Shown here: positions 1 through 60,000 of the stretch, piece after piece | How positions within the stretch are numbered: the first letter of the stretch is position 1 | How the letters are laid out: the number at the start of each line of letters is the position of its first letter | Source of the DNA: Malacoraja senta | Lineage: Eukaryota | DNA: 60,000 bases | Assembly: GCA_038087875.1 (NCBI GenBank) | Contig: CM075989.1 | Location: 15,192,001 to 15,252,000, forward strand | Direction of reading: 5' to 3' | Made by a program: the position numbers and the translations under genes | The notes under the pieces: model-generated | What the model was told of the DNA's origin: nothing | Database searches by the model: none | What the model saw: the letters and a program-made list of their open reading frames with translations, nothing else

Positions 1-1606
1 TTTGGGCCAAGGACCCATAATATAATTATTTGCCTCTGTACTCCACAATTTGATATTTGTAATATTAAAAAATCACATGTGGTTAAAGTGCACCTTGTCA
101 GATTTTAATAAAGGCAATTTTTATACATTTTGGGTTCACCATGTAGAAATTACAGCAGCGTTTATACATTTCAGGGCACCATAATGTTTGGGACACAGCA
201 ATGTCATGTAAATGAAAGTAGTCATGTTTAGTATTTTGTTGCATATCCTTTGCATGCAATGACTACTTGAAGTCTGCGATTCATGGCCATCACCAGTTGC
301 TGGGTGTCTTCTCTGGTGATGCTCTGCCAGGCCTGTATTGCAACCATCTTTAGCTTATGCTTGTTTTGGGGGCTAGTCCCCTTCAGTTTTCTCTTCAGCA
401 TACAAAAGACATGCTCAATTGGGTTCAGATCGGGTGATTGACTTGGCCACTCATGAATTGACCATATTTTAGCTTTGAAAAACCCCTTTGTTGCTTTAGC
501 AGTATGTTTGGGATCATTGTCTTGCTGTAGAATGAACCGCCGGCCAATGAGTTTTGAGGCATTTGTTTGAACTCGAGCAGATAGGATGTGTTTATCCACT
601 TCAGAATTCATTTTGCTACTACCATCAGCAGTTGTATCATTAATGAAGATAAGCGAGCCAGTATCTTCAGCAGCCATACATGCCCAGGCCATAACATCCC
701 CACCACCGTGTTTCACAGATGAGGTGGTATGCTTTGGATCTTGGGCAGTTCCTTCTCTCCTCCATACTTTGTCCCATCACTCTGATATAAGTTAATCTTC
801 ATCTCATCTGTCCGCAAGACCTTTTTCCAGAACTGTGGTTGCTCTTTTAAGTACTTCTTGGCAAACTGTAACCTGGCCATCCTATTTTTGCAGCTAACCA
901 GTGGTTTGCATCTTGCAGTGTAGCCTCTGTATTTCTGTTCATGAAGTCTTCTGCGGACAGTGGTAATTGATAAATCCACACCTGAATAGTGTTTCTGATC
1001 TGTCGGACAGGTGTTTGAGGATTTTTTTTTGGTATAGAGAGAATTCTTCTGTCATCAGCTGTGGAGGTCTTCCTTGGCCTGCCAGGCCCTTTGTGATTAG
1101 TAAGGTCACCAGTGCTCTCTTTCTTCTTAATGATGTTCCAAACAGTTGATTTTGGTAAGCCTGAGGTTTGGCTGATGTCTCTAACAGTTTTATTCTTGTT
1201 TTTCAGTCTCATAATGGCTTCTTTGACTTTCATTGGCACAACTTTGGTCCTCATGTTGATAAACAGCAATAAAAGGTGATGGAAAGACTGGAGGAAAGAC
1301 AAAGTGCTGAGAGCTCTCTTATACCTGCATTAAGGAGGCAATTAAACATACACAAGCAATTACAAACACCTGTGAAGCCATGTGTCCCAAACATTATGGT
1401 TGCCTGAAATGGGGGGGACTATGTACAACACAGCTGTAATTTCTACATGGTGAAACCAAAATGTATAAAAATGGCCTTTATTCAAATCTGACAATGTGCA
1501 CTTTAACCACATGTGATTTTTTTTAAATTACAAATCTCAAATTGTGGAGTACAGAGGCAAATAAATAAATGATGGGTCTTTGCCCCAAACATTATGGAGG
1601 GCACTG
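1..1606 (-). mobile_element. Tc1-family DNA transposon (IR/DR type), inactivated; left end cut by window edge
   Basis: Bases 1-~200 are the inverted complement of ~1380-1586; right end reads ...ATTATGGAGGGCACTG followed by TA at 1607-1608; the motif CCATAATGTTTGGG occurs at both the inner (179-192, 1387-1400) and outer (1584-1597) positions of the ~220-bp TIRs. Confidence 0.93.
228..1254 (-). pseudogene. Tc1 transposase pseudogene with two frameshifts (~980 and ~765)
   Basis: Three consecutive ORF pieces give MRTKVVPMKVKEAI..GRPRKT (paired-like HTH), VLRTDE, LQQDNDPKH...WPSQSPDLNPIE with DD34E spacing, ending KGYATKY*. Confidence 0.93.
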
Positions 1607-1629
1607 TATCTACTTGTGTTGCCACTGTT

Positions 1630-2200
1630 GGGGGTTATGCACTTCATTCCCAAGATCCCTCTACACATTAACACTGTTAAAGCTTGAGCAATAATTGTAT
1701 ACTTTCCCCATACATTTGACCTCCCAAAGTCCAACACCTCACACTTGTTCAGATTAAACTACATCAGCCATTTCTCAGCCCATTTCTATACCTGATCTAG
1801 ATTCTGCTATGTATTTAGGCAGCCTTCCTCACAGTGCGCAACCCAGCCATCTTGGTGTCATCCGTAAACTTGCTAACTAACCCATCTATGCTTATTTCAA
1901 AGTCATTTATATGTATGACAAACAACAGATGTCCCAGCACCCATCTCTGTGGAACTCCACTGGTCACACAGCTCCAGCCTGAATATTTTTCCCACCACCA
2001 GTAATAAGCCAGTAGTGACCAAGTTAGTGTTAATCCCATTCATCCTAATCTTCTGGATCAATTTACAATGGGGGATTTTATCAAATGCCCAACAAAAATC
2101 CATGTAGGCAATATCCACCACCCTAACTGCATCGCTCACATAGTCACTTTCTCAAACTACTTGATCAAGTTCATAAGATACAAGCTGCTGCCTCTAATTT
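1630..2200 (-). mobile_element. Degenerate CR1-type LINE RT fragment
   Basis: Minus-strand peptides YMDFCWAFDKIPH, VTSGVPQ, SKFTDDTK with frameshifts. Confidence 0.8.
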
Positions 2201-3207
2201 ACTATCTCTTCCAAATGGGAGTAGCATTAGGCATCCTCCATAAAACTTGCTTCTCCAATTAATAAAATCATAGGTGATCTACTATGTCAGTGCCACTTTC
2301 CTGCATGCACCATATTCCTAATACTCTTACTTTCGAAAAATGTACTGTTCTCTCTAGAATGTACTCCGCATCTGAGCAACTGGAGCCCTTTTAGGTGGGA
2401 ATTCCAAAGATTCACTATCACCTGGGGAAATAAATTGCTTCTCAACTGTCATAAATGGCCAAACCCTTAGTTTGAGACTATGGCATTTGGGTTCTAGATA
2501 CCCCAGCAAAGGAAACAGATTACACATATTTGCCTTGCCTTCACATAAACACAAGCAGGTATAGGGCCAGGTATAGGGCCAGTCTGCTTTTCCTCCCTTT
2601 AACCACCTAACCTACCTTCTGCTGAAACAAGCCAGGGAACCAGTTCAGACCATACACCATTTTTTTCCAAAGGTATTTCATTAAAATTAATCTTTAACGA
2701 AAAATTATTTAGAGATTGAAGGATTAAGAAATAGAAAAATATTTATGTTTTGGAGCGATGGTAACTAAAAACAAGGATCAGATCTTTTCAAACAACCAAG
2801 AGAACAGTCAGCTTCCCAGATAAACACTGTATCCCAGCAGATACAAATATGTTTTATTTGAAACTTAAAAAAAGACCATAAAACCTGAATTAAGATTTAA
2901 AAGTTTGTGTTGCAGAAACTGCAACAGAGAAAATTTATGTAATGTGCTTGTTACATTCTGAAAATGTCCAATGTCAGTGTGTTTTAAGGTGTACAAAACA
3001 AAATTACTGGGGGAAAGCAGGTCAGGCCACAGGTTGAAATAGGAGCTGCTTGCGTATTAAATCAAAACTAAGTTTACTGCAACCAGACTACCAATGAAAT
3101 TGACAACCATAAATGCACCAAATAAAGGAACATGACATGGCTCTTAGGGAACTTTTGCTAGCCACAAAAATGCAAAAAATAGCAGCAAATCTACTTACTT
3201 TCATTGT

Positions 3208-3407
3208 NNNNNNNNNNNNNNNNNNNNNNNNNNNNNNNNNNNNNNNNNNNNNNNNNNNNNNNNNNNNNNNNNNNNNNNNNNNNNNNNNNNNNNNNNNNNN
3301 NNNNNNNNNNNNNNNNNNNNNNNNNNNNNNNNNNNNNNNNNNNNNNNNNNNNNNNNNNNNNNNNNNNNNNNNNNNNNNNNNNNNNNNNNNNNNNNNNNNN
3401 NNNNNNN
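3208..3407. other. Assembly gap (200 N)
   Basis: Run of N. Confidence 1.
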
Positions 3408-3741
3408 GCAATCAAATCCATACAAAGCCAGATTGCAGCCTGACTTCCTTCAAAAGCAAAAATAAACCAAATACACCAAAAATAAAATGTTAAAACATTA
3501 ATCATAGAGCAGGTTTTCGTGGAACTTGGATTCAAGCTCATTGGATATTGATCATAGACATAAAGACTTTGAAAATGAGTGGTGTTGATGATGAAATGTA
3601 TAAATGTATCACATTTAGACTTGTACTATACTAAATAACTAATAAGAGTGGAATTTCTTACATCATTTAAAACTGTTGGATGACAGAGAAATATGGAAAA
3701 GCAAATCCTAGCGGGTTGTACACTTTTCAATTATTATTAAC

Positions 3742-3842
3742 CCATTCCTTCTCTCCAGAGATGCTGCCTGTCCTGCTGAGCTACTCCAGCATTTTGTGTC
3801 CATCTTCCATTTAAACCAGCATCTGCAGTTCTTTCCTACACA
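3742..3842 (+). mobile_element. Short Penelope-like terminal-repeat insertion
   Basis: Same CCATTCCTTCTCTCCAGAGATGCTGCC...CAGCATCTGCAGTT repeat as in GIY-YIG-linked copies; flanked by TATTATTAAC at 3732-3741 and 3843-3852. Confidence 0.75.
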
Positions 3843-4889
3843 TATTATTAACGGGCTTCTTATTGACATAGCACATGAGATATTACAACATCCCAAGGTA
3901 CACCATGGGCATAACCAGCTAAAATTTATGCCGAGCTTCACAGAGTGATATTAAAACAGGTGCTCAGAATAAATTTCAACAAATGGAAGAAAGATGGATG
4001 GATTCAGAAGGGAATTACACAGCTTTGAGCCTGAATATTCATCATCAACAATTGAAAATTGGCAGATGAACAGAAGGCCAAAACTGAAATAATACTAATT
4101 CTTTGGGATTTCAAGAGATTGGTGCAGGAGGAAGATAGGATCTGTAAACACTGGATTTTTTTGCTTTGTTTAAAAGGAGCACTGATGGACCATAAGCCAA
4201 AGTAGGGTGGCAATATTTTCTGCAAACTATATTAGTTCGAAGTGCATCACGAGATTTGGTCTAAACATTTTCATATATTTAGACCCCTGAAAATTATGTT
4301 AAAATCCCTAAAAATATAAGATAGTAGTCATTCATTTTTAACAATAACATCAAATATTTGAAGAACAAAACCAATGGACATATTTTGCCTGTAAATAACT
4401 CATTTGTTGTAATTAAAAGTGCAGACATGTTAATATTTTCCAGATGAATCCCGTTTTCTATACAAGGGCATCATCGTTACAAGAAGTTAATAAGTTTGAC
4501 CGTAGTCATTTCTACTCCAATGAATGCTCTCGGACGCAATTTCGTTTATACGCCCTTTGACACTGTATCGGGGGAGGGGGGCTAAAGAAAACATATCAGC
4601 AATAATACCTTGGCGTTTTTACGAAAAATGCGGGGGAAAAATTAGGCAATCTCTCATGTTTCACATAAATTCGAGGATGGCAATTAAATAAAGCACATAA
4701 AGAATCTATCCATTCCTTCAACGGACCCCATAAATGTGTATCAACCCAAACAAACAAAAACACCAGTAAAATCGATGTCCCACCACACTGAAAATAAAAT
4801 ATTGTTTGCCTATGAAAGAAGTACTTACACTTAATATCATAAAACATTAGTAGCGTTAGCACCTCTTATCACCGGCAAACAATATTTTT

Positions 4890-5700
4890 ATGATATCCGG
4901 CTGAGGGGCAGGCAGGGACTTGTTTGTGAAGAAGGCCCTGGTTGTGCACACTCACCAGATTGAGTTCTTCAGCTTCTGCTGCAGTGCACTCGCCTCCGAC
5001 TCTGCCAGCCCCGGCACCAGGCTGGGCAGAGCCGCGCTGCCGTCCGGCCTGCGGGGCTGCTGCTGCTCCGACTCTCGCTCGGGCTGCTCCTCTGCCATGA
5101 TGGAGATGGTGCGGCGGGTGGACGGAGGGAGGGAGGGAGGGAGGATGAGGGAGGGAGGGAGGGAGGGAGGAGGGGGCAGGGTCTCGGCCAAGTCGAGCAA
5201 GCGAGGGCGGCGGGCGGGGGGGGGGGGACACACACGGCGACTAGGCCGCAACCTCTTGGAGCGATCAGCGCCTCCCTCCCTCCCCCCCCCCCTTGTCGCC
5301 AGACAGACAGACAGACACACTCCGCTCGGCCCCGATTCAGCGAAGCAACACGGCCCCGGCCCCGGCCCCGACCCCGACCCCGGCCCCGGCCTGTCCCCGG
5401 CTCTGGTGCATCGTGGTCCCGCTCCGAGCCGGAAGATGCTTCGGTCGCTCACGGACACCGAGATCCGACCGCTTTTGATTATTGGAATAAAATCGGAGGG
5501 GTTTGGGTTTGGGGTTGCTGTTGTTTGCGGAGTGTTACAGCCCGGGGCTGCAGTCGGGGGCCATGTACTCGGGCTGTGAGCGGAGCCCACATCAGATCAG
5601 GCGCAGACAGCAGAGCGGTGCGGGGCGCCCAACAAACAGCCAGCACAGCGCAGGCGCACACCGCCGCCAGGGGGGGCTGGGGGCTGGGGACGGGTGGGTG
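4890..5700 (-). promoter_or_regulatory. CpG island / RFX7 promoter and 5' leader
   Basis: High GC and CpG density; ETS-like CCGGAAG 5429-5435, ATTGG 5481-5485, NRF1-like GCGCAGGCGCA 5648-5658. Confidence 0.8.
4956..5098 (-). CDS. RFX7: RFX7 first coding exon (MAEEQPERESEQQQ...ALPSLVPGLAESEASALQQKLKNSI, phase-2 donor); rest of gene lies left of the window
   Basis: Peptide matches the remembered vertebrate RFX7 N-terminus (MAEEQ...ALPALVPGL..EASALQHKIKNSIC); ends TG|GTGAGT donor at 4955; lies in a CpG island; TEX9 is the neighbour as in human. Confidence 0.93.
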
Positions 5701-5704
5701 GGAG

Positions 5705-6265
5705 GGAGGGTTGTTTGGAGGGAGGGATGTTTACAGGGAGGGTGGGTTCATTATGTTCAGGCTGGGAAGGGTGGTTGTATGCAAGAGTGGTAGGACGGAT
5801 CGTTTGAGGGAGGGAGGGAGGGATGAGGGTTGGTTGAAGGAAGGGGTTGATTGCAATGTCAGAAGGAGTGTTTGTAGGATGGGGAGGGAGTGTTGGTTGG
5901 AGGGAGGGAGGGATGTTTACAGGGAGGGTGGGTTCATGTTCAGGCTGGGAAGGGTGGTTGTATGCAAGAGTGGTAGGACGGATCGTTTGAGGGAGGGAGG
6001 GAGGGATGAGGGTTGGTTGAAGGAAGGGGTTGATTGCAATGTCAGAAGGAGTGTTGTTTGTAGGATGGGGAGGGAGTGTTGGTTGGAGGGAGGGAGGGAG
6101 GGATGTTTACAGGGGGTTGGTTATGTTCAGGCTGGGAAGGGTGGTTGTATGCAAGAGTGGTAGGACGGATCGTTTGAGGGAGGGATGAGGGTTGGTTGAA
6201 GGAAGGGGTTGATTGCAATGTCAGAAGGAGTGTTGTTTGTAGGATGGGGAGGGAGTGTTCGTTGG
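5705..6265. repeat. G-rich tandem repeat, ~3 copies of ~188 bp
   Basis: Unit GGGATGTTTACAGGG...ATGTTCAGGCTGGGAAGGGTGGTTGTATGCAAGAGTGG...GGGGAGGGAGTGTT restarts near 5724, 5911, 6101. Confidence 0.9.
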
Positions 6266-6439
6266 GGAAAGGGAGGGAGTGGAGTTGGGCTGGGGAAGCA
6301 GGAGCAGGTCCTCGATGTAGCCCAGCTAGCCTGTGCAGCAGTGAGCTGTGTTGTCACACTAAAACCACAATGTGCTTCAAGACTCAAGTCGCAGAAATGG
6401 CCCATTCTGCTCTCAACGTCCTGCCAACCATTTAGTCCA

Positions 6440-7020
6440 TCAATACTATTTGACTACATTGGGACTGTATCTTTCTATTCCTTGCTTCTTTATGTGTGTT
6501 GCTACGTGCCTCATAAATGTAGTGAATGTTTCTGACTCCACCATCTCCTCTGGAAACAGATTCCAGTTATCAACCACTTGTGTGTTAAAAAAACTTTCCC
6601 CTCAAGTCCCTGTTAAGACCCCCCCCCCCCTTCTTAAAGGGTCGTCTTGATATCCCAACCATAGGGAAGAAAGGATTCTGACCATCCTTTTATAATTTTA
6701 ATTACGACTGTCAGATCTTCCCTCAGCCTCTTTTGCTCTTGGGAAAACACACACAGCCTATCCAACCTCTTTCCATAAACCAAGTCCTCCCAGCCAGGCA
6801 ACATACTGGAGTCTGCACTCTCTCCAGCACAATCCATTCAAGCAGCCAGAACTGCACAGAATACTCCAAGAGTGATTAAGCCAGTGCTTTGTAAAGTCGC
6901 AACATAATGTCCCAACTTTTAGATTCTATGCCCTGGTCTTTGGATGCAAGAATGCCATATTCCTTCTTCACCCAATAGTTCTGTGATGCCACTTTTGGGG
7001 AACTATGGACTTGAAACCAA
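6440..7020 (-). mobile_element. Old CR1-type LINE 3' fragment
   Basis: Minus-strand peptide LVYGKRLDRLCVFSQEQKRLREDLTVVIKIIKG, CR1-like C-terminus. Confidence 0.7.
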
Positions 7021-7089
7021 AATGCTGCAATGGCTCAACAGAATTGATTGTTCACATGGAAGCCTTAAAAATGAGTATAATTAAGATCC

Positions 7090-8214
7090 TCTTGGGACAA
7101 ATCTCAGTGAAATCTCAGTGAAAGGCACTTTTTCTGGACTTTTCCTGGCCTGGCATGGGCCTTTTGGGCCAAAATGCTCCTCCTGGGCTAATATAGGCAT
7201 TTTAGGCAAAATGGACTGGTTTCTCGGCTAATAGGGGCCCTGTGGGCCGAAATTAGTGGTTTCAGGCAGGCCAAACAACTCATTTCATTTCATTTCCAAT
7301 TGCATTACACAGGGCAGGCCGAATAGCTCATTGCCTTTTCATTTCACTTCCATTGTCTTTGCAGTTTCAAACACAGGGCAGGCCAAGCCAAACAGCTGAT
7401 TGCATTTTCACTTCCTTTCCATTGCCATTGCACTTTCAAGCACATGGCAGGCTCATGCCAAACAGCTCATTGCATTTTCACTACACTTCCATTGCCATTG
7501 CACTTTCAAGCACAGGGCAGGCTCAAGCCTAACAGCTGATTGCATTTTCAATTAATTTCCATTGCCATTGCACTTTCAAGCACAGGGCAGGCTCAAGCCA
7601 AACAGCTGATAGCATTTTCACTTCATTTCCATTACCATTGCACTTTCAAGCACAGGGCAGGCTCAAGCCAAACAGCTCATTGCATTTCACTTCATTTCCA
7701 TTGCCATTGCAGTTTCAAGCACAGGGCAGGCCCAAGCCAAACAGCTCATCGCATTTTCACTTCATTTCCATTGCAGTTTCAAGCACAGGGCAGGCCAAAC
7801 AACTCACTTCATTTTCATTATGGGCTAACAAATCATTTATTCAAGTACATTGCATACTCACATTGTTCTGTAGTTTCCCAGCTCAGACAGAGAGTCGTGA
7901 CCTCTCCCTCACCATCTTGCAGACAGACTAAGCCATGCCCACACTTCTGGGTTTTATAGTCCCTCCCCCTCCCACCAGAAGGGGCGTGGCCTTCATGGCG
8001 ATGATTGACAGGAGAGAGAATCTCAAGATTTTTTTTAAACACTAATAAGTCTTTTATTTTTCATCGATGGGAAAAATCTTCGGGGCCTGTGCAGCGGAGG
8101 AGGAATCTGAGTAAGATGGCCAAAAAATCACAGCCATATGTGGTACCATTTTTTCTCAAATCAAAGCACAGTGCAAACAGGAAGTGGTCAAGATGAGACT
8201 TTTAATTATATAGA
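7090..8214 (-). mobile_element. Non-autonomous Helitron-like element with internal minisatellite (3' end not found)
   Basis: Minus strand begins A|TCTATATAATTAAAAGTCTC at 8215/8214 (5'-TC after A); interrupts an old CR1; no TIR or TSD seen; CTRR 3' terminus not located. Confidence 0.5.
7265..7815. repeat. ~70-bp tandem array, ~8 copies
   Basis: CACAGGGCAGGCTCAAGCCAAACAGCTCATTGCATTTTCAC... restarts at 7372, 7441, 7511, 7581, 7651, 7720. Confidence 0.92.
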
Positions 8215-8904
8215 TGTCACAATTAGCAAAGGTACAGCATAGATATTTTCTGTCCTCCAATGGTCACAGACATCCAATCAGAAAAGCAGCCTTCCACATC
8301 TCCCTCTGTTATTTTATCACCAAGCCAATTTTAGATCCAATTTAACCAGATTCTAGGCCAGGTTACTTCATTAAATGGCTTATTGATCCCATTATGGAAT
8401 CATAAAGCACTGTGGAGGCCATTTGGTCAAACATGCCAGTCCCGCTCCTTGAAATTATGTCCATTTCGTCTGGATTGATTTGCCTTTGAGCATTTTAGAT
8501 GGACCTTGGTTGCTGATGTTTAATGCAGTTTTATGGTAATTCTGCAATATGAAATAAATGTTACCTTGTATCAAGTTAGGTGGGATCAGTGAAGATATAA
8601 CACACCCACACAAACCTTATCTACAGCTTTTATACTCAAGCAATTTTCTTCCTAATACAGTATTTTGCTGAAGTTGCAGTTTTATCGATAAAATTGCGCT
8701 CCAATGGCTCAACGGAATTGATTATCAGCATAGAGGCCTTTAGAATGAATATAATAAACTATTCAACTGCAGAGTCATCATGTCCTAACTGCAATTTTAT
8801 CTTCTAGACTTTTGTGTACAATAACAATTTGGTATTGTTCAATCAAGAAGTATTAATGAATAAACTTGTAAAGTTTATTTACAAGTTTATTCCCTTTGCC
8901 TGTG

Positions 8905-10686
8905 GCCAAAGACATCCACAGGCAAAGGATAGAAGACCACTTCAACACCGCGGACACCAGAAGCATGTGGCAGGGTGTCAGGGACATCACCGACTACAAG
9001 AGCAGCCCCGCCTGCCCCCACGGTGATATCACACTGGCCAATGAACTAAACACCTTCTTTGCCCGGTTCGAAACTGGCAACACCACCAGGAGTGCAATAA
9101 CCCCGGCCATGGCGGAGGGACAGGCCTTAACACTGAGCACCCAGGAGGTACAGTGCGCTCTGCGTAGGATCAATCCACGCAAGGCTGCAGGCCCGGATGG
9201 AGTCCAGGGAAAGGTACTAAAGGACTGTGCTGTACAGCTGGCGGAGGTATTCACGAGAATCTTCAATCTGTCTCTATCTCTGGCAACGGTCCCCAAGTGC
9301 CTGAAAACAGCCACCATAGTGCCGGTGCTGAAAAAGTCCAAAGACACCAACCTGAACGACTACCGCCCGGTTGCCCTAACTCCAATCCCAATGAAGTGCT
9401 TCGAAAGGCTGGTCTTCTCCCATATCAAATCCAGCATCCCTGCCTCACTGGACTCCCATCAATTTGCATACAGGGCAAATAGATCAACAGAGGATGCCAT
9501 CTCTCTGGCTCTTCACACTGTCCTGACTCACCTGGACAGACAGGGCACGTATGTGAGGATGCTCTTCATTGACTATAGCTCTGCATTCAATACGGTCATC
9601 CCCCCCAAGCTCACCATCAAACTCCACCAGCTAGGCCTCAGCTCGCCGATATGCGATTGGATCCTGAACTTTCTGACGGAGCGACCGCAGGCAGTGAGAC
9701 TGGGCCCGCACCTGTCCTCCACTATCACCCTGAGCACCGGCACACCACAGGGCTGTGTACTAAGCCCCATGCTCTACTCCCTCTTCACTCACGACTGTGT
9801 CCCTGCATTCGACACCAACACCATCGTGAAGTTTGCAGACGACACAACAGTGATTGGGCTGATCACCAACGGTGATGAAACAAAATACAGAGCGGAGGTG
9901 CAGAACCTGGCAGACTGGTGCGCTCATAACAACTTGTCACTAAACACCTCCAAGACCAAGGAGCTGATTATTGACTTCAGGGGGTCCCATAATGGAGAAT
10001 ACGCCCCAATCTCCATTTACAGGGAAAGTGTGGAGTGTCCAGCTTTAAGTTTCTGGGCACTCACATTTCAGAGGACCTCACATGGTCCAACAACACCGCT
10101 GCGCTGGTCAAGAAGGCACAGCAACGACTGTTCTTCCTGAGGACATTAAAAAAGACTGGTCTGCCCCAACAGCTGCTGACAACGTTCTACCGCTGCACCG
10201 CAGAGAGCATATTAACGTATGGCATCTCTGTGTGGTATTTCAGCTGCACGGAGGCGGAGAGGAGAGCTCTTCAGCGCGTCGTCCACAGAGCGCAGAGGAT
10301 CATTGGGACAGAGCTACCAGCCTTGGAGGGCATCTACCACACACGGTGCCTCAGGAAGGCCGTCAGCATCCATAAGGACTCATCACATCCTTGTAACGGA
10401 CTGTTTGAACTACTTCCCTCCGGCAGACGTTACAAGGCCTTCTACGCCCGAACCTCCAGACTCAGAAACAGCTTTATTCCAAGAGCTATAGCGGCACTGA
10501 ACCGGCCCTGCTGAGTGCCCCCCCCACCCACCCCCCGTGGACAGTCTCCCTCGGATGGTCACGTCACTCAGCTTGCTTATTTATTTATTTTACTTTTCTT
10601 GTACATCGGTGGAGCTGCATACTAAATCTCGTTGCACTGACGTGCAATGACAATAAAAGATAATATTATTATTATTATTATTATTA
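8905..10686 (+). mobile_element. Rex1/Babar-type LINE, 5'-truncated, young, one frameshift near 10030
   Basis: RT motifs KAAGPDG, NDYRPVALT, QFAYRANRSTEDA, GTPQGCVLSP, KFADD; C-terminus FELLPSGRRY; 3' UTR ends CAATGACAATAAA + (TAT)n tail. Confidence 0.92.
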
Positions 10687-10965
10687 AAAGGTTCTTTCGG
10701 GAAGAGTGTTTAATAAGATACGATTTTACAATGAGTTCTAAGGTGATATAGTTCAAATGAAATTGGAGCCTTGAATCAAAACAAAGGAAATGATCTAAAT
10801 ATGAAGGGCATGTTTTCTGTGGTTGATTAAAAAAAACTATTTGAAGTTATGACTATCAGCCCGCAATGGGTGAATTTGGAAAAATAATATGATTCACAAA
10901 AAAAACACAGGAAAACTGGCCATTCTATGGCTGACAGAAATTAATTCAAAGGAAGACTGACAAAG

Positions 10966-11197
10966 TTTTTTCACACAAAGGGTGGTGGGTGTGTGGAACA
11001 AGCTGCCAGATGAGATAATTGAGGCTGGGACTATCCCAATATTTAAGAAACAGTTGGACAGGTAGATGGATAGGACAGGTTTGGAGGGATATGGACCAAG
11101 TGCAAGCAGGTGGGACTAGTGTAGAAGGGACATGTTGGCCGGTGTGGGCAAGTTGGGCCTAAAGGCCTGTTTCCACACTGTATCACCCTATGACTCT
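10966..11197 (+). mobile_element. CR1-type LINE 3' end
   Basis: TTTTTCACACAAAGGGTGGTGGGTGTGTGGAAC...GGGCCTAAAGGCCTGTTTCC...CTATGACTCTA tail. Confidence 0.75.
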
Positions 11198-11659
11198 AAA
11201 TAGCAGTAGGCTTGAGGAATGGGCATATGTTAGAATTGAGCAAAGGAAGACCAAGAAATTAATGAAGAAATAGAGACAGGAATAAGGAAAATATGAAGAA
11301 TTAACATGGTAATATGTGTCTTTATTCATAGAAGACTAAAAAAAATAGAGATACAAGAGCATTGGAAGTCTACTGAGAACAAGGAACTGAAGGAAGTCAG
11401 TAAAATGAAGTACTAGAGAGATTGGTGAGACTAGAAGCCAATAAATCTTAAGGATTAAATGACTGAAGTCCGTATGAGGAACTGATGCAGGGGAGGAGTT
11501 AAGGCTTGGGATGGATGTACCATGACCATATTAAATGGTGAGGCAAGTTTGAGGGGCAGGTGGCCCACTCCTGCTCCTATTTCCTTGTGTGTGACTAGGA
11601 GAATAAATAAGAAGAAATCTATACAGTGTATTTAAATTCTCAGAGGATTCTCAATAGAC

Positions 11660-12012
11660 CTTAGAGATACAGCGTGGAAACATGTCCTTCGGCCCACTGA
11701 GTCTGTGTTGATCAGTGATCACCCCATTCACTAGTACTATTCTACACAATAGGGACAATTTATACTTTACATAAGCCAATTAACCGACAAACCTTCACAT
11801 CTTTGGAGTTTCAGAGGAAACTAGGGAAAACCCACATGGTCACAGGGAGAATGTACAAACTCTCTACAGACAGCAGATAGACACAAAATGCTGGAGTCAC
11901 TCAGTGGGTCAGGCAGGATCTCTGGAGATATAGACAGCAACCATTTCAGGTTCGAACCCGGGTCATTGGGGGTGTAAGGGCAGCAACTCTACCGCTGCAT
12001 CACTGTGCTGCT
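11660..12012 (-). mobile_element. tRNA-derived V-domain SINE (HE1-like) interrupted by a Penelope-like repeat piece (~11876-11950)
   Basis: Reverse B-box TTCGAACCCGGG, V-domain GAAAACCCACATGGTCACAGGGAGAATGTACAAACTC, CR1-like tail at left. Confidence 0.7.
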
Positions 12013-12324
12013 CCAGAGTTCCACAAAGAAGTTCCACAAAGGTCAGCCAATAACATCAGAGCACATGGAATTGGGATAATACACTGGCATAGACTGAGGA
12101 TTGGTTAACAGACAGACAGCAAAGAATAGGAATAAACAGGTTTCCTCAGAGTAGGAGGGTGTGATTATTAAGGTATCACTTATATTGGTGACGGGGCACT
12201 CGCCATTAATGATTTATATTAATAATTTGCCTGAAAGGACCACCAGATGTCATATTTCCAATCTGCTGATAATGCAAAATTAGGTACAGTTGTGAGCAGG
12301 ATGTACATAGGTTTTATAGATATA

Positions 12325-13053
12325 TTATTATGCTGATCATACCCATATTTGTTGGGATTGTCCCAAATTGTATCAATATTGGAGAGACATTCAGGCGGTG
12401 ATCAAGCTAATCTTGGGGGTGGATCTACCTCTGGAGCCGGCAGGCTTCATACTAGGAGAGACTCCAGAAAATATAGATACCAAAAATCAGACATACTTGC
12501 TTGGGGTGTTGCTGTTGATTGCAAAGAAGATGATTACAGTGTCATGGAGAAATGTAAAGCCACCAAATGCTCAACAGTGGAGGGAAAGACTGAAAAGTGT
12601 ATATTTGATGGAAAGCATAACAGCTAAACCAGTTAAGGACCAATGCTTTCAACATTATGTGGACACCGGTATTACTACAACTGCCAAGACTGATTAAGGA
12701 CACGATTTCTCCATAGCCCCAGTGGAGGGGAGGAGTTCGATTGGTACTGTATACGTGTATTTGGAACCATATGTACAGACATGATTGTGACTGTGTATAA
12801 GTGCATACATAGGGGCGATCAATGACAAAATAAGTTCTTCAAGTGGCATACAAGTGTCTGGTTTAACATAACGGGTGATTATATATTAAGTAGGATTAAA
12901 TATGATGAGCTTGCTTGGGTGCCTGTGAATGTGATGCTTCTGCGACAGAACTCTAGGATGATTTGATGTGATGCGGACAGCTGCTGTGTGATTTGTATAT
13001 CTTGTTTGTACGTGTACTTTGTCTTGTTAATAAATGTTGAGTGCAAAAAAAAA
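12325..13053 (+). mobile_element. L1/Tx1-type LINE 3' end inserted in an old CR1
   Basis: Peptide WRDIQAVIKLILGVDLPLEP..LLLIAKKMITVSW..QWRERLKSVYLME typical of L1-clade ORF2 C-terminus; AATAAA at 13029 followed by A8. Confidence 0.75.
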
Positions 13054-13300
13054 GCTAAATGAATTGGTGAAGACATGTCTGAAAGAGTATGTTGTAGGAA
13101 AATACGAGGTCATCCTCTACTATACAAAACAGAAATAGGAACAAATTGAAAAATCTTAATGTTCAAAGGGACCTTAATGAGCTTGCCCTCTCTGGCCTTT
13201 ATCATTAGAAAGATTAAGTATAGGAGTAAAGAAATCTTACAGTAATCATATAGCTGAGTTACTCCAGCTATTAGTGAAACCATACCTGGAGGATAATGTA

Positions 13301-13472
13301 TTAATGTTTAAGAAGGAACTGCAGATGCTAGAACATCAAAGGTAGACAAAAATGCTGGAGAAGCTCAGCGGGTGAGGCAGCATCTATGGAGCGAAGGAAA
13401 TAGGAAACGTTGCCTATTTCCTTCCCTCCATAGATGCTGCCTCACCCGCTGAGTTTCTCCAGCATTTTTGTC
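13301..13472. mobile_element. Fold-back Penelope-like non-coding insertion
   Basis: ~65-bp inverted arms centred on AAACGTT; 18-bp direct repeat TACCTGGAGGATAATGTA at 13283-13300 and 13473-13490. Confidence 0.85.
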
Positions 13473-14411
13473 TACCTGGAGGATAATGTAAAGCTTTGCT
13501 CTTCTTACCAAAAAAAGGTTTTACTTGAGATATAGTGAGTATGGACAAGATGTTTCAATAGATTGGTTCCGAGGATAATGAGTTTGCTTCATGAGATTGA
13601 ATAAATTCAGCCTCTATTCTCTAGAAATTAGAAGAATGAGAGATGATCTCATTAAAACTTACAAAGTTCAACAGAGTGGATGCAGGGCTTTGTTTCCTTT
13701 GTCTGGAACCAAGTGCCACAGAATATAGGGTTGGCGGTTTAGGATTTAGCCCAAGGCCTGTGATATTAATTAAAACAACTTCATCACCATTCTAACTAAA
13801 ATCAACTGTCAGAGTAGATTGGATTTCAATATTGGGCTTTCATATGTCTACAGCTCATTGAATGAGTAATGAATCAGTGAAGGGCCATTAAATCAACCAT
13901 GTTTCCAATTCAGACAAAACTAAAAAACAACACTTTGGAAGCACTGTGCAAGGAAGTTAGCATTTGTGCACAGAAAGGGCCGTTTACGTCTTGGACAAGG
14001 ATTCTATCAATCTCTTTCTTAATTTAAAATATTTTAGATCACCTCTCATTTCCCTTTGTCCTGGGTCTTTTCAGCCAATTCAACTTTTCCCTCTAGGTAT
14101 ATTGCTTTAAATTCTACATCATTGTCTAAATCCTTCTGCAGTGCATATTAGACTGGATTCTGCACCTTAATGTTTCTGAAAATATATAGCATGCAATATA
14201 GCTACAGTGTTTACCTACATAACCATTCTACTTCTAATTTATAGTATGATAAGCAATAGGTTTTTAAAGTTCTTCTAAGCTATAAAATGCAAGCTAAATG
14301 CAAATCTATTTCATATGAACAATTTTAATGACTCTAACAGAATCTCCAAGAACATTTGTGAAAAATCATCAGAAAGATTTACATTTCAAAAATATCTTGC
14401 TTCCTTGGAAG

Positions 14412-14568
14412 TGGGAAGGAACTGCAGATGCTGGTTTATAGGTGACGTTTTGGGGTCATGACCCTTCTTCAGTCTGAAGAAGGTTCCCGACACGAAATGT
14501 CACCAATCCATGTTCTCCAGAGTTGCTGCCTGATCCACTGAGTTACTCCTGCACTTTGTGTCTTTCTT
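14412..14568. mobile_element. Fold-back Penelope-like insertion with back-to-back hammerhead-like cores
   Basis: Centre ...GACCCTTCTTCAG TCTGAAGAAGGTTCCCGACACGAAATGTCACC. Confidence 0.75.
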
Positions 14569-15157
14569 TCTTCTGACTTCTTGGATTGTCGGAATTAATT
14601 GTACTAAACATGGACAGCTGCACAAGTTACAGTTCGGCAGTGTTAACATTCGCTTCACAGTCAAATGATTGAGAATTTCAAAATGTTTGACCTCTGAATC
14701 TATTCTCATGGCGTGTCTCAACAGTTCTCAATTTTTAGAGAGTTTAATAATGCATTTGTGGAAGTATGCCACTTCAAATGCCACAATGAGGAGCATCTAA
14801 CATTGTTTACTTTATTCAAAATTAGGAATAACTGTGGGAAACTTGGATCTACAAATGTATCTGTCTATTTTTCAAGTATTACTCATCTCCTAAAAGCTCT
14901 AAAGTAACTGTGAATTCTTTTAACATCAGTTAAAAAACACTAGCAAGCTCCCTTGTGAAACATTATTCTATTTCAAGATCACTGTGCTTTAACAGTTGAA
15001 TTTCCAGCATTGGTAGCACCATTCCTCACAGTACTGGTGTTTGGATGCAGAGTAAACTTCAGTGGTAACTAAACACAAGTGCCAATTCTCTCAGGGTCAA
15101 AGTCACATTCATTGTCTGAAATCTTATCTCAGAATCCTTCGAGGCTGCCTCAGTTGT

Positions 15158-15478
15158 GTTTAGTTTAGTTTAGAGATACAGTGTGGAAACAGGCCCTTCC
15201 TCTGACCGTGTGCACGCCAACCATCGATCACCCGTATATTACTTCCATGTTATCCCACTTTCGCATTGTACACACTAGGGGAATTTACAGAAGCTAATTA
15301 ATCTGCAAACTTGCATGTCTTTGGAATGTGGGAGGAAACCGGAGCACCCAGAGAAAATCCACATGGTCACAGGAAGAACATAGAAACCCTACACAAACAG
15401 CACCCAATGTCAGGATCAAACCCAGGTCCCTGGTGTTATGAGACAGCAGCTCTGTCGTGGCAGCATTGTGCCACCCTT
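15158..15478 (-). mobile_element. tRNA-derived V-domain SINE (HE1-like), near full length
   Basis: (GTTTA)n tail, GTGGGAGGAAACCGGAGCACCC V-domain, reverse B-box GGATCAAACCC and head TGTGCCACC. Confidence 0.8.
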
Positions 15479-16029
15479 TATGTTATTGCCTATTTTGTAT
15501 TTAGCTGCTCACGACAGCTTTGCAAGGAATGTTTTACCATCAAAGTGGGTAGCTCCTATTATTGGTAAATATTATTTTTGCAACCATGCTTGGAAGGGAC
15601 ATTTGACTACAGTTCAAATTTCTCAAAAAATAGCAGGGAATACTCAAGCCTCAATGATTTCAAGCATGGGAAATCCTTTGTGTGCTCTCTATAAATGAAT
15701 CGAGGCCAACAGAAAGGTTCAAAATCATCACGTTTAGCACATGTTTAAGATACATGTTGAAGATGTCCCATCCACACTCAGTCCCGAACCAATATTTAGA
15801 GATGGCTCTGATTTTCATAGGTCGGAAGTTATTTAAGCTTCACTAATTCTGTTTAACTCTAGGTGCCATGGCCAAGCTGTGCTTTATAAGTTCATAAGTG
15901 ATAGGAGCAGAATTATGCCATTCGACCCATCTAGTCTACTCCGCTATTCAATCATGGCTGATCTATCTCTCTCCCCTAAACCCATTCTCCTGCCCTCTCC
16001 CCATAACCTATTTATTGGGAATTAATTTA

Positions 16030-16335
16030 CAGAAAATTCGAGTATTAATATTTTCATGGCTATGAGAGCAATACTAGATGAGTATAATTTTCAAAATGTA
16101 ATACTAGGGGGGGGACTTTAACTGTGTTATAGATTCATATTTAGACAAATCAATAAAATTAAGGAAGGGTAGTGTTAAATCCAAGTCTAGTGAATTCTTA
16201 AACACATATATAAAAAACACTAATATAACAGATGTATGGAGAATAGTTAATCCAACCGGAAAGGAATACTCGTTTTACTCATCAGTATACAAAACTTATT
16301 CAAGAATTGATTATTTCTTAGTGCATACAAAATTC
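16030..16335 (+). mobile_element. L1-clade APE endonuclease fragment
   Basis: Translates to VILGG(D)FNCVIDSYLDKS ... DVWRIVNPTGKEYSFYSSVYKTYSRIDYFLV. Confidence 0.8.
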
Positions 16336-16464
16336 TAGACACATCCATTGTCAGATTGTACAGTTTATTTATCTATCTAAAGCATCTGAGTAACACCCCA
16401 CATCCCCAAACAAACAATCTATGAAGTGTAAAGGTATATAAAACAATTATATTATAAGATTTTT

Positions 16465-16705
16465 AAGACAACTGCAGATGCAGGTTTAAAAAAAAAAGAT
16501 ACAAAGTGGGGGTATAACTCAGTGGGTCATTTCAGGTTGGGATACTTCTTCAGATTCAAGGTGGCCTCAGTCTGAAGAAGGATCCCGACCTGAAACATCA
16601 CTATCCATATTACTCCAGAGATGCATTGCTGCCCGGCCTGCTGAGTTACACCAGGTGTCTTTTATTCCCAACAATTGTGTCTTTTCCCAACACTTTGTGT
16701 CTTTT
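16465..16705. mobile_element. Fold-back Penelope-like insertion
   Basis: AACTGCAGATG..AACTCAG arm, then CAGTCTGAAGAAGGATCCCGACCTGAAACATCACT core at 16568-16602. Confidence 0.7.
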
Positions 16706-16737
16706 ATTCCCAACAATTGTTATTTGGCAATGAACAT

Positions 16738-16921
16738 TTTTTTAAATATATTTCAAAATTGACTTTATTCAAGTAATAAATATGTACAATACATGTACTG
16801 TGCAAAAAACGTCATCTGACATTCTCAGAGGCTATGCATACGCACCAAATCACAATTTTACCCCACATTCTTGCCCCTCACGTGGCCCACAGGTGTGAAA
16901 TCCATTCCCCTATTTTGAGGG
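16738..16921 (-). mobile_element. Short retroposed 3' fragment (L1/Tx1-like) with TSD
   Basis: T-run and reverse AATAAA at left; AATGAACAT duplicated at 16729-16737 and 16922-16930. Confidence 0.6.
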
Positions 16922-18413
16922 AATGAACATGCATAATGCCTCAGGACATTGTGAGGAAGTGAGCACTGCAGATCCAAATATGGTCGCTAATACCTACTTG
17001 TGTATAGGTATTCACTCATGTAGGTACCTCGAACAGAATGTGTCTCTATAAGGCAATGTATTCTAAATACCAGCATCTGTGATGCACTGATAACACTCCT
17101 GTGCATTGTGGAATAAAAATGCAGCATTGTTTTATATTTTCAGATTTTGAAAAATCTTAGATTGAAGAGGGAACATAGTAGTAGTTGATACTTCACACAG
17201 ACACATCTGTATGACTTAAATTATGATCATGATTATTACCTGGTATACCAGAATTCAAGGCTTTAACTAAATTAACTAATATTTTATAACAAAAGCAAAT
17301 CATTAACTAGTTTTAACAGAACTACTACTAACATTTCTTCTAATTGCATTAATAATACATGATAAAACACTAGATTGTTATAATGTCCATTGCCTCTTTT
17401 TAGTGAACATTACTTGACTTCAGGTTATTCTTTGCGTGGGTCAGAATCTGAAACATATTGAAACAAAATCAAGATTAAATAATATAGTTGCAAAGCATCT
17501 TACATGGCTATTTTTAGTTGTTAATCTTGGCTGGTTGATATCTATGAGAAGAATGTTGCTGTTTTTGGCTATAACATGTCCTTTGTAAAGCTGTCACTGT
17601 CTGTCCTTGGCATTGATGCTTCTATTAAAAAATAATAAATCCTGGTTCCCCATCATTTACATTTGGATTCAGTTTCTTCAGAACTGTGTTTCCTTACTCC
17701 ATATTGGATCATCTTTTGCAAGATAATTGGCTATAAATATTCTTACCCTGTTATTATTTGGGACAATTCATGAGAACAAACATAAAGCTACATAGGTATT
17801 CTCTCCTTTTAGATGACATAACTTAACCATCTGATTAAGTCATTCTGTATGTCCTGCCTACCCTTTGAATTTAATACAAATCCTTTGTTGTTCTCTGTAG
17901 TTGACGATGGATGAATGTATATTTTTTTCCTGTTGGTTAATAATTGAGGCAGTTGCTTGGACATATGCATGATCTAAAAACATTCTTCAGCAGACTCGGA
18001 GAAGAGTTTAAAATTAAATAGTTACGCCAGTTACCTTTATCATCCAGATGTATCTTTATGACAATCCAGTAGTTAGGTACTGAAACCAGCTGTTTTGGTA
18101 TTCCAGATGACATTTAATCATCTTGTTGCAGTCCATAAATGGGCTGCCATCTACCTCTAGAAAACAAATACCACAGCATCTATTATAACCTTCTTGCCAC
18201 AACTGTGTGGGAATCCTTAACTATTCATATTCTGGTGGTTGGGTATAGGCTACCGACATTTTTTTTTTTTGAGTCATTGATTAGATGTAGACATAGCTAG
18301 TAATGTCAGCATTCATTGCCCATCCCGAGTTGGACCAAACTAAGGAAACAGTTAAGAGTCAAGCACATTGCCACAGTCATATTTAAGCCAGATCAGGTAA
18401 GGATGGTATATTA

Positions 18414-18623
18414 AGTGTTTAAGAAGGAACTGCAGATGCTGGAAAATCCCAGGTACACAAAAATGCTGGAGAAACTCAGCAGGTGCAGCAGCATCTATGG
18501 AGCGAAGGAAATAGGCAACTTTTCGGGCAGAAACCCAAGGGTTTCGGCCCTAAACGTTGCCTATTTCCTTCGCTCCATAGATGCTGCTGCACCCACTGAG
18601 TTTCTCCAGCATTTTTGTGTACC
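18414..18623. mobile_element. Fold-back Penelope-like non-coding insertion
   Basis: ~85-bp inverted arms; 15-bp direct repeat AAGGATGGTATATTA at 18399-18413 and 18624-18638. Confidence 0.87.
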
Positions 18624-19511
18624 AAGGATGGTATATTACACGTCCTTCCCTGAAGGGTTTATCATCTAGATGTGACTTTATGACAATCCAGTAGTTAGTC
18701 AGGCATTATGGTGATTTCCGATCACATTTAATCATAGCTGCTTTGGTAACATCCAGACTCACAATAAATGCTCCAGTCCGAAGGCTGCTACTCCAGTAAC
18801 TAAATAACTCTGTTACCATATCACTCATTTGCTAAATTAAATGTAGAAGAGCAATCTGGTGTTAGACTCAACAGTAATGCAAAAACATTCTCACAAATAT
18901 TTTATTATTTGATTGCATTAAATTTCACATGATTTGTTGTACTTATAAATTATGCAACCATGCAAACACTGGGGATGAACATTCCAGCTGGAATTTCTAT
19001 TATTTAACCATGTAGAAAAAAATTAAGTTGTCCCGCACACAGTTAGATTCAGGAAGCCTTTATTTTGTTTGCCTGCATTATCAGAAAAGATTATTAGACT
19101 ATAATTAACATTAACCTTAAAGAACAAAAGGAAGTTCTTTACTAGTTTGGCAAAACGAACTGTGAATATTTTCCACAATGCAATAAACAAAACATAATAG
19201 CATATGTTTATTGTTCAACTTCCAATTATCCAAGTTTTTATGAGCAATTCTTTCATTACTTGAATTTAAAAAAAATTTGATAGGTGATCTAATTTTATTT
19301 ATTGTCTCCAACATAATCCATCTCATATTAAAGTCTGAGTTCTGAAATTTCAAAGATCAACACATATTACACATTAAAATGGAATGGTTAAGGTAATCCT
19401 TTTGCCTTGGGATTTGAATTTAAGCAATGTGCATTAAGTGATTCATCTCAAGGGAGTGCAACCAAGCTCTGCTAATGTCACTGTCTGTAAACACAATCTA
19501 ATTAGAATGTT

Positions 19512-19691
19512 GAAACAAGGAACTGCAGATGCTGTTTACAAGAGAAGACACAAAGTGCTGGAGTAACTCAGCGGGTTAGACAATATCTCTGGAAAATATG
19601 GATAGGTGTCGCTTTGGGTCCTGACCCGAAACATCACTATCCATGTTTAACAGGGACGCTGCCTGACTCACTGACTTACTCCAGGACTTTG
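19512..19691. mobile_element. Fold-back Penelope-like non-coding insertion
   Basis: Inverted arms around GGGTCCTGACCCGAAAC; 15-bp direct repeat TCTAATTAGAATGTT at 19497-19511 and 19692-19706. Confidence 0.82.
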
Positions 19692-21364
19692 TCTAATTAG
19701 AATGTTTCTGATTGGTATCTCAAGTTGATGAAATGATAAAAATTGTGTGAGTCCTGCTCTGTTTTAACTCACCAAAATGCAACACCCCACACTTGTCCCA
19801 GTTAAATTCCATCTGCCATTCCTTGGCTCACTTCCCCAATTCATCCAGATCTTGTTATAATCTTAGAAAACCTTCTTCACTGTCCATTACATAACCAATT
19901 TTGGTGGCATCTGCAAACTTGTTAACTCTTTTAACAACATTGTCATCTAATTTGTTAATTAATATAACTAACGGACAACAGTGGACCGAGCAGGAATCTC
20001 ATTGGAACATCACTGGTCAAAAGCCTTCAATATGAATAACAAACCTCCATCTACACCCTCAGTCTCTTTCCATCAAGCCGATTTTGCACTACTTGGCCAT
20101 CTTACCCTGGATCCTATGTGGTCTAACCATGTGATTTGGCTTGTCGATCTGGCCTTCCCCAAGAAGCAGATGTGCATCACAATTCCTGGGTGAGATCAAC
20201 ATATTCCAGCATGCAAAGATAACTAGAGGATTATCTGATTTTGTTCCAGCACCCTGACTCAGCACTCATGGCTCTTCGCCTTTGCATTAACTTGGACCAG
20301 GTGTGGAAAACTGAATAGATGACTGTCCACTCCTGGAAGTTAATTAGGTAACATTGTGCAGTCAGGTCAACTGAGCCTCACTTGTGTAGCATTGAGGCCC
20401 CACTTCTGACAGTCTTTGATAAGAGAAAGGAGTTGTGTGTGGGAGACACAGGGAGTGAAGCCTTAAAGCAGGGAGACCAACTATTAAAAATCGCTGTAAA
20501 TAGATTATAAACTAAAAAAATAAATTTAAACACATCAAAACACAGTAAAATAAAAAATAAAGATCAACTTCAGGAAGGGAATTTTAATGTAATTTTAATG
20601 TAAATAATTGTGATTCCTATCTTATACCAAGAATATTGAAGGGACACAGAAGATTCTCCCTTGAAATGCTACATAATTCTTGTACCTCAGGCCCCCTGGA
20701 TCTCATGCACTGATATTTCATTGATCACCGTACTTCTGCACATGACAATAAACTCAACTTGACTTACTGATATCTTGCACACAGCTCGTCCTCAAAAGTG
20801 GAGCCTTAGCTGTGCACTGATTCAGTCCTTGTCACTGTTGCGATACCACCCCACTCATGGGGGACAGGCAGTCCAAAATGATCAGCAACACAACCCGACC
20901 CATTGCCCTAATGAACGGCGAGCCAGATTTAGGGATCCTATTCCTGCTTCTATCTTCTTATGTGAATCGTGTTAAATCATGTATTTTTCCTTTCTCTAAT
21001 TTTTTTGACTAATATTGACATCTACTGCTAAAGAAATAATGTTGATGAACCATATAAATATGTCAACAAATTTCTTGTCCCCTTAAGTTACCAAAAATAC
21101 ATTAAACAAACCTTTTTGTGATAATTCTCGCTCCAATTTTCTGTTCTACCTGGGAATAAGGAGAACAAATTTGTAAACATTGTACTTTAGGAATTGAACC
21201 ATTCATGAAAATAGCTTGTGCGCTGCTGAGCCTTACAAAGTATTATATGATCAGACAATTTATTAAATCCCTGTCATAATTTATTCAATTTCAGGTTATG
21301 TATCTGTCCAAACTTGATATCTCTCCCAAAATGCAGAGCACCAGAGTGATGATGTATGATTAAG

Positions 21365-21500
21365 TATGATACGATACAACTTTATTTATCCCAGGAGGGA
21401 AATTGATCTGCCAACAGTCATAAAACACAAGATACATGAAACATGAAATTAAAGTGATGAGTGGAAAGGATTTGGGATGTGGAAAGATTGGGGGGGGGAA
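21365..21500 (-). mobile_element. 3' end fragment of Rex1/Babar-type LINE
   Basis: Near-identical to 29588-29730 (GATACGAT..AACTTTATTTATCCCAGGAG.GAAATTGATCTGCCAACAGTCATAAAA). Confidence 0.8.
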
Positions 21501-22759
21501 GAGTGTCATCCCCTCTCCACAACTTGAGTAGTTGTAGAGTGGAATGATTTTGGACTTAGGTAGAATCTGAAGGATCTTCCTTCAAATTCAGGCCACATAC
21601 CCTTAAGACATGGTTAAGAAATGAACTGAGATTAATTCCTAAATGAATATACAGGAATTCTCACACAAATTGCAGTTATGGTTCACTCAAATTCTCCAAG
21701 CCCTATAGTCTGTTTCAGATGTCTATTTATTCTGTGAAATTAATGAATGAAAGCTCACTTTTGCAAACATCAAGCAACAACATCTAAAATATTGGACAAT
21801 TTAAACATGCTCTTTATATGAATATTGTGTAAAAATGATCCTAATTTATGTAATCAGTTCATTGCTGAATGATATCATCTACACTGGTAATGGAAAGAAA
21901 ATTATTTTTAAACTATGATAGTGAATCTCCTGTGGCTTTGCTTATAGGTGGAACATAACGATGCCTCTCTTCCTTGAGTGCTTTATCTCAGGTGACAACA
22001 TTATACAGCACTGCAGGAATGACGCATTGCCCTTCATATGAAACATTAAATTGAGGTTTGGTCTGTCTATTACAGTTATTTAAGGGGATGCTTAAGATCC
22101 TATGGGAATACTCAACATAGAGCAGTGAGTTATCTCATTGTTCTGATGAATCTCCCTTCCTTAATCAATATCTTGTTATTGCAGCATGGCATTTGCTAAA
22201 ATAACAACATTATATTTCAAAGTAATTTATTTTACATGGAGCACTTTAAGTTAATTCAAAATGAGAGGATGCTAATTTAGGTCATTATTTCTCTACCATT
22301 TTCTTTTACTTCCTTCTCTCTGTGTTTATATTCTGCTCTTATTGTCCTCTCTCCCTCTCCCTCTCTCTCTAAGTTGTTATTATGCATTTAATATTTGTGT
22401 TCTCTCGTTGTGGGAAATTGATTGGATTATATACAGCCTCCAGAGCAGGCATACTCACTGCACCTCTGAAATTCAGCATGCCACTAAATTTGTCTGAACT
22501 GGGGGTCTGCACCTTGAAACCAGGTTTGCGCTCAGTCTAGAAGGCCATTTTTGCAAATACTGAAGTGGCTATAGCATGGCATGACCAATAAAGCTTGCAG
22601 AATTTAATTAGGATCTTAATATCTGGAAGAGGATGCTGACATAAATATGCTCATTCTTTCAAGGGTTTGGTGAATTTTTCAGGCAGAGCATTGACTATAT
22701 CGCTCCAGGTCTCTGAAGTAAACAGAAAGGTGGGGTAATTGCTGCCCAGTCAACCAAAC

Positions 22760-23330
22760 CACTGTACTGGGTTTAAGGTCTTGGTCTTCATACACTGCTT
22801 TTTCCTCAGACATGCAAACGCTGTGCTGACAATCATCAATTTTATAATCTATGAATGCCGTTGTTCAGAGAAAGCGGTCCATATATACAAGATGTAGAAA
22901 GCCGTCCATGTTCTTGAGGATCCCATTGCAGGTCTTTATTATTGTAAGGTAGTGGTGCACAGTTGGGATAGTTTGACGATGGTCCTTTGCAGATTTTAAA
23001 TATAAAGCACATTCTCTCATATGTGTCAGCGAACAACAATACGGCTTGGAGCTTGTCCTGTGAATGTGGGCATGTGGAACATTATCTGTGCACTATAGCT
23101 CGGTAATGGGAATTGGATGGTTCTGGAGTGGAAGTGGTGATGGTTGGAAAGTTTCTCATTTGTCCCATGGATTAGCTCCATTCCATGGGGACCTGAGAAG
23201 CACCATTGCATCAAGAAGATTAAGAAAAGTATTGGGGCATCGATGCAGCTTGGCTGGACACCAGTCTGAACTGAAAGTACTTTGCAATATACATAAAATA
23301 GAAAAGTGGAGAAATGGTGTATTGCGACTC
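22760..23330 (-). mobile_element. Ancient RTE-clade LINE fragment
   Basis: Broken minus-strand peptides GMELIHGTNEKLSN..HSRT and STAFACLRK..YEDQDLKPST resemble RTE RT and C-terminal motifs. Confidence 0.55.
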
Positions 23331-24820
23331 AGATCAGTAAATCCACCCACCTGAATAAACGGAAATATTTGTCCAATTTGCAGCAGTCTGCCACACCAGA
23401 TCAGCTTCATCAGCTATCTTCAGACCCAAAGATGAGACGTGCCTTGGGAGACAATTATACTTGACCATGAGAGAATGATGATGATTGATTAATTAATGGA
23501 ACTGTAAGAATATTACCAAGACATAATAGCTGACATTTCCCAGATTGAAATGCATTTACAATGATATCCACATCATTGACTAGACACTAACTGCCATACA
23601 TCGCCCTTGTGCAGCTCAATCAGATTCTGCATCAGATGCCCTTATAATGATGTTATTCCCCATACAACTCTTGTTTAGATTGCTGCCAGGAAAAATTAGG
23701 TCACATTGTTCTGAAGCGTGCCCGTTGTTAGGTACACACATCCCAGCCAGGTTTTAACAGCATTTCTTGTTCTGCAGCATCGTGATACAAAAGGGAGACC
23801 CTCTGGCAGGTCCCAGCCGGATGTATGCACCTTAATTCAGATAATCCTCATTAATTTGTATATGCATTGCATATATTAGTTTTATAATTCATGCCGATTA
23901 CCTGTGCTGAAAATGAAGAAATGTTTATGTCATTGCTGCAATGTGTTTGACATATGAAGCTAATCTTCAAATGGCCAGTTTTGTTTAGTCTCGTCAGTTA
24001 TCAGATATGGCTATATTCAGTGTGATCTTTTGAACTCCAAAAAAGATACACAAATTGAAAACATGTGAAACACACACAAATTTCATTGATGCAGTTGGTT
24101 ATTTTGTTAATTAAGCATTAGGCAACTAACTGATCATGGCAGCTGGTTGTTATTACTAAAGTCCCTGGGCCTATATAAAGCCAAATTCATTCCTTTCCCA
24201 TGTTTTAAAATATATTTCCTAAAAGAATGACAAAGGGACACAGCACTGATACATTCCAGGTAAAAGCAGTTTGTTTTCAAAGCAGCTCTTATAATGGAAT
24301 TATATTAGACTCACTGCACTAAATAGAGCTTCATAGCTTTGAAATGAATCAAGGATGTAACCCCTATATTTACGTATATCGGTAGCAATCCTTGAACATA
24401 CCAGAAATGATGACCAAAATAAAACAGGGGAAGGGAGGGTGGCTGACATACTGACAACGCTGCTTGCAATACCTTCATTGAGACTTCTCTCTCACACTTG
24501 GGAGTCAAAGTTACAACTTCAGTCAGGTGTCAGGAGGGGGGCACATGAGAACATAATACACCTCCAAAAACACAACACTATGTCCTGATCCTGGGACAGT
24601 TCCGAATTTCCTCACCTGAGCAATTCTTGCCCTCTGCCTGATTCCTTTAAATCAACAGTTTTGAAGGCTGGCGGAAGTTCTATTCCCTCGTGACATTGCT
24701 GAGAACATTTCCACAATGACAGGACCTGCAATATGGCAGTCCCAAGGGAATATGATGTTCTTCCACTGGATGTTTACTAAAACTAAGGAGTAGACCATAA
24801 AACTAAGGAGTAGACCATAA

Positions 24821-26335
24821 TTCAAAATTCTTTAGATTCTGGAGTAGTTCCTGAGGATTGGAGGGTAGCAAACGTAACCCCACTTTTTAAGAAGGGAGGG
24901 AGAGAGAAAACGGGGAATTACAGACCAGTTAGTCTAACATCGGTAGTGGGGAAACTGCTAGAGTCAGTTATTAAAGATGGGATAGCAGCACATTTGGAAA
25001 GTGGTGAAATCATTGGACAAAGTCAACATGGATTTACGAAAGGTAAATCGTGTCTGACGAATCTTATAGAATTTTTCGAGGATGTAACTAGTAGAGTGGA
25101 TAGGGGAGAACCAGTGGATGTGTTGTATCTGGACTTTCAGAAGGCTTTCGACAAGGTACCACATAAGAGATTAGGATACAAGCTTAAATCACACGGTATT
25201 GGGGGTTCAGTATTGATGTGGATAGAGAACTGGCTGGCAAACAGGAAGCAAAGAGTAGGAGTAAACGGGTCCTTTTCACAATGGCAGGCAGTGACTAGTG
25301 GGGTACCGCAAGGCTCAGTGCTGGGACCCCAGCTATTTACAATTTATATTAATGATCTGGACGAGGGAATTGAAAGCAACATCTCCAAGTTTGCAGATGA
25401 CACTAAGCTGGGGGGCAGTGTTAGCTGTGAGGAGGATGCTAGGAGACTGCAAGGTGACTTGGATAGGCTGGGGGAGTGGGCAAATGTTTGGCAGATGCAG
25501 TATAATGTGGATAAATGTGAGGTTATCCACTTTGGTGGCAAAAACGGGAAGGCAGACTATTATCTAAATGGTGGCCGATTAGGAAATGGGGAGGTGCAGC
25601 GAGACCTGGGTGTCATGGTACACCAGTCATTGAAAGTAGGCATGCAGGTGCAGCAGGCAGTGAAAAAAGCGAATGGTATGTTGGCCTTCATAGCAAGAGG
25701 ATTTGAGTATAGGAGCAGGGAGGTTCTACTGCAGTTGTACAGGGTCTTGGTGAGACCACACCTGGAGTATTGCGTACAGTTTTGGTCTCCAAATCTGAGG
25801 AAGGACATTATAGCCATAGAGGGAGTGCAGAGAAGGTTCACCAGACTGATTCCTGGGATGTCAGGACTTTCATATGAAGAAAGACTGGATAGACTTGGCT
25901 TATACTCGCTAGAATTTAGGAGATTGAGAGGGTATCTTATAGAAACGTACAAAATTCTTATGGGGTTGGACAGGCTAGATGCAGGAAGATTGTTCCCGAT
26001 GTTGGGGAAGTCCAGGACAAGGGGTCACAGCTTAAGGATAAGGGGGAAATCCTTTAAGACCGAGATGAGGAAAAACTTTTTCACACAGAGAGTGGTGAAT
26101 CTCTGGAACTCTCTGCCACAGAGGGTAGTTGACGCCAGTTCATTGGCTATATTTAAGAGGGAGTTAGATGTGGCCCTTGTGGCTAAAGGGATCAGGGGGT
26201 ATGGAGAGAAGGCAGGTACGGGATACTGAGTTGGATGATCAGCCATGATCATATTGAATGGCGGTGCAGGCTCGAAGGGCCGAATGGCCGAATGGCCTAC
26301 TCCTGCACCTATTTTCTATGTATCTATGTATCTAT
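24821..26335 (+). mobile_element. Young 5'-truncated CR1-type LINE (HER1-like) with uninterrupted RT frame 24823-26229
   Basis: PEDWRVANVTPLFKKG, NYRPVSLTS, LDFQKAFDKVPH, SGVPQGSVLGP, KFADD, RPHLEYCVQFWSP; 3' UTR with (CTATGTAT)-type tail. Confidence 0.95.
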
Positions 26336-26589
26336 AATGTACCAAGGTAATCTGGCATCAAATTTCAATAACAAATCCCAAGAAAATCCTCATGGAAACT
26401 GGAAGATCAACCAAAATTTCATTGAATGCTGTCGATTCCTGCTTTCATGTCTTAGTTCTCAGGAAGTAGTTTATCCAACCCAATGTTGGCTTGTTTTACC
26501 TTAGCTTTCCCTTTCAAGTCTCCACCAAGCAAAAATTGTTTTTAAAATGACAACCTTGAAAATAATCAGTAATTTTCTCAGATTCTCAC

Positions 26590-27303
26590 ATCTGGGGGTC
26601 CTTATTCATCAGTCACTGAAAGTAAGCATGCAAGTACAGCAGGCAGTGAAGAAAGTTAATGGCATGTTGGCCGTTATAACAAGAGGAGTTGAGTATAGGA
26701 GCAAAGAGGTCCTTCTGCAGTTGTACAGGGCCCTAGTGAGACCACACCTGGAGTATTGTGTGCAGTTTTGGTCTCCAAATTTGAGGAAGGCATTCTTGCT
26801 ATTGAGGGAGTGCAGCGTAGGTTCACAAGGTTAATTTCCGGGATGGCGGGACTGTCATATGTTGATTGAATGGAGCGGCTGGGCTTGTATACTCTGGAAT
26901 TTAGAAGGATGAGAGGGGATCTTATTGAAACATATAAAATTATGAAGGGATTGGACACGCTAGAGGCAGGAAACATGTTTCCGATGTTTGGGGAATCCAG
27001 AACCAGGGGCCATAGTTTAAGAATAAGGGGTAGGCCATTTTGAACGGAGATGAGCAAAAACTTTTTCACCCAGAGAGTTGTAAAGCTGTGGAATTCTCTG
27101 CCTCAGAAGGCAGTGGAGGACAATTCTCTGGATGATTTCAAGAGAGAGTTAGATAGAGCTCTTAAAAATAGCGGAGTCAGGGGATATGGCGAGAAGGCAG
27201 GAACGTGGCACTGATTGTGGATGATCAGCCATAATCATATTGAATGGTGGTGCTGGCTCGAAGGGCCGAATGGCCTACTCCTGCACCTATTGTCTATTAT
27301 CTA
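26590..27303 (+). mobile_element. CR1-type LINE 3' fragment
   Basis: HQSLKVSMQVQQAVKK..RPHLEYCVQFWSP with later stops; CTATTGTCTATT tail. Confidence 0.9.
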
Positions 27304-27927
27304 TTTTCAAAAATGTTCCATCCTCAATTCAGTTTATGGTTCACTGGCATTCAGAAAACTCCCACACTCTTCCAGAAAACAGAAAAACTTCAACCAGGGA
27401 GGTGAAGAAAAGGCAAAACATACAGTTGAATTGTTTCAGTGATCTGAGGAAATAAAAGTCTGTGACCTATTGCTGCATATTGTTTCTTCACAAATGTCAG
27501 CTTGCCCAACCTCCGCACCAGTCCTTGCCACTAGGCACACTAGCTTTTGGCCTTAAATAAGACACTGGTTGCCTTTTCATTCATTGTAATGACGCATTGT
27601 CTGAGCTCTAGAGGGATTGAAAGAATTACAGAAATTGAAGTAGTGTGCAATAATTTATATCACGTATGATCAAAAATCAAAAACTCTTTATTAAACTGCA
27701 TTTCTAACTTGAAAAAAAGGAAATATATTTTAATTCAATTAAATTCTAAAATGTTTTATCCATTTGGGACGTATGTTGTTGCCAAGCTTTTGATCCCCTC
27801 CCACAAGATGTAAGCCTAGAAACTGGATCCAATAGTACCGACTCTTTACTTGCAAGTTGTGCAGTAAATTATTTAATCCGGGTTACATCACACAAGTGAT
27901 CAGACCTCAATGAAATCAACCTCGTAA

Positions 27928-28760
27928 AAAACAGAAAAAATGATGGAAGTACTTAGTCTGTCAAGCAGCATCTGCGGAAGGAGAGGCCAATTAATGTTTC
28001 AGGTCAGGGATCCTTCCTCATTGGGGGATTGTGTGAAAGCTTTACGGAGCGCCTGCACTCTGTCTGCAGGAGTGGCATGAGCTTCTGGTTGCCTGCCATT
28101 CAGATTTACCATCCCACCCCCACTCAGACCCTATTTTCTGACCCTCCTGCACTGCTTCATTGAGACCCAATGTAAACTTGAGGAACAACACCTAATTTCC
28201 TGCCTGAACATGTTGCAGCCTGCAGGACCTAATAATGAATTTCCCAACTTCAGATATCGAGACTGACAATTTATGCTTTATATTCCTGTACCCCCCCCCC
28301 CCATCCTTATTTTGTCATTTGTATATTCTGGCCTGCTCAGCACATTTCAGTAGGCCAGACTATATCACAACATCACACAGATTTCACATTAGCATCATAT
28401 CACACACACAAAGGAATTTAACCATCCATTCAAATTTGTCTAGGATTTCACTCTATTACCTTTGTTCCACTTATTGCCACCCCCACCTTCCCTGTGCCTT
28501 GGACTTGCTTTCTCTCTTTCTCAGTTCCGATGATGGGTCTTCAACCTGAAATATTAACTAGCTGTGTAAGAAGGAACTGCAGATGCTGGTTTAAACCGAA
28601 GATAGACACAAAATGCTGGAGTAACTCAGCGGGACAGGCAGCATCTCTGGAGAGAAGGAACGGGTGATGTTTCGGGTCGAGACCCTTCTTCAGACATTTC
28701 TCTTTCCACCAATCCTGTTTGACTGGCTGTTCTTCCATCAGTTCTGTGTTTGTTTCAACT
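27928..28760 (+). mobile_element. Older Penelope-like element: inverted terminal repeat, GIY-YIG C-terminal remnant, hammerhead-like core; younger copy nested at ~28565-28695
   Basis: 28040-28255 translates to remnants LLHC..ETQCKLEEQHLISCL..LQPAG; AGTTCCGATGATGGGTCTTCAACCTGAAATATTAACT at 28523-28559; reverse cores at 27991-28020 and 28663-28695. Confidence 0.72.
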
Positions 28761-29587
28761 TCTTCAGAACTGGGGAAAGAGAGGAGAGGAAGCAGTTTTC
28801 AAAACATAGAACAGCACAGCACAGAAACAGGCCTTTTGACCCACCATGTACCTGCCGAATATGCCAAGCTAAATTCATCTTATCTGCCGGCATGCGATCC
28901 ATATCCCGCTGCACCGCATCTGCACAATATATCAATGAATAAATCCATGATCCACTTAGAGAAATGGCTTGCCTGGACTGTTCTTTGTGGTAGGCAGTTT
29001 GTTCTGATATATTTTGTGAAGATATGGTTTATTTCTGGATATGAAGAAGATAACTGGAGTCACTTCCTGACTCCTTCCAATGATGGTCCTAGCGGGTCTA
29101 CAGATGCCCACCCCCTTGCTTTTCATTTCACTGATGAGAACTCGGGTCTCTTTCACGAGATCCTGGGGCACCTTTCCTCTCCGCTGCAGCCTCTCTCTCT
29201 CTTCGAAACAGCTGTACTGTGTGTGGTTGAGGAATGGTTGTGGAAAGCAGCCAGCTTGTGTCCGCTGTCGTGAAGAATGAAGAAGATAACAACGCTTGAT
29301 GTCCCTCTCAGATTGCAGAAAATTACTGAATGCTGCATTCAATTGAGCTGTGGGAACTTGATATGCAGCAATATCTGAATGGTTCCCTGGTTTAACTACA
29401 CATTGTCCATGGTTGGCCCATGATTTAATTGAAATACATTGCCAGGCTGTTGCATTTTGAACTTGCAAACTGTTCAGTTTAGGATGCTTGGAAGGACCTG
29501 TAGCATGTCTCCCAAACTGCAAACAGTACTCCAGGTAAGACTTGAACAAAGTGTTATAAAGTTGGAGCATAACCTCCCTGTACTTAT

Positions 29588-30595
29588 ACGATACGATAGA
29601 ACTTTATTTATCCCAGGAGTGAAATTGATCTGCCAACAGTCATAAAATCACAAGATAAATGAAATTAAAGTGATGAGTGAAAAGGATTGGGGATGTTCAA
29701 AGATTTGGGGAGAGAGGTTGGGGGGGGGGGGGGGGTATGGGAGTCAGTCCACCCCACGACATAAGGGGGAGGAGTTGTAAAGTTTGATAGCCAAAGGGAA
29801 AAATATCTCCTGTGGCGTTCTGTGCTGCATCTTGGTGGAACCAGTCTGTTGCTGAAGGTACTCCTCAGGTTGACTAGTGCGTCATGGAGGGGGTGAGCTG
29901 TATTGTCCAAGATGCTCCACAGTTTAAAAGCATCCTTCCATCCAAGAGCACCTCCCATGAATACAACTCCACCCCCAGGATGGAGCCAGCCTTCCTGATG
30001 AGTTTGTTAATCCTGTTGGCGTCCGCAGCTTTCACCCTGCTGCCCCAGCACACAACAGCGAAGAAGATGGCACTGGCTATCACCGATTGTTAGAACATCT
30101 GCAGCATCCTGCTGCAGACATTGAAGGAGCGTGCTTTCTCAAAATGTACAACCGGCTCTGTCCCTTCTTGTACAGGGCCTCAGCATTCCTGGACCAGTCC
30201 AGTTTACTGTTCAGCTGCACTCCAAGGTATTTGTACTCCTTGGTATACTGCACATCCACACCGTTAATGGGGACAGGGGACAGGGTTGTTCCCCTCCTCT
30301 TAAAGTCCACCACTAACTCTTTAGTCTTGTCAGTGTTGAGCTGCAAGTGATTCAACCCACACCAATCAACAAAGTCGTTGACTACACCTCTGTATTCATC
30401 TTCCCTCCCTTCACTGATGCAGCCCACAATTGCAGAGTCATCCAAAAACGTCTGCAGGTGTAAGGAGGCTGAGTTATATCTGAAGTCCCAGGTGTAGATG
30501 GTGAACGGGAAGGGAAAGAGGATTGTCCCCTGTGGGGCCCCCCGTGTTGCTCACTACCATGCCAGATGCACAGTTCTGTAGCCTGACATATTCTG
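29588..30595 (-). mobile_element. Rex1/Babar-type LINE, 5'-truncated and degenerate, inserted in an old CR1
   Basis: DDSAIVGCI..LQLNTDKTKELVVDF..YKYLG..KKGQSRLY; (ATCGT)n tail. Confidence 0.88.
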
Positions 30596-31031
30596 GTCGT
30601 CAAGTCAGGTCGCTGATGAGCCAGAACACAAATGGAGCCAATGGAATTATATTCAACATCGGACTAATGAAGGCCAACATCCCATACTGTATGCTATCCT
30701 AACCACATTAATTACTCGTGTTGCCATTTTCAAGGGTTGCTCGACTTGTACTCCCTTCTGTTCTTCATTGGTCCCCATTCAAGGTGTATGTCCCAGCTTC
30801 ATTAGCACTCGCAAAATGCATCACTGCATATTTATCTGTATTGAACTCCATCTGCCATTTATCATCCCATTTCACCAACACATCAATAACAATCTGCAGC
30901 TAAATACTACCCTCCACACTATTCACAACTACACCAATCTTCCTGTCATCTGAGCACTTACTGATCATGCCTCCTACATACTATTCATGGAAGTCTATAT
31001 CCCAACTCATCATCTCTTATCCTCTTTAACC

Positions 31032-31962
31032 TATAGCAAATTTGCAAATGACACAAAGCTGGGTGGCAGTGTGAACTGTGAGGAGGATGCTATGAGAATG
31101 CAGGGTGATTTGGACAGGTTGGGGGAGTGGGCAGATGCATGGCAGATGAAGTTTAATGCGGATAAATGTGAGGTTATCCACTTTGGTAGCAAAAACAGGA
31201 AGGCAGATTACTATCTAAATGGCGTCAAGTTGGGAAAAGGGGAAGTACAATGGGATCTGGGTGTCCTTGTACATCAGTCTATGAAAGTAAGCATGCAGGT
31301 ACAGCAGGCAGTGAAGAAAGCGAATGGCATGTTGGCCTTTATAACAAGAGGAATCGAATATAGGAGCAAAGATGTCCTTCTGCAGATGTACAGAGCCCCA
31401 GTGAGACCACACCTGGAGTATTGTGTGCAGTTTTGGTCCCCTAATTTGAGGAAGGACATTCTTGCTATTGAGGGAGTGCAGCGTAGGTTTACAAAGTTAA
31501 TTCCCGGGATGGTGGGACTGTCATATGTTGAGAGAATGGGCTTGTACTCTCTGGAGTTTAGAAGGATAAGAGGAAATCTCATTGAAACATATAAGATTGT
31601 TAAGAGCTTGGACATGCTAGAGGCAGGAAACATGTTCCCGATGTTGGGGGAGTCCAGAACCAGGGGCCACAGTTTAAGAATAAGGAGTAAGCCATTTAGA
31701 ACGGAGACGAGGAAACACTTTTTCTCACAGAGAGTGGTGAGTCTGTGGAATTCTCTGCCTCTGAGGGCGGTGGAGGCCGGTTCTCTGGATGCTTTCAAGA
31801 GAGAGCTAGATAGGGCTCTTAAAAATAGCGGAGTCAGGTGATATGGGGAGAAGGCAGGAACGGGGTACTGATTGGGGATGATCAGCCATGATCACATTGA
31901 ATGGCGGTGCTGGCTCGAAGGGCCATATGGCCTACTCCTGCACCTATTGTCTATTGTCTATA
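31032..31962 (+). mobile_element. CR1-type LINE 3' portion
   Basis: SKFANDTKLGG..RPHLEYCVQFWSP..RTRGHSL; CTATTGTCTATTGTCTA tail. Confidence 0.93.
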
Positions 31963-32024
31963 CAGGCTGCGGAAAAATCAATGCATCTTTGCGGCTGTGC
32001 TGACGAGTGCCGTCTGGTGCTTTT

Positions 32025-32650
32025 GCGGAACAAATTGGAGGAACTGCACCTCAGCACCTCAAATTTCGCTTGGGCAGCTTACAACCCAGCGGTATAAATT
32101 TGATTTCTCTCACTTCAAGTAACCCTTGCTTTCCCTCTCTCTCTCCGTCCCTCCCCCATCCTGGTTCTCCGACTAGTTTAACTGTCCTTCTGATTAATTT
32201 TACTGATTGTAGGCCTCCTTGTCACCTTCCCTTCAGCCAACAATGAACCATACAACATTTCCTCATCATTGACAAAAAAAGGTGGAGTAACTCAGTGTCT
32301 CAAGAGAAAAGGAATAGGTGTCGTTTCGGGTTGAAATGTCATCTGTTACTTTTCTTCAGAGTTGTTGTCTGTCCCGCTAAGTTACTCCAGGATTTTGTGT
32401 TTATCTTTGCTGTAAACTAGCATCTGCAATTCCTTCCTATACATTACCTTAGCATCGTCTGCTTTGATCTGTCGTCTTCGCGCCTCACCCTTCCTTATCT
32501 CCATGTCTCCCTCTCCCCTGACTGTTAGTCTGAAGAAAGGTCTCGACCCGAAACTTCACCCATTCCTTCTCTCCAGAGATGATGCTGCCTGTCCCGCTGA
32601 GTTACTACAGCATTTTGTGTCTGTCTTCGGTGTAAACCAACATCTACAAG
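32025..32650 (+). mobile_element. Penelope-like element 3' end (GIY-YIG tail, 3' UTR, hammerhead-like core 32527-32560) with nested fold-back copy ~32270-32442
   Basis: AAATTGGAGGAACTGCACCTC..TTTCGCTTGGGCAGCTTACAACCCAGCGGT (KLEE.HL..FRLGSLQPSG); AGTCTGAAGAAAGGTCTCGACCCGAAAC. Confidence 0.78.
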
Positions 32651-32712
32651 TGTCCTCTGCCCGGCCTGCAGGCGGTGTCACCTCAGGGACCGGCGGGGGA
32701 GGGCCTGGGCTG

Positions 32713-32934
32713 CAGGCGGTGTCATCACCTCAGGGCCCGGGCTACAGGCGGTGTCATCACCTCAGGGCCCAGGCTACAGGCGGTGTCATCACCTCAGGGC
32801 CCGAGCTACAGGCGGTGTCATCACCTCAGGGCCCGAGCTACAGGCGGTGTCATCACCTCAGGGCCCGAGCTACAGGCGGTGTCATCACCTCAGGGCCCGG
32901 GCTGCAGGCGGTGTCATCACCTCAGGGCCCGAGC
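32713..32934. repeat. 32-bp GC-rich minisatellite, 7 copies plus a partial copy at ~32668
   Basis: CAGGCGGTGTCATCACCTCAGGGCCCGAGCTA at exact 32-bp period. Confidence 0.95.
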
Positions 32935-32940
32935 CTCCAC

Positions 32941-33007
32941 CCCGCCCTCCGCAAACCTCGCGCTGTTTACCAGCTCGTTACCCTGGAAACCGGGCGGCGG
33001 CGACGCC
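32941..33007 (+). promoter_or_regulatory. TEX9 proximal promoter: GC box, forkhead site and RFX X-box in a CpG island
   Basis: CCCGCCC 32941-32947; TGTTTAC 32964-32970; GTTACCCTGGAAAC 32977-32990, 17 bp before GCCATGG. Confidence 0.75.
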
Positions 33008-33037
33008 ATGGAGGGTCGGCGACGGCCGGCGAGCTCG
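33008..33037 (+). CDS. TEX9: TEX9 putative coding exon 1 (MEGRRRPASS)
   Basis: Strong Kozak GCCATGG in CpG island, donor TCG|GTGAGA, phase 0 fits exon 2. Confidence 0.68.
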
Positions 33038-33246
33038 GTGAGAGGCGGCCGGAGGGAGGGAGGGAGGCTTTGCACCGGCAGTGAGGGGCTCGGATTCATT
33101 CTCCAGAAACCGGTTCACTCGCTGATATGTTCTGTTCGTTTACCCGGTCATTGCCGCATAGGGTCTGACCGGAGGAGGGGACTCGGGCTTCATCGCCATT
33201 GAGGCGGTGCCGTTCCCTTCCAAAGGACCAGGCTTGTGAACCACAC

Positions 33247-33345
33247 TGAAGATAGACACAAAATACTGGAGTAACTCAGCGGGTCAGGCAGCATCTCTGG
33301 GGAAAAGTTATAGGTGACGTTTCGGGTCGCGACACTTCTTCATTC
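33247..33345 (-). mobile_element. Penelope-like terminal-repeat fragment
   Basis: GAAGATAGACACAAAATACTGGAGTAACTCAGCGGG...GGTGACGTTTCGGGTCGCGACACTTCTTCA. Confidence 0.7.
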
Positions 33346-34124
33346 TGAGCAAAGATACCTCTGGTATCTTTGATTCTGAGGGTCAGGGGAGAACTACACT
33401 GGTGTTGCAGGGGTTAATGTGCATCTGGACCTACATGTGTTATTGTGTACAGTATTAGGATTTTGTTCATTGCCAGTTATCTGCTGATCATTAAAAAAAT
33501 AATTGTAGTCACAGCAGCTCAGGTTTCAGCAATTCAATAAACACGACAAGCACAGGCTTATACGCACAGAACACATTTGAGATTATTTTCTTCCATAATA
33601 ACGAAACTTTTCTTTCTGGTGAATACTTGTATTTGCTTCATAAGTTTGGGTGGTTAAGTGAGTCCATTATCAAAAACTCATCTTCTATTGAACTCTTTGA
33701 GCAAATGACATGAATTTCATTAAATATATCTCATGATCCCCCTCCCTTAGTATCCTAAACGGTTTATAGTCATTGAGTACTCTTGAAACTTAAACCTGGC
33801 AAAAAATTTGCTCTCCAGCCACTGACCCCATTCCTCTTGTAAGCAATTGTAAGACATTTCAATCAGGTTGTTTGCAACTGTGGTATCATATTCCACTTCC
33901 ATTGAGCTTCACTTCTTTATATATATATATATATATGCCATCACAAAGACAGATAGTTTATTTATACCTGGTTTTGTTCACACCTTGGCTCTTTTGCTGA
34001 AGCCCTCATTCATGCTTTTGTTACCTCAAGACTTATCTATTGCTGTCTTGGCTGTCCTATTTTTACAAAAAGTAAAGGTCATACAAAACTCTTCTGCCTA
34101 CATCTAAATTATCTCTGAATTATA

Positions 34125-34640
34125 GATGCAGCAGGCAATTAGGAAGGCAAGTTATATGCTGGCTATCAATTGAAAAGGATAGGACTCAAAGATTAAATAT
34201 GTTTTCTTACAATTATATAGGGCCTTGGTGAGATTACATTTGGAGTAACATGAACAATTTTGGTTTCCTTGCCTAAAACAAAGTTTGTTTTGGAGGGAGT
34301 TCAGTGAAAATTCACTGGTCTATCATGCAAAGGGAAAGTGAGCAGGTTAGGCCTCTGTATAGTTTAGAAGAATAAGGGGTTGCATAATTGAAACATATAA
34401 ATTCTCAGAGGGCTGGACAGGATAGCTTTGGGGAAAATATTTTCCCTGGGTGTAGAGTCTGGAACTAGGCTTCACAGTCTCTGAATAAAGATGATGGCCA
34501 TTTAGCACTGGTAGGGGGGAAAGGTAGGGGGGAAAGGGTTCTTCACTCAGCGCATGGTGAATCTTTGAAATTTTGCATTTTGAATTGTGGAGGCCTCATT
34601 ACGATTCCATGCAAAACTGTGATAAATAAATTTTAGGGTT
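34125..34640 (+). mobile_element. Old CR1-type LINE fragment
   Basis: Degenerate match to the CR1 copies (GCAGGCAATTAGGAAGGC..AGGGCCTTGGTGAG..ATTGAAACATATAAA). Confidence 0.65.
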
Positions 34641-36120
34641 TTATGAATTGAGCAGGAAATTATTTTGAGGTAAAAGCATCTGACTCACCAGGTGATTGTT
34701 ATCTTATTTTTTAGGTCTTTTGATCACCCCTGCACTTGCAGGTCTACATTATTTCCCCATAAATTAAACATATAAAATATATAACTATGCAAATTGATAT
34801 AAAATCCTAATCTTGTTAGTCTTATCTTGTTATCTTCAGCTTCAACATTCCCTCTAATTTCCCAGTCAGTAACCTTAAGGTATCTGTAGTTCTCCAATTC
34901 TCTCCTCTTGATCAACCCTGATCAATCCTGTTGGAAGCTGAGCCTTGAGTTGCCAAGCCTTACACCCTGGAATTTTCTCCCTAAATCTCTTTGCTTCTCT
35001 TTTCCACTTTACTTCACCCTTAAAATCCATCATTGACCACGTTTTATTGTTATCTGCCCTAATATCTTCTAATGTAGTTCAGCATAAATTCTCACTTGAT
35101 AATGCAAATGTTTTGTTGCTTTATTACCTTATAGACATTGCACAAATGGAAGTTAGTCACAATTATAACGGAAAAGCCAATGATGAAAGGAGTGGTGGCA
35201 AAAATAGTGATCAATTTATCTGCTTTATTTGTCATTTGTGAGACAAATGTTGGCAAGGATACTCAAAAGGCTCTTCTTCAAAACACCTCATTGGAAAAGT
35301 AGCATTTCAGTAGTGCACCACACTAAATAATGCACATGCAATATTAAAAACAATATCCCTGATACAGTAAAAATCTGATCAAATGCTCTCTGGTTATTCG
35401 GAAATTCCACTGGCTTGGCATCTGACTCACCAGGTGATGTTTGCTGTTCTCCTTGTCCACTTTCCAGGACCCTGTTTCTTGTGCTCCCTGTCCTCTCCAT
35501 GAGGTCCTGATTCCTATGCTTCCTGACCATTTGATGGGGCCTGGGACCAGGTTTCTGCATTCCCCGTTGCTTGCTGTGACCCTGTTTCTTATGTTTTCAG
35601 TCCATTTGCCAAAGTTTAGTTTCCTCATTCTTTGCTCACTCACTGGGGACCCTGTTCCTTTGCTCCATTAAAACATACCTAGTTCTATTTCCCACACTCC
35701 TTTTAAACATACAGTGTTCACTATACGTTATCACGTAACAACTTTTTTTGTGAAGAACTGAATTAAATGTGTTGGAGTATTATTAAAATAACACCTGGTA
35801 TTCCAGAAAATCTGCCGGATAAAGCACCGCCAAAGCCATGAGCTTGCCGGTTTAATGAAGTTTTACTATATGATCATGGACTCTAAGATGAAGTGTATGG
35901 AACTAGGATGTGAGTGGTATTCCATATATCCAGAGAAGTGTTTGTTGTAATAGACCAGAACAAATTGAACCTAACAGCATTTTTGCCAATTGCTTGTCTT
36001 AATATTTTCTTGATTGTTTGATCAATCAATTTCTGCTTTTGCCACTGATACAAAAAAAAGTTATAATATTAACTTTTAAAATAACTTTTCAGTATTGGTT
36101 ATGTGTTCTTTTGAATCTAG

Positions 36121-36215
36121 ACGAAGAAAGCAATGTCTAATAGATCTGGCTCCCTGCCATCAGCTTCAGCAAAGAAAGTTCCTCCAGATTTACTCACTAA
36201 AGAAGAAGAGTACAA
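36121..36215 (+). CDS. TEX9: TEX9 coding exon 2 (TKKAMSNRSGSLPSASAKKVPPDLLTKEEEYK)
   Basis: AG acceptor 36119-36120, GT donor 36216; PDLL..EEEYK matches remembered TEX9. Confidence 0.88.
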
Positions 36216-36299
36216 GTACGTATGTTTTTCTTCATTGGGTTATATTTTAATGTAGTTATTCATTGCCTATTTTTAATAGAACATGTCATATTTAATTAG

Positions 36300-36363
36300 G
36301 AAATTAAATGCAGAATTGGAAGCAAAAACAGCTGAACTGGTGCGGCAAGCTGAAGAAGTTATG
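36300..36363 (+). CDS. TEX9: TEX9 coding exon 3 (KLNAELEAKTAELVRQAEEVM)
   Basis: AG 36298-36299, donor GTGAGT; matches TEX9 RLNAELQAKTA motif; phases consistent. Confidence 0.92.
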
Positions 36364-36524
36364 GTGAGTTCGAGTGAGTTATGAAGTTATTGCATTTTAG
36401 TCATGCTTTAAAATGCTTTAGTAAGGTGGTGCCTCCAAATGCTGACTCATACCATCTACGGGATATTGGAGGTGCTAACTTACATGGCACAAACAGGCAA
36501 TGAAGATATCCAACAAATGAAAAT

Positions 36525-37192
36525 TAATTATCATCCTCTGACATTCAATGGCATTATCATTACTAAATCCCCAATTATCAAAACCCTGGGATTACCACTG
36601 ACCAGAAACTGAACTGGAGTAGTCATTTACATAATGTAGCTAGAAGAGTAGGTCAGAGCCTTGGAATCGTACAGTGAGTAATTCACCTAATTCCCCAAAT
36701 CCTGGTCACCATCTACAACTGAAGTCAGGATAGAAATACTCTCCACTTGCCTGGATGAGTGCAGTTTCAACAACACTCTAGAAGGTCAACACCATACAGG
36801 ACGCCATACCATAGCCGACTTGAAAGGCACGCCATTCACAACCATTCACTCACTCTTCCACCGGAACACAAGAGCAGCAGTTTGTACCATCTGCAGGATG
36901 CACTGCAGCTAACTCACTAAGACTCCTTAGACAGCACCTTTGAAAACCATGACCTCTACCAGCTAGAAGAACAAGGGCAGAAAAAGAATGGAAACACCAC
37001 AGTGTAAGTTGTCCTCCAAGCCACACACCATCATGACAGAAATATATCACTGTTTCTTCACCTTGAACTCTTTCCAAAACTGCATTGTGGATATACCAAA
37101 CCTCAGGGATTGCACTGGTTCAAGATGGCAGCTTACCACTGCCTTCTCAGGGGCAATTAGGGTTGCGCAATGCCTACATCCCTTGAATGAAT
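36525..37192 (+). mobile_element. Old LINE 3' fragment (CR1/L2 superfamily)
   Basis: Remnant peptides DQKLNW, YSPLAWMSA and tail GGGCAATTAGGG...ACATCCCTTGAATGAAT. Confidence 0.55.
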
Positions 37193-37317
37193 AGGGGGGA
37201 AAAAAATCACCTATACCAGTATTCCTTCTCCTTTTACAGATAGTTTGTTTTACAGATACAGACATGTTGATCTATTATATTGCTGAATGTCTCAAATAGT
37301 TGAATATCTGTGTTTAG

Positions 37318-37394
37318 AAGGGACAAGAGGAAATGTTTTCTCAATCAACGCCACAGTATGAAACATCTGCATTAATGGACAAAGAGAAACTGAG
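37318..37394 (+). CDS. TEX9: TEX9 coding exon 4 (KGQEEMFSQSTPQYETSALMDKEKL)
   Basis: TAG acceptor, AG|GTAACA donor, phase 0 to 2, open frame. Confidence 0.75.
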
Positions 37395-37509
37395 GTAACA
37401 TAATTAACCTCTGAAGAAATTGATTGTTATGAATGAATATTATGCTTTATAAATATGTTTAATACATGAAAACACCCAGTCCTTTCTCAAGCAGCTTTAT
37501 GTCATCTCT

Positions 37510-37765
37510 GTTTAAGAAATAACTGCAGATGCTGGCAAATCGAAGGTAGGCACAAAATGCTGGAGTAACTCAGCGGGTGAGGCAGCGTCTATGGAAAGAA
37601 GGAATTCACTAGTCTTACTGTCTCCACCTATATTCTTTCCTTGTCCCGCCCCCTCCCCTGACATCAGTCTGAAGAAGGGTCTTGACCCGAAACGTCACCA
37701 ATTCCTTCTCTCCAGAGATGCTACCTCACCCACTGAGTTACTCCAGCATTTTGTGTCTACCTTTC
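37510..37765 (+). mobile_element. Non-coding Penelope-like insertion with best-preserved hammerhead-like core
   Basis: Inverted arm 37510-37606; core at 37669-37696; 10-bp direct repeat TGTCATCTCT at 37500-37509 and 37766-37775. Confidence 0.85.
37666..37699 (+). ncRNA. Minimal type I hammerhead ribozyme-like motif
   Basis: AGT-CTGAAGA-A-GGGTCTTGACCC(stem II)-GAAA-CG-TC-ACC; core CUGANGA/GAAA/UH present, stem III is the palindrome ACGT, stem I only 2-3 bp. Confidence 0.6.
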
Positions 37766-37989
37766 TGTCATCTCTTTTCATTTAAACAGCATGTACTCTG
37801 GTTTTCTGTTCTACCAAAGTCAATAACTTTACTACCCTATATTATACATTTTTTTCCTAATGTTTTACCATGCACATAACCTTTCTATATTCTTTACAGA
37901 TTCTTTGTCCTCCTCAAACTTGCTTTCCCACCCGTCTTTGCCTTGTAAGCAATTCCAGCTATAATACATAATTCCCATAATTATACCAA

Positions 37990-38630
37990 GACTTGCTGGA
38001 ACTCCCAGTTGTGAGCTGTTTTAATTTCTCTTCCTATTCCCATATTGATCTTTTTATTATCGGTCTCCTCCATTACCAGAGTGAGGCCACACGCAAACTG
38101 GAAGAACAGCACCCCAAATTCCGCTTGGGTGGTCAACATCCCAATGGCATGAAATTGAATTCTCCAATTTCAGGTACCCATCCCCCTACTTACCTACGTT
38201 GCCCCCTCCCCACCTCCCTCATACACCCCTTTCTCCCTCGCCCCCATCACCCAGTTTCATTTTCCTCCTCAGTTTGCTCTGCTCCCTCTCCCGTACCTTA
38301 TTTTCCTCTTCCCCTGTTCCCTTTCCACCTGCTGTCCCCCTTTCACTTTTACATTTGTCTCCATATCTGCACTCTTTTGACTCCATTTCACCTCTAGGTT
38401 TTGTTATCATCTCCAACATCTGCCGATCACCCCTTCTAACCTGCATTCACCTATGACTTGCCATTTCTACCCACACTCCTTTCCCTCATCTTTTTTTACC
38501 AGCTATCTCCCCTCAGGTTCATGAGTCTGAAGAAGGTTCCCGACCCAAATCCTCATCTATCTACTTTCCTCCTCCAGGACTTTGCTTTTTGCTCAAAATT
38601 CCAGCATCTGTCTCCTGACCTTGCAGTTCA
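37990..38630 (+). mobile_element. Penelope-like element 3' fragment (GIY-YIG C-terminus + UTR + decayed core at 38524-38550)
   Basis: ELPVVSCFNFSSYSHIDLFIIGLLHYQSEATRKLEEQHPKFRLGGQHPNGM. Confidence 0.8.
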
Positions 38631-40269
38631 CTTGGAGCATGCTTCCATCTCCTTGTGCCCCAATAACCACAGATTTCAGTCCTCATCAGTGATCAAATCC
38701 TGTCCTGACATTGATCCTGAACGTTGGTCCCTGCACACTATAACTCTAGGCCCTGTTAAAATCTTACCATTTAAATTTATTTTCTTTCTAACTCTTTTTC
38801 TTGATATTTTGAGAGTGATTGCAGCAGTTTTATGACTGCTTAATCTAGTCAATCTGTATGCCCTCCTACAGCATTTCATTCTGTAGGTCACAATTGGACA
38901 GTAATTGTGTTCTCAACAAATTTAATTATAATGCCTTTAATTTTTAGTTCCATTTCATTTATGTTTATAGCAAACAAGTGCAGCCCCAACACAGCCCCTT
39001 ATGAAACACTACGCCATTATGTCAACTACCCTTTAGCTTTATGGCCTCTAGGCATCTCTTTATTTAATTGACTGTAATCCTCTTGATTTCATGGGTCATT
39101 ACCATTGCAATGATTCTTTGATGATATTTATTAATTCATTTTTGAAAATTCATATTATCTATTCTTTCTTTAAATTAAAATACTTGAATTCCTGACCTTT
39201 AATATAAACATTTGTACTAACTGCTTTCATAATTCTCCAGTGATTAGTAATTAGCCAATATTTGCTTTTAATTCCTTTGAAACTTTGGTTAGCCTTTTGC
39301 CACACTCAAATCAGAAATGTTATTGTTTTATTTCTAGTTTCTTGGTTTGTACATCTTTGGTGATTTCAGAAGTTTGTATCACTTCTTTTGTTTTACTTTT
39401 GTGAATAATAGCCTCCACTAACTGTTCTACGCCCACTTCACCAATTTCCACTTCCTTTGCTAGCTGAGACAAAATACTTACATTGTTTTTCTGCCATTTC
39501 TTTGTTCTCTTTTAGAAGTTTTCCCTCCTCCATCTCTCTCTGACTCACCGAGTGCTATAAAAACTGTCTGTCGCATTTGTGGTTTTGCTGCACTGACTGG
39601 GTCACACATTTCTTATCTTCTCTCAATGCACTTATGTGAACTTTTAATGAACTAATTTCTCTCCAGCTGTGTGACATTAATTAAATATTCTAAAAACTAA
39701 CATAATTGTGAATAATATTGCAGAGACGTTGTCAAGATAATGAAGTTGGCATTTTCCCAGTTTTAAAACAAACATGTTTATATTTCCACCAAAAGCTTGT
39801 TTATATTAATTAATAAGCTTTAATATTTGAAAACAATGTTAAGTGGGTAGGAGGAACAAGTAGAATATGACAAATTATAACTTTTTTATAATTCTAACAT
39901 AGCAATTAACCATATGAGAATGCACTGCCATCTTCTGTTCAGACAAATCATTAGTTAATCTGCAAAATGTAATGCTTTTGATGAAAGCAAGTAGTAGGTT
40001 AAGGTGTGTGAGCCAAAGACATTTATACTTCTAATGCACCATCCATTAAGTACTGATACCACAAATGTGCTCAGTCCAACTGTTGGTCAAAGATTCAATG
40101 CTTTCACATGCAGTGGATAATAATAAGCGAGTTTGATATTCCGAAAAACGCAAGGAATCATGGGATTTGTCAAAGGTCATTCGCCATAAAGAAAAAGCGA
40201 TCGAAGCACTGCCTTTATAAACTGTATAAATTCTTATCTTTATTCATAATTTATGTGTAAAAATATATT

Positions 40270-41250
40270 TAATCTGAGGAACGGGGTGCCAGGTAGCGGG
40301 AGAGCGGGGTGTAACAGCGAGAGAGAGAGAGAGGGCAGATGTGAGTGGGAGACAGGGGAGAGACATTCGCGGCTGCTGCGCGCACACAACCCGTGCCTCA
40401 TCCACAGCCAGGATCGAACCCGGGTCCCCAGCACCACAAAAGCTGCCGATCCACCACTGGGCCCTCCCCGAGTGTTCCATCCCCGCCTGGGGGACGGCCG
40501 GGGCGACCCCGGAACGACAGGACACTGGTGGCCCCAGGCCCACAGCCAGCGTGGAGAAGAAGCGCCAACCCCAGCTCAACTCCGCCTGGCCAACCGACAG
40601 CCCCAGACCGACGGGACACCGGCAGCCCCAGGCCCACAGCCAGCGCGGAGAAGAAGCACCAACTTCAACCCAACCCCGCTCCAACTCCCGAGGAACCCGC
40701 TCCCCAACAGGCCGGGGCCCGCCAGCCGCACACCCCGCCCCACCCAGCAGCTGTCGGCCAACCCCCCCGGTGCCAGCGAAAGCCAAGCACTCACCATCAA
40801 CAGGGATACACACAAAACGCTGCAGCAACTCAGCTGGACATGCAGCAACCCCGGAGAAAAGGAATGGGTGACATTTCAGGTCGAGACCCTTCTCCAGAGA
40901 TATTGCCTTACCCGCCGAGCCACCGCAGCACCCCGTGTGCATCCCCGCCGATGGCTGGCGCTCGGCCCCAAGGGGGCCAACCGACAAGGAGAGGCGCAGC
41001 CGACGCCCCCCCCCCCCCCGGGAGCTGGAGCAGAACCGAGCCCGAGCCAGCGCCCCCCCCCCCCCCCCCGCGCCGGCTGCAAGTCCAGGGCCACCGGTGC
41101 TCCGCCAGCCCAGGGCCACTCTGGACACCTCCGGCCGCCCCCAAGCAACTCAACAGCGCCCGCAGCGCCGGAGACCCAGGCCCGACCCCGAGCACGGACG
41201 AAATGCAGGTCTGCACCTTCGCTTACCGAAGCATAAAGCAATAAAAACGA
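40270..41250. promoter_or_regulatory. CpG island inside TEX9 intron 4 (candidate promoter/enhancer)
   Basis: ~1 kb of very high GC/CpG in an AT-rich intron; only small parts are SINE (~40405-40465) or Penelope-like (~40805-40900). Confidence 0.6.
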
Positions 41251-42097
41251 CAAAATCATCGTAGCTAGGTAAAGGAACAAAAAATAGAACTAATTCAGTT
41301 TGAAAGCAGTATTTTCTTCCCTAGAAGAATCAAAGCTGGAATATACAGATGAAACGAAGGTTCAGCTGCTCAGTTACCAACAATGTTTATGGCGAGTGAC
41401 CTATAACCTGGGCATGCGCAATCGGAATACCGAGCTCGCTTATTTGATGTATTGGAAGACCGAGAGATGGAAAAGGAATAAAATATCTGTTAAAAAAAAT
41501 GCATCCGCACCTTCAAGAGAATTGCACTTAAAGTGCCTGTCTAGTTTTTTTTTTTTTACTCATTGTCTTCATTTGGAGATTACTTATCACCACAGATCTC
41601 CCTTTAGATTTGATCACAGTTTCATTCTGACAACTGCAAAAGTGCTGGTTTATGTATAGTTAATAGGAGGTGACATCTGAGTGTAGAAAACCAGATGGTA
41701 GTTATATAGTCCACCTCCTGAGATACATGCCTTAATTTTTACATGATGTGTGATTTAGCAATCCAATTAACATCACACTAAATTAATTCAAAGCAAGGAT
41801 AGTGATTTTAGATTAAATAGAAACATACACTCAGACATAAACAATGAGTTTAAAACTGAAATTTAAGTATTTGAGTATCTAAGTTGTTGCATAATTTAAT
41901 ACGGTAATCTGCAGATAAATATGTGGAGCGAAACTTGAATTTAACAGTATTCTTCCAATACAGATTTAAAAGTAATATAATTAGTCATTTTGTTCATTTA
42001 GCGCCTGGATGAAATTATTTGGCCTACATATTTAAGGTAATTTAAAAGGTCAACAAATGGGAAAATATGTATTAATATACTGCTTTTTCTTTCCCAG

Positions 42098-42146
42098 AGA
42101 ATTGTTTTCTTTTGCCGGATCATCTTCTGAAAATAAAGTAACAAAG
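42098..42146 (+). CDS. TEX9: TEX9 coding exon 5 (ELFSFAGSSSENKVTK)
   Basis: Polypyrimidine tract + CAG acceptor, AAG|GTACCA donor, phase 2 to 0 bridges exons 4 and 6; sequence itself poorly conserved. Confidence 0.65.
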
Positions 42147-43419
42147 GTACCACAATAACTGAAAAATCTAGGCATGCATTTATTATACTTCATATTTAAT
42201 TAATTTGGAAGCAAACTGTAATTTAACCCAAGAGCTATCTTGGATAGAACTTTAAAGGCACATGACAATTAATAGCATCAAATATTATTAATGATTTAGA
42301 GAAAATGAAAATGTTTGCTGAAACTAACTGAAAATCCGATGATGTTTTTTCTTCATTTGTGCTTCTCTTTACATTGGTATATTACAGGAAAATACCATTG
42401 TTTATTTATATTTGGTCCAACCATATGATTCATTTACTCCACGATGATGTCGCTTGGAAAGGGCACAATTTTAATCAATTTAGGAAAATTTGGGAGCTGC
42501 TATTATAACCAGCATAAGTTTTGCTTGATTGCATTAGATATTTCAGAAGGCTAGTATTAATTATCATTCCAACAAACTAACAATTTAACTGACGATGATA
42601 GCACAGGAATATAGTACATTATTACTAGGTACAGTGCTTGAAGTTTAAAATTCTTTCTCTTGTCTTGAAAACCCTTAGAAGTTTGCCACTTACTAATTCC
42701 AGAAGCAATTCTATTTTTACTACTCCTTTTTCTGAGTTCTCTGTTGTCCTTGTGCCTCTTCAATTTGCCATTGGCTTTCAATTATCTTGACCTGCTTGCT
42801 GATATTCTTCCTTCCCTAATCTACATCTTTTAAATTCTTCCTTGAAATGTATTAACTTCTTGATCAAGGCTTTATTTACTCTTCCTAATCTCTTTCCATA
42901 TGCCTTTGTGACATAGGTGTCTATTTCAGCCATAAAATAATAGGTTTGCTCACAGTAATCGCATTTCCCATTAACTTTGCGGTAAACTATTCTTTGCGTG
43001 TTCCCGTCAATTGCACCATTCCCTCCCCTGATACATACCTGAGGTCACAGAATCGTAGAGCTTATACAGCACGGAAACAAGCACTTCGACCAACCTTGTC
43101 CATGCCAACCAAGTTGGCATGGCATACTGGGCTAGTCCAATTTGATTGCATTTGATTACACTTCAGTCACTTGCCCAACCTTGTTCCCTTAGAAGAAGAC
43201 CTCTCTAGCAGGGCTCTCTATTTCTTGAGTAAGGAAGCATTCTTGGACACACTCAAGAAATCTCACCCTGTCCAAGCCCTTTACAGAATGGAAGAGACCC
43301 GTCAATATTTTGGAAATCTCCCACCAACACAGCCATATTATTTTTTCAGCTATCTGCAATCTCCTAATATATCTGCTTGTTAATGCAGCCTCATCAAAGT
43401 GAACATCCTGCTTCGAAGT

Positions 43420-43620
43420 TACAATGGCAAATTAATTTACAATCCAAGATCTTTGGAAGGTGTGAGGAAAGCAGAGTACCCAGGAGAAAATTATGCATTC
43501 ACAGGAAGAAGATGCAAGCTCCATACAGACCACACCAGTTCCTATACAGCGCCAGTCAGGTTGAACTCGGGTCACTGGAACTATGAGACAGCAGTTCTTC
43601 TTGCTGTGCCAGTTTGCTGC
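43420..43620 (-). mobile_element. V-domain SINE fragment
   Basis: GTGAGGAAAGCAGAGTACCC..TGCAAGCTCCATACAGAC..GGTTGAACTCGGG. Confidence 0.65.
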
Positions 43621-44104
43621 CAGTCCTTTCTATTTTTTATGAGCCTTCAGTTAGTGCTTTAAAAGGCTCTGAATAAATGTGATTTTTCCAAATTAACATT
43701 TTCTAATTTCAGCCACATTTGGCAATGATACCAAGGAAAGCAAACTGTTGACCTAATAAAGTAGGAGAAAAATAATATACAAAAATAGGAAGCCAAAAAA
43801 AATAAGCTGTGCAAGCATCCTAATGAGTACCCGTGTGTTGCTTTCTTTTTAGCTGAAATGTGAATGCATAGAGCACATACAAACCACTTCACTCACTTAT
43901 TCATTTTCATTTTCCTTGTTGAGTAACCAATGTAACAATGCAGAAAAATGTAATTTTGGATTTAGTAATTTGCTGTCCCCAAATTTTAAATGATCAGATG
44001 CCAATATTGATATTCTAACAATTTGCTTTTATAACAAACTATGAAACAAAACTTGCCTCCCTCCTCACTGCAAAAGCAATTCATTTTGTATGAATCGCTG
44101 TATG

Positions 44105-44362
44105 AATTGTGGAAACAGGCCCTTCGGTCCAACTTGCCCACACCGGTCAACATGTTCCAGCTACACTAGTCCCACCTGCCAGCATTTAGTCCATATCCCT
44201 CCAAACCTCTCCAATCCATGTACCTGTCTAACTGCTTCTTAAATGTTGAGATAATCCCTGCATCAACTACCTCCTCTGGCAGCTTGTTCCAAACATCCAT
44301 CACCCTTTGTGTAAAAAAGTTACCCCTCAGATTCCTATTAAATATTTTCCCCTTCACCTTAA
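44105..44362 (-). mobile_element. CR1-type LINE 3' end
   Basis: FNRNLRGNFFTQRVMDVWNKLPEEVV..FKKQLDRYM. Confidence 0.8.
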
Positions 44363-44699
44363 AATTATGGAATAAAATTATCGAATAATTTTACGAAATG
44401 CATGCTCTTACTTTATCAGTAAACCAAAATTTTCAGATAAATAAAATCTTCAGTTGTTAAATTTACCATTTTTAGCCGTATAAAGGAGATATAAACATAT
44501 ATACAGCTCTCAGAACATGCAGTGAGTAATTCTGAATTATATGCACAGTTGGAATGTACTATAGTACAAACAGCATCGCATTTATAAGAAAAGATTCTGT
44601 TACCACAAATGAGAAAATAATCCAATTTTTTAAGGAATAATGTTTTAGGAATAAGTAATGGCTTATTAATAGTGCTGTCCAGGGATCTTTTTTCACGAC

Positions 44700-45330
44700 G
44701 GGGAACAAATGGTATGCTTGCCTTCATTCGTCAGGGCATTGAATGTAAGAGTCAGGAAGTCTTATTGCAGCTTTATAAAACTTTGGTTAGGCCGCATTTG
44801 GTTTGGAGCATTGTGTGTAGTTCCGGTCTGTCTCCCCATTACAGGAAGGTGTACAGCTTTTGGAGGGGGTGCAGAAGAGCTTTACCAGGATGGTGCTTGG
44901 ATTGGAGGATATTAACTAAAAGAAGGGGTTGGACAAACTTGGATTTTTTTCTGGAGGCTGAGGAGAGACTTGATAGAAGATTATAAAGTTAAAAGAGGCA
45001 TTGATAAGGTGGACAGTCAGAACCCAGGATGCAAATGTCAAATACTAGAGGACAATGCTGTAAGGTGAGAGGAGGGAAATTTAATGGTGATGTATGGGGC
45101 GGATTTTTATATGCAGATGATGATAGGTTCCTAGAATATATTATCAGGTGTGGTGGTGGAAGCAGATACAACAGTGGCATTTAAGATACTTTTCGATAGG
45201 CACATGAATATGCAGGGAATGGAAGGATGTGGATTAAGTGCAGGCAGAAGGAATTAGTTTAATTTGGCATCATGTTACAGACTTCATGGGCTGAATGATT
45301 TGTTCCTGTGCTGCATTGTTCTATGCTCTA
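44700..45330 (+). mobile_element. Degenerate CR1-type LINE 3' fragment
   Basis: NGMLAFIRQGIECKSQEVLLQLYKTLVRPHL. Confidence 0.8.
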
Positions 45331-46674
45331 TATTGGGCTTCACTTTAATAATTTCATGCTTCATACCAAAGATGTGACAAGATAGGACTTAATGAGAACG
45401 ACGTTTGCGGCTTAAGACCCTGAAGTGAAAGCTATATCCCTAACTTTGCAGCTCAGATGCAAGAGGATTACTAATTGCAAAATCTCTTCTGTTACACCTT
45501 TGGGGGGAAAAACGGTGTTTTAAAACTTGTGTTCTCCAAGTTTATTTGATTTGTTACGACTAAATTCCAAGGAATGTCGTGGTATTTGTGATTTAGTATT
45601 TAGAACTAATATATTAAAAGGAAGAAATCAACATAAAATAGTTATAATAAAATTATTGCATTGCAATTTTGTTTTGGTGAATACAAATCACTATACTTGC
45701 TAATATGTTAACAGTCTATCAAACAATGCAATGTTTTGCTGTATAAAATGGCTTCTCACTTTGCAAGTTTGATATAATAAATTGTGACATTAAATAAATA
45801 ATATCCCAATTGTGCACCCGATGGCATGGTATTGAGTAAGCAATATATGACAAGATATTGATTGGTCATATTAATCATATTATTTAAGTTATTTCTACCA
45901 GTAAATACTGATGTCTGTTGTCTCCACCATTTAGGATTTCTATATATTCTAAAAGTAAATAAGTTGAACTATTTATCCTGTTTATAAATTATTTTTTAAT
46001 GTTTCAATTGTTTCTAAATTCACATGGTTCATGTGAATTAAAGATGAAAAGCTCCTATGAAGTATTACATATAAATGTGCTGTTTAAAATAATGGATATT
46101 TGTTGATCATAAAGCATATCTTCGGTCAGCAGCAAATTCAACACTACTACTTTCTGTCCATGTGAGAATATGACTATACTTTATAAATTAACTACTGAAT
46201 GATGGATGTGAAAATTGGTGAGCGATTAGGCTAGGGACTCCAAACATGATTACCTGCTGCTCTTTGAATAGATAAAGTACTCAGATTTCTCCATGAATAG
46301 CCTAGACAGCCAATCATTTTAAACACCAAAGTCAATATGCCTTCAATAGCTCTGTTAAAATACTGATGTATTTCCTATGCGGTTACTTAAATACAGATGG
46401 TGTAGTTTGCATTGCAGTTGCATAAATAAAAATGCCTTCACTCACTGATAGAATTACATGTGAAACACATTTTGTTGAAGTGAGGAAACATCCAGCATTT
46501 TCATATGTTACACTGTATGTTGTGGAAATAGGCATTTTTTGAAGGTATGAACTTGCAATGGATTTTAGATAGAAATTATATATTAAAACAATTTACTTAT
46601 AAAACTTGTAATTACAGTACCCAACTGTATATCTAAATTATTAATTGGAATTATGCATCAACTATGTAAGGCAT

Positions 46675-46860
46675 CTTGGTGGTTCGGCAGTTCGCACTGC
46701 CTCTCATAGCTCTTAACAACCTGGGTTCAATCCTGACCTCGAAAGCCGCCTGTGTGGAGTTTGCATGTTCTTCTCATGACTGGACAGGTTTCAGGGTTTT
46801 CTCCCATATATCAAAAACCTGCTGAGAGGTTAATTGGTTTCCGTAAATTACATGAGTGTA
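46675..46860 (+). mobile_element. V-domain SINE fragment
   Basis: B-box GGGTTCAATCC then TGTGTGGAGTTTGCATGTTCT. Confidence 0.65.
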
Positions 46861-47099
46861 GGTAAATGGTAAAAATAATTAAATAGTTGGAGAGTAATGC
46901 AATGGGATTACCTTGTCGGCAGATGGTAGCCAAATAGCTTCTTGCATCGCTATAAGTAATTATGGCCAAAATTTTTATTTTATATAGCCACCAACCATTT
47001 GTAATTTGCAAGGGATTAGTTTGACTTTGTCTTTATTTAAAAAAAACTTTCAAGTGCATTTGTTTTCTCACTCTCTTTTTCCATTCATTAAAAAACAAT

Positions 47100-48690
47100 C
47101 TGACACTAAAGTGGCTGATATTGTAGTCAGAGCAGATGGTTATCAAAAGTTACAGCAGGATCTTGATCAGGTGGGCCGAGAAATTCATATAAGTGAGAGG
47201 TATTGCAAGTGTTGTAGAGCAGATGAATCTTGGAGTGTGGGTACATAGTTCCCTGAAAGTGGTGTCACAGGTAGATAGGATAATCAAGAAGGCTTTTGGT
47301 ACATTGGCCTTCTTCAGTAAGCATACTGAATATAGAAAGATAGACACAAAGTAAGTCAGTAGGTCAGGCAGCATCTCTGCAGAAAAATGATAGGTGATGT
47401 TTCAGGTGGGGAACCTTCTTCAAACTGAAAATAAGGGGTGGAGGCAGGGGAGGGGGGTTGGGGCGAGAAAAGACCAGGAACAATCAGGACTGGCCACAAA
47501 TGACCGCGGGCATGGCAATGCCTGGTCGGTCCATTGTTGGCTAGTGAAGGTGTGATCTCAAGAGGTAAAAATAATATGGAGAACTGTGGAACTGGTGAAA
47601 CAACTAGGTGGAGGAAGGGAGCAAGGGGGGAGGGGGAGGAGGAGGAGAGTGGAGTGAAAGTAGAAGGTACTTAAAATTAGATAATTCAATGTTCATACCA
47701 CTGAGTTGTAAGCTACCCAAGCGAAATATGAGGTGATGTTCCTCCAATTTACATGTGGCCTCCCTCTGGCAATGGAGGAGGCCCAGGACAGAATGTGAAA
47801 GGGAGTTGAAATCTTGGCAACCGGGAGATCCCGTAAGCCTAGGCGGACTGAGCGTAAGTGTTCTGCTAAATGCTCGCCGAGTCTACGTTTGGTGTTGCCA
47901 ATGTACAGGACTCCGCATTGGGAACACTAATGCAGTAGATGAGGTTAAATGAGGTACATGTAAACCTCTGATGAAGGGTCCCAATCTGAAACGTCGCCCA
48001 TCTTTTCTTCCCAGAGGTGCTGCCTGACCCACTGAGTTACCCCAGCACTTTGTGTCTATCTTCGGTATAAAACAGCATCTGCAGTTCTTTGCTTCCCTAT
48101 ATTGAAAATAAAAGATGGGATGTTATGTAACAATTGTACAAGACATTGTTGAGGCCGCATTTGGAGTATCGGTCGCCCTGCTACAGGAAGGATGTTGGGA
48201 AGCTGGAAAGAGTCTAGAGAAGATTTATGAGAATGTTGCCAGGATATGAGGGCTTGAGCTACCGGGAGTAGTGGGGCAGGCTAGGACTTATTCCTTGGTG
48301 TGCAGGAGGCTGAGGGTGATCTTATGGAAATGTAAAAAATCATGAGTGGAATAGATAGGGTAAATGCACAGTCTTTTATACAGAGTAAGGGAATCAAGAT
48401 CCAGAGGACATAGGTTTAAGGTGCGAGGGGGAAAAATTTAATAGGAACCTGAAGGGCGATTTCTCATGCAGAGGGTGGTGGGTTTATGGAACAAGCTGCC
48501 AGAGGAGGAAGTTAAGACAGGTACTATAACATTATTTAAAAGACATTTGGACAAATACATAGATAAGAAAGATTTAGAGGGACATGGGCCTCTAAATTAG
48601 GGCAGATAGGACTAGTGTAGATGGGGCATCTTGGCCGGCTTGGGCAATTTGAGCTGAAGGGCTTATTTCAATGCTGTATGATTCTATGGC
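47100..48690 (+). mobile_element. Degenerate CR1-type LINE split by a Penelope-like insertion
   Basis: DTKV..YQKLQQDLDQ at left, continues after 48100 with GAGGCCGCATTTGGAGTAT and CR1 3' end. Confidence 0.75.
47338..48097 (-). mobile_element. Penelope-like element with near-complete GIY-YIG endonuclease remnant (47671-47966) and inverted terminal repeats
   Basis: Minus strand reads RFTCTSFNLIYCI/CSQCGVLYIGNTKRRLGEHLAEHLRSVR..LPVA..LGLLHCQREATCKLEEHHLIFRLGSLQLSGMNIE; hammerhead-like cores at 47393-47426 (-) and 47968-47996 (+, CTGATGA). Confidence 0.88.
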
Positions 48691-49224
48691 AATACACAAA
48701 TAAAGTTATCAACTTTAAAAGCAGTCAAATCAATGATTCTTTAAAAAGACATATGAAACCCAATTATTTCTTCAATGAATCCTGTATAAAAATAATAATT
48801 AGAATAAAAATATAAACTTTCATAATGATGACAGTGACAATGTTTTTTAAATTGCTCTTCCAAACATCTTGGTTCCTTTCTTGTAAATGCTTTCTATGTT
48901 GTTTTCTACAACTTGAAAACTTCAATAGGCCAAATATGTTACATGTATCCATGATTGTAGGGTATGCTGAATGCAAAGATGATTTGCTTGCTTTAAAACA
49001 AATATATGCAGTTCACACCGTGGCTTCTTAACTTGTTTTCTAATTATAATCTTGCTGTGAGTGACCTACTTTACACGTAACAGGAAGTTGTTGTTTTTGT
49101 CAATCATTGTTGCTTTATAAAATGTCTTGCTTTGTTGAAAGTCATATCTATGTGTCGTTGGTTTTTTTGTTGGTTAACATAATTAATTGGGGGGTTTTTC
49201 ACTCCTATTTTACCTGTATTGATA

Positions 49225-49525
49225 CATTGACAATAGGTGCAGGAGTCTCCATTCGGCCCTTCGATCCAGCACCGCCATTCAATGTGATCATGGCTGATCA
49301 TCCACAATCAGTACCCCGCTCGTGCCTTCTCCCCATACTCCTTGATTCAGCTAGCCCGAAGAGCTCTATTTAACTTTCTTTTGAATGCCATCCAGTGAAT
49401 CAGCCTCCACTGCCTTCTGAGGCAGATAATTCCACAAATTCACAACTGTGTGAAAATGTTTTTCCTCATCTCAGTTCTAAATGGCCTACCCCTTATTCTT
49501 AAAATGTGGCCCCTTGTTCTGGATC
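49225..49525 (-). mobile_element. CR1-type LINE 3' end
   Basis: SRTRGHILRIRGRPFRTEMRK and conserved 3' UTR. Confidence 0.85.
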
Positions 49526-49834
49526 TAAGGATTCCAGTTTTCCAGTGGTTGTTCATGTCATTTTCTAAAATTAAAGTTCCTAATCTCAAAAAATTATATA
49601 TTATGGAAATCTGAACTAAAAACAGAAAATACTGCAAGCAAGCAGAGATATGCATTTAACATTTTGGTGAAAAAAAGCATATTTTGCAAATGTTTGGTTT
49701 GTACATGAATATGCCTACATGTCAATATGGTGACAAAGTCAGAATGAAACAAAAGAGGCTCTATTTATTGCTGGGTATTGGGATGGGGACGTAGAGAGGG
49801 AAGAAATATAGCTAGATTAATTATCTAGCTGTCT

Positions 49835-50017
49835 TTAGGGAGTCTTTAGAGAGTTATATTTAACCTTTAGGGCTAAAGGAATCAAGGGATATGGGGAAAA
49901 TGCTAGTACAGGGTACTGATTTTGGATGATCAGCCATGATCATATTGAATGGCGGTGCTGGCTTGAAGGGCCAAATGGCCTACTCCTGCACCTATTTTTT
50001 ATGTTCCTATGTTTCTA
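49835..50017 (+). mobile_element. CR1-type LINE 3' end
   Basis: GGATGATCAGCCATGATCATATTGAATGGCGG...CCTACTCCTGCACCTA + CTATGTTTCTATG tail. Confidence 0.85.
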
Positions 50018-50054
50018 TGACATGAAGGAATCAAATAGTTTGTAAATAATGGAA

Positions 50055-50154
50055 TCATCAGTCTGAAGAAAGGTCTCGACCCGAAACGTCACCTATTAAT
50101 TCACTCCATAGATGCTGCCTCACCTGCTGAGTTTCTCCAGCATTTTTGTCTACC
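50055..50154 (+). mobile_element. 100-bp hammerhead-bearing mini-insertion with TSD
   Basis: Core CTGAAGA 50063-50069, GAAACGTC 50083-50090; 14-bp direct repeat TGTAAATAATGGAA at 50041-50054 and 50155-50168. Confidence 0.85.
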
Positions 50155-51274
50155 TGTAAATAATGGAAGTTAAGTTGCATGGCGCCTGTGACATGGGCAA
50201 TAATTGCAATGGCCCTTCCCGATGGCTAGAGGAGGGCCTGAGCTCATTTGTAATGATTTCGTTTCTCAACTGACAGGTTGCTTGGAAACCCTCTCCTTTC
50301 TGGATTCTTTGTTTGAGATTTGCACAGTCAGCCAAAATCAGCGTTTAGTAGCCTTGGCAGAAACAATGGGATATAATCAAATTTGCTGATGTATATGGTA
50401 CATTGACTAGGAAGGAGCAAAAAAAAAAAACCCAGAAGTAAATAGATTAACTTTTAAATACTTTTTCACAAATTTAGAAAACCATTGTATTGCCACATCT
50501 GCAAATCTTTCAAAATACTTTTTGATGTAAGAAAGCATTGTAAGTCATTTATCCTCATTGGAAAACATGTATTTTGCTAAATATCTTCATCAAATAATTG
50601 TGTGTACAAGACTGATACAAATGTATGCACCATCAGGAAGATGATGGCTCCTATCTACCAGCTTACACTTGTACATTTATCAATTACAATTGTACTGCAG
50701 TAGGACTGATGCAAAAACCTCAATTAAAAAATTGCTCTGCATCTAATCCTTTCACATTGCCAATTCATATTGGGGAATTGAAATTCTCTACTCCTATAAT
50801 CCTGTTCCTTTTACATCTTTCCATGATTTGCCAACATACCTGCTCCTCTATTTCGTGCTGACTTGGAAGGCCTTTAATATAATCATATCAAATTCTTGCT
50901 TTTTTCCCCCAAAGCTCTGCTCATATGGGTTCATTTGAAGAGCGTTCTGAGTCATCCTCCCCCAGTATTGCAGTGATGACTCCTAGATCAATAATGCAAC
51001 GCCCCTCCTCTTTACATCTCTCCCTAGCACGCCTGAAATTTCAAACCAAAATTATTTAACAGTGTCTTATGAGTATTAAAGTGCTTTTGCACCATTTATT
51101 TGCACACTTCTCCTTGAGATTTCCCTGCATCGAGTTCTTAGGCGTTGTGAATATATTTTGTCTGTTGTTAGCTTTAAATACTATCAAATGAAAGACATGA
51201 TACTGCACATTTTATAATCTTAACTGTATCGTGACAGTAATTGTTTTCTTTTTGTTTTCAATTGTGTACTTTAG

Positions 51275-51351
51275 AACAAAAGTAAGATTGGATTGAGGAA
51301 CGTAGAACAAACCAGACCATGTTCAGAAAGCAAAGGAAAGAAAATGACAAG
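51275..51351 (+). CDS. TEX9: TEX9 coding exon 6 (NKSKIGLRNVEQTRPCSESKGKKMT)
   Basis: T-rich tract + TAG acceptor, AG|GTAAAA donor, phase 0 to 2 joins exon 7; KGKK resembles TEX9 NKGRK region. Confidence 0.75.
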
Positions 51352-52430
51352 GTAAAATCTTCTAAACATCCATACCATATATCTGATATTGCACTTAGTG
51401 TTCAAAAAGACCTGATAAGCAAGATGTTAAATGTGCAGAACCATATTAACAATTACCATTATTTATTTATATTTAAGTTCCTAGTCAGCTTTGTGTAACC
51501 TAAACTGGAACTAAGATTAAAGGATAGAGTGTGGAGTTCTAAGGCTGCAAGTAATTTTGGCTAAGCAGAGACCATTTAGTTCTTTAAGCCTGTTCTGACA
51601 ATTAATAAGATCATTGCTGATCATTGATTCAGCTTCAGGTACCATCTTTTCTCTCCACTCCTTCATACTTGCAGTTAACTAAAATCTTTCAATCTCAGAT
51701 TTAAAATCGAATGTGAATTGCTGATCGCAGTAAAATAATTCCAAATTTCTACCACCCTCTGCAGGTGGCAGAGTTCCCTAATTTCTCTTCTGAAAGGCAA
51801 ACTTTTAGTACTTTAAGACATGTTATCTAGCAACCTAGTGCCATTTTTTTCTGCATTGCAAATCTGAAAATCTATGGAATGAAATGCAGTTTAACCATTT
51901 TTAAATTGATTTACACTAATCTTGAAATTCATTACAGTTCACTTTTGTACTGAGAAGGCAGCATTCATAATTCAACACTTGGTGCATTGCCCAGTAAAGT
52001 AGCTTGTTGTTCTAAGGAGTATCTGTCAAAGTCACTCTGGAACAACTGTGTTTTCTTTGCACTGCAACAGTTCTATAAAAAGTAGGTCCTGGCCTAACAA
52101 CCTGATACATGCAAACCTCTTTTAACTTTGTAACAGATGTTTCTTTCTTTAAATTTACTTAGTACCATTGTATTCTGTTTCTAAAGTTTCACTATGTAAA
52201 AGTAGGAAAAAGGGGCTAAAATTCGAAAATAAACAGAGTAAAGCAAATTATTACAAAATCCTGAATACTAACATATTTTTGTAGTCTAATTACAAACACT
52301 TATTAGCTACAAAGAATGTACAGGCCCTTGTTTGAACACCTCTGACTTACAAGACAAAATCCATCTACATTTTAGCAAGACAATTATTCAATAAACTCTG
52401 CTGTAAGCTTAGAACATACAGACATACACA

Positions 52431-52432
<2 letters not shown>

Positions 52433-52469
<37 letters not shown>
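52433..52469. repeat. (TTA)n microsatellite
   Basis: ~12 perfect TTA units. Confidence 0.95.
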
Positions 52470-52474
<5 letters not shown>

Positions 52475-52955
52475 TATTTGTTTGCGTTTGTTCCAGATTC
52501 CTTGTAAAGTGAACCGTTCTTTGAAAAGAGCGCATTGGATTGGGAAAATGTAAAGGGAACTATGAAATGAATGAGTTAATTTGTCAAAATGTATCTGACT
52601 AGCCAATTATGAATTTTTAAAATACGTGAAATTTGTTCTGGTGCACGTCACTTTTCATTCTATAAATTTAAATCAGATCGAGTAAAAATTATATATGAAA
52701 CAGAATGCCCACTGGATTAGAATTATATTTTTGTATCCATACATTTTTAATGTACTTTAAATAATTTAATGATTCAGCCAACACGGTTTGGGGTGCAATA
52801 TTTTCTCACTTACACCCAAGTGAGCATAACTTGATTTTATTTATTTAATAATAACTAGTATTTTGATGTGTTCTAATTTTAAATATACCAGTTCAGCAGA
52901 AAATTATTTTCTGAACTGAAAAGAGGAAAATAAATAAGTATTTTTTTAATTTCAG

Positions 52956-53131
52956 TGCTAAACATAAAAGTCTTGAATTACACGTGGCTGATGATGTTGC
53001 AGTTCCAGAGGACTTTTCCAATTACTCCCTTGCAAAGACAATTAGCAAAATTGAAGGTCAGCTGGAGGATGGAAGTCCTGCTGTTGTGGAAGATGTGATA
53101 ATGCCAAACGTTGGCAATGAAATGAGCACAG
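52956..53131 (+). CDS. TEX9: TEX9 coding exon 7 ([39 protein letters not shown]...GNEMST)
   Basis: Matches remembered TEX9 [34 protein letters not shown] acceptor, G|GTGGGT donor. Confidence 0.95.
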
Positions 53132-54689
53132 GTGGGTCTGAACGCATTGCTTTGCTCATAAACACTGCACAATTTGGTTGTTCAAAGCCTCAATTTTTTT
53201 AAGAGAAAAGGTATTTTCAATTGGATACATTGATCACAAGCATTTCAGTCACTACCGGTAATGTTAGCAAGAAACATTTGGATAGAATTAAATATCGTGG
53301 AATAGATTTAAATTTGCTGAATGGAGAACTTGGGTCCTAATTTGATGAATTACAAAAGCCATAAATTGATTTGTTAGGTTTAAACAATTTAAGTTTAAGA
53401 TTAATTAATATTACAAATATATATCACAAATATAAAAAGGAATTAAGAAAGAACAAGAGACTATTTAAGTTGTAGCTCCTGAATTGATAGCATGGGAAAA
53501 CAGATTTTTTAGTAATCAACAAGGTGAACAAGATTTTTTTAATCAGTTATGTTTCTGTTTTGAGGATATAAAAACATGAGAGTAGAGTAGGACATGGTCC
53601 TGAAATTCAGTAGCATCAGAGCCAATCTGATCTTCAACCTCAGCTATAAGACTATGGCTGGTTTGATATTTGGCCACTTTCCATTCACATCCCAATAACT
53701 CTGATTCCTTGCTCTTTCATCTTCTTTTTACTGCTACATATTCTCTTTGTTTCCTTCTCATAATGGCATTAAGTGTTTGCTAGTCTATGATTCTACAAGC
53801 ACAGTGTGTCCTTTTAAACTTCATTTTAAGTGTTGGTTTTACCACCCCACCAAAACCTGATCCTGCCATCACCCAATATCCATATTCTTTCCATTCTGTA
53901 TTACCTGTCCCTAGCTAAAGAAAACGGAGTCACTTGCTCGTTGTTCATTGTTGCCGTTGACTCCCAATGGTTCAGAACCGGCTGTGGAATCAAATGCTCA
54001 CACCCTTGGGCCCAGATATTTAGGGGCATAGATGAATCATTTCAGCTGAATGGTGAGGCCCAGGATGCACCTGCTATTGGTACTTCAGATTTAATTACCA
54101 TAGAGCCACAGTCAGTTACCTGGCAAAGTTTAAGTGATGAAGTTGCCATTTGTGTAATGTGACTGAATTTCTAGCATCTAAAATGAAAGCTTCCATCAGT
54201 TCAGTTTCTTATTAAGTAAGTAAGTTATTCTGCTTCAGTATGATTGATGAAATTAAATTGAAATTCAAATTGCGAATGTAATCGAGTCACTTGATTAAAA
54301 AATCTTTCCCAGAATGGCAGTTTTAATGGAATTTAAAAAATTAAAACTTTGGAGGATGGTGCTAGAAATTTAATTGAGCAAGTAATTAGGTTAAAGATTG
54401 TAATGAATTTGTAAGATCTTGGCGCTTGTGCAGAGGATTTTCACCAGGATGTTGCTTGGATTGGAGCATTTTGGTTACTAGGAGAGATTGGATTGTGGAA
54501 TGGAAGAAGCTGAGGAATAATCTGATAGAGTGATATATTAAATAGTGAGGGGGCGAGATAGTAGTAGAACTGCCTGCTAACTTATTCTGATGCATGCACG
54601 AGAACACCTCGATCCCTCTATTATTCATTTACAGCTTCATTTACAGTCTCTCGAATTAGATAAGAATCTGCCTCTTGATTTTATTACCG

Positions 54690-55560
54690 AAATGTGTAAA
54701 AATTCACAGCTCCCCACATTAATTTTCATTTGCCAGTTTTTCACCCAATCACTCTATTTGAGCAGAATCACAATATCCTCATAGCAACGTCTTTTTTTGT
54801 CTAATTTTGTATCATCATCAATCTTGGAACCCTTACAGTTTGTTCCCTCTTTCAGGTCATTCGTGTAAATAGTGAACAAATTTGTGGTTCAAGAACCAAT
54901 CCTGCAGTCCTCCATTAGACCCTCCAGACCGAATGTTATCTAACTAGTTGTTTTCTATGTGACAGCCATCATTCAATCATGGTATCGAGCCTTGCCCAGT
55001 ACCTTGGTCTCTTAATGTATGTACCATACTTTAATGCTACACCTAATCAATCTAATTACACAACATCTACAAATTCCTCTCTCCTGTCATATTCTGAAAA
55101 TAATTAAATTGGTCAAATAGACACCTTTGAGAAAACTATGTTGATTAGGTTTGATTATATTCAGCATTCCTTACTGGTTAAATATTTCCACTTTGATTAT
55201 TGATTCTATTATCTTGCCAATAATAGATATTAAACTAACTGGCCTATTTTTCCGCACATTCTGCCTTGCTTCTTTTTCGAACAAGGGAATCATAGTCTGA
55301 AGAAGGATCTCAACCCGAAACGTCAGCCTCCAGAGATGCTGCCTGTATCGCTGAGTTACTGCAGCATTTTGTGTCTATCTTCGGTTTAAACCAGCAGCTG
55401 CAGTTCCTTCCTACACGAGGGAATGACATTGGTTGTTTTCCAAACTTCTAGTACCATCTCAGAATTTGAGTATTGAAAAATTTTATGCAATGGGTCTACT
55501 GCCTCTGCAGCCACTTCCTTTTAAACCCTTGGGTGCAGGACATTGGGTCCCAGCGATTTG
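54690..55560 (-). mobile_element. Old CR1-type LINE fragment hosting a Penelope-like insertion
   Basis: Degenerate reverse match to CR1 RT (TTTGTATCATC, AAACTAACTGGCCTAT, CCACTTCCTTTTAAACCCTTGGG). Confidence 0.55.
55291..55414 (+). mobile_element. ~125-bp hammerhead-bearing mini-insertion
   Basis: AGTCTGAAGAAGGATCTCAACCCGAAACGTC at 55294-55324; imperfect direct repeat AC(A/G)AGGGAAT at 55281-55290 and 55415-55424. Confidence 0.75.
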
Positions 55561-57495
55561 TCAGCCATTAGCTCTGTGAGTTATCTATCTTGACTACCTC
55601 AACTTTGCCCAGTACATTTCCTGCACATTTGGCCAACCATCCCTGTCTGGTCAGGTCTCATTTGATATATACCCAAAATTGAACAGGTACACATGTACTT
55701 GTTGAGGATACTGTGGTTACTTTCCAAAACTACTAATGTCAAGTGGCTGTGGTCTTCACAAACACCATAGTTACTGTTAGGGATAGGGAGCAGTCAATCT
55801 GTATACAACTGTACCCTGTGATTTCAAAGTCTATCACTACTGGTAAGTATCAAAAAATAGACTGTGGTTCTATGATATAAGAAAGGTAATTAGGATTATA
55901 AGACATTTAAACAGGTACATGGATTGAAAAGAGGGATATAAGCCTAACACAGGCAAATGGGACCAGTGCCGGTAGACAACTTGGTCAGCAAGGATGAGCT
56001 GGGCTGAAAGGCCTGTTTCCATGCATAACTATAATTGTATGAGATATTTAATGGAAGTAGTTTGAAGGCTGTTTTTTTTTCTAATATCAGTGTTTCCTAC
56101 CCTAATTCTATATTCTCTGATTATACCTCCTTATCCCTTACAATCTTTAGGAAAGGTAGACAAGGCCAGTGAATCTATCTTCAGATGCCATACACCATGA
56201 AATGGACTACATGTGTCAACAATTGCTCAGTGCATCACACCTCCCTGTCAAATGGCTACCAGGACTCAAACCTTGCAACCACATCCTCCCCTGCAATACA
56301 GCAAACTCTGCTGAAAGCTTCACACCAATATATCAGAAACTATGTACATTGTCAGCTATTCAACAATGGCCACACATCATTTTAACAAATTGCTTGACTG
56401 TCACTAGCCCAATTTCTCTTGCAGTACAATTGATGTTATTATGTTTGAGATTGATTGATTTTTACAATCCAAAGTTACTAAGGGAATTTGAGCCATGTGA
56501 CAAGGTCACAAATACATGATTTCACTGAAAGATGGAACATGCCCAATATGCTAACATTCTACTTCTATTCCTATGTTCTTGCTATGCAGAGGACAAATGA
56601 AGGGAGTAGCAGCTAACCAGTTGGGACAGCTGCATTCCTTCCCCCCATTGAGGAGATTGTGGTCACTATCTTTGGAGTGGCTATTTCTAAGGTTGTCAAC
56701 ATGGCAGGTCTTAAATCATAGAATAAAATGATATCCTCATTCCCATGTGTTCTTACATTCCACGTTCCTCACACAATCCCTCCTCACACAATCCCTTTTG
56801 TTTTAGAAGCTGCAGATAGTGGAAGCAAGCAGACACGCCTTCAACAACCCCATTCTTGTGCATTTCTCCATTTATATCCAAGGACTGTAACTGGCCAGGC
56901 ATTTGTGGAAAAACAATCTGGAAATGAGAGAAGAAAAATCAACAAACCATGTTAACGTGGGGCATTTCACAAAGCTTTTCCAGCATGGAAATGGTAGCCA
57001 GCTCCATTTGAGCAGTTCCATACCCATTCTGCCTCAGTAGCCAGAGATCTCATCTTCCATTACAGGACAAGGAGAAGCCATCGAATGTCTGAGAGCTACC
57101 ATGTAAGCTCATATTTCCATCACAAAACTCCAAAATGCTGTATTTCATGTTCAGACTGTTGCTGCAATTCAAGTTCTAAATGGACAGAGCATGGAACATA
57201 GTTTTTCATTGAGCTCATCAAATGATCCTTTTATTTTCTTTCTACTTTCACACTTATCTAGATTTCTCTTAAATACATCTTATGAATCATCACAACTACC
57301 TCCAGTAGAATGGTTTCCATGGAATGGAGAACTTCCTACTGGAGAAAGTAGTTGAGATGATTCATACGAGGGCCTTCAATTCTGGTCTGTGGAAACATCT
57401 TCACGACATCCACACTGTTCAAATTCATGAATAATTTAAAAGACCATCAACCTGCTTAACCTTCTCTTTCCAAGGAAAAAGAGACACAATGTGTT

Positions 57496-58460
57496 TAGAA
57501 ACATAGAAAAATAGGTGAAGGAGTAGGCCGTTCGGCCCTTTGAGCCAGCGCTGCATTCAATATGATCATGGCTGATAATCTAAAATCAGTACCCCGTTCC
57601 TGCTTTTTCCCCATATCCCTTGATTCCTTTCGCCCTAAGAGCTAAATCTAACTCTCTCTTGAACACATCCAGTGATTGGCCTCCACTGCCTTCTGTGGCA
57701 GAGAATTTCACAGATTCACAACTCTGGGTGAAGAACCTTTTCCTCATCTCAGTCCTAAATGGCCTACCCCTTATTCTTAAACTGTGACCCCTGGTTTTGG
57801 ACTCTCCCAACACCGGGAACATTTTTCCTGCACCTAGCCTGTCCAATCCTTTAAGAATTTTATATGTTTATATAAGATGCCCTCTCATCCTTCTAAATTC
57901 CAGTGAATACAAGCCCAGTTGACCCATTCTTTCTTCATATGTCAGTCCTGCCATCGCGGGAATTAACCTGGTGAACCTACGCTGCACTCCCGCAATAGCA
58001 ATAATGTCCTTCCTCAAATTAGGAGACCAAAATTGCACACAGTACTCCAGGTGTGGTCTCACCAGGGCCCTGTACAACTGCAGTAGAACCTCCTTGCCCC
58101 TAAACATCCTCTCGCAATGACGGCCAACATACCATTAGCTTTCTTCACTCCCTGCTGTACCTGCATGCTTACTTTCAGTGACTGATGTACAAGCACAACC
58201 AGGTCTTGTTGCATCTCCCCTTTTCCTAATCTTACAACATTCAGATAATAATCTGCCTTCCTGTTCTTGCCATCAAAGTGGATAACCTCACATTTATCCA
58301 CATTATACTGCATCTGCCATGCATCAGCCGACTCACCCAACCTATCCAAGTCACCCTGCAGACTCATAGCATCCTCATCGCAGCTCACTGCCACCCAGCT
58401 TTGTGCCAGCCGCAAACTTCGAGATGTCACATTTAATTCCCTCATCTAAATCGTTAATAT
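57496..58460 (-). mobile_element. CR1-type LINE 3' portion, frameshifted
   Basis: LQGDLDRLGE..KCEVIHF, RPHLEYCVQFWSP, KTRGHSL, GYGEKAGTGY; CTATGTTTCTA tail. Confidence 0.92.
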
Positions 58461-58881
58461 TTCATCATTCTGGAGAGGTATAACCTTTTTACCTGGATTA
58501 TTTTGAGAAATCTTTTTCATTCCTGCTCCGATACTAATGTATTATTTTTCTTGAAAGCCGCTATTGGCTAATATCTGCAAACGCCTGACAGAATTGATGC
58601 ACGAGTGTAATAGGAAAGCAAGGCAACGTGGAAACAGATCTCTCAGTTTTCTAGTTGTTGATCTCATTCTATTTGTGTAACAGATGAAAGGAAAAACACT
58701 TCTTAATTTGTGAATTTGATATTAAAACACATTACACTATAATCTGTCCTCAGTTAAGTAACTATTTAGTGTTGATGGTACATATACCATAATGGATAAC
58801 TATTTTGAAAGGTAGTTGTTTGATAAATTGTGTTGAATTAATTTTTTTTAATTCTATTCTATTACTTACTCTGAACTCAAG

Positions 58882-58964
58882 AGGCCCAGATACGATTTCT
58901 GAAAGCAAAACTAAGAGTAATGCAGGAGGAACTGGATAGACTAGCTCATGAATACAACAAGAAG
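58882..58964 (+). CDS. TEX9: TEX9 coding exon 8 (EAQIRFLKAKLRVMQEELDRLAHEYNKK); gene continues beyond window
   Basis: Matches remembered TEX9 EAQIRFLKAKLHVMQEELD; AAG acceptor, AAG|GTAAGG donor, phase 1 joins exon 7. Confidence 0.95.
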
Positions 58965-59184
58965 GTAAGGGTCAAATATAAAGTCACACATAGTTTAGAA
59001 GTATCTATTATTAAATGGCTTGCTATTAAATATTTTAATATCATAATCAAATTGCAATAATATCAATGTAAGTGAGATAGACATCAAATACTGGAGAAAC
59101 TCAGCGGGTTAGGCAGCATGTCTTGGAAAAAAAGGTTGGGTGACATTTTAGGTCGGGACCTTTCTAGGTCTGAAGAAACGTTGC

Positions 59185-59800
59185 GCCTTCCAGCGAAGAA
59201 GGCACACCAGCTCTCTTGGAAGTTTAAAGTAATTTGGCATATTACTGAAAAAATTCCACGTATTGACTGGTTGCATCATGGCCGGGTCGGGCAATTCCCA
59301 TGGTCAGAAAAGGTGGAGTAGCGGATTCAACCTGGTCCATCGAGGCTATAACCCTCCCCTCTATCGAAAGCATCTGTATGAGGTGCTGCCTCAAGATGCC
59401 GGCATCTATCATCAAGTATTCCCACAGTCTAGGCCACGTCCTCTTCTCACAGCTAACATCAAGCAGGAGATACAGAAGACCCACATCTCCAGGTTCAGGA
59501 ATGGATATTTTCCTACAACTATCAGATCCTCAAACCAACCCACACAACCCAAATCCTAACTCTACAAACAGAACACTATGGACCACCTTTTGCCCTACCA
59601 TGGTCTTGTTTTCTTATCCAATTTGTGTCTTGCGTTAATGTTTTTGGCACTGTATTTCTATTAGTAATTTAATGTATAATTTATACATAATTTGCTTTGT
59701 GTGTTGACTATCCAGGTGTCTGTGGTGCTGCTGCAAGCCAGATTTTCATTTGTACCTATACCTCCATTCTTACACATGTAAAAATAAACTTGACTAAACT
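59185..59800 (+). mobile_element. Degenerate Rex1/Babar-type LINE 3' end, preceded by a Penelope-like repeat piece (59076-59182)
   Basis: LPSIESIC..RCCLKM..IIK..H..GHVLFSQLTSSRRY; AATAAACTTGACT tail. Confidence 0.65.
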
Positions 59801-60000
59801 TGGTTCTGTTTTTTCTTTATACTTATCTGTAGAGGTTCTTACAATCTGTTTTTAACCTTACCCTTATATTTTGCTTCAACTTTCGTCATTTACTTAATTC
59901 TGATGTTTTCTGAATCATAAGGTTTTCTGTTTTTATTTGGCAATATTATACATTGATTATTTTGATCCAATGCAACCTTTAATTTCCCTTTATAGCTACA

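Follow-up and report, generated by a model that had tools for sequence, protein, structure and literature searches.

Dispersed insertions of a Penelope-like element with a minimal hammerhead motif in a skate genome, and the clustering of their 5' ends at the edge of the motif

TEX9 and the insertions around it

The window considered here is a stretch of 60,000 nucleotides from the skate Malacoraja senta, which contains the gene TEX9 (Table 1). An exon of this gene at 37312-37394 is present in an RNA-like contig, and another, at 52957-53130, shares 95-97% identity with three skates and 74-84% with sharks and other rays. The exon matches confirm what a preliminary description of this DNA had proposed, namely TEX9 with five sense copies of a hammerhead ribozyme motif in its introns. 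Four antisense copies are also found there (5:4), a ratio with no strand bias and of low statistical power. With regard to other repeats, RT-bearing LINE remnants lie at 8872-10140, 24814-26229 and 30080-30550, a Tc1-like transposase remnant at 228-1329 on the minus strand, and two tandem arrays devoid of the ribozyme motif at 5717-6278 (183 bp, 3.1 copies) and 7318-7795 (70 bp, 6.9 copies). A 32-bp minisatellite of 7.2 copies (32700-32931) is located just upstream of the TEX9 start codon, and insertion I11 ends beside it at 32649.

A recognisable motif is present at all 16 sites that had been listed previously, the one given as 14473 lying at 14474. The string used for that list is matched with at most three mismatches at 7 sites of the 60-kb window and at none in 100 shuffles. 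A search profile made from 20 pieces of the window (threshold of at least 12 bits) gave 30 matches in the window and none in 10 shuffled windows. Joining two matches that belong to one arm, leaving out a 24-nt scrap and adding the diverged copy at 28527 resulted in 29 arms, which correspond to 19 insertions. The earlier list had missed the copies at 18505-18567, 19590-19645, 32332-32361 and 59142-59167. Five short motifs sought across the window revealed no further arms, including no overlooked short arms. From the density of about one insertion per 3 kb it follows that many sense motifs are tolerated in skate pre-mRNAs.

Table 1. Features of the window. Signed numbers are relative to the predicted cut site of the ribozyme motif; long and short refer to the 3' end of an arm.
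Feature	Position	Strand	Remarks
TEX9	33008..58964	+	Start codon 33008; eight exons matched: 33008-33037, 36121-36393 (two exons), 37312-37395, 42096-42146, 51248-51349, 52954-53148, 58875-58964; protein extends past last match
I01	3739..3842	+	Solo long arm; starts at cut site (+1, 2-nt microhomology); 10-bp target duplication
I02	11869..11935	-	Solo short arm; start ~+9 to +13; without ribozyme
I03	13305..13477	.	Inverted pair, long and short; 18-bp target duplication
I04	14414..14565	.	Inverted pair; fold-back at TCAG-T-CTGA palindrome; two head-to-head motifs
I05	16468..16668	.	Inverted pair, decayed; both arms end -28 to -32
I06	18416..18623	.	Inverted pair; subfamily with other stem II and GUU triplet; 15-bp target duplication
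I07	19509..19694	.	Inverted pair; fold-back in stem II; 15-bp target duplication
I08	27929..28560	.	Inverted insertion, diverged subfamily; short minus arm ends -26; plus arm with GIY-YIG remnant ~28022-28254 and motif at 28527 with 4-bp stem I
I09	28562..28696	-	Solo long arm; start -29; directly behind 28527 motif
I10	32270-32443		Inverted insertion nested in I11 3' UTR; fold-back in stem II
I11	32020..32649	+	GIY-YIG C-terminal remnant 32046-32108, 3' UTR, motif at 32530
I12	33240..33345	-	Solo short arm, antisense, TEX9 intron 1; start -26 to -32
I13 (focal), left target-site duplication	37495..37509	.	15 bp, 1 mismatch against right copy
I13, inverted left arm	37510..37606	-	pLTR piece +4 to ~+104 past cut site, with tail (long 3' end), without ribozyme
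I13, right-arm start	37607..37665	+	Pyrimidine-rich pLTR ahead of ribozyme; other genomic copies align from 37607
I13, TCAGT	37664..37668	+	Half of TCAG-T-CTGA palindrome; GT is stem I 5' strand; 5'-end boundary 37666-37667
I13, minimal type I hammerhead motif	37669..37698	+	Predicted cut after 37696; consensus of PMC4209133 Fig. S3
I13, right arm past cut	37699..37760	+	Ends +64 (short 3' end, without tail)
I13, right target-site duplication	37761..37775	.
I14	37987..38568	+	Older copy; GIY-YIG C-terminal remnant 37987-38180, 3' UTR, broken motif at 38527
I15	40798..40941	.	Inverted pair; microhomology joint; right arm too decayed to class
I16/I17	47327..48097	.	Single inverted insertion; degenerate target duplication; minus arm: frameshifted GIY-YIG 47670-47976, 3' UTR, motif 47396-47423, short end; plus arm: 47967-48097, start -28, long end
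I18	50056..50155	+	Solo short arm; start -33; 14-bp target duplication
I19	55294..55415	+	Solo long arm; start -30; 10-bp target duplication
I20	59070..59167	-	Short arm, antisense; start ~-24

The focal stretch at 37495-37775 is one inverted two-arm insertion within a 15-bp target-site duplication. The motif assigned to it beforehand (37500..37775) is there, whereas the inverted structure and the duplication had been overlooked. Its predicted hammerhead consists of the core (37669-37675), an extra A (37676), a 4-bp stem II (37677-37688), GAAA (37689-37692), CG (37693-37694) and a GUC ending at 37696, with a self-complementary, loopless ACGU and a stem I of 2 bp. The TCAGT directly ahead of the core resembles both an initiator and a 3' splice site. 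The nearest motif on the same strand, at 38527, is broken. Both the left and the right junction sequences are present in runs X1, X2 and X10, which carry three coded species labels, so the insertion is old and shared; no empty target site was seen in these runs. Just past the cut, a pyrimidine tract closing in CAG (37699-37713) reads like a strong splice acceptor, through which sense intronic copies could be exonised.

Identity, anatomy and state of the copies

The copies can be traced to a Penelope-like element (PLE) through endonuclease remnants. The frameshifted remnant at 47670-47976 scores 0.93 to a GIY-YIG cluster in a protein atlas and matches 49 proteins, including the C-terminal GIY-YIG of RT-EN polyproteins. 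The best homologs, P0070 and P0076, combine RT and GIY-YIG; together with P0056 they match this remnant with E-values down to 4e-18, and all three contain a CX2-5CxxC linker, which, when placed between RT and EN, is a mark of the Neptune and Nematis clades (PMC8557442). The remnants in the window begin past the linker position, so that the linker is known from the homologs alone. Clade and transcript structure are likewise taken from homologs because neither a PLE RT remnant linked to the copies nor a complete element was found in the window, and the clade is probably Neptune. The endonuclease pieces gave nothing in word-indexed protein searches, the short ones had no match in Pfam, NCBIfam or PDB, and the C-terminal piece drew a blank against the protein atlas. 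Three predicted proteins, P0056, P0054 and P0077, consist of unrelated parts that terminate in PLE endonuclease sequence. Two are annotated, in a stingray and a skate, and all three are likely annotation run-ins on PLE remnants.

The insertions themselves present a regular anatomy. In four copies the motif follows endonuclease-frame remnants at 230-400 nt, and from the motif to the two 3' ends of the element the distance is 64 or about 101-104 nt. Across the arms the 3' ends fall into two classes, at +58 to +71 and at +91 to +104. All 8 inverted pairs that could be classified join one long arm, with a tail of about 37 nt, to one short arm (chance 0.5^8), two further pairs being too decayed or interrupted to class; the solo arms comprise four long and four short ones, with I14 too decayed to assign. 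In five of the 8 pairs the two arms place each other among the three closest of 25 arms, while in the other three, which are decayed, the partner ranks 15-24. Target-site duplications of 10-18 bp are clear in 7 of the 19 insertions and degenerate in about four more. Two insertions are nested in older PLE pseudo-LTRs (pLTRs), I10 (32270-32443) in I11 and I09 (28562-28696) in I08, consistent with insertion into the element's own repeat. No partial tandem with direct pLTRs was found in the window; among the contig joints listed, one in run X21 leads from the short end into the endonuclease region.

Most of these traits are known from related elements. In the available portions of their descriptions, EN+ PLEs of the Neptune clade share the C-terminal GIY-YIG, the hammerhead in the pLTR, an inverted 5'-truncated copy, a 30-40 bp tail at one end, target duplications, palindromic inverted junctions and insertion into their own pLTR (PMC8557442, PMC3846280). 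The window differs in holding neither RT nor linker, and its duplications measure 10-18 bp against 8-10 in the rotifer. Poseidon of Anolis, PAc (Frangieh et al. 2024, PMC11167929), resembles the present copies in the two internal RT starts downstream of the ribozyme that define the tail, the cutting of both strands, the use of uncleaved RNA and AT-rich targets, although it likely belongs to another clade. The starts seem to lie at about +64 and +102 past the cut here, compared with +85 to +92 for the main PAc start, which maps 111-118 into an ORF whose cut lies at 26. Through the strict pairing of a long with a short arm, the two internal RT starts shown in vitro for the Anolis element gain support from genomic data of a second lineage.

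The motif also agrees with the minimal type I hammerheads of metazoan PLEs (Cervera & De la Pena 2014, PMC4209133) in CUGANGAH, a stem II closed by G-C, GAAA, the palindromic 15.2/16.2 and NUH. The focal stem I of 2 bp corresponds to the Culex and D. virilis rows of that work, with a stem II of 4 bp. The motifs described there are mostly dispersed singles, "probably related to truncated PLEs", or opposite-strand pairs 100-700 bp apart, and the searchable text of its supplement names no shark, skate or chimaera. Extrapolated from one window, the motif density here seems far above the 4,000-9,000 per genome given there. In three runs, the summed contig depth of the tail amounts to 5-8 x 10^5 times the single-copy depth, which is not a copy number, since the overlap of unitigs may raise it by a factor of up to about 31, leaving a cautious floor of about 2 x 10^4. 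An expansion of PLEs in shark introns has been noted before, according to the accessible text of 10.1101/443036.

Most of the motif copies are decayed. The catalytic core is retained in 8 of the 15 copies that span the motif, and core, palindrome and stem II in three, at 37669, 47968 and 55297, when a relaxed minimal-hammerhead fold is applied. An extra A between positions 9 and 10.1 is found in 15/15, and an extra nucleotide, a G10.1-C11.1 stem II, the palindromic 15.2/16.2 and the core all together in 3/15. In the stems 80% of cells are paired, and covariation does not rise above shuffle level (215 of 500). Non-CpG conservation is 95.4% (186/195) in the core against 91.2% in the tail (889/975, p 0.06) with variable columns removed, or 87.2% with all columns kept (p 0.0004). 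Selection on the core is thus inseparable here from subfamily and CpG effects. Six copies displayed no excess folding stability (z -0.40 to 0.69), the ribozyme-like fold of the focal monomer reaches -3.9 against a minimum of -5.5 kcal/mol, and with two strands the minimum fold differs from a double hammerhead. An Rfam search of the motif gave nothing at the gathering threshold or at E<=10, and pattern scans of metagenome, viral and prokaryote collections gave 0 loci. The motif is treated here as a predicted ribozyme; given its missing stem III loop and 2-bp stem I, it would be expected to cleave only as a dimer, probably with the assistance of protein.

On these grounds, and with a probability of roughly 0.8, the copies are dispersed, mostly dead insertions of a GIY-YIG PLE that carries the known minimal hammerhead. 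This supports the initial view of a very abundant, Penelope-derived minimal type I hammerhead that could fold only as a dimer; the element type, the ribozyme and the insertion anatomy are already known. The same description had also invoked a retrozyme-like system of short ribozyme-bearing RNAs; such a system, with self-cleaved RNAs, is not supported. Retrozymes are tandem units processed from cut to cut, and those of animals, of the non-LTR type, share with the present copies a type I hammerhead, a relation to pLTRs and short non-coding units (PMC7761336; Li et al. 2026, bioRxiv 10.64898/2026.07.22.740005, both as far as their available text goes). The latter source reports retrozyme-type arrays in one chondrichthyan genome, with a mean of 363 bp. 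The window copies are instead dispersed or head to head, measure 95-135 bp and are bounded by RT start sites and target duplications rather than by cut sites. No cut-to-cut unit is found, the 3' ends lying 58-104 nt past the cut. The retrozyme reading fails because there are no tandem ribozyme arrays (none of the 23 tandem-repeat rows of the window covers a motif) and because most arms run through the cut site; moreover, the copies bear the marks of PLE insertion, namely a target duplication, an inverted arm and a one-sided tail.

Position of the 5' ends

The 5' ends were curated by hand and then checked by alignment, and the counts refer to one 60-kb window and the contigs of four public runs. 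Among the 29 arms, two end at +5 to +40, 22 at -33 to +4 and five further upstream, four of which reach into the endonuclease; the focal right arm, I13R, begins at about -89. Twelve ends fall at -33 to -24, the front edge of the ribozyme. Per nucleotide, arms stop at a rate of 0.030 within the ribozyme, compared with 0.002 for the tail and 0.0005 for the upstream part; with one arm counted per insertion, the difference between tail and ribozyme has a p of about 1e-4. The cut site is crossed by 24/29 arms, which argues that the templates were uncleaved, in line with the in vitro behaviour of PAc, where ribozyme mutants still insert, the ribozyme cuts only in the presence of protein and unprocessed RNA is the substrate (PMC11167929, in the available text). 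As arms of both 3' classes stop at one and the same position, the stop follows sequence and not length. The defined short class put forward in the preliminary description has some foundation, since the 5' ends are strongly non-random, but its boundaries lie away from the cut site in these same 24 arms.

A matching boundary at 37666-37667 was found in the contigs of four runs (coded species labels A, B and F, and an RNA-like run of E). Among the best-supported rows, besides which 2344 further loose-end rows exist, loose ends occur at 37666 in 4/4 runs, with at least 380, 497, 430 and 59 records, and at 37667 in one run, with at least 292; 37668 is absent among the loose-end rows listed. The flanks at 37666 are long and AT-rich and agree with each other only to about 0.3, those of the 37664 class reading as pLTR instead. 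Of the 15 joints listed, 9 lead into 37664-37669. In two single insertions, I08 and I16/I17, a stub that ends at -26 or -28, respectively, is fused to an arm with endonuclease sequence, so the short arms likely derive from the coding transcript itself.

A literature search, mainly of open-access work, yielded no paper on the clustering of 5' ends or on hammerheads in the PLEs of cartilaginous fishes. The pile-up at the ribozyme edge is also without mention in the accessible parts of the Neptune papers (PMC8557442, PMC3846280), and is thus a feature without description in the papers found, as far as their available text extends. It bears on the in vivo role of PLE hammerheads, most templates having remained uncleaved.

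Possible origins of the boundary

The hammerhead is likely a passenger from the pseudo-LTR of the element, copied from uncleaved RNA. By analogy with PAc (PMC11167929), the element's protein would nick both target strands 10-18 bp apart, and reverse transcription would start within the RNA at two sites separated by about 37 nt. The outcome could be either a single arm or a long arm linked head to head with a short one. A pLTR-ORF-pLTR transcript would contain two copies of the priming site. Synthesis primed at the 3' one would read back into the endonuclease, whereas synthesis primed at the 5' one would run off the RNA 5' end at the TCAGT before the core and leave a ribozyme-plus-tail stub of 95-135 bp that resembles retroviral strong-stop DNA. 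The palindromes in the motif may then favour fold-back joints, and the dispersed copies are likely inert.

That run-off at the RNA 5' end explains the pile-up is the account we put forward, at odds slightly short of even. Position 37666 is the A of the initiator-like TCAGT, and an Inr-like TCACT is described in a rotifer pLTR (PMC3846280, in the part available). Several observations stand against run-off: the ends of I18 (-33) and I05R (-32) lie 2-3 nt beyond the proposed start on its upstream side, neither the three ends at +1 to +4 nor the eight within or next to stem II are explained by it, and part of the loose-end peak could stem from subfamilies with a different upstream sequence. In D. 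virilis, moreover, the reported transcription start precedes the ribozyme by about 120 nt, and an intron ends at helix I (PMC4209133, PMC2377424, available text), which counts against a start at the ribozyme edge. A cap-derived extra G was considered and rejected: the consensus ends in G in 5/5 listed 37666/37667 rows, but an extra G is seen in 0 of about 7 window copies. So was a second cut at an upstream AUC that would make the -30 end, where by inspection stems I and III amount to one pair each.

The same PLE origin could also produce the pile-up through the joining of arms or the stalling of RT, by way of palindromes, the likeness between reversed core and tail, and microhomology joints. 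The fold-back of I04 on the palindrome and of I07 and I10 in stem II is what this would predict, as are the microhomology joints in I15 and I16/I17, and palindromes at inverted PLE junctions have been described (PMC3846280, available part). Nevertheless, the solo arms I18 and I19, bounded by target duplications, stop at the same place without a partner, RT stalling would be expected before a fold is traversed, on its 3' side, and not afterwards, and the loose ends with unrelated flanks peak at 37666 among the rows listed. This explanation seems somewhat unlikely, although it deserves to be kept in view.

Cleavage of the template by the ribozyme in vivo might, in turn, account for a minor class of insertions starting at +1. 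I01 (+1), I03L (+2) and I13L (+4) do begin at the cut, and among the joints listed some lead into 37700-37701 in 4/4 runs. Yet three ends within 4 nt equal the expectation from the ribozyme-wide stop rate (about 3), a mismatch near +4 in the focal copy itself makes the read evidence less clear, and RNA-seq in Anolis revealed no ends at the cut (PMC11167929, in the portion available), so that such a class is to be regarded as unlikely.

More doubtful still is a non-autonomous family, SINE- or retrozyme-like, that would propagate itself through short RNAs of its own, mobilised in trans by the PLE protein. It would fit the defined 5' and 3' boundaries, the presence of the subfamily of I03, I06 and I18 in the window only as stubs, and a summed contig depth of stubs 77-169 fold that of the endonuclease in three runs, a ratio inflated by a diverged copy serving as probe; non-autonomous PLE derivatives have also been proposed (bioRxiv 10.64898/2026.07.22.740005, available text). 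It is highly improbable in view of the lack of tandem units in the window, boundaries off the cut site in most arms, the two insertions that fuse a stub to an endonuclease arm, the absence of a common extra 5' sequence that would mark a master copy, and intact motifs in only 3/15. The least probable reading takes the boundary for a 3' splice site as in D. virilis, with splicing intermediates or spliced RNAs fixing the 5' ends: besides the precedent of the intron ending at helix I (PMC4209133, accessible text) and several ends at -28, all five copies that run upstream have a pyrimidine tract and NAG|T directly before the core, two with a branch-like CTGAC, but spliced templates should add a shared upstream exon, with which the poor agreement of the loose-end flanks conflicts, the AG is retained in I05R, I18 and I19, the listed peak is at 37666 and not 37668, and the branch-like A lies only about 6 nt from the junction.

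Returning to run-off, its wider form holds that skate PLE transcripts start at the first nucleotides of the hammerhead and that priming at the 5' tail copy mass-produces uncleaved, strong-stop-like stubs. We advance this tentatively, as possible rather than probable. If true, it would give a one-step account of the vast numbers of solo minimal hammerheads in genomes, skate genomes would record the transcription-start, RT-start and cleavage sites of PLEs, with data points numbering in the tens to hundreds of thousands, and what PLE ribozymes do in vivo could be tested from DNA alone.

Two minor features accompany the arms. At 59167-59185 (plus strand) and at about 28745-28775 (minus strand), beside other arms, collapsed motifs are found in which the core runs almost straight into GAAAC and stem II is gone; these are likely template jumps. 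In TEX9 intron 4, a GC-rich patch at 40250-41230 includes the right arm of I15 (40890-40941), which shows many T-to-C and A-to-G changes, possibly as a result of GC-biased conversion.
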